A stretch of DNA of 64,000 nt from Leidyana gryllorum EB-2025a (Eukaryota; Protista; Apicomplexa). Positions 1-64,000 of the stretch are shown here, in pieces (position 1 is the first letter of the stretch; every line of letters starts with the position of its first letter). The stretch is taken from NCBI GenBank assembly GCA_048772705.1, contig JBLWGC010000208.1, positions 186,001-250,000 of the forward strand. Direction: 5' to 3'. Both the position numbers and the translations under genes were made by a program. The notes beneath the pieces were generated by a model. It searched no databases. It had not been told where the DNA came from and saw only the letters and a program-made list of their open reading frames with translations.

Positions 1-793
1 GGGTGTTTCTGATGCTTTGAACGGATTGCTTGGTGCAGGCTGGGGTACAAAAGTGACAGTATCACCGAGCATACCACTCTGAGATCCCATCATAAATGAG
101 GGTCCCGCCATGAAAGTAAATCTTTCCTCCTCGTCAGCAGCAGTCTTGTTACGCTCAAGTTGGTCCTCTGCCACTTTAGCTGAGAACTCAACTGATCGGG
201 GAGAGACGCCGCCGCCTCGATGGGTGGAAGCTGCGGTGGTTGTCGTGCGGGCCAAAGTCTGTTGAGAAGCGAGTCTCAGGGCCGTCGCCGATACTCCGCC
301 TCCCGTCGTCGACTGGGGTTGCTGGACGGCCGCAGGCGTCTCTCTGAGAGTGCGAGCGGCATCAGCGTTCCCAGGATCTCTTTTCGAGGCAGTGTTCTTA
401 GCCCCAGACCGATCTTTGGTGGGTGGACGTGGCGAACTTGAGGAGGTCGACCACGACTCAGATTGACGGTTAGGTCCCTGAGTGCCAGCGCCTATCCATG
501 GAATGAACCTGCAATGAGAGATACTTCCACCAAATCGGGGAGCAATCGGCTGCTAACTCGGTGGCTCGAGTTTCCACTGTACTGACAGACGTGGTATGAG
601 CCTTACGGGTCACCTCGGCTTCTTGAAGCAGACTACCTTTTTCCACCTTGACAGCTGCTTCGCTTTCATCAGACTCGTCTGTTGGTACTCGTCTGCAACA
701 TCGAAACCGAGATTTTGTCCGTTCTTTGTTGGCTCTGTCCTTCTTGTTACGCTGGGAAGGGTGGGACCCACCTGACACGTCTTTCTGAGTCAT
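1..793 (-). CDS. Partial hypothetical protein, probably spliced, running off the left edge
   Basis: ATG at 793 (MTQKDVSGG...). A GTAAGG donor lies near 606. An open minus-strand frame over about 1-300 reads ...SVEFSAKVAEDQLERNKTAADEEERFTF... Exon structure uncertain. Confidence 0.5.
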
Positions 794-810
794 CTACTGA
801 AAATTTGATC

Positions 811-2046
811 ATGCGTACTCTTCTTCCTTTGTGTTACTTGGCCCTGCTGGCCGCTGGACACCCCCGCGAACTACTCGAGGTGACTGATGCCGTCCCGAGC
901 TCTGAGGCCGCTGTCACCATTGAGGAATTCGATACTCAAACTGACTGTGCTAACATCCTTGTCAGCGATGACGAAAACCAAGACATTGAGTTCAAACCTA
1001 ACCATCATCATCATCACCACCATCACGCTCGCCACCACCACCACCATCCCCCGCCACCGCCCCCTCTGGTGTTCCTGAACATTCCTAAGGGGATGGCAAG
1101 CGATGCTCAGGACCTTCCCCCAATTCCGGTGATGATCGATGTCGCTCATCTCGACGTCTTCATTGATAACCACCCTAAGGTCGGCATCTTCCCGCCCAGG
1201 CGGCCTGGCAATCTCCGCCGATCTCCCTTCGCACCTCCGCTCAGCGAAGACCAGTTCCGTGTTCTGGGCATGTTCAACGCCAAAAGCTTTTTCCTTCCAT
1301 CACTTGACAAGGCCGAGCAGCCTCAGGAGGGCTGCCAGGGCTTACATGGATCTGACTCGGGTTGCTCTTCTCACTCTGCTGACAATGAGGCCGAGAAAGT
1401 CAATGACAGCGCCGCCAAGAATAACGTCGAGGAGGAGACACCCTCGGCCCCCGAGAGACAAATGAGGGCCAGTCACCATCACTCCTCCTCCAATCACTCG
1501 CATCACTCAGCTGATGGCTCGAGCAGTCACCACAGTATGAGTGGCTCCGAAGGGGGAGACGGCGAGGAGGGGATGATGAAGGCCCACCAGAACTACAATA
1601 TGGGGCACAGCCGGATGCACCGGGATCATCATCAGCACCACCATGGCAACAGTACTGAGACTGTAGCCCCTATGCACTGTGGAAAGGAATGTTCCATGCA
1701 CAAGGAGGGAGGCTGCGAGAAGTGTGCTATGCACGAGAAGATAAAGGGCGGGATGGAAATTGTTGCCGACGACATGGGATCGGAACATCATCACCCACAC
1801 CAATCCAAGCATGAAAAGGAGAACAAAATGATGCAGCCCCAAATGGGCGACAAGAAGAACGATCTGCACAATCTGCCCGGTATCGCTATTCCCCCTCTCA
1901 TCTCTCTCGGAGACAACCCTTTGGTGGTTTCTGACTCCCATTTGGACAAGACGGAGCCCTCTCATCATCACCACCACCATCATCACGGCCGCAAGTTGGA
2001 AGAGGTGGCTGGAACTATCAGTGGGCCTTTGAAGAGACCCGAGTAA
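811..2046 (+). CDS. Secreted His-rich low-complexity protein
   Basis: ATG 811 begins a signal peptide (MRTLLPLCYLALLAAG). Poly-His and poly-Pro tracts and a Cys/His cluster (MHCGKECSMHKEGGCEKCAMHEK). Intronless ORF. Confidence 0.8.
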   Translation: MRTLLPLCYLALLAAGHPRELLEVTDAVPSSEAAVTIEEFDTQTDCANILVSDDENQDIEFKPNHHHHHHHHARHHHHHPPPPPPLVFLNIPKGMASDAQDLPPIPVMIDVAHLDVFIDNHPKVGIFPPRRPGNLRRSPFAPPLSEDQFRVLGMFNAKSFFLPSLDKAEQPQEGCQGLHGSDSGCSSHSADNEAEKVNDSAAKNNVEEETPSAPERQMRASHHHSSSNHSHHSADGSSSHHSMSGSEGGDGEEGMMKAHQNYNMGHSRMHRDHHQHHHGNSTETVAPMHCGKECSMHKEGGCEKCAMHEKIKGGMEIVADDMGSEHHHPHQSKHEKENKMMQPQMGDKKNDLHNLPGIAIPPLISLGDNPLVVSDSHLDKTEPSHHHHHHHHGRKLEEVAGTISGPLKRPE

Positions 2047-2304
2047 ATTGCCTGTTCTGAGCTTTTCGTCTAATCGCATAGGATCGACCCGCCCCCCCGA
2101 TGGTTTCAACTTGTTCTCTCTTTTTTGAGTGCAGCCTTGTTGTACAGCTTTGATAGAGTTGAGCAGCAGAACGCTCGCTGTGGACATCGGTCCGTCCTCC
2201 CTCTGCTTTGCCTGTGCCGTCTTGTCAGCGATACTGCATTTGTAATGTGTTTGGTGTTGTGAGTTGCGAAATTTGCAGGGAGGGCTAGGACACAAGAAAG
2301 GGAA

Positions 2305-2533
2305 ATGGAGCCCACAGTATTACAGATCCAACCCGTAAGTGCTCGTTGGTGTGGTGGTGTGCGGAGAATGGATGGGATTGAGTTGCTGTCGTCGTCCTCA
2401 GGTTCAAATGAGCATGTTGCTCTTTCTGGGCGCGTTCATAGCTGCTTTGGTGATAGCGGTGATGTGCACAGCTGCAATCACGACCCCGAGTCTCTACTTG
2501 GAAAAACCAGTGCCAATCAATAAGGAATTCTGA
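2305..2533 (+). CDS. 53-aa single-TM microprotein resembling the V-ATPase Ac45/Voa1 C-terminal TM segment (exons 2305-2334, 2402-2533)
   Basis: A phase-0 GTAAGT...CAG intron (2335-2401) gives MEPTVLQIQPVQMSMLLFLGAFIAALVIAVMCTAAITTPSLYLEKPVPINKEF. The TM helix followed by I-x-TP...K-P...KEF resembles protist Ac45/Voa1 tails (from memory). Confidence 0.6.
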
Positions 2534-2805
2534 GTGTTTTCTGGCGGCGATAGGCAGCTTAGTGTGGCGTGGTGGACTACTACTCTAGAGACACGCAGAC
2601 CCACCTCCTGACCGCCCTGCTACCCCTTAATGCTACCTGACTCTCTGTTACTGTTCACCATTTGAAGTGAACTTCCTCTCATCACTAAGACCAACGAAGT
2701 AACGCAGTTGGCTGCACTGTGTTTCTGTGTCTGTGCAACATATCTGCCTTTGTGTACTCCGAATTACCTCTAGTTGATCCGCCTGTTAGATTGTGATTTC
2801 AACCA

Positions 2806-4835
2806 ATGGCCTACAGTCCGATGTGGCGCCGAGCCCCTTGTTCGTCCAGTGGGGCGTCTCACTTTCCGAAAGGCTTGACTAGCAGAGATGATCGGTACAG
2901 CGACGACGAATGCAGTCTTGCGCGTCAAATTCCACCCGATATTCTGATGTGCGGTTCTCCCAAGATCTCTCCGCGCCATTTGTCGCCCAGTATGGCCTTG
3001 AAACCGATAAGCTGTGGCACACCCAAGACGCCTTCACGTTGCCCCACACGCGACAACAGTTACTTCTCATCCGAAGACGAGGAATACGATGATGATCAAG
3101 ACAGCGTGACACAAGAATTAGTTATCTCCAAATCCTACCGAGCGAGCCTTTCGTCCACAAGACCATTCTATTCGGGCAGTGACCAAGACTACGACGAATA
3201 CTGTTCAGACCGGCCTTCATGGTCTGAAGCTCGCGACAATTCGTCTTATATGCGCCATTACTTCGCCGCATCGCCACTTGAGCCAGAGCGATTCACACAG
3301 CAGGTCACCATAGGTGAGTGGGTAAGTTTTACCAAGCACGAGGCCTGGTCGCAGCCCCGGCATTACACGGTGATGTCAAGATAGTTTACGACACTCTCCA
3401 CCGACGGCGAGTGGCCATGAAGGTGATTGATCGTGCGGCTGTATTTGAGCGAAAGGGGAAACTCGAAGATCCGTATCTCGAGATCTGTGTCTGCAATTAC
3501 CTGAGGAGTGGAAGACTCACCACACAACCACTCTTTCTCGCCCAAACCCTCGGTGTCTACAAAGATGAGCAACACTATTATCTGGTACAAGAACACTGTG
3601 CAGGCGGAGAACTGTACGACCTGATTTGCCGCAAAAAGACCCTTTCCGAGGCGAGAGTGAAGCTAATCGCCTTGCAATTGGTTTTCGCGTTGATGACACT
3701 CCACAGGAACGGCATTTGTCACCGAGACGTGTCTCTGGAAAATGTTCTTCTCACGGTAAACACATCCACAACCGGGTGACAATATCCACTCTGCCTCACA
3801 GGACGATGGCTCGGTGCGACTGATTGACTTTGGCCAGGCAGTTTGCCACTCTGATTCCGCCACGAAGCAGCAAAAACTGCTCATGGGATTAGCTGGAAAG
3901 GCATACTACCGCGCACCTGAGGTACCTCGCTCCCACCGCCGTGCTTTGTTCCTGACGCCTCGTGGTATGAACGAGACAGCGTAACTGGATCGATCGATCA
4001 ATAATACTCCCATTCTCTTATCATCAATAATCGATTGTGTGTGTGTGTGTGTGGCTTTGTTGCCCTCATTGATTGTGTCTTTGTGTGTGTACGCCCTCCC
4101 GACTTAATACTTTGTCTTTTGCCTTCCCAGGTGTATATTGGCGCATATTTCGGGCCCTCCGTGGATGTCTTCGCATTAGGGGTTCTGATCTTTATACTTA
4201 TAACCGGGCAACCACCCTGGCAAAGCGCAAGCCGTAGTGATGAACGGTTTGCGATGATCAGCTCGTCCGCACAAGGGCTCAGTAGAGCTTTCGGACACTG
4301 GAAATGGCGCAGGCCCTCACCCTCCCTGGAAGATTTGTTGAGCTCAATCTTTTATCGGCCCGCAGCTGTGCGACCCACGCTTGAGGATTTGTTACTGCAT
4401 CCATGGTTTGTCGAAGACCTCAGACCGTGGCACGAGTGTGAGCGGCAGTATCCGGATTCAGAGCTGATAAAAGCAAAGATGAAGTTGGCACAGGAGAAAC
4501 TGCGATTGCGTAAAAACCGCTCTCTGAAAGTGGGACCTATTGGGAAACAAAGTACTCTGTCTCCGCCCACGGACATAACATGCAGGGTCAAGAGCCGAAG
4601 CACATTTGGGGCGAGCAGCGGGTCGCGGCAGCAAGCCCGGCCGTGTTACTGCCTCCAAATACAGCAGGGGCAGCTGTCGTGTTCTAGCAGTACAGAGTCT
4701 ACCAAGGAACGGAGCGGCGAAACTTTGGGGTCGGTTTCTCATGGCAGGTCGATGGTCTCGGTTGGAAAGAGGGATTATAGCCGCAAAGTCGGCGACCCTC
4801 TCCCGCTGAAGGCCCGACCCGCCCTTAATTCTTAG
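2806..4835 (+). CDS. Ser/Thr protein kinase (CAMK-like), 4 exons; introns 3314-3354, 3756-3801, 3922-4130
   Basis: Spliced product contains VAMK, HRDVSLEN, LIDFG, GKAYYRAPE, DVFALG and LLHPWF. All three introns are GT-AG and preserve phase. Confidence 0.9.
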
Positions 4836-5155
4836 TATCTCGGCTCAATGACGGGACTGATTGCAAGACTTTGAGTGACTCTCCTTTGACTTATACGTAT
4901 CTACTCTTTCAACCCAGCAGCCTACCTGTACACTCTTAATGTTGAAAGGATCTCTCACTCCTCCTATTCTTTTGTCAATGCTGCTTGCATTGTTTCCCCG
5001 CCTGCCTGCTGCCCGTTGTCCTCGTGCTTGGTATACTCTCTCTGTGTGGAAGAGATTTGATCCATGAGACTGTCTCATCCTATGTAACGGTAGGTAGCGG
5101 TGGTTGCTATGCATTGGTCCGTTTTCTCTTTATTCTGGCAGCTTCGGTGCCGAAG

Positions 5156-7093
5156 TCAGCCTGACTCACGATCGCTGCGAGCGGCGAGCCATTTCTTCGA
5201 AAGCTCTTCATAGTAGCCATCGCTACGATCGCTCGAGCTGGTCAATCTCAAGGAGTCGAACAGGAGTCTCAGGAACACTTCCAGCGCCATTCTCCCTGCT
5301 TCTGTCTTTTGTGCTTGTATCCTGACCTCTTGCGAATTTCCAGCGTTCCCCAATTCTTCGGCTACCCTGCGACCCTCCTGTGTGGTTTGCGCGCGTCCAA
5401 GCGCTCCCCATATCTCACGCCACTCCGGACGACCCGGAGTGCACAGAACGGCTTCCCATCGAGGCAGGAATGCTTCGAGAGCCGAGCCGTTGATGGCCAG
5501 CGAGTGTCCCCGAGAGCCATACAATTCCTGTATCCAGTCTGTGTCTGAGAGCCAAGGCCCCTCAGTTTTATCGGCCATGGCCAGATCGGATGCAAGCTTG
5601 GACAGGAAGCTCCATCGACTAAATACGGCTCTTTCGAACGGATCGCTGCGACCCCAAGTCACTTGTTTCAAACACGGACATTGCCCATCACTTTCTCCAT
5701 CCCTCAAGAAGAAGTCCTTCAAGATTGTATCAATATCTGCATATACAACGCCGATGTTAGTTGCCCGTCACCAGACACTTACCAGGTCTCCGCGAGGCAT
5801 CCGGCTGCAACATCTCTCGAATCACCATTTCCCACTTTTCATCCAAGTAACAGGGAATGTCTAAATCCAAGAACTCCGCTCGGGCGAAGCACAAAAACTC
5901 GGACGGTGCTGCAAACGGCGGCCCCCCTGTATACATGGTACTTTAGTATTTGTCAAAGTGAGGACCTACCCGTGATCAATTGGTATATCGTGCAACCCAG
6001 GCTCCAAATGTCGGACGCCCTCTCTACTTTGTCAGAATTGGCTCGGCTTTCTGGTGACATGAAGTTCGGCGTTCCAACAAAGTACTTGAAAGCACTGCTC
6101 CCTTTATCCTTACGGCCACACCTGGAACGACACAGGCCTTTAAATCCACACACCCCCGTCTCCCCCTCCCCTCTTACTGTCCTGCTGCAGCTGGTGTCCG
6201 AGCCGCTGCGCGCCCGTTCCCTGCGAGAGTGTCTCTGTTCAACGTGAGGTCCATGGCGGTTCCAAAGTCCACAAACTTGAGAACTTGTCTCGACTTGTTG
6301 AATACCAGATTTTCGCACTTGAGATCTCGATGGACGATACCCCGATGATGAAGTGATCGGAGTCCAACATAAATCTGCCCTAAACACCATCTCAGCATAT
6401 GTTCCTCGCGGACGCCCAGTCCTCGAGCACATTCCCACAATTCGTCACCGCTGTGAATGCCATATCATTATTCCGTCGTCGTCAGTGCGAGGAACTTACT
6501 CGCACAGCTCACTGACAAAGTAAACTTCATGAGCATTCTTGAAGGTGTGGTACAGCTTGACAATATGATTGGTGCCATGATCCTCGTCGGCTGCAATCAG
6601 TTCAAGATCACTCGGAACATCCTCAATGCTGAGGCTTTCGCTCGCTCTGAAGGCCAACCGTGTAGAATCACGATAAGCGGTGGGGTTGATTTTGAGCAGA
6701 CAGTGTTTTTCCATTAACAATTCCTTCGCTTTGCCCATCTTCTTCACTTTCTCCTGCACAGGACAAAGCACACATGTGCTCCAGCACCCGAGAACAACAG
6801 GAGAGCACTCATCATCATCATTAAACACACAAACGACCCCCTCCCAACGTACCAGATCGACCACTTTCATGGCATACTCTGTCGGGTCGCCGGGCAGTAG
6901 CACTACATAGACCTTGGAGAAGTTCCCTTCGCCTACGAGCCTTTCGATGTTGACATCTTCTATATTGAGCTGATGAAGAGAGCTGTGATCCGAGCAGCAG
7001 AGGCCCCGACAGTACCTTGCGGTCTTTGACCAAATCCGCTTCAAGATGGCGCGGGGGAATCAGCGGTCCTTGTAGCAGAAATCCCTTGCGCAT
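5156..7093 (-). CDS. AGC-family Ser/Thr kinase, PDK1-like, multi-exon (first intron 6970-7015)
   Basis: GEGNFSKV, YAMK, LLMEKHCL, HRDLKCEN, DFGTA, FVGTPNFMSPE and SDIWSLG are spread over several minus-strand ORFs linked by short introns. Confidence 0.85.
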
Positions 7094-7114
7094 CCTTTTT
7101 TCGGGGCGAAAGAG

Positions 7115-7481
7115 ATGGTCAAGGTGAAGCTCTTTGGCGGCCTGGAGCTGCTAACAAAGTCAGGGGACAGAGAGTATGATTTGAACGTCGAGGACGGGTC
7201 TTCTCTGCGTCAGGTACTCTGGAATTTCCTGCACGAAAAGGTTCAGCCCCACCAACTAAGTCACTTTGTGGACAATCCTTTCGGTGAGACAAATTCGGCA
7301 GGGGTGTACAATGAATGGTGCAGACTCTGAGGTCTCGACATATACCCTCAAGTCAGGCCTTTTAGTGCTGCTGAACGAGGTCGACTCTGAGGTTCTGCTC
7401 GAAGAGGGCCAATCAGTCCTAGACCTCGCCCTCAAAGGTCCTGATGTAGTTACTTTGATCACCACATTGCATGGAGGCTGA
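7115..7481 (+). CDS. URM1: Ubiquitin-related modifier 1 (intron 7284-7323)
   Basis: N-terminal FGGLELL, then GLLVLLNEVD, and C-terminal ITTLHGG-stop. A phase-1 40-nt GT-AG intron joins the two track ORFs. Confidence 0.92.
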
Positions 7482-7504
7482 TAGCACCAGAAAAAAGACA
7501 TACT

Positions 7505-9188
7505 ATGACACCTCATCTAGCTCACCTTTTCCCTCAATACTGGCTTGAAAGTCAAATACTCCCTCAGGGTTATGACATTGTCGCCAATGTCGATAGTCCT
7601 TATCCGCCTTCTACACTCAGACCCGAAAGTTCCGTACCCAAAGCTTCCTTCCGGCCATTTGCGGCCCTAAGGCAACCGCATTTGTATGCCTCCCCACAAG
7701 CAGTAAGCGCGTGGCCTGCTGGAACCTCACCACCCCCCCCCCCTCTAAAGCAAGGGTATGCACGAGCTTACGTCAATATCACAAGAGGCGTCGCGGAGGT
7801 CTATCAGCGAGAGGAGGACATTAGTGGCGCTATGTCGCCCGCTCCGAGTCCAGCGGGAGCTGCCAGCAGCCCAGATGTATCAACGTCTCCCGCATCCACT
7901 CCGACCCCCCCTTTCTACCCTCTCTGTAAGCAACACTATGAGACTGATCTGACGGTGACGGGTGCAGTCAGAGTCTTCCTAAACGACAAGGCTGTCTATC
8001 AAACGCGAGTTATTAATCCCGAGAGAGCCGTTGGTGGCCTCACTGCAGTTACTACGGCTGTTACTCCGATCAGTACCGTCAAAGGATTCTCCACTAACAA
8101 GAGCGACGGAGTCAGAACCGACACGGCCTCCTCCACTCAGGCCGGATCCCCAACCGCCGGTGGCCAAGCACTGCCGATCCCCGACTTAAACTTAATATCA
8201 GTCCACGACTTGGTGTGGGATGAAGAAGTGCAATTATGGCTCCACTCCCCAGCCAGTATCATCACCCTCCAACTCTTTGAGAAGGATTATTATGTGGAGT
8301 CGGAACTGAGTGAAGATCTCCTCACGTCTATTTCTATTCCCTTGGCGGCTCTATCGCCAGGCAAACCGATAGATCTGGGGTGAGTTGCTAAAGTTGACCA
8401 CATATATTGCCCGGCCCCTTCTCACAGTCTGAATGTCTTTTGCACTCTGCCGCAGTCCTACAGTCTCGAGTCCTTGACAACCAGAGCGGAGCGCCTGGCT
8501 TTGTATGGCGACGAGCCGGACAACGCCTTCAGCCCCACCCTCTGCCCCCCAAGCGCGATTGTCTGCCGAATTCATGTCAGCGTCCTCATCGAGACCACCA
8601 GAGGTCTAGGACGCCACTTATCCGAGCTGGCAGCTCTCAGTTTACCGGATGGGAAGTGGACTCCGTCGGTGATCACTACTGCTCTGACACAAACGGATCA
8701 AACGCAGCTGCTGGCGCACACCGAGTTGTTGGCAATGGATCCGCGTGACCGGCCAGTATCAGCGTTTGCGCTGATCAAAGCGCTATTCACACTCCTGTCG
8801 GCACTCTTGAGCGTGGATCGACAGTCGGATGAACGTGAGATTTTTCGGTTCATTCAAGAGTTTGATGTTCGATATCCTCGAATGCTGGAAGATGCCTTAA
8901 TATTATCAGAGTACCTTGTAACGGGGTAAGATAACGGCCCGCGATCGATGTATTGATCATTTCTGCTCGCTCGGCCGCAGACCTTTAGAGAAGATGCAAG
9001 CCGCGCCAAAGAAGAGTGTGCGCGGCCCCACTGGGCCTATAGGTGCATTGCTGGCCGGCATCATCATCTTAACAGTTTTTGTTTTCAACACACATCTCGC
9101 GCCGGCAGCCTGTTTTCTTACGATCGTAGGTTCCCGGTCGCGGTCTTTCTCATTCCAAGGTGCTTCTAGGCCTACGGCTTCCATGTAG
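7505..9188 (+). CDS. C2-domain protein with a downstream hydrophobic segment, multi-exon; 3' end uncertain (may extend to about 9850)
   Basis: C2-like stretch WDEEVQLWLHSPASIITLQLFEKD...DLLTSISIPLAALSPG. Donors near 8379 and 8926. TM-like GALLAGIIILTVFVF. Confidence 0.6.
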
Positions 9189-9899
9189 CGCGTCATGTGC
9201 ATATCCCACGGGCGCCGAGCACCAGTCGCACAAGCTCAATAACACCGATGCTCGCCGCTTTAAAGGGAGCTGAAATGTTCACCACGCCGTTGCAGTCGGC
9301 ATTAATGAAGCCGACTTGTGTCCGGAGATTGCGGGTTTTGGAAGTAAGGTGGATTGTCTGAAAGGCCGGCAAATAATTGTGTGTGCGCGTCCCCGCAGTT
9401 GTGGCTGAGCGTGCTGCGGCAACGGGTGGTGGAGCATCCGAATAGCAAGACGGAGTACAGCGTCTTGAGATCGTGTTTGACAGTAAGATCGGAGTGCATG
9501 GCGAAATGTAAAATTTGGGTCATCTTAGTTTGGAAGAAAGCCAACTACCTTGGTGCCGTTTGTGATTTTGTGCGTCTGCCATCAGGCGAGAGGTTTATTC
9601 TGGCCATTGATTGGTTTACTACGTAAGTGGCAGTTGCGATTGCGGGGATCGTTGAAATATGTTTGTAGTTACCGCTATTGTTCTGCGACAAACCCAAGGT
9701 ATAACCGCCACTCGCGGTCTGGTGAGAGGGGCATACCGGTACCATAAGCTGCTTCGAGTTCGGAAAGCAGCGCAGGCCTTACAGCAGGAAGGGAATAGTG
9801 CTCCATCGGCGAGCAAGCGAGGAGATTCGATGAAAAGAACTGAGTGAAGTGCTGTTCTCAGAGAGTTTCCCTTCCACGCCGAAGAAGAGCACAAGATTA

Positions 9900-10283
9900 A
9901 TGTCGGAAATAGGTGATGAGAGGTTGGTGCTAAAAAAGTGCCCATCGTGTCAAAAGTCGAGTCTGATTTTGACACTCCGAGCACTTTGGAAGAGTTATTT
10001 TGGGGAGGATGACGACGAGCTCTGTGATTTCGAAGGGGAATGCGTCGCAGTGGTCGACACGGCTACTGTAAACTGTCGCACATGCCGCAACATCGATCGC
10101 AAATTGGGTGCATACCGCTACAGTCTGCTGATGAGTATGTCGGCCCCTCACGCTTTCAGAGGTTATGCGGCCCAAAGGCCAAAGCGACGATTCAGTTGGG
10201 TGCGGTGTGCTGAGATATACACGGGGATTAAGAACACGTTTGGTGGTATTAATCCCTGGTTGTATGCCGCCACCTTTTTATAG
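9900..10283 (+). CDS. Small protein resembling an RPA1 C-terminal OB fold with zinc ribbon
   Basis: CPSC...CRTC followed by YRYSLLMSM matches the CxxC..CxxC..YRY-x-L pattern of RPA70-C-type OB folds. Confidence 0.45.
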   Translation: MSEIGDERLVLKKCPSCQKSSLILTLRALWKSYFGEDDDELCDFEGECVAVVDTATVNCRTCRNIDRKLGAYRYSLLMSMSAPHAFRGYAAQRPKRRFSWVRCAEIYTGIKNTFGGINPWLYAATFL

Positions 10284-11068
10284 CCGTATTTACCCAAAGC
10301 ACAAAAATAGTACAGACAATGGAGTAAAGCGGAGGAATGGATGAGCGTGTGTGTGCATTTGCATTGTGAGTCTGAACGATATATATAAAGAGGGCTCGTG
10401 CATTGCTCCAAAGATGCACAAGAAGCCTGATGAGAACAATACGGGGATGATGAGCGCAACGCGCACGGTTCGAACGCTAGAAAATCTGCTCACCACAACC
10501 CTCGGCTACCCCGACAAATCATTTGTAGCACGACGGCAACCTAGCGAGTGCCGGTGTAGCTGCCCAACCTGCTTGATCCGAATAATAATTGCATCCGCAC
10601 ACACAACGCGTCTGATGTGCGCTCACAGACGGCCGGAATGCAGCAGCGCTATTCACGCGCAGCATTCCGAGAACGAGGCGGCGAGCGAATGGAAATTGAG
10701 ATCATTACATATAGATATGAGAAGCAAAACTGACTCATTCTACCCTTTGCCCAGGTCAATCGAGCTTTCGCCACATAGCCTCAAACCCCCACAAAAAGTG
10801 GTATTCGGTCGTCCATCCATGGCTGAAAGGCCGAATCGAAAGGAGTGAGGTGCGGAAAGAGACATCGATGTTGCTTGTCATGTCAAGTAGAAATGAGTGG
10901 CTTGGAGGCAATAATATACGCCATGTGGTAATTCACTTATTCGGCACCACTAAATGGCGATCTTCAATATTCATCACTTATCCGGCATCCAGCACGAGCA
11001 AGCGGGTGTGATATAATTATTTTGCCATGCCGAGCAGTTGACTCTATCTCTTGAGAGTCACTGTCTCC

Positions 11069-11105
11069 GTGTGTGTGTGTGTGTGTGTGTGTGAATGTGT
11101 GTGTG
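11069..11105. repeat. (TG)n microsatellite
   Basis: Direct TG run with one interruption. A shorter TG run lies at about 4036-4052 inside a kinase intron. Confidence 0.9.
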
Positions 11106-11822
11106 ATATGGATGTCAGCAGGGAGCAAGAAATGTCGAAATACATGCGCCGGGAATCTTGGTATCACCGTATTTGGGTGACGTCCAATAGCGAGTTCGGA
11201 GTGTGCATATATACACAGTTTGGGAAATTGTGACCAATGTTCTAGTCCGATATCTCCGACTTCCTGTGTCCCGAGGTAGAGAGATACCTTCGCGTACGTT
11301 AACAACAAAACGCAACCGCCGTGGCAGGCGGTTCAGTAGTGTCACTGCCTCGAAACGAGTCTGCTTCCTCCACCAAAATGTTGCAGAGACATAGATCTCA
11401 GCGTGGTCTTGAAAGCTATCTGACGGTGGAAGTGTGATCTGGGCTGGGCGGTGCGAGAGAAAGACACGCAGAGAGAATTGGGTCTGCCTTTTTGAACCAA
11501 AATTCGTTTCGAGCTCTCCCCCCAAAGCCGCCAGCAGCGCAGATCATAGAACACAATATATGTAAGAGAGTGTGTACTTTGTCAGGGTGTAAATATTCGC
11601 CTCCAAACTCTACATCGTGATTGTACAAAAGCTTCTGGAAGAACGCGGTGATCCTTTGCGCTCTGAGTATTACGTACAGCAACGCGAGTGTATAATGACA
11701 TAGAGTGCATAGTTATCAAATGTGAAGGCGCTCGCAGGCCGGCGAGAGAAAGACGGTGATCCCATAAGCGGCTCTTAGGAGACAGAGAGGGATGTAGGAA
11801 AAATGTCCGGCACCGCACATCT

Positions 11823-12989
11823 CTAAAACAGGGATTGAGATGTCGTGCCGTGGGCGTTGTCAGATTGTTTTGACACCGTCTCGTACTCGAGACGGACAGA
11901 ACAGGAGGACGCGATGGTGGAGAGAGCTCTGAGCTCCTCCTCGCTTCCGACGATCATCGTAGTTATGGATATATATTGCAAAAGAAATCTCTCCGCCAAG
12001 GCCGCGAGCCTTTCAAGTATACGAATTCCGCGCAGTACTGTAATACGCAAAGCATGCACAAGATTCCGGCGCAAACAGCGCTCCAGTTGGCCCAATTCGG
12101 TGCACACAACTGAGTCACCAAGTAAGTCGATCATCCCTACCCGCCGCGATATCCTTTGCCACCCCCCCGGGCCCAAGTCTCTTTCCAAGCTTTTCAAAAG
12201 TAGCCAGTCGCGTATGGAAAGGTGAACCTCCTCCAATTCTGGAGAGCAGTTCGCCCGAAGTAAAGCGATCAGCCGGTCGAAGTAGAGGTACTGAATTTCG
12301 GGAAACACTATCTTGCGTAGATTTGGAAAAGCAAGGGGCGTCTCTTCTGCCTCAAGTGTACCGCCGCTCAGCCACCTCTCCCGCTGATCTCCGTTCACCT
12401 CCCGGCTAAGCTTGTTATTCCGGTCCATGACTCCGTCGCTGGAGCTCGCCCGCAGCTGCGCTTCGCTTTCGACGCTGCTCTCGAACGAGCTGATCAACCG
12501 TCTTTGATGATACCGGTAATCATCAGACAGTCGACGCCGGCGACCGTCTTTTGTGTAACCGAACACGGGCTTTTTGCCTTCGAGATCCTCGAGCACCCGG
12601 GGAAACTGTGACACAAAATTGTGATCGAATGTATTGATTTCTATTCGCTCCAATGTACTGGCGCATCGAGTCAGCAGACACATTATGTCGCGCTCGCTCA
12701 GCGCAGAAGACCGAAGGACTCTCAAATGTTGTAAGCATTCCCTCAGCCACTCTCGAGGTAACTCTAGATCCTCTTCGGTCCCAATGAATAGATCAAGTAG
12801 ATGGAAATCAAAATCCACGAGACTGATCCCTAAACAGTTTGTAAAGTCTCGCGGCTCAATGCATAAGGCACGCCAGTAACGCGTTCGGCCCGTTCCGGCC
12901 GAACAATCTCCGTCATAGGCGACATAATCTTTGATACATACAGCAATTTCGGGTGGGACTCTCATCGTACTCGGCGCGACTTTATTCAT
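11823..12989 (-). CDS. Hypothetical protein with F-box-like N-terminus and LRR-like segments
   Basis: ATG at 12989, because the upstream part of the track ORF overlaps the HMCES last exon. VPPEIAVCIKDY is F-box-like; FPNLRKIVF, LEEVHL and LERIEI are LRR-like. Confidence 0.5.
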   Translation of the reverse strand: MNKVAPSTMRVPPEIAVCIKDYVAYDGDCSAGTGRTRYWRALCIEPRDFTNCLGISLVDFDFHLLDLFIGTEEDLELPREWLRECLQHLRVLRSSALSERDIMCLLTRCASTLERIEINTFDHNFVSQFPRVLEDLEGKKPVFGYTKDGRRRRLSDDYRYHQRRLISSFESSVESEAQLRASSSDGVMDRNNKLSREVNGDQRERWLSGGTLEAEETPLAFPNLRKIVFPEIQYLYFDRLIALLRANCSPELEEVHLSIRDWLLLKSLERDLGPGGWQRISRRVGMIDLLGDSVVCTELGQLERCLRRNLVHALRITVLRGIRILERLAALAERFLLQYISITTMIVGSEEELRALSTIASSCSVRLEYETVSKQSDNAHGTTSQSLF

Positions 12990-13062
12990 CTCGCCTTCTG
13001 TAGCTTTCAACCCGCTGTAATTTGCCCTCGTGTTCTTTCTTAAGAGGTTCACACGCGAAAAA

Positions 13063-14617
13063 TTAGCCACTGCGCTTCCGCTTACCCCCCTTTGACGCAT
13101 CAAAGAAGCTCGTCAGTTTCGCTTGCTGCCCCCCATCTGGAACCTCAGCTTTCCTACTCGTCTCCCGACGTCGCTCCCCAGTGTCTTCTTCTTCCAGTCG
13201 CAACTCCTCCGCCCTGTATTAACGCATCAATGTCCCTGAATCGTCACTTACGGAAAGTCGTCGGCCAACGCCACCACGATATCCGGCCGGTCGTTGGCTA
13301 TATTACCGACGTCATCAGTCACGCGGTAGGATACCATATGTTTCGACACTGTGGCAAAGAGAACCAACGATCTTTGTGAACCCAAAGGCACTCACTGGTC
13401 TCCCGCGCGTTATCCTCCACGAGTTTTATCGCCTCTTCGAACGGAACGCTCTCTCCCGCAAGCCACTTCTCAGCCACATCGGGCGTAACACAACAAGGCA
13501 TCCTGTCACGCATCCAGCCGCAGTCCGACTCGGCAGCCACTGCTCACCTGGGGTGTATCGCGTGCATCGGGGTACCTGCACTGTCCATCGTCAGTATGGT
13601 GCATGATGTGAAACGCTCGACATCTTTGGCCACGTTCTTCTTCCCTTCCAATACCTTCGGGTCCCAGATGTCGTACAGCCCAGCGAAAATGATTGGCTGA
13701 TTGGTACCGGTCAGAGAGTGATCAAAACTGACACTCCCTTTCTCGGTCTTTGCCTTCTTGGGGCTTTGTTGCTGGAACCGGTCGTTCAAACTCGACTCGA
13801 CTACCTCGTAGGTCTTGGCGTCCTCGAGCTCTTCACACTCCTTCTCACGCCATCCTCCACTTGTTTTGGCCTCCTGCGGCGGTTTCGGATGACCGCTCCC
13901 GAAACTCCCAATGGCTTTGACTGTTGTTACACGGCGACTAAAGGAGAAAGACGTGGGCGCAGCTCGACTTACACTTGTACGAGGGACTCATCTTGAAATA
14001 GTACACCGCTTTGCGTTTGTTCACCGCCTTGGGCTGATCTTTGGCTAAGCCCGTGGCACCCGCGCCACCAAACCGTTTCCATTCATAGAATCCGTCAACA
14101 AAGATCACGCATCGATGCCCTTGCAAGAGACGTCTGAGTAGGCAGCAGTTGTGAGCCGGTAATCGGCCGTCACACCTCACTTGTAGAGTCTATTTTGTTC
14201 CAGGCGATCTGTGCGAGCGTTGATCGTATTGTAGCCCATCGACTTGCCCTTCGGATCCGGTGAGAAGAACGGGATCAGGCCCCAACTTGTGATGGTGAGA
14301 CGGATGACACACGCGGGTACATACACACACAAGGTCTTACCTGGCAGGAGTAAGAACCCGTACTATCTCTTGCTTGGAGGACGGTGCTTCCTCCAATTCG
14401 TCTTTGGAACGAGCATCAGTATTTGCCACGAACTGATATGCTACAGGAACTGTGGATTTCGGAGTGCAGTTCCACCTGTTTGCCATTAATGGCTGAGGGG
14501 GGGAGTGATGGAGTCCTACTTGGGTTTGTACTCATCGAGCTTTCTGTTGTAAGCGGTGGCCCCGGAGGCCGAGAGTAAGAATTTGGGTCTAAGAGTACAA
14601 CACGCCCTGCCGCACAT
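13063..14617 (-). CDS. HMCES: SRAP-domain abasic-site processing protein (HMCES/YedK family), multi-exon
   Basis: Starts MCGR at 14617. Contains GLIPFF, TINAR, RCVIFVDGFYEWK, FAGLYDIW, SCTILT, IHPR/MP and YRVTDDVGN. The last exon carries PIP box QAKLTSFF and ends KRKRSG-stop. Confidence 0.9.
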
Positions 14618-14790
14618 AGTAAATTACGTGCACGCAGTCTGTTTACCCCACTTATAGTGGCAAATTTACGTTGATTATGGGTCCTTCCTGTTTGTACGAT
14701 GGGGGGAAAATGTCATCGTCTTTGTTAAGCCGGTTTCCAGACTCAAAGAGTCATAGGTGAAACGTGTTGAAGAGATAAAGCTGCCATATA

Positions 14791-17700
14791 ATGGTTCAGA
14801 TGTCCGAGGCAGTCGGGGCCGTTTGTGACCCCGAGATCACAAGGCTAAGACGGCACCAACAACTACCGGTCCATTTGGAGACCACAGCTGAGGAGAAACG
14901 TCCTTGGTACAAACGAGCTGTAGCTTCCTTCACTCAAGTGTTTAACTCTTCGGGTGCAGCTGCCAGTCGCGTCGTGGAGGAGATCTCAACGGGACATTGT
15001 GGAGGTATAAGCTCGTGTGCCGAGAAAGTGTCGACATGCTGCCAGATTACTCGAGCTGATCTGGACGTTCAAGCCACTATATGCAATCAGCCCATCACTC
15101 TCCTTATTGGGAGCAAAGCCGAATCCATGCAGAAGATTCAGGAGGCCGCTCAGAATGTGGGTAAAATTGACTGTGATCGATTGACCACGGATGCATCAAT
15201 GGATGGACTGATCAGAGAGGTCTCCACGTCTCCAGCTGTGGAGGTACAAATAGCCGATCGGGTTCCTGTTGCTCCACCCACAGAATCTGTGGTATCACGT
15301 CCCCCCAAGCGACTGGGCCCAAACGGCGGTGTCCTGACGCACCACAAGATCTGCAAACGCAAACCACCTGCCAGCCCCTCGCGTCAACGCTTGACGCCCA
15401 CACCACCCTTCCACCACGCCCGTGTCAATTGCAGATCCGTCGACGAGGATCCCGAACTCGACACTCCACCCTCAGCACTGTTCCTCGCTCATCATGCCGG
15501 GCAACTGCTCAAAAGAACTTCTACTTTTGGAGAAACCCCTCGACCCAATGTTGGCACAGCAAACCCTCTCATGAAGACTCCAGTGCCTACGCGAAGTCGC
15601 AAGGAGATTAACATTTACCACAGGAAAAAGTCTCTTAATACCGCTCCGCCCAAATGTACTGTGACGACCGACACACCAAAGCCATCGATGGAGACACAGC
15701 GCCCTCAGCAGCTCGCGCGATCGGCCGACCGCCCCACGAAGACTGCCTCAGCTCCAGCTCCAGCTCCAGTCCCAGCTGCTTCGACAATTCCTGAAGCCGC
15801 CCCTGTTGCCCCAGTTGTTGCCCCAGTTGTTGCCCCAGTTACTGCCCCTGCTGACCCAGTTACTGCCCCTGCTGACCCAGTTACTGCCCCTGCTGACCCA
15901 GTTACTGCCCCTGCTGCCTCAGTTGCCCCCGCTCCCGCTGGGGAGTTGACTGCAGGTGGTAGTCGCACACAAGAGGCTGTGAGTGGCACATCGGTCGTCA
16001 AGTCCGAGCCCTCCAGTTCAGAATCAAAGCCTGCGACCACTCAGAGGTCAGGAGAATTTATGGGTCCAATCCCACCTCAGTCTGTGGCCTCTCAACCGTT
16101 CCAGTCCATTATGAACGCCACAGTTTCGCCACCTGTTTCAATCCCGATGCAAGGGCTTCAGAGGAGTCCCGGGATGCAGCCGATGCCACCGCAACAAGCA
16201 GTCCACCATCCGTTTCCAGCCAACCCGCAAGCGGTCGGGTCTCCACTCCATTCCTATCACCCGAATCAGTACCGATACCAGATGCACCACCAATATAGCC
16301 CGAACCTTGGGCCCATGATGCCGAGTCACAATCCGCCATCTGGACCGCACCAGGGCAACAGTCTCCAATACGCTCCCCATCAGATGCCAGCTCCCGCCCC
16401 CTTCATGGTCTCCCACCTCGCTGGTCCCTACTCTCCTTCTCATACTGCTCCGGTCCCCTCCCCGCACATGTCGCTTCAACACCAACAGATGCAGGATGCA
16501 GAGGCGCAACATCGAAATGCACCGCAAACGTGGAACTTCCCCGAGCCGACAGCTCAATCATTCTGGAACGGGCCCCATCCCCATGGAATGCAGCACAGGA
16601 GTGTCCCTCAGCAGGATGCAGTCCATCACCGACGCGTGTCTCGCCAAACGCAGTCTCCGTCCCCGGCAGTGCTGCGTGCTGAGCAAAAGGCCACACCTGC
16701 CGTCGAGCCCCATCCAGAGCCTCAAGTCAATAAACCCTCTGTCGGGGGATCCGTTGTCGCTGTCGCTGTACCCTCGGTGCCGGAAGCCATGTCGGTGGAG
16801 GTGCTTTGTCAGAAGAGCGTAGCGAAGGAAGCTTCCGCCTCGCCCGAAGCTGAGGCTGAGAACGACCCCACGACTACCGTCGAGGACCAACCACAAGCGA
16901 TCGAAGCTGCCGACGGGCCAAACATAGATGGGTCACACCAGCAAGAGATGGTGGAGGCGAATCCCGAGGACACCTGTGCTCAGGATGCCACTAAACTCAC
17001 TCAATCATCTTTGAATGAAAATCTCTCACCCGGATCTGAAATTGACGAGGCGCAATCCCTCGAGGTCACTCCAGAGATCCAAAGCTCGGCGGGTGTGGAC
17101 CTTCTCGAAGACTCCTCGGGCTCAAGGGACCACGCTGCTTATAAGCCCGCTGCTGCTACCGAAGGCACTCCAGAAATCTCAGCTGCCACATCCGCCATCC
17201 ACAGTCCCGAGGGTCTCAACGAGAACACAAGAGAGAACGAGAGGAAGGGCAAACGCAACAAAAGAAAGGGCGGGCAACAGCACACGGATGAAAACGCTCA
17301 CGAAACCAAGACAAGTGGCCCTAGGGGGGGCTTCAACAAGAAAGACACCAATCCCGGACATATCGAGTCGGTGAGGACGAAGAAGGCCAATAACTCGAAC
17401 AATGGGAGTTCCCAAACGGGTCGAGAATGTTCTGAGAAGGCGACTCCACCTGACTCTGGACAAATTGCTGCCAAAAACCCCAAAGGCAAAACTGGCAAGG
17501 TACGCGGTGCCGACAACCGCAGGAACGGCGAGAACAGTGCGGGTGGGACGAAGGAACTTGTTGGAGTCTCAAATGAGAGAGCAGAGGCTGCCGGCAGTGA
17601 CCGCGCCCTCCAAACAGTCGATGTGTGTGCCATGCCAAATGATGCACTTCTGACAAAGTCACAATTCTTTAGCTACGCCCACCAGAAGCTGCAGGTGTTG

Positions 17701-19479
17701 AAGAACCAAATGCACATTACTGGCAGCAAAGCTTCTGCAGAGAGATTGGAGGAGGCGAAGCAGAAGAAAGAGGCGGCTGTACAGCGGAAGCAAAGTGCTG
17801 ATATGGCCTTGGCATCGCGCAAACTTGCCTCACGGCAGCAATCGTTGTCTCGAGAGCAATCTGCTGAACCACTTTCCAAAAATCCGTCTATACAACCGAC
17901 CTCATCCACTCTTCTGAAGGGGATTCCGGGGCCACGCTATATGATCTTGAAGGACGGGGACGCTTCCCCCGTCTGCATCAAACCTACAACTCGCAACTTG
18001 CCTCCCAGACCGCCTGGGCACATCTGCCGCCAGACCACTGTTGAGGCGCCGGCGAACGTTCTCATTACTCAGCGCACAAGTCGAACCGACCTCCCCCAAA
18101 TGCCGATGCCAAGAAGGGACTGGGTGGCTCAAATGAGTGAACTTGCCCACAAAATGAAGGAGGAGCGGCAGCCGGATCCGACTCATGACCAATTGAATTG
18201 GCTGAAAGAGCAGACGTTTAATAAACGGGTCGAACGGGAGAGAGAAGAGGCCCGAAAGATGCGGATCGAACGGGAGAGAGAAACGGACCGACAGAGACAG
18301 TACGAATCGAAGAAACAGGAGGACGAAGTGCAAAGTCCGGCCGAGCCAGCCACCTCGCAAGTGATTTCTAAGACTGTTAATTCCACAAGTATAAGCACTG
18401 GTGGCCAGTCTCCAGCGGAGACCACTGCTCCGAATGCGGTGAGTGTGACCTCAGGTGGTCCAAAATGATTTTCATAGGTAGGCATTGGGCACCGCGTATG
18501 TCTGACACCTGACCAGCAGCAACAGACCGACAATGCTGAGAAAGTATTCGGGCAAGCCCAGGCTCAGCGGTCGCGGATGAGTTCGCCAAGAACGACTCGA
18601 AATGTTTCCCATCCAAAGACTCCGGACCCGGCCAGCGCCGTTCACCCCAATACTCCGGGTGGTGGCATGTCCGACTTTGAACGCCGTTATTTCAAAAGCA
18701 ATGAGACCGCGCAAGCGTCGTCAGATGATTTCAGCTCGGCTTCGCCGGCAACAGACCAAACTTGTGTTTCTACCTTACAAGACCAAGGGCGAGCTCAAGC
18801 GGCTGTTTACACAAGCGAAGAGGTGGAACGGGCCAGAGTGAGGCTTCCACCTGCGGACAGCTCACAACTTTCGAAGTGTCCGCCGACTTTCCACCACTTA
18901 AAAGATAAATCTCTCACTTCTCCACGTTGGAAGGACGAACTGAGACATTGCAAGTGGGTCATCGACGAGAGCCAGGAAAGCAAGTTGGTGGCGACAAAGG
19001 TTATTACACCGGGAGCTATCATTGCCGTAGAAGCGGCCCCCATCGCTGTTGAAGGCTCGAGAGTCGTTGCGATCCTGCGACTGAGCCAAGAGTTGAATCA
19101 AAATCCCGACGTCGCCAAGAAGGTGCGTGCTGCGGTCGGATCTGAGGCATCAGCACCCTTTAAGGCGGCCGATGTGATGCAGTGGAGTCGGGACGGATGT
19201 CAGAGTGTTGGAATCTGGCCTCTTCTCAACAAGTTGGCTGCTAAAGCAGACAAGTCGGCTAATGCTCGCCGAGTCTTTGTGGCCAACTACTGTCTCATAG
19301 TGGCCACCCAGGTGATCAAAGCGGAGAGCGAGATTGTGTGCGCGGAGACGGATGCGATGCGTCAGGAGGCCATGCGACGTACGGGGATTAAACTCTGTGG
19401 GTACGCTGGCAAAGAAAATTGGCTGCAATCTCAGAGAGATGTCAATGTGTATTATAACGACCCACCGACTCGAAGATAG
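14791..19479 (+). CDS. Large (about 1550 aa) low-complexity protein with a C-terminal degenerate SET-like domain (intron 18439-18477)
   Basis: A phase-0 GTGAGT...TAG intron joins the 1225-aa ORF in frame with the 18577 ORF. C-terminus reads KLVATKVITPGAIIAVE...GIWPLLNKL...ANARRVF...IVATQVIKAESEI. Confidence 0.7.
15803..15930 (+). repeat. Coding minisatellite with 12-nt (PVVA) and 21-nt (PVTAPAD) units
   Basis: ccagttgttgcc and ccagttactgcccctgctgac tandem copies. Confidence 0.9.
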
Positions 19480-19538
19480 GGGTTGCACCCGTCCACCATT
19501 ATCTGATTCTTGTGCACCATCACTTATTCGGGAGTGCA

Positions 19539-20922
19539 ATGGCGAACGAGTATGAGGAAGAACCTTTTTTGGCGGCTGAGACGACTGATGATGGGCTATA
19601 TTTCAGTCGCGAGAAACTAGATGATCTGATCCATGATCCAAAGGATGTCGAACCAAATGCGGGTAATGTAAAAAGATGAACAATCTGGGCCCATACGATA
19701 GTGTAGCCGTGGGAGTCGCAGCAACGCTGGTTGCTACCAAGTTTGTCGACGAACGTCGAATGAGCACACAGCAAAAGCGCGCCGCAAGAGGCTCGATCTA
19801 TGATCCGGCACTCATCGCTAACCTTGACCCAAAGGATGCCGACAAACTGACGACGAGAGCCAGCAGGTTGAATCAGGTCCTGCTGTTCCTGTTCGGGCTG
19901 TGTGTCATGTCATTGGTACCCAACATCCAACAACTGGCCTTGTACAACCCTGAAACTGGGGCAAAGGAAGTGAATTTCTTCGTCAGGGGACCGATGACCA
20001 TTTCCTATCTGCTGGGTATCATCTTAGGTTCAACCTGGTCGGTTACTCAATACGGATCGTCGGCCCTCAAAGAATGTTTCAATCCCAAAGCCATCGGCTA
20101 CTTCTTCGCTTCCGCCGTTGGCTACACCATTGACGATTGGGTCGAAGTCCTCATACAGGTCCAAGTGGACGCTGCCTTTTGGAAGGTCATCGGCCAATCC
20201 AAACTGCTCATGACAGCCTTCCTGGCCCGACTTCTAATGAAATCTCGCCAAAGTCGAACACAATGGATCCTTCTCTTCGCTAGCAGCAGTGCTGTTGCAG
20301 CATACGCGATGCGCGACATTCGAGTGCTGCAAATCACCAATTGGGTCATCTTCATTTCCGCACTCATGTCCCTCCCACTGAGCTGCTGCAGTGCCCTCGC
20401 CACCGAATATGCCCTCAAGAGTATCAAAAACCCATTCCCAGTTCAGATCACTCAGACGCGTATTGCCACTATGATCGTCTCAACCGCATTCGCTGTTGTT
20501 GAGCTCAGCATCATGAACTCCTGGTCCACTGTCTTTACAGGCTGGACCAAACGTACCCCTCTGCTGGTAGGTACCCATCCAAATTCACCTTTGATTTGCA
20601 TAAATATCATTGGTCACTACTTTCATATTATGACTGTCTGCAGATCCTGACCGATTCTCTCCGATCTTGGACTACCATTCTGGTCATTAAGAAGTTCAGT
20701 GCTGTGTGGAAGTCTTTGTGTGTGGCCGTGTCTCTGGGACTCACCTACCTCATCTCGGTCTTGCTGGGTTTGAACAACGCTCCCTTCGAAGTGCGGCAAT
20801 TTATCATCATCGGCACCATATCTTCCATTGTGCTGGCCTACGCCAGCGCAAAACAGGATTTCAACGCCATTTTGCAGCATGAGCTGGTCTTAAAGGAGGA
20901 GCAGAATCGGAAGCAGCCGTGA
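19539..20922 (+). CDS. Nucleotide-sugar transporter (SLC35A/DMT superfamily), paralogue 1
   Basis: Multiple TM helices. VDAAFWKVIGQSKLLMTA...QSRTQWILL, LATEYALK and IKKFSAVWKSL match the SLC35A pattern. Short introns near 19663 and 20570-20643. Confidence 0.8.
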
Positions 20923-21110
20923 ATGAACCAATGATGAGTTACGAATTTCTAATGTCAATGCACGGAAGTGGTCATATGATTTACTAATAACTTGTCAACT
21001 GTCTACACGATAACCGTAATGCCTTCCAGCCTACACCCTTCCTACCAGCTAAGAAAGGTGCGCAATCTCTGTAGTGTGTGTGGTCTTGCACCTAACGGAT
21101 CGGCATCGCA

Positions 21111-22607
21111 ATGAATCGCAGGGAGGAAACCGAGCCGTTCAACGGTGCTCGCGACGATGAATATGACAGTGATGAGGAAACCGGGAGCGGTGTCACCACA
21201 CCACGCGATACCTATGATGAAGTTGAAGCCGAAGTGAGAGCGGAACGTAGAACTTCCAGTATTCTCAACCCTCCCGATGTGCCGTACGGTACTATTCCCA
21301 ACATCAGTAAGCGATTGAAAGAAACCGAATGGATAGACAGTGTGACCTCAAGGATCGTCCAAGGCACTTGGTCTGGTGAACCCCACCTACATTGACGAAA
21401 ATGAACTGACGAGCCTGCAGAAGAAGGCCAAGCGCAACTCCATGGTGGATGCGGCTGTCATAAAGGCACTCCCGGACAAGGAAGTAAAGGAACTGGCGAA
21501 ACCTGGTGCGGCTTGGAAGCAAGTGCTGCTCTTCATTGTGGGAGTGAGTGACAGTTGTGAATCAGCTTTGGATATGAACTTTCTGACAATAGGTTCTCGC
21601 TCTGGGTATCGGTCCGCTCTTCGAGCAATATGCCTTGGTGGACAAGGTGACTAAAAAGAAGGAGATCACATGGATCGTTCGAACTCCTTTCATCGGCACA
21701 TACGGCATATCAGTCATCATCGGCACCATCTTGTCTGGTCAGATGTATGGAACCCAGGGACTGAAAGACTGCTTCGACTGGAAGCAAATCGCGCTTGGAA
21801 TGCCTGTAGCCATCGCTTATACCTTCTCTGATTGGGCTGGACAGAAAGTACAGGTTGAACTTGATGGACCCCTGTGGAAAGTCATGGGTCAATCCCGACT
21901 GATCATCACTGCAGTGATTGCGTGGCTCGCGCTCGGCCGTCGTCAGAACTTCACACAATGGACTCTGTTGATCACTGCGACCTTCTTGATTGCGTGCTCA
22001 ACTATGTTGAGTCTGAGATCACTGGTTATCAACAACTGGGTCGTTTTTGGCGCTGCCTGGGTGGCGATCTTCATGAGTTGCTGCGGTGGAGTGGCTTCCG
22101 AATGGCTATTGAAAGCGTATAAGAATCACTTTATGGTGCAGATGGTTCAAAGTCGTATGGGATCGCTGATCTGCACTCTCTTCTTCATGATGTTCGAGGT
22201 GACTATCGCGAACGAGTGGCACTTGTTCCCGTTCGGGGGCTGGCGTGCCGGCACAGTGATCTTGGTGAGTGTGTATTTATCATTGATCTGCTACATGTTA
22301 TGGGCGGGGCTCTTTGTAGGTTATCTCTGATCTGACGAAATCATGGCTAAGTACCCTCATCATCAAGAGTCTTGACTCTGTGTGGAAGGCCCTCGCCACA
22401 GCAGGGGCCCTGGGAGTTACCTATATTGGCAGTTGCCTCTTCATGACGGAATATGGTGCCGCTCCATTCGACCTCACGAGCTTTACAGTCATTCTGGCTC
22501 TCACCACTAACATTCTCTCATTCGCGGCTTCCAAGCGCGACCAACACAAGCTGCTTCAGCTCAAGTCCGACGCAGAGAAGAGGATTGAAGAGGGAGGGAA
22601 GCCTTGA
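21111..22607 (+). CDS. Nucleotide-sugar transporter (SLC35A/DMT superfamily), paralogue 2
   Basis: LDGPLWKVMGQSRLIITA...QNFTQWTLL, VASEWLLK and IKSLDSVWKAL. Collinear with the upstream paralogue. Multi-exon. Confidence 0.8.
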
Positions 22608-22909
22608 ACTGGTGATCTATCATCAAGAATGAAGCAACAACCCTCTTTCCTCCCTCTCGAGAGAGAACAATAATATATCATCATCAGTCATCGCAGCCTA
22701 ATCCTGTAGCTTCTGACAGGCGCAAAATAAGTTTTTCTGCACGAGTCCTACGCTCTTCATCGCTGAAATGATACAAACCAATGCAACCGAATGAATGCTT
22801 AATAATACTTACGAAATGGACTTCGCCAGCGCTTGTGATCGCAATTGTGCAATATCATCCATCAATCTATTCGCCGATTGACACAAAAGTCGTCTCTGGG
22901 CCACGAAAC

Positions 22910-23521
22910 TCACGAGTGTATTTCGGCCTCGCCGGAAGGCGGCTCGAATTCCTCTAATAGTGACGTAACAGTCGCGCGGTCGCTTCCCCCATCGCTTCCA
23001 GAGTCTCTAATCTTTGAGCACTTGTGAAGAGGTTCGGAATATGACCATGAGGCGGTGTCAATGATAGTTTTCAGTCGTCTGAATGGGTCTTCGCGGAACA
23101 TTCCTTCCTGCGTCAGCAGCGGTGGGTGCGCCTCGCACGCATGCCTCCAATTTTCGCTCAAATCCACCAACGCCCGGCATCCAAACACTATTTCTTCTAC
23201 CGAGTGTGTGTCTTGCTGCTGGGGTGGGTGAAGCAAGAGAGGAATGTCGGTGAAATTTAGTAGGACTTGAACGCTGGTCAGCGACACTTCACCATTGATG
23301 GGCAGCTGTGAGTCTCCGACGTGGACATATAACGTGATCTCGGCATTACAAGACTGGTGGTCGACTAGAACTCTCAGGGGGGCCCGATAATATTTTGTCT
23401 CCCACACATCGCAACAGAAGACAATATGCCGTAATGCCTCAGCAACTGATTGAGCGGCCGGTCCAAGAGGCACTATCACAACCAGATTACTCGTTGGCTG
23501 TTGATGATGATCATCCATCAT
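22910..23521 (-). CDS. Hypothetical protein (203 aa)
   Basis: ATG-initiated ORF with globular composition filling the gap between genes. No recognised motif. Confidence 0.55.
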   Translation of the reverse strand: MMDDHHQQPTSNLVVIVPLGPAAQSVAEALRHIVFCCDVWETKYYRAPLRVLVDHQSCNAEITLYVHVGDSQLPINGEVSLTSVQVLLNFTDIPLLLHPPQQQDTHSVEEIVFGCRALVDLSENWRHACEAHPPLLTQEGMFREDPFRRLKTIIDTASWSYSEPLHKCSKIRDSGSDGGSDRATVTSLLEEFEPPSGEAEIHS

Positions 23522-24692
23522 TAGATGCTCTCTCCTTCCACGATCGACGACCCAGCCCGACGGTCTTTATATGCTAGGCATTTCGCGATGCTAAGAAAAA
23601 ATTTGGAAATACACAATACCTTATCATTTGTGGCTAACCTGTGTAGTCTTGCCAACGCGTCCTCATCAATCCATCGGAGATCCAGAATCACTTCTTGACT
23701 TGTGAAACGCCGACCTCGAGCGGACGGCCCTACTATTTGCAGGGCCGCTGGTTCGCTTTGATAATCCTTCACCAGTGTTCTCACAATCTGATCCACCGTC
23801 GTCGTAGAAGTGTCGTCGCACTTACCGCAGCCATTGAGTCGGGACTGAGTTTGGTTAGGTACTTTGCGAATTTGCCTTGTAATTCGGCCCGCCGAGACCC
23901 TTCTTGAAGCACCGGTGGCTGCTGTGGCGGGGCTTCCTGTTGGTCAACGGTACTCTGTTGCTGATCGTGGACTTCCTCTTTTATACGCCGTTGTCGGCTA
24001 GCCGTAACGGTTTTGTTACCCCCGCTGGTACGCCGAGCTGCCTTCTTTCCAGCGGGCGTTTGAACGTCTTGCTGTGACTGAGATGACGTCTCAGATCCAC
24101 GTCTCCGCCGTTTATTCGTACGGGTCGCCGGCTCCTGACCAACCGCAGCCGGCGCGGGAACCTCCTCTGCCATATCGCCTCCTCCCTTGACACTAGCAGC
24201 GGCAGATGACGAGTCCAGCCCAGACACATATTGATGGAACTCTGCCGGCAGAATATCTCTAACTACTTCGCGCGTGTACGACTCCATAAAGTCAGCCATT
24301 GACGTTATCTCCTGTCGTCAAGTCCAAATTAGGAGAGAGAGAATAGAGTGAGCTCACGGTGTTGGACTCATTATACTTGCGGCAGTTGTCCCATATCAAT
24401 TGAAGATTTGCAAAGAAGGCGCCTATATCATTGTCGAAGTGACCATCGCGCAGTTTCCGCTGTCAACACCAAATGATATAGTCCAAGGCAACGCATAAAT
24501 TACCCCCAGAGTTTGTAAATCCATTGGGTGCTCTATAATATCCAGATAGTCCAGTAGCCCCATTTTCTTCCATTCTACAGGCTTCAGGAATATATAAGCT
24601 TCGTCACGTTTCCGCAACCTCGCTAGGACTTGAGCAAGTAGTGCATTATCGACGACGGACATGACTCTACCAGAATTTTTCTGTAGACTCAT
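23521..24692 (-). CDS. Bromodomain protein with ET/NET-like C-terminal domain (BET/GTE-like), multi-exon
   Basis: AYIFLKPVEW...DYLDIIEHPMDLQT...LQLIWDNCRKYN. C-terminal FAKYLTKLSPDSM...EVILDLRWIDEDALARL is ET-like. Confidence 0.8.
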
Positions 24693-24754
24693 TGCTGAAG
24701 GGTCAATCCAATTCTCAGAAGTGAATCCTTTTTGTGTTTAGGGGGTGTCGCACC

Positions 24755-26009
24755 ATGACTGGGGGTTTCCAAACACAAATTGATCCAACTCCTAGCCGCC
24801 AACCAGATCTCGCCGTCAGCGATGGTGACAACAAAGATGCCGACCCCATGATGTCTTTCGACATGATCGCCGACTCCAATATGCCCAGGACTGAACTCAA
24901 GAAGTCCTATGAGAATCGCGAATGGCTACACAGCAGAGGCGCGCGGCTGCTCCGGATCATGGCCGAGTTTATGGAAACTGGCGACAAACTCCGCGCACAT
25001 GGTATCATCGGGTCTATTCTCGTCTTCGGCAGTGCCAGAATACGCTCTCCCGAGGCCTGGGCTGATGACATCGCCGCGCTCGAGCATGGAGTTGCCGCTA
25101 ATCCTGATGATCAAACCCTTCAGCAGAAACTCAAGGAGCTCCGTCGACAGGAGAGACTCACTCAATATTACCACAAGACGGTCCAACTGGCCAGACTGCT
25201 CACAGGTAAACCTTCGTACTACAGGCTCACACCCATGCTACCCAGAATGGGCTCACACCAAGGAAGCCGAGCTGGCGGTCAAACGCTCAGTGTCGAAATT
25301 GCCTTACTTCTACGAGAAAACAACCCGATTCCAGGCTTTAGCTAAACAAGATGAGCGGTGCTCACCCCCAGCCGTCGGAGTCAGTGCTCCTTGGAGCCCC
25401 AGCGGCCTAGTCATTTGCACCGGCGGCGGACCTGGGATGATGGAAGCCGCCAACAAGGGAGCAGCACAAGTTCCAGGAGGACGATCGATGGGAATGGGCA
25501 TCTCGCTCCCATTTGAAGTGGACCTGAACCCATATGTCACTGATGACCTGCGATTTCAGTACCATTATTTCTTCACCCGCAAATTCTGGATGGTCTACGT
25601 AGCAATGGGTGAGTTGGCACTATTCATACCAACATTGCACGCTTCAGGCGTTGTGGCAACTCCCGGTGGTGTCGGGACGCTTGACGAGTTAATGGAGGTT
25701 CTTACGTTGCGCCAGACCGGTCGCTTCAAGACCAGAATCCCTATAGTTCTCTTCGGCAAGGACTTCTGGAAGAATACGATCAATTTTGAGTTCCTGCGTG
25801 ATCAAGGCGTCATTTCCGATGCTGACTACGAGGGATTGTAAGTGTCTGACAAATGGCTTGGCTCTACTTTTGACAGATTCTGGACGGACGATCCTCAAGA
25901 AGCTTTCGACCACATCCGATCTACACTTGTCCGTGGAGAGTAAGTGCGTTCCTGCCACCCAATACAGCACCCATGCAGGAGTGTCTACCCCGGGCCAAAA
26001 AAGAAGTGA
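24755..26009 (+). CDS. LOG family (type II, 'lysine decarboxylase-like') nucleotide 5'-monophosphate phosphoribohydrolase, multi-exon; stop at 25943 if the last intron is not used
   Basis: VFGSAR, TGGGPGMMEAANKGA, GMGISLPFE, NPY, YFFTRKFW and PGGVGTLDE signatures. Confidence 0.9.
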
Positions 26010-26044
26010 AGATCGAACACACACGCGCGACGCGCGCGAACACG

Positions 26045-28454
26045 ATGGGCCTCTTTGTCAATGTGATAGGATTATTACTGTTTTATGAGCTGCATACATC
26101 CCATGTTTGGGCTCGCGATACCGATAACTATGATAGTCAAGTGGCTCACTCCCCTGACACACATGAACAGCATGAACCTGCGGCTCCCTCCAATGACTCA
26201 GATGAACACTCTTCCGTATGGTCACAGCTTGGAAGTCTTCTATCACGTCACAAATCTGACCTGACTAAGGCTTCGGACACGCCTAGTAATGATCACACTC
26301 CAATGAGCGAACAGGGTCATCATCCTGGACCCCCCCCTCCAGGCCACCCTGGTCCACACCCACCTCCTGGAATGGGTGAAACGCCTGCAGCAGACATGAC
26401 TGCCGTCAGCAACCTTCCTGGTGATAATGCTCATTCCCCTGTGCCAGCAGCTGAAGGTCAACCAGAAGGTCCTGATGCAGCCGTCCAACCGGCCCCGATG
26501 GAGGCGGCTCCACATCCCGCGTTGCTCCAATGGGAACACGCACATGATGTGGAAGAAGCTCCGAGCGCTTTAGCGGATGAGCAGTGGACCGACGCAGAAC
26601 TTGACTCCGAGCATGCCGCACATGTTCCTTCGCAGGATGTTCATCATCACGGTGGTGAGGCGCATCATCACGAGCATGCTGAGCACGAGGGGCCTCATCC
26701 TCATGGTCAACATCATGCAGCCGAAGCGGCAGAGACTGGCCATGAGCCGCATCATGAACATCATGGCGAAGGGCATGTGCGTCCACATGATGCTCATCAT
26801 CCACACGAAGGACATCATTCCCACGAAGCTCATTCCGTATCGCCTCATGCCCCGCACACTCATGAGCTGGGTGAGGAGAACCATCCGGAGTTAGGGGACC
26901 CTCATTCGCATGGCGAAGACGCGGGAGAATTGATTCCTCCGCCAGCAGGCGATCATCCCGAGGAACAAGAGTTGGAAGTCGCCGGTGAAGCTGGTGACGG
27001 TGAGGAAGAGGAACTGGAAGTCGCTGGTGAACCTTGCGGGGATAACTTAAATCCGGGCACTCCAGATTTGGTGGAACAAGGGGCCCAGAGTATTGAAAGG
27101 GACCGGTTGGATATTGCTGGTATGTTCAGATCATCTGCTTCGGAATTAATCTCCAACAACATCTTCAGATAATATGCTGGCTACATTGAACAAGGATGTT
27201 GGAGCTGAACGAGCGAGAGCTGCTTACGTGAGTGCTTCAACGCGTGCTGTCATTCCTGATCAGGCTGAATTGACTTACGGAGGTGACCCGGCAGCCAAAG
27301 AGCCCCTTCTTAAGGAATTAGAGGATGTAGTCGCCAGTTCTACTGGAGCTGATGTAAGTATACGTGTTGGCTGGATAGAAGTGTTCGCAGGTGATCGATG
27401 TGCAAGGGCTAGCCGCAGAGGGCGAAGCTGTTGAGCCTGAGGCTGTGCTGCAGGACGCTGAGCTTTCTGCTGAGCAGATAGAAGAAGCGAACCCTCCTGA
27501 AGGTGCCCCAGCAGAGCACGATCATGGTGCCATTACTCATGAGCACGGCTCTCCAGCTGAGCCAGCTGGGGAATTGGAGGAGGTCGAAGAGGTGGAAGAG
27601 CCAGAGAGCTTCCTTGCTCTCAATAGCCAGATGGAGAGTGGGAAGGGTAAACATCGTCATGGACATTCCTTTGCCCAGCACAAATGGAACCCCCTGAAAT
27701 CAATTATGGGCGGGAAGGATCATGGCCACCACCATGGTCACCATGATCATCATGCGGCTTCATTCTTGACGGTGAAAGATGTCCCCATGGGACGAATGGC
27801 TCCGCCGGAGGGCGGCCACCCTCACGGTGGTCACCCTCCTCCACCGCCTGCAAGGGAAAGCCCCCCAGCTGGGTCAGAAGCCGGTGGTCCGCATGGGCCT
27901 CCAGCTCACGCACCTATGGCGGCCCTGGAGACTCCCCGACGGCTTAGAGCCTCCCAGACCACAAAGCTCGAAGATGCTCAACAGATGGCCCGGTCAGGAG
28001 GACATCAGTCAGTGATGGACTTGGCGTTTCCCACGACCGCTTCTAGGGAGGCTTTGAGTAAGGAGCACAAGGGGAAAGGCCACAAGAAAGGCCATTCCCA
28101 TGCCGAAGTGGCGAAAGGCAAACACAAGAAGGGGCACTCCGCTCTGGAACGCCGAAAGCTTCAGGGAATGAGTGAGCTGGAGAAGCACAAGGGCGGAAAG
28201 CATTCGTCGCACATGGAGGAATCCAAAGGAAAAGGGCACAGCAAGAGACATACTGCCTTTGCACAAGTGGGCGGGGTGGAGTTGGAGACCGGCACAACCA
28301 AGGGCAAGAAGAAGCACTCCCACTTGGAGACTAGACGCGATGCAGGTCAAGCTGCCGATGAAGAAGCAGCTGAGGTCCACAAAAGTGAGAAACTCTCGAC
28401 GATGCAGGTGAGTGAACGTTGATTCGTTCTCGCAAGTATTCTCTCGTTTAGTAG
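26045..28454 (+). CDS. Secreted His/Glu/Pro-rich then His/Lys/Gly-rich protein, multi-exon
   Basis: Signal peptide MGLFVNVIGLLLFYELHTSHVWA. Introns at 27120-27168 and donors near 27228, 27354 and 28407 join track ORFs 25973, 27174 and 27391. Confidence 0.75.
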
Positions 28455-28755
28455 TGGGTGTACCTTTTAGCAATTCTGCCACTCGGATTGATAGCTATTC
28501 TCTTATGCATGGTATTTTTTGATTAAGAGTCTGAAGGACTCGAAACTAACAATTGACTCAAAATTGAGGTCAAATTTGAAAGTAGAATGTTGCTTGACAA
28601 ACATGGGGAGGGACCGTAATTTCAAATGACGGGGTGATGGTAGACAAACAGGCTGTTTTCTTTCCTCCTCCCGGAATGTGCGTCTCGCGTGTGTGTACAA
28701 ACACATTGTTGGATTGCTTGGTGTTTCGGTGATCGGCCCCCATCGTCCTCCCTAA

Positions 28756-30126
28756 ATGACTGAATTCGCTGGACCATTGATAGATGGTACAAATTTCCCT
28801 CAATCGGAGGAATGGAAGGAGGGCGGGGCTGATCTGGAAGATCAACTATTGTGCACTGAGGACGTCAAGCTAGTGCTGCAGAGAACCGGACGATTGCGGA
28901 AGCTGTGGCAGAATTATGTACGATGGAGCAGTGTGACCGGTCTGTGTCTGTTGTGCTGTGTTCTCTGTGCGGTGCTGTATGTGAAGAGCCTCGGTGGGTC
29001 CCAAGACACCTTGCCGATCCTCACAGTGAAATTGAACAATGGACTGTACCAATGGGGCCATATACTTAGCTTTACGTCTCCTCATTTGTTACCCCCGAAA
29101 GTGTCCGATTGGAGTGATTCTGATTACCTGCGTGAATACAATACATTCAAGCGAATGTACCGACGAGGCAAGGAGCTGTTGTCTGTGGATGAAGAAAGCA
29201 AACGGTTCAGCTGGTTCAAAAAGAACCTCCAATACATTCATGAACACAATGCGAAGGCTGACAGCAGCTTCACAATGGCCCCAAACCAATTCACGGATAT
29301 GTCTTTCAGTGAATGGTCTCGACAATTCACTACTCTGCCAGTGGAATCAAAGCGGTCGAGACAAACTTTGTGGAATCTTCCGTTGGTGTCTAACTCGAGT
29401 ATACCAACTTCAGTGAACTGGCATGAACGCGGTTGTGTTACTCCAATCAAAGATCAGGCTCAATGGTGAGATCAGACTACGAGCTTCTTATTTCATGTTA
29501 CAATTTGTAGTGGATCTTGCTGGGCGTTTAGCTCCACCGGCGCAATCGAAGGAGCAGTTTGTGCACAGACTGGAAGATTGGTGTCTTTGTCCGAGCAGCA
29601 GTTGATTGACTGTTCGGCCGCCGAAGGAACCCATGGGTGTAATGGCGGTTTCATGGACAACGCGTTTCAGTACGTGATGGATGTCGGAGGTATCTGCAGT
29701 GAAGACGAATATCCCTATCACGCCAAGCAAGAAGTTTGCAAGAAGAGCTGCAAGAATGTGGCTAAAATCAGTGGGATAATGGATGTACCACCCGGTGACG
29801 TCAAAGCGTTGAGGGCCGCTATCGCTTTTCATGGTCCGGTGGCTGCTGGAGTCCAAGCGGACCGTCCGGCCTTCCAATTCTATCATAAAGGAGTACTCAA
29901 TGTGGAATGCGGCAAGCATCTGAACCATGCGATCTTGGTAACGGGATACGGTATGGACGAGGAGACCAAACTTCAGTACTGGCTGGTGAAGAATTCATGG
30001 GGTTCGACATGGGGTGACGACGGGTATATCAAGTTGGCAATGAAGCATCACGGGAAGGCAGGCGAGTGCGGAATCCTGCTGGCTCCCTCAGTGCCGATCG
30101 TGAAGGCCGAAGACATTCATCTCTGA
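28756..30126 (+). CDS. Cathepsin L-like papain (C1A) cysteine protease with N-terminal TM anchor and I29 prodomain (intron 29466-29510)
   Basis: Spliced QAQCGSCWAFS, LSEQQLIDCS, GCNGG, HLNHAIL and KNSWG. ERFNIN-like EESKRFSWFKKNLQYIHEHN, NQFTD, and a TM segment near residue 60-75. Confidence 0.95.
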
Positions 30127-30332
30127 TTTGTTGATCGCAATCGTGTAGTAGTTATTTAGTTAGTGATTGAGTGAATGAATGAGTCAGTCAACCCCATTTG
30201 ATCGAACCACCGCGCAAGTCGTAGTCTGTGGAAGTAAGTTGGCCGTTCGCGAGTTGAACTGGCGTGATTACGTTGGCGTAAGTTGAGTGATTTTGAGTGG
30301 ATGAAACGATGTGAGGGGAATTAACTAACTAA

Positions 30333-32352
30333 CTAACTGACTATCCGAACGGGTTCGCTTTGAGCTGTAGGTATGTCTGGAGTGGCGGTGGTGGTGACCT
30401 CGAATATGGGAAGATTGGGAGAGCTTCGTAGTTGTTTCTTGGCCTTGTGAGAGCACATCGTCATACCGACCCAGATGAGGTGTGCCCAGCTGAGGAAGAC
30501 GAAGAGGGTGAGGAGCAAGTTGTTGCGCTCAGCTCGACAGCCTTCACTGACCGTGATGGAAGCTGCTTCTTCTCCGGGCGAGCAACTTGGGGCGAGTAGA
30601 TCTTTGAGATACCCGACGAAGATTGGGCCGGGTACATCCCTGATGAAGTGGGGGTGTGGGTAAGGAGTGGTTGTCGCGTGCTTACCCCAAGAGGTGCAGG
30701 CCGAGCGTGAACACGGACACGGAGAGGAATCGGTATCGTTGTGGTGCGCACAACATGACCGAGAGGTTCAATCCGGACTGCGTCATGAAGATGAGGACCA
30801 ATCCCACTCCAACGCAGAACATGGCCACAGGGACAAAGTGGTCAAAGCTCCAGAACAGCTGGATGGCAGAGATTAGATTGGATTAGATTAGATTGGGGTT
30901 TACCAGAACTGGGGCAACACTGAGGAGGGTTGCAGCGAAGGCGGCTAATATGGCGGTGAAGAAGGTGATATTTGATACAGTATTGTATCTGACTTTTTCT
31001 TCTTCCTGAGTTTCGCCAGCCCAGGAGGCGCCTTCTCTGTGTACCAAGTCGTGAGTGTCCATATTCTTGTTGGATGCCCATTTTTGGGGCAGAGAGAGTA
31101 ACCAGCCACCAGCTAGTGTACCGACGCTTCCAGCGATCGCTCCGGAAACACCGATGGCAGTAGAGGCATGAAGCTCGGACTTGAACAGTCCGAGGTTCAA
31201 TAGGAAAGCCGTTCCGAAGCTGATGAGTCCGGCTGCAACGGCTGCTTGCGCTGCGCCGGAGATCAGGAGGTTCGGAAACATTGGGGAATAAGCCAAGCAA
31301 CTTAGGCATTGGCGGAAGCTGAGACTCTCGTTGTGCATTTCAACGAGAGTCTCGCTGCTTGTAGGTATGAGTGCGGGTTCACCGATGACAGCGGTGGGAG
31401 AGGAAGGGGCGGTTTGGCGGGAGTGGGTGTTGGCACTGTCGCAGTCCGAGAGGCCGGGGGGGTCCATTCGAGCGCGGGGCAGGTGTGTTTGGCAGGTGTT
31501 ACAGTCCGTGGAGGCCTGGCCGGAGCTGACTGTTTCAGAGAGCAGTTCGTGGGTTTGGTTGTTGGTGGAGTCGTCAGCAAAGTGGTGGAGAGGGGAGAGG
31601 CCGTGGGAGGCCTTGGTGGTGGAGAATATGCACATGCAGACGATGGGTGGGAATGCGAGTAGAGCCAAGGCGATGAAGCCGTATGCCCAGGAGACCCACT
31701 CCACGATGGCTGCGGACATTATGAATCCGACGGCCGAGCCGACAGGCATGAGGCCGTAGAAGATGCCAAGTATGATGCCACGATGTTCGGTGGAACTGCC
31801 GTCTAGAAGTATGGGGGCCATGAGGCCGATGAAGGCCCCTTCACCGACACCGCTGAGGGCCCGCGCGACAAATAGTACAGAAACTGAGTTGATTAGGCCG
31901 GCTAATCCACATCCGGCGATGGAGACGAGCCAGATGGCGAGTCCGAGTGCGAGAAAGAATATGGGTCTTTGCGTTCGTGCGCCGAGGAAGGAAAGAATGG
32001 GTGCTGCAATGGCGAGTCCGCCGATGAATACCGATTGCAGCATTCCGAAAAACACTTCTGGGTGGCTCCGTACCAAAGCAGATTGCATAAGGAAACGTGT
32101 GAATTCATCATGGGAGCCAGGGACGATACCTCTGTCCAAATATATAAGAAAGTCAATGAGGAAGAAGAGTGATAGGACTCGGACTTTGGAGCTAAATATC
32201 CACCAGGGCCGCGCAGTTCGCCAAACATTGTCATTATCATCACTTTGAGCTGTAACATTCTCATCCAAGATCATTACACACTTCTCTTCTGGCTTGCCAG
32301 GCCGCTGTTCCACTGGAGAGTTAAACACAATGGAGCTGCGTGCCGGCGCCAT
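30333..32352 (-). CDS. Spinster-like MFS transporter, multi-exon
   Basis: LIYLDRGIV, ARALSGVGEG, PVGSAVGF and spliced LHLLGDVPGPIFVGYLKD. Confidence 0.88.
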
Positions 32353-32560
32353 TTTCGAGGTACACTTCTTGACGTAAATATGAAAATGTAACAATTAGAG
32401 GCTGCCGAAGACGGCCTGGGGCTGAGGGGGTGCGAAGAATACAGAGATGTTGTGTGCGTTGTCGCTAATTATGGATCTTCGCTACGCGATTACAGCTCGA
32501 TTGGATCACCAATAAATTTAGCATTGCGACTGATTGTTTGACGACTTTGATTCGATCAAA

Positions 32561-33425
32561 ATGCATTTCACCACTTATTCAACTGGCCCCGTGTCGAGCA
32601 CCCGCACCGTGCGCACCACCCACACTACCACCGGGGGAGGTATGCTGGGCGGGGGATTCGGCGCCTCTTTGGGCGGTACAACCATCGGGGGAGCGCCCAC
32701 TACTCTGCTCGGTACCACCATGATGCCCGCTGGCACCACTCGGGTCGTCCAGACCTCGCAACCGATCGTTACTCAAACGCGATATGTCAACACCACTGGA
32801 CCCTCGCTGGTCTACCAGAGCGGTCCCGTGATGATCAGCCCGGGTATGACCAGATTAGGCAGCCTCTCTCTGCGCCCTCTAACTACCTACTCCGCTACCG
32901 GTGTGGCGGCTCCAGTCACCATGGGAATTGCGCCCATGATGCACATGACCCAGGCGGCGGCGAGCGGGGCTTCCAATCAGGTGAGAGGGGGGAGACAAGA
33001 AGGCTCAAATCGGCCTTTCAATCCAGGCTACGTACACCAATTCGGCCAGTTTGACCATCAACGGGCTGTTGTGTGAAGGATATATTGCGTGTTCTAACGA
33101 TAAGATTATTCAAGCAAAGAATCTATTCATCGGTGTCGCACCATTCCATCTCGGCACCGACACCCTCGAAGTCACCCCCGACCTGACCGTTGTCACCCGA
33201 AACCCCGACATTGTGTACCATCTGGCTGACTTGCCAAACGAATCCTGCCAATCTCTGACTCTGGCCGAGCTGCGGACAATGACTCAGATCCCTGCTGACA
33301 AGCCAGTTTACATCGGACTGCCCGGTCAAGCAGCCGCTCTCGCAACTGCTGGACCTGACGGCTCGATAGTGATCCAACAGACAGATGGGCGTATGGGCAA
33401 ACTTGTGGGAGCTTCACTTTTTTGA
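32561..33425 (+). CDS. Hypothetical protein with Thr/Gly/Met-rich N-terminus and an unrecognised globular C-terminal domain (intron 32981-33026)
   Basis: A phase-0 46-nt GT-AG intron links track ORFs 32534 and 33051. Confidence 0.7.
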
Positions 33426-33462
33426 CTGATTTTGTGAGGTGGTGCACCATTCCTCCTCTGAC

Positions 33463-34117
33463 ATGTTGGGGACTAAAGACAAAGGACTCGGTGAACAACT
33501 GAATGGGGCAGAATTGGAGCAATTACGCGCTGCGTTCGCCCTCTTTGACGAGGACAGAGATGGCAAGCTTTCAGCCTCCCAACTGAAACGATCACTTCTC
33601 GACATCTCCAAACAGCTCGACCAAGCTAACTGCTATCGCATCATATTGGACCTCGAAAAGCGAGGAGATGCACTCCTAACATTCAGTGACTTTTGTGCCC
33701 TATTTGCTTCAGGGTCCTCCACACTATTGCGAGGTCGCCCCGTCTCACGTAAAGAGTCGCAACGGGTAAGAAAATGTTAGAACACCGTCCATTAAACTCA
33801 CAACCCGCGCCAGTTGTTCCGTCTGATTGATGTGGACCATAACGGAAAGATCTCTTATCGGGACCTGAAGCGTTTGGCGGACGATTTGAGTGAGCCCATC
33901 TCTGCTTTGAACACCTGCGACTGTTATGTGTAGACGAAGCCATAACCCCTCAAGAACTGGAGGAAATGATTCATCGCGCCGATGTGAATAATGATGGCTA
34001 TATCGATCAGGTGTGTGTGTTCTGTGTCTCTAACGCGCGCGTTCGCGCGGCCATGACTCATTTCAGGAAGAGTTTCACCGAATCATAACGGTTCGATCAG
34101 CAAGTCGTGATGAATGA
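33463..34117 (+). CDS. Centrin-like EF-hand protein, 4 exons
   Basis: AFALFDEDRDGKLS, LFRLIDVDHNGKISYRDLKRLADDL and ELEEMIHRADVNNDGYIDQEEF. Confidence 0.85.
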
Positions 34118-34188
34118 GGGAAAAGGTGACTGAAAAAGTCCGCGGCATATAATCGCGCCGCGAACTGCCACCACAGCCGGGATAGCAA

Positions 34189-36060
34189 ATGGCCACGATG
34201 GACTGCCTTCTACCCCAGTTGGAAACCCCAGCGCGACAATACCCTAGAGTGACTGTAGAGACGTACAAACCTTTCGTGGCTGACTATTCGCTGGTCAACA
34301 GTGACGAACACCAATATCACTGTTGTTACATTGATGGTTCAGATTGGCGTCTTCCAGCTCGCTTCAAATATCGTCGATTGTTGGGGAGCGGCGCATATGG
34401 GTGTGTGGCAGAGTTTGTGGACAAAGGGTCGGGGGGCGTGGTTGCGATCAAGCGAGTTGCAGATGTGTTTCGTGACGCGAGCGATTCCCGGCGTATATTG
34501 CGAGAGTTGAAGGTGATGCGTCATCTTCGTCATTCTCAGCATGTGGTGCGTATTATGGATATCTTACCTCCTGAGAGTCCCGAGTTCAGGGATTTGTACA
34601 TAGTAATGGAGTGTGCCGACACTGATCTTCACGGAGTCATCTACAGCAATGTATCTCTGGCCGAGAGTCAATATCTGCATATATTCCGCGACCTGTTATG
34701 TTCATTTGCTGTGATTCACAGGGCCGGATTGATCCACCGAGACGTCAAGCCGTCCAATGTGATGATCAATATGCGTGGAATTAGTGTGAAGGTTGGTGAT
34801 TTTGGACTGGCACGCGACTCGAAAATTAGCGAAATGCCGCGCATGCCGATGATCTTTGGAATTCCCGCTGGTGTACCAACGGCTTCAGTGGGACACAAGT
34901 ATCGCGATGACACCCCAGGTGCCCCTGACACCTTTCACCACGAAGATCCAACTACCCCATCAACTCCCACTCCAGTGCCCCCCTTCCCGGCCCATGGGCG
35001 TCACCTGAAAGATCGGCCATTTGCTCGGGCAAGGCGGTTAGATCAAGATGAATGGCCGTCCTTTGTGGCATCTAACCTTCCTGACCACCGAGATTTGATG
35101 ACTGAATACATTGTCACCCGATGGTACCGCCCGCCTGAGGTTTTGCTGAACTCTGGAGTCTACGGACCGGCCATAGACATCTGGGGTTTGGGGTGTATTT
35201 TCGCTGAAGTGGTGTTGCGTCGCCCTCTATTCGCTGGGAAAGACAATGTTGAACAGATGCGGCTCATCGCGAAAGCACTCGGACTGCCAACTTCGCAAGA
35301 GACGGTGTCTCTGTTTGCCACTCCTGCATGCTACTTGAGCCGTCAAGCCGATCGAGTACGTCGAGTTCTGGCCAGTGCTCATCACCGACGGGGGGACTTG
35401 GAAACTGTGTTGGAGGACCGGTGTCATCCTCTGCTGCTGGACCTGCTGGCACGGATGTTGTGTTACGACCCCGTGGAGCGTATAACAGCGGAGGAGGCTC
35501 TGACTCATCCCTACTTCCATCTGCATCCTCGACGTTATACTCCCGACAGACGTTTCTTGCAGAAGATTACTCCCATAGATTACGACTTTGATGAGGCCCC
35601 ACTGTTCATTCGGGCAATTCGAAAACGACTTTACGAAGAGGTCGTCCGGCATTGGCATCCCGAGATTGTGCAGCGGGATATTCCGAAGCTGCTCCAGATC
35701 GGGTTCGAGGTGGACGACTTGCGGGATAGTTTGGGGCTGCAGACCCCCACGCCGCCACCGCCTCTCCCACTGAAGCCTCAGCCGCAGGCACGGCCAGTGG
35801 CTGTTGCTGAGACGGAGAACGTGACGGTGCGACGACACGTGCGTCACCGGTCATGGCGCACCGAGATGACAACTGCATCTTCACCGGTTTTGGAAGAAGA
35901 AGTGTCCTCAGAGTCACAAATCATTGATATCTCACAGGACGATGAAGGAGAAGAGAATAAGAACGCCAGCAGCAGCAAATCTCGAAGAATCGTTGCCAAG
36001 CGTCTACGTGCGGCTAACTACAGGAACCCCTACATTCAACAAGACAGCTTCGGTGTATAG
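34189..36060 (+). CDS. MAP kinase with TEY motif and long activation-loop insert
   Basis: [32 protein letters not shown] and [14 protein letters not shown]. Confidence 0.93.
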
Positions 36061-36092
36061 AAGCGACCTCTCTCTCTTTCTCTCTTGCGTTC

Positions 36093-36597
36093 TCATAGGG
36101 GCAGCTGTTCGACTGCGTCGCGGAGGGAGTCGATCTCCTTCTGTAGCGGACTGCGCTCTCGACTCAATACAGCCGCGGCTATCACCGGGCGCGAAACTCC
36201 GCAGGCCCGACCCAGATTCAACTTGCTTTTCACGAAAACGTAAGGAACGTTCTGAAGGAGAAGCACCCAGGCAGGAGATGGCCAGAGAAATTCGTTGTCT
36301 CTCAATTCTCACCTTATCTTCGCAAACCAATGGCAAGTGCAACAGAATCTCAATGGGATCGGCATCGGCCGCCAACAAAATCAATTCCGCTTTGCCTTTG
36401 TTCAAAGCTTTCGTCGCTGATAAATAAAAGTAAATCTTACCCTAAGGAGTTGGCCTCAGGATTAGTAAGTTACCTTCATTGGCACCCTTCTTCAATTGGT
36501 TACCGCGTGACGACTGCTGTACCAAATCCAGCAGTCTTTGGTGCAACTCAGGAGTCGCCAACGGGTATGCCTTAGGGTTTACTCCTGCCTCAGCCAT
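36093..36597 (-). CDS. SNU13: 15.5K/NHP2L1 K-turn RNA-binding protein, 3 exons
   Basis: VNPKAYPLA...[42 protein letters not shown] and [23 protein letters not shown]. Confidence 0.95.
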
Positions 36598-36703
36598 TCT
36601 GCCGCAAATTAGCCAAAAATTTGTTTTTTACCGTACATCACAGCCCACTTTGTTTACGCATGCTGTCCATCGCACACTCCCACTGAGTGGCACGTACCTC
36701 GCA

Positions 36704-38819
36704 ATGTGGCCCAATCTTTGTCAACAGCCCCCGTATAAACCCCGCGGCGGCGTCGGCCTACAGGTCGAACACCGACTAGGCGACTTCCCCGTTACCACCA
36801 GCTCTCACCTCCTCTTTAACTCCACCGGCAAGACTGAACCACTCATCACTCTCGGTCCAGTCATCGGGAAAGTCACCCACAACGAGGCGCGGTGAGCATC
36901 CGAAACCCCCCTCCCCGCACACATAGACCTTCCTCCACCAGTATCCTTATAGAGGTAGATCAGGCATGCAGAGTCAAGTGCCGTCTGCGACCGTTAGACC
37001 CGGTCGGTCAAGAGGATGTCGAAGAGGATATAATCATAGATAAGAAGGGCAGAATGAAATTACAAGGCCGCCATGGCCCCACTAAGACTAGGAACCTTGA
37101 GGCACGATTGCCCTATGCCTTTCAGTTTGAGAATCTGGTCCCTTGTGAGTGGATGCTTTGACTTCCCACCCCCCTGCATCCAGTACCTTCCTCTCTCAGA
37201 CACCAGATATAGTGTGACCTTCAATATCCCCGTGGTCGGACTCACCAACAGTCAGTTCCGCACGATGCCTCCCCCACACCTCAGATTCGAAAGTTGTCCG
37301 CTCAATGTCGGTTTCGTTGGGGCCAATGAGCAGATTTTCGAACCTTATTCAGTCAATATACCTTTCAAAGAACAAGTGAGTGATCGATCGCCCTCGGATA
37401 ACACACGTGCTGCAGCGTCTCTTCGAGACGCTCAATTTGAATCATGAGCGCCATTTGTGGAAAGATTTATACCACAAAGTCGCCAAGGGACATATGTCCT
37501 ATCTGGTGCATTTGGGCGATTCAGTCAGCTCTCTGCTTCGCTGGGCCGTCAAGTTGCCGGACATCGGTGAGCTGAACCCTGAAACCGTGAAGATCCTCAG
37601 TTGTGTGGATAAGCAACCCGGTTTGTTCCCAGCCGACCAACAGACGGCTTTCAGCTTAGCGTGGCAGATAGCTGAATCCTTCACGACTCTCGATGCCCGC
37701 AAATATATAGTTGAGCTTTTTAGACAGCTGTGGCGGAATGCATGGACGGAGCCGTATGCTCGTCATACGTTGGCCAATGTGCCAAATATTGTATGTATGG
37801 TAAGAAGAGTTCTGACCTGCCTGAGCTTACGACATGTGCCCGTCCGATCACTTCAGAATGAGTCAGAAATTGGTCACTTTGTCGCGCACGACACCGATCC
37901 AACGGCCAAATTCGTGGCCGGCTGCGCCTTCGAGGTCTTCAATGAATATGCACGACTCTTGATGGGTCGTTATTACGCCGGTCCACCGCCAATGAGTTGG
38001 ACTGAGCAATGCAAGGACCGAGCTGGCCATATGGTGGCTCTGGGATCCTTGGGCGTGATGAGTCTGGATGTGAAGGTGCTGAAAACGATGTTTCAGCATC
38101 GCGTGACGGTGAAGAATCCTTTGCTTGGAGCAGCTCAAGCGAAAGATCTGAAGAAAGCTTTATCCGACGAGGGGGTTTTCAAAGACATAAGTTTACTGAT
38201 CGTTTGTCTTCAAGAACCAATAGGGCATTCTGGGACTCTTTGGGAGAAGAATGAAGATTGTCAGCATTCGCGGAACGGATTGTTGCAGCGGTTACTGGCA
38301 TGGAGAGACGCAAAGCCTATTGGTTACAGAGAAGTAATTATCGTTTCACCCGCTCGATCTGACGAGGAGAGCGGTTTGGAGGATCTGATTGTCAAATCTT
38401 TCCGGTCCAAACTCTTCAAATACTGCTCAAAGCGACTCGCTCGGAACCCGAATGAGCACAAATTCTCTGACACTTTGTGTCGACCTCGCGCCACCCCCCT
38501 TCCAGACATGGAACCTCCGATTACTGAGGAATCGTGTGCAGCGGGATTATATACCATGAGTCCCATTCGTGTATTACCGCGGAACCGGATTCGTCAATTG
38601 GTGGTTCCGCCTCTGCTGCGTCTTGACGACGAAGGAGTTAATCCGCACAAGAAATATGCCGACGGGGTTCAGGCCATTAGGGACACTGAGGGATTAATAG
38701 TTGTGTCATATGCAGGCCTATCAGGAAACGGTTTCAGCATGGTCACAGGGGACAGCAAATATGTTATGAAGGACGACCTTCTGTTCTCTGGCGTTCGAGA
38801 TGCACGTAAGAAAAGATGA
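36704..38819 (+). CDS. PhoD-like metallophosphatase-fold protein, probably degenerate, multi-exon
   Basis: LGPVIGKVT..ARILIEVD N-terminal beta domain, LVHLGD, LANVPNI and LLGAAQ..DL follow the protist PhoD-like order. Confidence 0.6.
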
Positions 38820-39445
38820 GCTTCTGGCTTTGAGAAGTTACACACCACAAACACACAGAGCACCCGGCGTATAAGGAGACGCACACGGACCTGGTAACAT
38901 TCTGGACGCGTCATTACTTCCAGGGGAAAGACGGGCGTCTTGTACAACAACGAGCAATTCATAGTGCGGAGTATCGTCAAGTCGAGACCGACTTGGCGTG
39001 CGGAAGAGCAAAAGCTTTTGACGCACGTTGACGGAGCTGTTCATTCCTCATATATAGGAGAGAGGACCTGAGCGTTAGTGGAGTCAGCGGTTGTGGGCGG
39101 AACCCGATTGGCCATTACCTATCACATACACCATTTGCACGCAGTTCACACGCAAAACTCGGATCTCACCACCAGAGCAATTTGAACAATTAAAGCTATG
39201 TAGATGAGCACACATGGCCCTTCACAAATTACGGGCTCCATCATCAATTTCTCCAGTAGTATGGACCCAAGGGTCCCAACACCAACTGTCCGATTCCAGA
39301 AACGCGCCCCGAACGTTGCAATTAGGTCACCTTGATCGGAAAATCACAATGGCAGCTGGTCGGCGCGGTTGGCCGAGGATGAGACGTGGAAAAAACGGGT
39401 ATTGTTGTGCATTTTTCGGTCTCGGAGAAGCGTTCAGTTCCGCCA

Positions 39446-41596
39446 ATGAAAATACCATTACCATCCGTGGAGCGCTCGCGACGACCGTTGTGCGTGAGAA
39501 GCCTCTTTTCGGCCTTGTCTATGATGCCGGTGGAAGGGGATGTTGGTCAACAGGATACTGCAAGGCTCAGTGGGGCGACCAATGGTGATCGGTCCCACAT
39601 TCCAAGCGCCAGCGACTTAGGCGCAGAAAGACGACGTCTCTCTAATTTCCCGAATCGACAAGTCCAAGCGTCGCCTCTCGACCCTGAACCACTAATTCGC
39701 CGTCGCAGGTCGCGGCGTGAACGTGATGCTCGTTATAGGCGCGGCCGTTCTCACCCCCAAGGATGGGTGCAACCGGTAGAAGAGGCTATCGAACGCGTCC
39801 GCGCCGCCTTGTCGACGTATCCGGAGGTCGGGCTGCAACACGGCGGGCGGGCCGGCGGCGAAGAAGTATCCCGCCGCCTCGATGCGGCTGAAACGAGTTT
39901 GCACTTTGCCCAAACCTCTGTGCAGAGATACCTGGACGAAGTCGCACGTCAGCCGCGCGAGGAGATTGAGAATTGCAGAGTTTCAACGGACTCCTCGGTC
40001 GAGTTGGAAAGGCCGGTCTCAACTCAACTCAGAGTGCCCTCGGCTTCATTGATGCCATGGCAGATGGAAACACTCGGCGTCACGGTCCAACCGGTGTCTC
40101 GGGTCCAACTGGAAACACTGGAACCAACGGGCATCACGAGTCAGTTGGGTGCGGTCCAAGCGGTGACTCCGGTCCAACTGGAAACACTGGAACCAACGGG
40201 CATCACGGTCCAACCGGTGTCTCCGGTCCAACTGGAAACACTGGAACCAACGGGCATCACGAGTCAGTTGGGTGCGGTCCAACCGGTGTCTCGGGTCCAA
40301 CTGGAAACACTGGAACCAACGGGCATCACGAGTCAGTTGGGTGCGGTCCAAGAGGAAATGGCGGAAAGACTGCGCGTCACGAGTCAGATGTATGCGGTCC
40401 ACATGGAAATGCTGGAAACGCTGGACGCACTGAGCCCCATAACTCCGCTGCTTCTAACAGAACTGGAAAGGCTGGGAGTACTGCGCGAGGATCCCTTTCC
40501 GACAGCCAGAAATCAGACTTGGCGGGGAGGGACAGCAAACCGACACCACCCCAGGACGATGGCACAGGAAGACACAGTTCCGACTAGTTGGGAATGGCTG
40601 CGGGTAATTGATGAGCCACCCCCAAGCTACGACGAAGTGGTCGCACAGGATGCGGATGCCGATGCCGAATGCCCACCTCCCACTTACCAGGATGTGGTAG
40701 ACGCGACGTCGAGGCTGGCAGAAGCGGCCGCGACGGATCTGGCGTGTCTGGAATTGGCTCAAGGTGCTCTGCTGTTGGATGACCGTTCTGTTTTGTACTT
40801 GGACGTAGGAAAAGATCGAGGCATATGTGTTGACAGTAACGAAGTTGTTCAATACGCGATTGACTTCAACGGTGGGGTACTCCGGGTGGGGCCACTGCCT
40901 TGGTCTGGAGAACCGCTATCCGACTACGTCACAAACCCCGAAGAGATGAGCTTACTTCTGGACTTGATACAGCCCGACCTCACTGATGACCTGTCACTAG
41001 TGAGACGTCACGTAGAGACAGGGGAACTATTGTACTGGTCATCTCCCTCCGCACCCGGGCTCGAAGTATCAGAAACTGAAGAGGAGACGGCAGTCTCCGA
41101 TCAGCTTCAGACAGAGAGGCAGCCACATTTGGAATCGGGTTACTTCTACTGGGTTGGTGATGGGACTCTCTACCGCGTGCCTGACAATCTGGTGATGGGT
41201 GATGATGTTTTAGAGCAGGCTGAAAAGATCTCATCTGGAATCGTTGGTAATATTGAAGAGGGATACCTTCACTGGATGGAAGGTGAGGTGGTCAAGCGCT
41301 GCCCCATAGAAGTGGGAAGGGAAGCTGCGAGCCTTACGCCACGGAGACGCGGTGACTCGGGCCAAAGAAGGGAACGTCCTGACTCGGCCCAAAGAAGGGG
41401 ACGTCCCGAGTCGGCAACACCGAGTAGGAGACGCGGTGACTCGACGCAGAGAAGCGGCCGTCCCGAGTCGGCACCACGGAGTAGGAGACGCGGTGACTGG
41501 GGCCAAAGATGGCCGGAGCCAGCCGAGTCAGATAGTAGCGACTGCGCTCACCCATCGTGCGAAAGATGCATAGAGAAATATGGGGATTATGTTTGA
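39446..41596 (+). CDS. Orphan intronless repeat-containing protein with two PPxY motifs
   Basis: Long ORF with first ATG at 39446. Internal repeats, PPPSY and PPPTY, and Arg-rich C-terminal repeats. Confidence 0.75.
40062..40420 (+). repeat. Coding minisatellite ([12 protein letters not shown] / SQLGAVQ / VQPVSR units) with 9-nt sub-periodicity
   Basis: Four copies of ggtccaactggaaacactggaaccaacgggcatcacg plus linker units. Confidence 0.9.
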
Positions 41597-41622
41597 TTAA
41601 AAGTTGTGGTTAGTGATGATGA

Positions 41623-42174
41623 CTAAGAACGCGATGACAGTGTAGAATCAGAGGTATACGAGGACACAGAAGATGTGCTTTCCCGACGACGTCGTCGACT
41701 GCGGCTTTGATGTAAGATCACAGCAGCGCAGCCTCCGGCAATTAATGCAATCAACCCGAGCCCCAGAACGATTTGCATAGAATCCACTTGTGCTGTGAAG
41801 GCTCCCAAAGGATGGCTCATACGGAAAGTTGATTCCATGAGATCCATCTGTTCCATTGGACTGAGACCAGATTTCGGCCTTTTGAGTTTCGTTGTACTCT
41901 GTTTGCTAAAGTCGGCCGCTGTTTGATCTGCGGGTGGCTCCCCTTCGGCTGCCACATTGCAATAACAACAGTGCGACGCCTCGGCTTCTTTCATCTTGGA
42001 CAACAAAGCCAGCCTCCGAGCTTGTGATAATCGAGCTTGCAGCTCACGATGATATTGCTCTTTATTATACGTCGCGTCGTCCCCATTACCTTCTGAACAT
42101 TCAGAATCCACATACGTAGGCGACCGATACCTGATACGATTCTCAGGTGACCCCAGAACTGGCTGCCGAACCAT
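41623..42174 (-). CDS. Small single-pass membrane protein
   Basis: C-terminal TM IVLGLGLIALIAGGCAAVIL followed by RSRRRRR and a Ser-rich tail. Confidence 0.6.
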   Translation of the reverse strand: MVRQPVLGSPENRIRYRSPTYVDSECSEGNGDDATYNKEQYHRELQARLSQARRLALLSKMKEAEASHCCYCNVAAEGEPPADQTAADFSKQSTTKLKRPKSGLSPMEQMDLMESTFRMSHPLGAFTAQVDSMQIVLGLGLIALIAGGCAAVILHQSRSRRRRRESTSSVSSYTSDSTLSSRS

Positions 42175-42253
42175 TATATCCTTCAAAAAAAAATGCTACT
42201 TGAGGGCGGGGTCATGGCTTCATTACCGGGAGTCCCACTTGGAGACATTCTCG

Positions 42254-43888
42254 ATGCGGTGGACACAGAGTGCTGCTCTTCTTTCATGGACTGCCGTCAT
42301 AACCGCAGCGGGAGCACCAACTGTAGCCAATCTGAATGCTTGGACTCGTTGTATCCAAAGGGTACCTGTACACACTGTTTATCCCAGTGACGCGGCTTGG
42401 GCCAATGCTACTGCAATCAACAACTCGGCGTTCGATACTCACCCAGCAGCCGTAGTATACGCCCGTAGCACTCGTCAGGTGGCCGATACAGTCGCTTGTG
42501 CGGTGGGCAGTGGCTTCCGCGTGACCCCCCGATCAGGTGGCCATAGTTTCATGGGGTACTCCTTGGGGGGCGAGAGTGGGAAGATTCTCATTGATTTGGA
42601 ACATATCAACCACATTATCCCCGATCCCGCCACAATGTCTGTGGTGGTCGGCCCGGGAGCTCGTTTGGGTCCACTCTTCAAACATTTGTATCAGGAGGGC
42701 TACTGGACGGCCATAGGCATGTGTCCAAACGTGGGGGTTGGAGGCTATCTCCTCGGTGGAGGAATCAGCGTCTTCACTCGGTATTGGTGGTCGATCGCGT
42801 CGGACAATATCATTGAGATGACCGTAGTTTTCACCGATGGCACCATTCATCATGTCTCCAGCCAGTCTCACCCAGAACTCTTCTGGGCTCTTAGGGGTGT
42901 TGGTGGCAGCAACATTGCCATTGTCACCAATTTTAGGCTTCGCATGAGACAAAGGCCCCCTCACTTCGTCACAGCCGAGCTCGCTTGGCTCGCAAATCAG
43001 CCCCCTCCCCATTCAACTCCAAACAACGTTCAGCAGGCCCGAGAGCCCCCTCCCACCACCGATCTCGCCGCCTCCTTTTGCACTCTGCTCAATGATAGTC
43101 CGAGGCTGAGTGAGAGAATATCGTTCTTCGTCAGTCTGAACGCTGGTCAGATGAGCGGCCGATTCCTGATCAGCGAGCCGAGAGAGGCTGATCTCGCACA
43201 GTTGGCCGACTTTGTGCACACGATAGGACCGCGTGTCCATGAGGATGTGCGTGCGGCCAGTTTACCAGAAGTCCATCTGGCTATCCACGATGGAATGCGC
43301 TCTGATGTCACTTGGGAGGACTATGACGACCCAAGAGCAAAGTCACTGAGCCTTTCCTTCAGGAAGAAGTCGTACTTCATCAAGGCTGGGACAAAGTTTC
43401 CCACTTCATTCTGCCAGAAACAAGTTGAACTCGTCAACAACAGCAGCAATAAGCTCTTCGTCTTGATGGAACTTATCGGACCCGGGCAGATCAACAAGGC
43501 AGGAATCCATGACACTGCTTTCCCTCATAGGGACGCTGTGATACTTCTCAGCATTGGAGCAATGAATTTCGAGGGTCAAAAATTGACACAAAGTCTAATC
43601 GATCGTATGGTCGAATCGGGTGAACTCTTCGAGCAATACACCGACGCCAGCTATATCAATTACATTGACGACACGCAGAGAGATTGGCCCCACCATTACT
43701 ATGGATCCAACCTCTCTGTCCTCAAAGCCCTGCAGTTAGTCTACGACCCAAAGAGTGTGCTGGATTTCCCCCAGGGACTCACCCGGGTACCTGCTGCCGT
43801 TATATTGCAGCCGAACAACGACCCACGGTCTCAAAAGTGGGTCAAGTCGTCCACCCTGCGTGCGCAATTGCTCGAAAACTCGACGTAG
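42254..43888 (+). CDS. Secreted FAD-linked BBE-like/AA7 oxidoreductase 1
   Basis: Signal peptide, RSGGHS, GMCPNVGVGG, LFWALRG, YINY...YYGSN...YDP. Intronless. Confidence 0.93.
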   Translation: MRWTQSAALLSWTAVITAAGAPTVANLNAWTRCIQRVPVHTVYPSDAAWANATAINNSAFDTHPAAVVYARSTRQVADTVACAVGSGFRVTPRSGGHSFMGYSLGGESGKILIDLEHINHIIPDPATMSVVVGPGARLGPLFKHLYQEGYWTAIGMCPNVGVGGYLLGGGISVFTRYWWSIASDNIIEMTVVFTDGTIHHVSSQSHPELFWALRGVGGSNIAIVTNFRLRMRQRPPHFVTAELAWLANQPPPHSTPNNVQQAREPPPTTDLAASFCTLLNDSPRLSERISFFVSLNAGQMSGRFLISEPREADLAQLADFVHTIGPRVHEDVRAASLPEVHLAIHDGMRSDVTWEDYDDPRAKSLSLSFRKKSYFIKAGTKFPTSFCQKQVELVNNSSNKLFVLMELIGPGQINKAGIHDTAFPHRDAVILLSIGAMNFEGQKLTQSLIDRMVESGELFEQYTDASYINYIDDTQRDWPHHYYGSNLSVLKALQLVYDPKSVLDFPQGLTRVPAAVILQPNNDPRSQKWVKSSTLRAQLLENST

Positions 43889-44019
43889 TGCTGATAACAA
43901 CTCTTTTGGTCTCTTAACATTCGCTGCAAACCAACTGCTTGGGACTCACGAAATTGAGAGACCCAAACGGGACCGGTGGAGCACTATTCATTGACTGACG
44001 ACAACATAACGTCGCAATA

Positions 44020-45531
44020 ATGAAGCTTGCAGACCTTCTGAGTAGCCTCGTGCTCTGTGCGACAACCATCGCCGGTGCCCCAGGAGACTTGGACGTCTTT
44101 CGAATCTGTATAGAGTCTGATCATCCCATAAACGTTTCCTACAACACTTCAGCTGACTGGTCAACAGCTCGCACTTCTTGGAATCTGCAATACGTGTGGT
44201 ATCCTGATGCCGTTGTCTGGGCGCGATCTGTGTCAGACGTCTCGAGTGCTGTCCGATGCGCTGTGATAAGCGGTCATCGGGTCTCAGCTCGCAGCGGAGG
44301 CCACTCATATGCCGCTTTAGGTGAAGGCGGGCAGGACGGATCCATCATTGTCGACCTCAGCAGAATGAAGTGGGTTCGTGTACATCCTGCCACACACACT
44401 GTGGACATTGGGGCGGGCACACACTTGGGATCTCTCGAGAGACATTTGTGGAAAGAAGGACGCTATTTCATGCCACTTGGGTCGTGTCAGTGGTTGTCAC
44501 TGGGCGGATTCAGCACTGGGGGCGGTATTGGATTCGACACACGGAAATACGGCCCATTCTCAGACTCTGTGATCGAGATGCAGGCAGTGCTTTCAGACGG
44601 ATCAGTGGTCGAGGTCAGTCCCACCTCTCATCCCAGTTTGTTCTGGGCCCTTCGGGGTGGCGGGGGAGGTCAACTTGCAATTGTCACAAACTTCAGAGCA
44701 CGCTTGCGACAGTCTGGCGAGAACGATTGGTACTTGGCCAAAAAGTTGACATGGCCTTCAAAGGACATGGGTCGAGTCTTCTGCCACGTTTTGAATCACG
44801 GTGTGGATCTTCACACCGACACCTCGTGGCAGCTTGCTGTGACTCCAAGAAATATCTCATTGTCAGTTTGGGCCACCGGAGACATTGCAGTCCGGGAGCT
44901 GGAGGTGACTGAGATGCTACGGGGTTTGCCTCTGGCCAGTGATGTAGAGACACATCGAGGAGACCGTCACCAAGGCTGGCGTATGTTTGCAGATCCCGTG
45001 GACCTGCCTCGTCACGCTTACAGTATCAAGAGCAGTTTGGCAATAAATACTCGGATGAGTAACCAAGTGCATCACGGCCACCCGCGGAAACACGCTTTGC
45101 CGATGTCAGTATGCGATGGGGTTCAGTACCTGCTGCACAGTGCCCCAACCCCGGCTGATCATGTGATAGTGACGTTCATTGGAGGAGGAGGAGCTCCGAA
45201 CAAGGCTCCTCGTCGTAGCAGCGCCTTTGGTCATCAGTTAACGGATTATGTTGTAGAGCCATTGGTAAAGTACGATCGGTATTTGGGGGAGGAGCATTCA
45301 GTCTGGCAGCGCAAGCTGCTGAATCTTTTGGAGCCGTATTCAACTGGTCGAGCGTATATCAATGCGATAGAGTTGGACTTGTTGGAGAATTGGCCGATTG
45401 CCTATTGGGGCAAAGAGAATATGCGGCGACTGAAGCGGATTCAACTGGCATACGATCCACACGACCTGTTTGCGAAGCCGCGTACCATCAACAAAGTTGC
45501 AGGTCAAGTGGCGTGGACGCGTCGGCGCTGA
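44020..45531 (+). CDS. Secreted FAD-linked BBE-like/AA7 oxidoreductase 2
   Basis: Signal peptide, RSGGHSY, GSCQWLSLGG, LFWALRGGGG, YINA...YWG...YDP. Intronless. Confidence 0.93.
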   Translation: MKLADLLSSLVLCATTIAGAPGDLDVFRICIESDHPINVSYNTSADWSTARTSWNLQYVWYPDAVVWARSVSDVSSAVRCAVISGHRVSARSGGHSYAALGEGGQDGSIIVDLSRMKWVRVHPATHTVDIGAGTHLGSLERHLWKEGRYFMPLGSCQWLSLGGFSTGGGIGFDTRKYGPFSDSVIEMQAVLSDGSVVEVSPTSHPSLFWALRGGGGGQLAIVTNFRARLRQSGENDWYLAKKLTWPSKDMGRVFCHVLNHGVDLHTDTSWQLAVTPRNISLSVWATGDIAVRELEVTEMLRGLPLASDVETHRGDRHQGWRMFADPVDLPRHAYSIKSSLAINTRMSNQVHHGHPRKHALPMSVCDGVQYLLHSAPTPADHVIVTFIGGGGAPNKAPRRSSAFGHQLTDYVVEPLVKYDRYLGEEHSVWQRKLLNLLEPYSTGRAYINAIELDLLENWPIAYWGKENMRRLKRIQLAYDPHDLFAKPRTINKVAGQVAWTRRR

Positions 45532-45561
45532 GGAGTTCCAAAAGGAGCGAGGTGCAGCCGC

Positions 45562-47052
45562 ATGAGAGTACGTGTTGCCACCTGGTTTCTGGCCGTTGGG
45601 TGGGCCTATGGTCAGGATCTCAAGAAGTTTAAGGAATGTATGGGGGAGAGAGAACAAGTAACTTATCGAGAGGACGATGAGAAGCAGTTTGACGATGACA
45701 AATTATCCTGGAATATTCGTCACATTTGGACTCCTGATGCTATCGTGTGGGCGGAAAATGCCAATCAAGTCAGTGAAGCGGTGAAATGTGCCTCAGAGAG
45801 TGGACACAAAGTATCACCCCGATCAGGAGGTCATAGTTATGAGTGTTTGGCATCCGGCGGTCAAGATCATGCGATTATGATAGACCTGCAGAAGATTCAG
45901 GATGTTAAGCTCGATTCAGAGGCCCTCTCAGCCTGGGTTGGCCCAGGTATACGGCTGGGAAAGCTCTACCTCCATTTATGGAGAGAGGGTCAGTATTGGT
46001 TCCCGCCCGGCCTGTGTCCGACCCTCGGGCTGGCGGGCTTCGCTCTTGGAGGCGGTGTAGGGTTCTGGTCCCGAAAATGGGGGTTAGCGAGTGATCATAT
46101 CGAAGAAATGGAAGTCGTCCTCGCTAACGGCACCCTCGCCCATGTCAGTGACACGGAACATCCAGACTTGTTTTGGGCACTGAGAGGCGGTGGTGGCGGC
46201 AACTTTGGAATAGTGACCAACTTCAAGTTACACGTCGAGAAGGCTCCCAAACAGGTTCTCGTCGTTGTGATCACGTGGGATCAGAAGGATTTGTCAGAAG
46301 TCGTGTGTCGGATGGTGGAAACTGCAGACAAAGCCGCCGTCGAAGTGGGGTGGGAACTCATTATCTATAATAACCGCACTGAACTCTGGGTCACTCTTTT
46401 GGACCCCAATGAGCGGAGAGAAGCGGAACTGACTGATCTGATAGCAGATCTGCCCCATCCACGGCGGTTCAGAGCTAATGATTTCGACTTCATGACGGCA
46501 TACCTCAATGTCTCCGACCGGCTGCATGACTCGCCCACGGCAGATGACCTCGACTTCCCGTCCAACTTTGTCACTCCGCACAAATACTCCAAGAAGAAGT
46601 CTCTGCTTATCCCCAAGGGCACTCAATTCACCAAGAAGACTTGCGATCAACTTGCTGCTAGGATTCCAGATATGGATCCACAGGCTCTGGTGATGTTCGA
46701 GCTCTATGGTGGTGCAGTCAATCAAATCGAACCCGACGCCACGGCTTATGTCCACAGAGAAGCCATCATAACACTGAGTATGGCTATTATTAGCAACGAT
46801 CCCGTTCCAGAGACGGCTGTGAAATGGCTGGAAGGCACCTTTGACCTCATGCAGCCAGTCACCAGTCCCCACTGTTACCAGAATTACATGGATCTCGACT
46901 TGAAAGATTGGGGGAGAGCGTACTATGGGTCCAATTTACCCCGACTGAAGAAGATACAAGAAGAATACGATCCAAGTGGTATTTTTGAGAAGCCACAATC
47001 TATCGCGGCTTTACCCCCCATCGAGCCCACGAACTCTCAGGATGACCTTTGA
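45562..47052 (+). CDS. Secreted FAD-linked BBE-like/AA7 oxidoreductase 3
   Basis: Signal peptide, RSGGHSYE, GLCPTLGLAG, LFWALRGGGGGNFGIVT, YQNY...YYGSN...YDP. Intronless. Confidence 0.93.
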   Translation: MRVRVATWFLAVGWAYGQDLKKFKECMGEREQVTYREDDEKQFDDDKLSWNIRHIWTPDAIVWAENANQVSEAVKCASESGHKVSPRSGGHSYECLASGGQDHAIMIDLQKIQDVKLDSEALSAWVGPGIRLGKLYLHLWREGQYWFPPGLCPTLGLAGFALGGGVGFWSRKWGLASDHIEEMEVVLANGTLAHVSDTEHPDLFWALRGGGGGNFGIVTNFKLHVEKAPKQVLVVVITWDQKDLSEVVCRMVETADKAAVEVGWELIIYNNRTELWVTLLDPNERREAELTDLIADLPHPRRFRANDFDFMTAYLNVSDRLHDSPTADDLDFPSNFVTPHKYSKKKSLLIPKGTQFTKKTCDQLAARIPDMDPQALVMFELYGGAVNQIEPDATAYVHREAIITLSMAIISNDPVPETAVKWLEGTFDLMQPVTSPHCYQNYMDLDLKDWGRAYYGSNLPRLKKIQEEYDPSGIFEKPQSIAALPPIEPTNSQDDL

Positions 47053-47384
47053 AGGATGAATGTGAATGTAAACGGAAACGAGCTGCCAACAGAATGACAT
47101 TTTTGCTCACGTGAATGAGAGAAACTGTAGTCCGTACGCTGGTTGCTCCATGTATATACCACATCCGCTCGCGTTCAGACACCTTACACACACACACAAT
47201 TATGGCCACACAAACGTCGATTTCGTCCAAATTCCTCCTACTTGTCCAAGTCTCTCTCTCCTTTCTATTCGCTCGGTGGTAAGATGTGATAAATGTACTA
47301 TTAAGGACGGCGTTCGATGATCATTGCCTCTCTGGGCGAAACATAATAATGGAAAAAAGAGAGTCAAATATTGCGGGATAAACT

Positions 47385-49683
47385 TTACACAGCTGTCGCT
47401 GGTGTCCAGGCTGGATCGGTCTGACCGCGATGGCTCCTGCGACGGCTGGAATGTGAACCATTCTCTTCATCGGACGAGTGCTCGTCACCGTCTCTACGCC
47501 GTCTGGAGATCCTATCTCTACGACATACTCGTGGTATTTTATGCCGTCTCCGAGGCCGGGAGCGCTTCAAAAAGCGTACGATGGCGTCCCTGAAATTCCG
47601 AGTGCGTTGCTCAATAACGTCATCGAGCTGAGTAACGAACCACTCAGGAAGTGGCGGGGAACAATCCTTGAATACTTCTTGTATGATATGGTCTCGGATC
47701 TGGATACGAGCCGGTTGCTCGTAGAACCACGCGGATTCAGAGTAGAGAAGGAGTATGAGTATCTGCGGTGGGGAAGTAAAGATGCAGTGTGTATCACTAC
47801 GCGACACTTACTTTATTGATGATCGAAATCATTACGGCCTCGAAGTCGGATTTGACTTGCGTAAAGTTGTCGAGGAGACGACTAAAATTGGGCCGACCTA
47901 AAGCGTCCAAAGCTTTGTTGTCGGCGAGCGAGAGAGGAATGATGGGGAGCATTCCGAGTTTGTTTATGGATCTTCTGACATCTCCAGCGGTCAACGTCGG
48001 TACCACAGCGAGAGGACGGATTTGTTGCTGGTATTCTGTTGACTGAAGAGTGAAGAGATCAGTCATAGCTGACAGAATGGCACAAATCTCATTATATTCC
48101 TGTGCGTTCCGAGGAAAAGGGTGATTGCCGGAAGCCTCCGCAGGGTTATCGCTCAAAGGTGGTATCTTGGGCTCCTTGGTCCCCGGTGCAAAGGTTATGT
48201 GTCGACCTCTAGCTTTGATCTGCTCGATCTTCACTTTTACCTCTGCTTTATCGTTGCTACCCTTCTGCCGTGCATCCGCGGTGCCGACAACCTCAACTCC
48301 ACCACCATCGTCCTCCTGTAACCTAACCCGCGTCCGCATTCTACTATTCGCCACGTTTGGTGGCGGCATGTCGTCCGGCATGTCGTCCGGACGTCTCGTC
48401 AATATCCCCTTTGCTGGCTTGAAATGGAGGTACATAGGCGCCAACTTGATGAGATCCGCTGGTTCACAGACTTTGGGCGGAGCTTCGGTCACCGTCGAGC
48501 GCACAGAGTCACCATCGGAATCTATGTCCACCAGTCGTGCTGCCCGTGGGTCAGCCGCAATCAGGGATCTGATCTCCGAGCTGCTACGGGGAGAGACTGG
48601 AGGAGTGCTATATGGGAAGTCCGGTGGGAAGTATTGATCCGCAGTGTCGAGCTGCGATTGATAGCAATGCATATTGACGGTGGGGAGATCTTGATAGTCA
48701 ACGATTTCCATCGGGGTGGCAATGCGGGCCCGCACGGTTGGTGCCCCATTGACTCCCTCTATAGTACCGATGACAAGGGCGTCGGTAATGGCCATCGGGA
48801 TTTCGGACCTCACTGAGAATCGAAGTCCCTGGGGCCCCCATATGTGCATGAGATGCTGTCCATCACCGACTACCGGAGCTCCGGTGCGAGACCTATCGAC
48901 CTGGAGGTGAGACATGGGAGCGACATTGTTGGTTTTGGGTGCGGTGGTGGATCGTCCGCGACTCGACCGATCGGTCTTTGTCGACCGGGCGGGATCTTCG
49001 TCGGTCTGATCAATCGGGGAGAATGGAGGTGGTTCCAAGGCGAAGGAAGGTGAGAGTTCTGCAGCAGAGGGAGGCAGTGGCATTTCCTCCATCGCATTCT
49101 CGTTCGGTTCTTCATCTTCGAACGTCGGTGACAGACGCGGGAGATCCAGTGGCGGAGGGACTGCCAATTCATCGGAAGACTCTTCAGTTGACTCGCTCTC
49201 GGGGTCCGAGACAATGGTTGGTGCTTGGCTACGGTCGGATCGCACCAATCGATGAGCGAGCGCGCGATGATGATTCCTGTAGATGGTGGCAAAGCGAGTC
49301 AGGCATTCAATGTTGTCACGAGCGCCTGGGAGACTCCTCGACATCCAATTTGTGAATCTTGTGGCAATGCCAAATTCGGGTTGGCGGCTGTCCTCCAGAC
49401 CGCTGGGCTGGGTGAAAATACAGTCATTGTCAGTTCTATCAGAACTCCGAGCTCTCTCCTGTGAGGGTATCGTCTCGAAGACAACATAGTCCATTTTGAG
49501 CAGTTTCCGCACATTGTAGTGGTCTTCGTAGACGTGAGTCGGCAAAGGCGTCCCATCTCGTTTTGAAACCAGAATGCGGAGCAGGAGTTCATAATAGTCC
49601 GAGGGTGGCAGTTGTCGTGGAATGATGAACCCGTCGAGGATCTTTTCCTCGTCACCGACAAATGATCGTTTCCGCTTCCCCAT
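47385..49683 (-). CDS. Hypothetical protein, probably nuclear, 2 exons (intron about 47763-47811)
   Basis: 628-aa ORF spliced via AAA|GTAAGT...CAG to the 47385 ORF. Basic N-terminus MGKRKR and basic C-terminus. Confidence 0.7.
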
Positions 49684-50711
49684 CCAAACTGTCGTTATTA
49701 ATTCCGGAGAAAATTTTTTGGACCACTTCGTGATATCCCAAAGTTATGCCTCTATTGCAGTTGAGGATATATCGGCGACAAACCGATCTTAATCTCTGAG
49801 ATGCATCCTCGCCACCGTAGATCAACCCGTAACGGAATTATCTCCGACACTTTCACGTCAGATCACCATCGACAATATCTTCGTCGTGGCAACCATCTCC
49901 TCCGTCACCTCGTAATCTATGCCGTCTCCCGTCCTCCCGCTGCTTAGGCTGCCTCGTAAGAAAGCCTTCAGTCTGAAATGGACGGGTGCCCGCTTTCAAT
50001 GAATGTACAGAGAGTTTGTTGTCCTTGGTTTCCATGATTTCGACAAAACGAGACACACATTGGCTCAACCTCACCTACTGCCGCCAAGTGCTGAACAGCC
50101 GTCTCCTGGCGTTTGCAGCCTCTATGTGTCCTGTGGTGTACTTTCATCCGCCTCTTTCGGGGAGAATTGACCTTTCCTGTCAGAGCTGAGCTGAGCTGAG
50201 AACATCAATACTGTATCGAAGAGAGATCTGGCTGAAGAGATTAGCTTAGAACGGGGAGGTGGAGAGGGGAGCGTTCCTTCATGTCCCTTCAGCGCTATTG
50301 TAAACCGCCGAGCACTCACAAATTGACCACAGCTTATTCCAGCAGCGAGCCTCGATACCCCTAAATGCGATGCAAGCGAGCTCTCGATGCATTGGCGACG
50401 CCAGTCTGGCTGCCAACAAATTCGAGAGAGTACAAGCTGAAGCAAAGTGGCCAAGCCAGGATTAGGGTGGCCCGAAAAGATGGCGACGCTGCCGACGGCA
50501 TCGGTGAGGTGTCACTACAAAGGGCTATTGGATCGATGGTGGTTTTGATGATATGGAGGGAAGCGACTAAGCCACCGCATCTTTACCAAATGGCTGGCTA
50601 TCTGGACTAAAGGTACTGAAAGTTCGCGTGTCACTTACTTTCAGGACTCGTTCACGTTTTCTTAGTAAAATTCGTGCCCATCCTAACTCAGTGGAGAGGT
50701 TATTCTATTAC

Positions 50712-53547
50712 ATGAAGCCACCCATACTTCATAAGAAACGATGTGCCGAAGGTAGCCCACTCACAGTGGACTTGAAGGTTTTCGCGGCAGCACTGACTGT
50801 GTTGACGCAACCACACACAGACCAGGTGGTCGCAGTACTTTCGGAAAAGAGTTCGCTTCCCTATGACAAGCCAACGACAAACGGTCCTGTTGTATCCAAA
50901 GTCTCCAGGGCCGCCGCTACTGAGTATTGCAATTGGGTACGGGAAGCTGAACGGCTGGCATCTGAGGCCTATCTTCCGATGCCACTTATCGACCGGGAAG
51001 TTGAGTACATGAAGCATTGTTTCGATGAATACCGTAACTGGACGGAGACCATTGAGGGCCTCTCTCAATGGACCCGGGCGGATACGGTTCCTTTACGCCT
51101 TTACAAGGCATGTCGTGTGATTCTTGACCTATGCCGTCGACGAATCCACGACCTTACGATGGCAGATGGCCAACGGGCGCGTGGGAACGACTTGGTGGAT
51201 GCTGTAGCTATCGCACGGTCGTACAATCTCCTCAAAATATGCACCAGCGAAGCCCCTCTATCGCTATGGCAGCCGCTCTGGGAAGACGCGGAGAACGGAA
51301 TTTGGCAGACTTTGAAGATTTCGAAGGACAAAGCTCAAAATGTCAGACATAAGATTTGCCCATACATTCCTTCCTCGGCGATGACCGACTTTTTGCGGCT
51401 CATTACGCTGGAGGAGTGTGGGTCGGGAGAAGCAACGGGGACCCCTGGGGGAAACCAGGAAACTATTATTGTCGAAGATCAAACGTGGGAGAATGCAGTC
51501 ACCTCAACGGACACGTGGCACGGTGCAGAGACATCAGTGGAGACGTGGGAGGATGCAATAATCTCGTTAACTGACGAGACTGGTGATCAGAAGTCAACAA
51601 ATCTACCCATCAACAACTCAAACACTTTCTGGAACAGCGCTTCCATAGAGATTCTGACGTCTCTGCCCCGCGATTCATTCAGAGAGGCTACAGACTACAC
51701 TCTCCCCAAGTTGGAGCGCGGGTCTTTGGCCTGGAAGCGTCGAGCCATCATCCACACCGTCAAGAACGAAGATAGCGAACTGACTTCTCACATCACACGT
51801 GCTGCTGATGTTTGGCCCCGAATTAGGTTGCTTGGCAACAAAGACTCTTGGGTCGACAATATGCTTCACGAGCGAGGGTAAGCCGACGAGAAATAAATAT
51901 TTGTTCACAATGACCTCTCACAGAGTCAATGACCACACTCTGCTGTGGTTGGAAGAGATGCGCGAGCGTATCGTCAACAACACCCAGGAGGATCTCCCCG
52001 TACGATGCGGCTCTCGCATTAAGTATCAAGCAAGACCTCGTGTAGCTCATCGGGACAATCTGCAGCTCGGACTCGAGCCTCTCCTACTAAGAGATGGTCC
52101 AGACTGGGAGCCCCTGACGTTGAACGAGCTTATGGAACAAATTTGGGAAGAAGCAGACAGGGCTAAGGCCAAAGCGACTTTGCGCCCTGCAGAGAAGAGG
52201 TCGGTGCCCAATACTGCTGGCAAGAAAAGTCTTATTCCCATCGCGGTCCGCAATACTGCTGAGAAGAAGGGCGTTATTCCCGTCCCGCCGCGGAGTATCG
52301 CTGACAGGAAGCGCCTTGATCCCGTCTCGGTGCGAAATACTGCTCAGCAGAGGCGCGGTATTCCCGTCTCGGTGCGGAATACTGCGGAGCAAAAGCCCGT
52401 TATTCCCGTCTCGGTGCGGAATACTGCGGAGAAGAAGCGCATTGTTCCCGTCTCGGTGCGGAATACTGCGGAGAAGAAGCCCGTTATTCCCGTCTCGGTG
52501 CGGAATACTGCTCAGCAGAGGCGCGTTGTTCCCGTCTCGGTGCGGAACACTGCGGAGCAGAAGCCCGTTATTCCCGTCTCGGTGCGGAATACTGCCCAGC
52601 AGAGGCGCACTGTTCCCGTCTCGGTGCGGAATACTGCGGAGAAGAAGCGCGTTGATCCCGTCTCGGTGCGGAATACTGCTCAGCAGAGGCGCGTTGTTCC
52701 CGTCTCGGTGCGGAACACTGCGGAGCAGAAGCCCGTTATTCCCGTCTCGGTGCGGAATACTGCCCAGCAGAGGCGCACTGTTCCCGTCTCGGTGCCCAAC
52801 ACTGCCGACGAGAAGCGCGTTGATCGCGTCTCGATGCGGAGTGTCGCTGACAGGAAGCGCGTTGATCCCGTCTCGGTGAGGAGTGTCGCTGAGAAGAAGC
52901 GCGTTGATCCCGTCTCGGTGCCCAACACTGCCGACGAGAAGCGCGTTGATCGCGTCTCGATGCGAGTCGCTGAGAAGAAGCGCGTTGATCCCCTCTCGGT
53001 GCCCAACACTGCCGACGAGAAGCGCGTTGATCGCGTCCAACAGAGCACACTCTCTCTCGAGGACCAAACCAGCATTCTCGACATGTTGGCCAAGGAGTCC
53101 GCCTCAGCCGCGATGAGAAACTCAAGTCACCTCGACACGCCCGACGCGCCGGAAGTTCCACTGAAGTCGACATTTCTTGATGGGGATGTCGTCACGAGAT
53201 CGAAACTACCGGTGAAGTCAGCCTTGCCAGGGGTGGAGCGGGCTGCTAAGCCACGTCGCGCATCGATCCCTCAAAAATCCGACCATGCTGCGTCAGGATG
53301 GATGTTTCAACTGGGAAAAATCTCGACTTTGCCGAGGAAGCGTCTGGAGGATCTGACCACGCTACTGAAACGGACTATTTTATTGCCTTCCAGCGAAGGC
53401 AACCCTCAGTCGAGCGAATTTTCACAGGACCAAGATCAAAATTTATCGCAAACAAAGGTACCCAACCTGTCACCCGCGTCTCAAGATATTGAAGGACGTC
53501 CTTCCAGGTGGTCCCTTGGCCAGCTGACCCCTGTTCTATCATTTTAG
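50712..53547 (+). CDS. Orphan island family member A: leader, Trp-helical domain and 14-aa repeat array (intron 51878-51923)
   Basis: A phase-2 GTAAGC...CAG 46-nt intron fuses track ORFs 50628 and 51799 into one product of about 930 aa. Confidence 0.75.
52201..53037 (+). repeat. 42-nt coding tandem repeat, 20 units (SVRNTAEKKRVxPV)
   Basis: Counted directly: 19 units of 14 aa and one of 13 aa. Confidence 0.95.
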
Positions 53548-53838
53548 TCGTCGTATTCTAGTCAACAGTAGTACAGTTCCTGCCCGCCCAGGATGACTCG
53601 GAAGCTGTTCGTGTCCACCCCACCGAATAGCAAAGATACATGTGGGTCAGTTTATTGTACATTAAATTTTTCGTGGTAATAGCTCGGCTCGACTGTGTCG
53701 CACACCGATTGCAACAGATCATAGAGTCGAATTCTCGCTTTCGAGATTCCGTCCTCCAACACAAATACTGTTTCTCGCATCCGTCCTGGCAGTGGCTTTG
53801 CATCCCCCCCAAATGGTGGGGGTAGTGATGGATGTGGT

Positions 53839-54678
53839 GTGCGAGTCACCGCCACACTGACCTTCACTGCGATGGTTGGAGCACTTCTTCCGCCTACAGA
53901 TGGAGGAGACACTTGTGGTCAGCAGGACAATTCGGTCCGCGCTGAGGAGTCCCTCATTTCTGGGGGACTCTCCCGTCAGTCTGACGCATCGGTGTCTCCG
54001 CTAGAAAGATTGCCTACCGAGGGCTATCGCACCCATTGGTGTGAGGTCCTCCCGTCAAGATCAGACCACAAGACACCGTTGGCGAGACTGCGAGCTTGCG
54101 TGAATATCGAAGAAGCCCGAGACCGGGTGAGAAGGTACAAGTGGCAAAGAGGTGCCGTTTTACGAGGGAGGTTGAATGCTTCGTTCAACTTGGAGCAGAT
54201 ATTGATGAATCGGAAAGGCGAGAACTCGCGGGCGATCATTCCAGATAGCTGGAGAAGCCGACTGCGGATTCTCCATAATTTTGTGAGGAAAAGCTATGAA
54301 GACTACGCTCTGGGAAGCTCTCACTTCCTGATCTTCTTGGGTCAGCTCAGTTGTGATCTTATCGAGAAGATATCGGTCGAGATAGAAGACTTGGATGAGA
54401 AGTCCGATCAGCCAACCTGTATGCGATTGGCCGCAGACTTTCATCATGCTGTATTACTGCACTCTTTGCTCGTGGGTGGCGGCCCTTTGTCGTCCTGGGA
54501 GACTGCGTGGATAGGGGTGGAGGACAAACTTGGGGAGCATTGGCAAACCAAGATCCCCATGTCGCCTCGTTTTGCGTTGCATCATTTCAAAGCCATAATT
54601 GAACTCTGCCAGAAGCTCGTCACTGGCGGAGGATTGAGGGTCGAAACAGAGAGCTTAGCCCCGTGGCAATGGCAATGA
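53839..54678 (+). CDS. Orphan island family member B; start codon uncertain
   Basis: Contains both family Trp motifs. The first in-frame ATG (53872) lies inside the leader-like segment. Confidence 0.65.
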   Translation: MRVTATLTFTAMVGALLPPTDGGDTCGQQDNSVRAEESLISGGLSRQSDASVSPLERLPTEGYRTHWCEVLPSRSDHKTPLARLRACVNIEEARDRVRRYKWQRGAVLRGRLNASFNLEQILMNRKGENSRAIIPDSWRSRLRILHNFVRKSYEDYALGSSHFLIFLGQLSCDLIEKISVEIEDLDEKSDQPTCMRLAADFHHAVLLHSLLVGGGPLSSWETAWIGVEDKLGEHWQTKIPMSPRFALHHFKAIIELCQKLVTGGGLRVETESLAPWQWQ

Positions 54679-55084
54679 AGAGAGAGGAGAACAAAATTGT
54701 GCGGGCTTTGTGTATCAATTCTACTTCAAGCAGAGCCCACGAGATCTAAATCTCGGACGTGGGAGGATTAGAGGACCGACGACAGAAGACGTGCCTAACG
54801 TGCGGGGGGTGAACTTTGCAGAAGTCCCACGTCACTTTCTCAGCACGCAGGATATGCTGTCCGTAGTGAGACGAGCCTCTTTAACTCGTATCTAACTCAG
54901 TTCTAAGTCGTTTCTGACTCAATTCTAACTCGAATGTATCTCAACTAGGAGCACTTTCCAGTGATCCGCTCGTGAGAGGAAGCGTTGCACGACATCTCGA
55001 GCTCGACCTCCTCTTCACGGTTTCTCGTCATATGGTCGGTTAGAATTTTTCGGGCATCGTTCAACTACTTTAAAGAGGGCACGA

Positions 55085-56572
55085 ATGAGAGGACAATGCT
55101 GCGCAGTCGAACATCGTCAAAGCACATCTGAAGCGGATCTTTTGAGGATTGCAACAGTCATTCTCCAGTCGAGTCGGGCGCCCAGTCCCGAATCTTTGGC
55201 TTTAGAGTTCGGTAGCTCTGTGAAAAAGGGGGGGTTCTTCCAGAAGATCCGCAATAGCTTTCGCGGCAGGAAGAACTCTAAATCGTCACCTCGTCAGAAG
55301 CCAGAGAAGGACGCGTTCGGATGGGTTTTCGCTGATTCGCCTGTCAAAGAGAATCAGACTGGTCAGAAAGAAGCTGAATCGAGTTTGCCTACGTCGCACA
55401 TCTACAATGGTGCGCAACCCTGCCCCACATTTGCGTTATCTCGGCCTGAGACCACGTCACAGCCCCATTATCATAACCCACTCGAAGCCGAGTTTGAAGA
55501 GATCGAGCCCGAATGTGAGCTGCGTCGGATCCCATCCCTGATGCGCAGGAATACTGCAAAGAAGGGTGCTGTATCAACGGTTCCCCAGCTACCGACCGTG
55601 GCTGAGAGTCAGACTCAGGAGCCATCGAGCGCCCCGGACTCCGAATATATCGAGCCACATGATACTTTGATTTCTAGGAGTTCTTACAATGAGTACCAAC
55701 AGCCCTACTTCGAAGAAATCCAAACGCGTTTGCCATTGCGGGTGGCGAGCTATGCACCGGTACTGCCCATCCAACACGCAGTCTCTGATGTGCAACTTGA
55801 TGGTCGTCGTGGGATGACCAGAAACGCAGGGTGGGGGAGTGTTCGCAGACTCGCCTCTGAGGATCTCATCCGGAGTACATGGGAGCTTGCCGAGACTGCC
55901 ATTCCAGAAGATGGGGACGCGATGCAGAAATATTCGTCTTCGTTCGAGGTACACGTTGTTTTCCCGACTCCTGAGGATCTGACGAGGAATTTCCAAATGG
56001 AGGCAGCATGGGCGAAGAGAAATTTGGAAACTCACAAACCAACCAGTTGCCCGGAATTCGAGAAGCGCTACGCTGCTTTTCAGTTGGCCTGGAACACCAG
56101 ACCAACGTGGGCAGATAAACTATCTCTTTTGCAGAGTTGGTGTATCGAAGAAAGGAACGTAAACCCGGCGCTGGCTCGCTGGGCATTGCGTTGGATCGTG
56201 ACAACTTGGACTGAGCGGGTGATGTGGGAGATTATTAATTGCAGAGAAGGAAACCCTTTCGGAAGAACAAAGTCCCGAGAGTCAGCCCTCAAAGAGCCCA
56301 CTGAAGCACTGAGAGAGACTTCAACGCTGATGCACACACTTTGTCTATTCAAATTGGCTGCACAGGAAGATGATATCCAGAATTGGGACGCCAAGCGAGA
56401 GGCTTTCCTCGCCGCCTATGGACAGGCTTGGGGCGTAGAGACCTCTGCTGGTGCCCAGTCAATGATTGCGACTCGCTGCGAGAATCTCATGGATCTCGCC
56501 GACACCATTTTCACCAGACTCTCCGAGCAATCTTCTCCCCTGGTAATCCCACACAAATTGCACAGGGGTTAA
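55085..56572 (+). CDS. Orphan island family member C (MRGQCC leader)
   Basis: 495-aa intronless ORF with leader and Trp-helical domain. Confidence 0.8.
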   Translation: MRGQCCAVEHRQSTSEADLLRIATVILQSSRAPSPESLALEFGSSVKKGGFFQKIRNSFRGRKNSKSSPRQKPEKDAFGWVFADSPVKENQTGQKEAESSLPTSHIYNGAQPCPTFALSRPETTSQPHYHNPLEAEFEEIEPECELRRIPSLMRRNTAKKGAVSTVPQLPTVAESQTQEPSSAPDSEYIEPHDTLISRSSYNEYQQPYFEEIQTRLPLRVASYAPVLPIQHAVSDVQLDGRRGMTRNAGWGSVRRLASEDLIRSTWELAETAIPEDGDAMQKYSSSFEVHVVFPTPEDLTRNFQMEAAWAKRNLETHKPTSCPEFEKRYAAFQLAWNTRPTWADKLSLLQSWCIEERNVNPALARWALRWIVTTWTERVMWEIINCREGNPFGRTKSRESALKEPTEALRETSTLMHTLCLFKLAAQEDDIQNWDAKREAFLAAYGQAWGVETSAGAQSMIATRCENLMDLADTIFTRLSEQSSPLVIPHKLHRG

Positions 56573-56887
56573 TCCGTTTTTAAACCCTCCGACATCGTGA
56601 AGGGGGGGGCAGAAGCCTCGCCATTCGGGTCATTGAGGGTTAGTGGTCTCTGTACAGAGCCCTGTCGTTCCACCAAATTGGCGATTTTTTAGGGGCGCGC
56701 TGTTGCTTTGGTGTCGTCGCGTGTTGTTGTCAATGTTACCACCTCAAACTAATTCGATGAAATTTACCAATTGTCACACTCACAGAAACAAGCGACTCCA
56801 ATCTTTCCCACAAACTTTGTACTCTCTCCTCCAGAGAGACCGATGTAAGAAATTTAACTTGTTGTTTCATAAACCTCGCCTTCAAGA

Positions 56888-58633
56888 ATGAGACACCATT
56901 GGAGGCGCGCAGGGCATCAGGATGATCATCTGGAGCCCCACACTTTGACCATTACGACGGCTGTCCTACAGTCACTCCATTTGACAGACCTTCCCACCTC
57001 ATGTTCTGAGTCTTCCGGGTCTTTCTATCAAACCTTCAAGCCAGCCGGGCAGGCCTCCAGTGTTAAGGTTCCAACCGTCACGGCCTCCGGCTTCCGAGTC
57101 TCCCCTGAGCCGACGGGGGAGTCCCCCCATCAGTGGTCGCTGGAGTCTGTTTATGAATCTCAAGAGTCGCTTTCCTACTCCTTTGGTTCTGACTGCTCCC
57201 TACCAGAGACGACAGTGTCCTACAACACTGTTGATTCTCGGTCGTCTCGTCGGCCGTCGTTGGTGTCTAACTTTGGAGACGTGCTCGGCGGCATGAGGAG
57301 ATGTCGAAAGCCCAAGGTGTGGATCGAAAGACCCGCAATGATTCCGTCCTGGGACGGTGACTCGGCATCTTTCGAGTCCGAAATGATGGAGGGCACGATG
57401 AAGCCGGACACCCCCTCGACAGTGGGAACTTTTTTGGAGGCGGGAGCGATTTCAGAGACGACGCCGATGGTGACAAGACGCCGGAATAGAAAGGCACGAA
57501 AGGAACAGAATCAGTCTTGGGTGTACGAATGGGCGGACTTGACGGACAGTTTGAAGCGCACTCCCAAGCTGTCGCTATCCACCATCGAGGAGGTTTCAAA
57601 GAGCTTCAGTAACTGTAAAGTTCCCTTAGTTACCGATTCTGCGGAAGATCTCGGAACGGATTCTTCAGAATCCAAACAGCTCAGAGAGCTGATCGTAGAT
57701 TTCGATTTCGCCATGTTCACTCAGCCAAATTGGGACGGGCGTTTGCAAGTGCTGGACGCCTTTTTGGAAAATTTACCTTCTGTCGAAGTCGAGAAGCGGC
57801 TTCGGGCCTTCATTGGAGATTGGAGTCTGACCACTGTCCGCAGCACCATTGGATTGCTCCGCAATGCAGATCGAGAGGGTCAAAAGACAGAGGCGGCCGA
57901 AACGGCAGAGACGACGCCCGCGATTGCGACTTCCCAGAATGATATCGTAGCGCTACAGAAAGCTTTGATCGCACAACAGAAACTCATAGAAGGGCAGCGA
58001 CGGGCTTGGAGTACACAGAAGTGGGTAGCTGGAGGTGGCGACAACAAAGGCGAGTGCACGGTGGAGACCGCGCTGAAGGAAGTTGAGGAGGCGGTGCAGA
58101 AAGCTTACACCCTGACGAAGTTAAAAGTTGCGGCCGAGGCGTCCGCGAACGGCACCGAAGGTGTGACGATGCCAAGCGAAGCTTCGGAGACGAATGTGAT
58201 GGATGATGAGACTGCTACTGCTGCAACTACTGATCCTGGAGTGGAGGGATTGTATTCTGACTTGCTGAATGGTGTGGTCCTCTTCAAACTGGTAGCGGAA
58301 AATTGCCCATTGCAAGAGTGGAAAACAGAGTGGCAGTGTCTCTCGGATGAGCTCAAGACCGCCTGGGGCGTTGAACCACGAGTCGAAAGTACAGCTTTCC
58401 CTAATGAGTGTCTCGACCGGATCTTCCACTGGGCGGCGTGGGTGGTGCAAACGCCACAACGTAATATTCTGGAGAAACTGTTGGCAGATACAGCCGCACG
58501 AGACCCGGCGGTCGACCGCACCCCACGTGCTCTGTACCGCCCTGCATCGGTGAAGAAGATATCACCTGTACTCTCCGTCCACGAAGACGAGAAGACCGCC
58601 AATGGCTGTCTGAACAAATGCTGTATCAGTTGA
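56888..58633 (+). CDS. Orphan island family member D with C-terminal CaaX-like CCIS
   Basis: 581-aa intronless ORF with leader and Trp-helical domain, ending GCLNKCCIS. Confidence 0.8.
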   Translation: MRHHWRRAGHQDDHLEPHTLTITTAVLQSLHLTDLPTSCSESSGSFYQTFKPAGQASSVKVPTVTASGFRVSPEPTGESPHQWSLESVYESQESLSYSFGSDCSLPETTVSYNTVDSRSSRRPSLVSNFGDVLGGMRRCRKPKVWIERPAMIPSWDGDSASFESEMMEGTMKPDTPSTVGTFLEAGAISETTPMVTRRRNRKARKEQNQSWVYEWADLTDSLKRTPKLSLSTIEEVSKSFSNCKVPLVTDSAEDLGTDSSESKQLRELIVDFDFAMFTQPNWDGRLQVLDAFLENLPSVEVEKRLRAFIGDWSLTTVRSTIGLLRNADREGQKTEAAETAETTPAIATSQNDIVALQKALIAQQKLIEGQRRAWSTQKWVAGGGDNKGECTVETALKEVEEAVQKAYTLTKLKVAAEASANGTEGVTMPSEASETNVMDDETATAATTDPGVEGLYSDLLNGVVLFKLVAENCPLQEWKTEWQCLSDELKTAWGVEPRVESTAFPNECLDRIFHWAAWVVQTPQRNILEKLLADTAARDPAVDRTPRALYRPASVKKISPVLSVHEDEKTANGCLNKCCIS

Positions 58634-58907
58634 CCGATTTTAGGACATCAAAGTGGAACGGGGTGTTGAAGGCCAGACGAAAGGCCATGTAGAGCGGGCC
58701 CCGTACTCTGGGCTGCTCGATGAATAGAAGGTGAGCTTTCTCTGGTCGTCTGCCTCATTTTCCTATCCGAAGCTCGAACGAAGGAACGTAATTAGGAAAA
58801 TGGTTCCACCACTTTGTGCATACACCCCCATTAGCTGTTACGCACGACTTTGCGTTTTTTTTGTGCGGACTCGTTTCGATTTTTGCATTCTTGAGACTAA
58901 TTGTACA

Positions 58908-59672
58908 ATGAGGGGACAATGCTGCCAAGCCGCACGTGAAAATCGTCGCTCATCGCATTCCAATGCCTTCACGCTCACAGCCGTTCTGCAGTCTCTCGGA
59001 AGCAGCAGCTTGTCCGTGATTCAAGACGATGAGACAACCTCCGTTCAAACGTCTCCTTCAACACTAACGGCATGGGACAAGTTCAGGAACTCGTTCCGTA
59101 CTGGCAGGGCGCGGTCCTCATCGAAATTGAAGAAGCAATCGAGGAGCCTCTCCGCCTCCCAAGCATCTCTTGGCTGGGAAGAAGAGCCACTCATCCAGTC
59201 GCGCTCAAATAGTTTGACCAGGACCCCACCCCCACCGCCCCCACTAAGTAACAAGCCTTCGTACAGAGGGGCTCACCCTTTCGCACCGGTGGCTGAGACA
59301 GAAGCCGATGTCACTTTGGCAGCCAAGAATGATCCCATTGCAACAGCAGAAATAGAAAGTCAGTCGAATGGGGAGACCAAGGCGACAATCAGCCAGCCCA
59401 ACCAAATTTGTTCAGATGCTCAACTCGTCAGTCAGGACCTCCTCACCGAGCCACTCCTCACCAAGCCAACAGTCCCGACGACAGGAGAGCAGCAACAGGC
59501 GGAACAAATCTCGGGTGAAATGAGTGAGCAGCGGATCGCTCCCGCAGCCGCCGGGCAGGACGCCTCCTCATCCCAGGTTACAATGGTTCTCACTGAATTA
59601 CTAAAAGCTGCATGGACAGCCAAGCGGGCTGCCGCAGCTTCCCAGAATACTGTCAATACTCGGAAGAATTGA
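58908..59672 (+). CDS. Orphan island family member E (MRGQCC leader, lacks the helical domain)
   Basis: ATG at 58908. N-terminal similarity to member C. Confidence 0.75.
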   Translation: MRGQCCQAARENRRSSHSNAFTLTAVLQSLGSSSLSVIQDDETTSVQTSPSTLTAWDKFRNSFRTGRARSSSKLKKQSRSLSASQASLGWEEEPLIQSRSNSLTRTPPPPPPLSNKPSYRGAHPFAPVAETEADVTLAAKNDPIATAEIESQSNGETKATISQPNQICSDAQLVSQDLLTEPLLTKPTVPTTGEQQQAEQISGEMSEQRIAPAAAGQDASSSQVTMVLTELLKAAWTAKRAAAASQNTVNTRKN

Positions 59673-60408
59673 GTTGAAGGTGTCATTTTTTGATATCACA
59701 GCCTCAGCCGATGGTTCTTCTTGACTGTCGCGGATACACAACCGCGTCCAGTAACATTTGAAAAATCAACTCCATCGAAGGTGGGAGTAATCGATTGACC
59801 GGTCCCAAAACATCTTACCTCCCCAGCCGACGAGCGCAGATTAGTCAGAGCTTTGAACGGAACCCTAAAAGCGGTTGTCTAGATTCCCTCAAAAGTAGAT
59901 TTGGAAAGTACTGTTACCAAAAGCTGACACTCTCCGCATCAGCTCGTCCAGCAGGCGGCTGGCAGAAGTGCCTTCGCGAGGACAATCTGTGTGCCACGAG
60001 TGTTAAGAACTTAATGAAAAGCTTAACAAAGAAGAGAATCATTTCGACCATTGCCCTCGGATGAGTGATGTCCGTCTCACACCAATTACAGAAGAGAGAC
60101 GGCCCAGCTGCGATGGTCTCCACCGACAGATAGCTATGCTCAATTTCACTGATGAGGAGGAAAGTTTCACGCAACTTTGGTGGTGCGAATCTCATCTCGT
60201 TTTGTCAGGATTCCCAATTCAGCGAGACATGGCAGTCTGCGGTAGGATGGGTGCAGAAATGTGAGAGACTGCGACTGAGACCTGTCAGAATACTTCAGGG
60301 TGGCGTTACTGCCGCTCAATTGACACTTTAGGTGTGGGAGGCTGCCCCGAGTCCAAACACCGACATTGAATTGCGACATTGTCTTTTTTATCGCAATTTT
60401 CAACCCCG

Positions 60409-62610
60409 ATGAAGGTTCCCTGTTTGCTGAAGGAACATGGCGAGGTGCACGGGAGCCCAACCCATGGCATTTTGCTCCCAAGTGCCACTCTACTCGCCCA
60501 AATGTTCCATGTGGGGGCTGGCGATCAAGTCTACGGAGACGCGAGTACGTCTGAGGGACCCCCGCCGCTCTCGAAGGATCAATTTAGGATGCGTCAGCAG
60601 CACTTGAAACTATTTCCAGTCACCACAGGCCCAGCTTCCGATGGCAGCCGCCGCCCGCGTCGGCAATCAGCTTCATATGTTGAGGTGGTTGATATGATTC
60701 AACGAAGGTTCCGCAGCTCAACAAGTGTTAGTGATACGGGTCACAGATTTTACCCCACGGAGTCCAGAACGTCGTTGTATTCTCTCTACCCGGAGAGTCA
60801 GGACGACTTTCACTGTTCAGTGAGCTGCGCGGGGTCTCAGGTGGGTTACAACAGAGGTATCCTGCCGGCCGAGCAATTTGTAAACTTTGATGGAACTATC
60901 CTACGTACACGAGCGGTGTGTCGAAACATCTTCGAGTCCGCCGAAGACTGGGTCAAGTCGGTAAAGACAGACGTGAGACTGCTGACGAAGAAGCTCGAAG
61001 AAATCGGGCTGAACGACGCGGCGTATGCACGCGGCATTCGAGAATCGGACAAACGTGTCAACAACTTTTTACTCCGCAACGGTCAACTAGCGGACGCGAA
61101 CAGAATTATCCTGGAGAAACCTGGGTTCGCCCAATACAGGTGCACTCGGATTTTGCTCCACTACATCACTCAGATTATGGAGTCGCAACTTCACAACATG
61201 CTTTGTGGCTACGAAGGCCTGACAAACCTTCCCGTACCAGTCGAGGGTGTTGTGGTTTTACACCGGGGAATCACCCTGTGTTATCTCGTACAAAGTGTCA
61301 AGTCAGAAGACTGGAACGCGATATGGAAGCAAGCGACCAAACTGCAACACAAACTTGCTGCAGCGATGGGATCCACCGTGGAGGAAGTCCTCGGTCTGAC
61401 CAAAAGCTTCGGTGATGATGTTTATTCTGCCTATTGCTCGCTCAAGCAAGCGGCAGTCGATCTCGATACACAAAGTCCTCCTGGGCTACAGCAGCAGATG
61501 GCGGCGATCCAACCCTTCCCTGTTCCCCCCCCTCACCTATCGGCATTCGCCCGACAGCAGCGACCGCAATCCTATCAGCCAAGAAAGGTTCTGCAACCTC
61601 AACCCTCCAGAAAGGTCCTGCAACCTCAGCCGCCCAGAAAGGTCCTGCAACCTCAGCCGCCCAGAAAGGTCCTGCAACCTCAGCCGCCCCGCGTGCCACC
61701 AACAATCAATTCGCAGCCTCAAGCCGTGAGAAAGGCTCAGCCACCCCAGTGCCCTCCAAAGCCAACAACTACTATTCTGCAGCCTCAGGCGGTGAGAATG
61801 GCTCAGCCACCCCAGCACTCCCAAAAGCCAACAACTACTATTCTGCAGCTTCAGGCTGTTAGGGAGACTCAGTCATCCCCGCGGCCTCAAAAGCCTCCAA
61901 GAATTCCGCAGCAGCTTCAGGCTGTGAGGAAGACTCAGACGCTTCCGCGGCCTCAACAGCCAACAACAAACTCGCAGCAGCTTCAGGCTGTGAGGAAGAC
62001 TCAGACGCTTCCGCGGCCTCAACAGCCAACAACAAACTCGCAGCAGCTTCAGGCTGTGAGGAAGACTCAGACGCTTCAGCGGCTTCGAGAGCCAAGAAAT
62101 GAAGACAAGCCTCAACAAGATTCCCGCTCGAGTTTAGACCCTCGAGGCGCTTCCCGTACATCTGTATCAGAAGTTCCGACTCCGACGAGAAGCGAGAACC
62201 CACGCAACTCTGACGCCAACTCCCTTTACGGTTCCCTCTCCGCTCCCCCAGTTGCAGCAGCACCCCATCACCACCACGAGCCGATTTATTCCGGATGCTG
62301 CGCCGCCCCCCATTCGCAGCTCGCACCCACCTACCTCCATCCGCCTCAATACCCCGCTGTCACCCCTCTCCTTTCCTACACACAGTCCGCTTATGTACCA
62401 TTGCCACCCTTTCACCCGCATGGTGTCCCCCACCAGCATGGAAGCTGTTATGCGGCCCACTCACCAGCCACTCGACATCCTAATGGTGGCTGCTCGGTCA
62501 CTTACGAAGCCATCCCTGAGAGTCCACCCCCCCGTCGGTCGAAGTCGTCCAAAAAGGGACTTGTGTCGCGAGTCATGTCGGCCATTCGTAATAAACCACC
62601 CCGACGATGA
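60409..62610 (+). CDS. Orphan island family member F with Gln/Pro-rich repeats
   Basis: ATG at 60409. Leader, divergent copy of the second Trp motif, and repeat arrays. Confidence 0.75.
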   Translation: MKVPCLLKEHGEVHGSPTHGILLPSATLLAQMFHVGAGDQVYGDASTSEGPPPLSKDQFRMRQQHLKLFPVTTGPASDGSRRPRRQSASYVEVVDMIQRRFRSSTSVSDTGHRFYPTESRTSLYSLYPESQDDFHCSVSCAGSQVGYNRGILPAEQFVNFDGTILRTRAVCRNIFESAEDWVKSVKTDVRLLTKKLEEIGLNDAAYARGIRESDKRVNNFLLRNGQLADANRIILEKPGFAQYRCTRILLHYITQIMESQLHNMLCGYEGLTNLPVPVEGVVVLHRGITLCYLVQSVKSEDWNAIWKQATKLQHKLAAAMGSTVEEVLGLTKSFGDDVYSAYCSLKQAAVDLDTQSPPGLQQQMAAIQPFPVPPPHLSAFARQQRPQSYQPRKVLQPQPSRKVLQPQPPRKVLQPQPPRKVLQPQPPRVPPTINSQPQAVRKAQPPQCPPKPTTTILQPQAVRMAQPPQHSQKPTTTILQLQAVRETQSSPRPQKPPRIPQQLQAVRKTQTLPRPQQPTTNSQQLQAVRKTQTLPRPQQPTTNSQQLQAVRKTQTLQRLREPRNEDKPQQDSRSSLDPRGASRTSVSEVPTPTRSENPRNSDANSLYGSLSAPPVAAAPHHHHEPIYSGCCAAPHSQLAPTYLHPPQYPAVTPLLSYTQSAYVPLPPFHPHGVPHQHGSCYAAHSPATRHPNGGCSVTYEAIPESPPPRRSKSSKKGLVSRVMSAIRNKPPRR
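61579..62090 (+). repeat. Two coding arrays: 27-nt (PRKVLQPQP) x4 and about 66-nt (QQLQAVRKTQTLPRPQQPTTNS) x about 6
   Basis: Direct tandem copies. gctgtgaggaagactcag recurs at 66-nt spacing. Confidence 0.9.
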
Positions 62611-63268
62611 GTCGAGTCTGTTACGGGAAACCAGAGTTCCACGCGATGGATCACGAAGAGAAATCCCGTCGAGGCCCCCACACCAGAAGTCCCTGAACCT
62701 GAAGTCTCATCAGTCGTCTCACGGTGTGCGAAGTTTCGTCTGAGGGATCTCATTCCGACGTCGCTCGCAGGCTAAGACACTCCGGAGGAACAATTAGGTA
62801 GCCTCTGCAATGATGGAAGATATAGGCTCCAAAACATCTCATGTCAAACTTCAAAACGAGTCTCTCTGTGTGAATGTGTAGCAACAAATCCGGCCGCAGG
62901 GCTTGCGCCGCCGATAGATTTTTCTCCTTCACACAATGAAGAAGGCGTACTTACCACGGTTCCGAGACGGGTTCGGACGCGACAGGCCGGCCATGTGAGA
63001 AAAGGTCTGTGAGGTGATTAACGCCAGTGCGATGAATTAGTGGAGTGGGAGGTCCAACGGCGTGAGGGCATCACAAGATCATAGGCAGCTTCCTGAGTGA
63101 GTGTACGGTAGATGATGATGAGATAGGGATAGGTTGAGAGCGGGCGGGCGGGACTGTACGCCCCTCGGTCCAGATCCGGGAGAGAATTTGATTGGCACTA
63201 GTAATGATGGAGAAGTTCGCCATAGTCGGAGCGATAACGGAAAAATTACAGGACGCAGGGGAGCAATT

Positions 63269-64000
63269 CTAGTTCTTCTCGGAGAGGAAGGTGACGCCGG
63301 GCAGCTCTTTGCCTTCGAGGAGCTCCAAAGAAGCTCCACCACCAGTGGAGACATGAGAGATCTCGGATGCCTTGCCAGCGTTCTCAACCAAAGAAGCGGT
63401 ATCACCGCCACCAACGATTGAAACTGCACCAGCCTTGGTAGCCTCAATCACAGCGTCCAGGAAAGCAAGGGAGCCCTTGGCGAAGTTGGGGAACTCGAAA
63501 ACACCTTGGGGACCGTTCCAGCAGATGAGCTTGGATGACTTGATCATCTCAGCGGCCTTGGTGCGAGAGGCGGGACCGCAGTCAAGTCCTTGCCAGCCTT
63601 CTTCAATGCCCTCAGCATCAGTGACAGTCTTAAATTTAGCGTCTGGGTTAAAGTCATCAGCGACGATGAAGTCAGACGGGAAGAGCAGCTCAACGTTCTT
63701 GGCCTTGGCCTTCTCGATGAGCTTCGGGACGATCTCAGCACCCTCCTTGTCGAACAAAGAGTTACCGATGGCCATGTTGTCCATCACCTTCTTGAAAGTG
63801 TAGGCCATACCACCGCCGATGATCATCCGATCGACCTTGTCGAGCAAGTTCTCGATGAGCTGGATCTTGTCCTTGACCTTGGCTCCACCGAGGATGGCCA
63901 AGAAGGGACGAGGAGGGTTCTCCAGAGCCTTGCCGAAGTACTCCAGCTCCTTCTGCATCAGCAAACCAGCAGCCTTGACGGGTAATTCAACTCCCACCAT
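63269..64000 (-). CDS. PGK: Phosphoglycerate kinase, C-terminal part (5' end beyond the window)
   Basis: [46 protein letters not shown] and [16 protein letters not shown]. Confidence 0.98.

Follow-up and report, generated by a model that had tools for sequence, protein, structure and literature searches.

A tandem array of divergent helical-domain paralogues in Leidyana gryllorum

Six co-oriented genes (A to F) of the apicomplexan Leidyana gryllorum form a tandem array, four of which (A-D) are paralogues that share a Trp-patterned domain. They define a small family with a new helical domain, for which no relative could be detected in a set of 1.84 billion representative proteins. At the sequence level, the family is both real and new, whereas its kind is known: apicomplexans have other clustered, lineage-specific families built around a helical core. 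We tentatively read its members as intracellular adaptors or scaffolds, most of which would be anchored on the cytosolic side of a parasite membrane, an explanation to which we give somewhat less than an even chance.

The locus and its genes

The window, i.e., the whole stretch of 64,000 nucleotides that was analysed, corresponds to C208:186001-250000 of a 15.5-Mb, 237-contig assembly and has a GC content of ~52% throughout. Because contig C208 extends another 70 kb past the window, the array does not lie at a contig end; it is internal on a 320-kb contig and adjoins PGK. Between 50712 and 62610, there are seven long frames, all on the + strand (Table 1). The six co-oriented genes proposed in the earlier note are obtained if the ORF at 51799-53547 is taken as exon 2 of gene A, joined through a predicted 46-nt intron, within whose GTAAG donor the stop of exon 1 sits. 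The two exons were analysed apart, not as a joined spliced model. Exon 2 is without the helical domain, and its charged, Val/Pro-rich 14-aa repeat, which has no Pfam match, is one that we take to resemble loosely the alveolin or articulin repeats. A nearby cathepsin gene appears to hold an intron of similar size. In gene B, the earliest in-frame ATG (53872) lies within a leader-like stretch (53845-53889), and none is present upstream of that stretch. The domain of D is interrupted by an insert of ~110 aa, and no remnant of the helical domain is found downstream of E.

Table 1. Features of the array (positions within the window)
Feature	Position	Strand	Description
Gene A exon 1	50712..51877	+	M-K start; hydrophobic stretch at residues 23-33; helical domain ~50994-51392
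Gene A predicted intron	51878..51923	+	46 nt; GTAAG...CTCACAG; in frame from exon 1 to the repeat ORF
Gene A exon 2	51924..53547	+	Basic Val/Pro-rich 14-aa repeat (42-nt unit), ~52109-53080
Gene B	53725..54678	+	Stop-to-stop frame; domain ~54250-54603, five predicted helices
Gene C	55085..56572	+	495 aa; N-terminal Cys-Cys; leader 55139-55171; basic amphipathic helix 55229-55261; domain ~56051-56527
Gene D	56888..58633	+	581 aa; leader 56945-56974; split domain, halves ~57731-57860 and ~58226-58420; C-terminal CaaX (CCIS) with more Cys just upstream
Gene E	58908..59672	+	254 aa; paralogue of the C N-terminus (Cys-Cys, leader, amphipathic helix); domain absent
Gene F	60409..62610	+	733 aa; leader 60469-60501; probable divergent domain ~61120-61450; Q/P repeats
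Gene F C-terminal helix	62551-62589	+	Basic amphipathic helix

The PGK fragment (63269-64000) is closest to alveolate enzymes; its best match of any kind reaches 74% identity, and its high-scoring named matches (Blabericola, Gregarina sp. Pseudo9, Vitrella, and G. niphandrodes) reach 70-73%. The PGK tree gave no supported placement. From the sequence, the organism is read as an apicomplexan, probably a gregarine, without a close relative in sequence collections, and this isolation by itself makes many of its genes orphans. Among the neighbouring genes, three tandem intronless FAD-linked oxidases, putatively of the berberine-bridge type and with predicted classical signal peptides, occupy 42254-47052 (+). 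The product of another intronless orphan, at 39446-41593 (+), starts with M-K and contains RRL motifs, internal repeats, and a hydrophobic stretch at residue 19; it is without the core domain. A 628-aa orphan at 47797-49683 (-), divergent from gene A, has a basic N-terminus and no Pfam or PHROG match. Elsewhere in the window, long His-rich low-complexity ORFs (25874-28422, +) lie upstream of a cathepsin L-like gene, and another His-rich protein, with a signal peptide, is encoded at 652-2046.

A shared core in divergent paralogues

The core segments from which the family had been proposed were found at 51210 (A), 54439 (B), 56327 (C), 58262 (D), and 61258 (F). The gapless 35-column core of A-D was recovered unguided, with a two-column shift. 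Its score of 202 compares with 58.5±13 (maximum 116) for local shuffles and with 57±23 (maximum 137) for 150 sets of four unrelated real ORFs; in the shuffled control that had been suggested as a check, the alignment thus stands above every shuffle. A second, upstream Trp motif, also described previously, was recovered unguided as well, albeit weakly (126 vs. 93±9, maximum 117). A third block lies between it and the core, 25-28 residues past the first motif; it is an amphipathic helix whose first two residues are [FWYV]-[IL]. When each gene was left out in turn in a four-block test, A, B, C, and D each outscored all 142 background ORFs and all shuffles. Pairwise scores are weak (z of 5.5 for B-D, 3.0 for C-D, and 2.7 for A-B), whereas the joint signal is strong. 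Because MAFFT misaligned D and F, the blocks were anchored by coordinates.

Gene F, which had been presented as a one-gap match, probably carries a divergent copy of the domain. The match is marginal and was missed by most tests: F fell under the background in an ungapped scan, was missed by the leave-one-out HMM, and gave an hhalign E of 0.64. It passed narrowly (9.2 vs. a background maximum of 6.5) only without the first motif, and its blocks then fell at the expected positions. Gene E is without the domain. The suggested consensus, LxxL-x5-PL-xx-W-xxx-W-x6-L-xxx-W, fits B and D in full, but C is without PL and the second Trp, and A is without the last Trp. The flanks are not all unique to each gene as had been supposed, since the N-terminal 90 aa are shared by C and E (34% identity), and the leaders of C, D, and E agree in position and in the pattern T-x-[VI]-L-Q-S. 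At the DNA level, similarity within the array is limited to the opening 29 nt of genes C and E. The identity of 9-22% across domain blocks, the little DNA similarity, and the lack of a named domain support an old tandem expansion in which a helical core was conserved among unrelated low-complexity flanks.

The conserved columns are nearly all hydrophobic, and there is no invariant polar or catalytic residue. Five helices are predicted, whose boundaries are in register with the motifs in both fold models (of middling confidence), which points to a putative five-helix bundle of ~120-150 aa. Pfam searches gave no domain for the array proteins, two matches below threshold being disregarded, in agreement with the earlier impression that no named domain is present.

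Searches for relatives and further copies

The sole match of the profile search against the representative proteins, P0001, was an artefact of 12 fn3 repeats contributing ~4 bits each. The array proteins had no match in PHROGs, in a PDB sequence search, in Foldseek searches of PDB and BFVD, or in viral and metagenome scans, and the C and F domains, used as queries in word-based homologue searches, gave no relative. The ESM Atlas gave no relative by features and, by shape, only TM < 0.5 by query. Within the genome, no further copy was found by an HMM run over ~235 kb of contig C208 (beyond C208:1-86000) plus the window, by genome-wide motif patterns, for which matches outside the array were judged by the matching letters alone, or by seeded genome searches, a method too insensitive even to link C with D. 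In the HMM check that had been proposed, the family is confined to the array in the searched DNA, but the genome searches are insensitive to members this divergent; copies as divergent as the known members may exist elsewhere in the genome.

Another family of the same genome, large and dispersed, shares an LRR-like motif, F-x-x-L-x-R-I-E-L-P-L-x-G-W, and forms tandem arrays with a period of 2.6-4.1 kb on contigs C2, C9, C33, C36, C47, C121, C136, C173, C202, C204, C213, and C230; the window ORF at 11823-13112 (-) has a similar motif. At C2:171129-198639, a 2.7-kb unit is repeated in tandem ~11 times; the part of it that matched is AT-rich. An ORF with RNase H and integrase-like motifs at C55:22719-25799 (L034) is probably an LTR retrotransposon.

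Leader and membrane-anchor signals

The products of A, C, D, E, and F begin with M-K or M-R and have a hydrophobic stretch of 9-11 residues at about residues 19-31; a hydrophobic peak at that position was seen in just 4 of 86 other ORFs. Over nine residues, the hydrophobicity of this leader is 1.5-2.6, compared with 1.8-2.5 in the signal peptides of the neighbouring flavoenzymes. In D, the leader is rich in Thr, and in C, it contains an Arg. Considered for C, D, and E, where it stands at an identical offset, the motif T-x-[VI]-L-Q-S is significant, whereas over the six genes together it is not. No classical N-terminal signal peptide was found, the hydrophobic peak lying at residues 19-23, outside the first 12. 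The array proteins have no PEXEL (RxLxE/Q/D), RRL, or RxLR motif and no segment of sufficient length for a clear transmembrane helix. The leader may be a recessed signal, and its fixed position keeps export under consideration.

Of 90 ORFs in ~235 kb, D alone ends in a valid CaaX (CCIS), and the genome holds three prenyltransferase-beta loci; D thus has both attributes looked for in a CaaX-prenylated protein, the C-terminal box and an enzyme in the same cell that could modify it, prenylation itself being predicted. C and E have an N-terminal Cys-Cys (background, 3/82 ORFs) and a basic amphipathic helix in common. A C-terminal basic amphipathic helix such as that of F occurs in one of 94 background ORFs, and internal amphipathic helices are frequent (18/94). 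A and B are without a clear anchor.

Possible roles of the family

Prenylation and palmitoylation happen on the cytosolic face of membranes. Since lipid-anchor signals work only in a cytosol, the proteins should either stay out of the ER or fully cross into the host cytosol. If they are intracellular adaptors, as we prefer, each domain-bearing member would consist of one non-enzymatic five-helix bundle, its core built by the conserved Leu and Trp, acting as a protein-binding module among long low-complexity arms. We infer such a module from the hydrophobic conservation, the lack of a catalytic candidate, the tolerated insert in D, and the low-complexity arms. The paralogues would differ in anchor and arms: D would be tethered by prenylation, C and E by N-terminal palmitoylation, and C, E, and F by basic amphipathic helices, with the leader as a shared docking or targeting helix. 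The simplest site would be the parasite's own pellicle or endomembranes, and PMC10470541 describes apicomplexans as prenylating their own trafficking proteins. The register of helices and motifs, the CaaX of D together with the prenyltransferases, the rarity of Cys-Cys and of the F helix, and the lack of an export motif or clear transmembrane helix count for the adaptor reading, whereas the signal-peptide-like hydrophobicity of the leader, the commonness of internal amphipathic helices, the anchor-poor A and B, and the middling confidence of the models count against it.

It is less likely that the array encodes exported, PHIST-like, host-directed effectors, which would be delivered to the host cytosol by a recessed-signal leader and of which D would acquire its prenyl group from host enzymes, in the manner of bacterial CaaX effectors. 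The architecture fits the description of PHIST (PMC4811531), the leader recurs in five genes and is rare among other ORFs, the array is close to the three secreted flavoenzymes, Cryptosporidium has clustered secreted families (PMC8687662), and host prenylation of bacterial effectors is known (PMC2916131). However, there is no export motif, the leader is rich in Thr in D, has Arg in C, and is not significant as a motif across the six genes, and the Cys-Cys of C and E precedes it and would be removed by cleavage. Moreover, the array is internal, beside PGK, small, and old, unlike a young dispersed family, and even in Cryptosporidium, the WYLE and SKSR members tested were not found in the host cell (PMC8687662). 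The failed PF09687 profile and PEXEL tests lower the probability that the proteins are PHISTs, not that they work like them. In its boldest form, which we consider improbable, this would be the first gregarine host-exported effector family, an independent PHIST-like design with a PEXEL-free recessed leader and anchors (CaaX, Cys-Cys, amphipathic helix) swapped for different host membranes.

We also think it improbable that the domain is one of the helical domains already known (for instance, a FAT/HEAT-like unit or the bundle of GH84 O-GlcNAcase) that has diverged past recognition in an isolated lineage and serves an ordinary cell function. For most of its length, the B model appears similar in helix arrangement to the GH84 bundle (2cbi, 5diy). 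Distant homology to the Plasmodium gametocyte protein Pfg27, with tandem expansion for the sexual stage, is very unlikely: this all-helical apicomplexan protein (PF09216, PDB 1n81) is the leading structural match of one predicted array model and has a tandem precedent in P. malariae (10.1101/052696), but the match has a weak Z and 7% identity, it is not in the best 50 for the B model, and PF09216 gave no match, one of these searches being weak, as its control matched nowhere. Hardly any credence is left for an endogenous viral or mobile island, which the co-oriented, almost intron-free orphans might suggest, since GC and GC3 equal those of host genes, a host-type predicted intron is present, PHROG, BFVD, and IMG/VR gave no match, and intron-free genes are frequent across the window.

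If the proteins are exported, they would offer a first handle on gregarine protein export and host remodelling and would suggest convergence with PHIST; if internal, they would add one more lineage-specific array, of value chiefly for annotation.

Comparison with known systems

The analogy with WY effectors drawn in the earlier note holds loosely, with regard to a conserved hydrophobic core and a variable surface, but Plasmodium PHIST is closer architecturally. Compared with oomycete RxLR-WY proteins, those of the array are without a signal peptide and RxLR, and neither a Pfam profile nor a PDB fold search detected a WY module in them; RxLR-WY proteins are tandem small modules, whereas the array has a single copy of a larger bundle. 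The MEDLE, WYLE, SKSR, FLGN, and GGC families of Cryptosporidium are, like the array, clustered lineage-specific paralogues with a short uniting motif and much disorder (PMC8687662). However, they carry N-terminal signal peptides, of which none was seen in the array, and there is no sequence match between them.

PHIST is described as an all-helical domain of ~150 aa with <30% identity, a hallmark Trp, a recessed signal, and repeats (PMC4811531). As far as the predicted models allow comparison, PHIST/PRESAN (PF09687) and the array have in common a single all-helical domain of similar size, Trp/aromatic hallmarks, a recessed hydrophobic stretch, and repeat-rich flanks, and paralogues are <30% identical in both. 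The array proteins have no PRESAN (PF09687) match, and no PHIST entry is among the best 50 structural matches, for which the query models were of middling confidence. The array is also without PEXEL and has five predicted helices vs. four in PHIST. Furthermore, PHIST is a large subtelomeric family, whereas the array is one internal set of six, and the CaaX and Cys-Cys anchors are features of the array.
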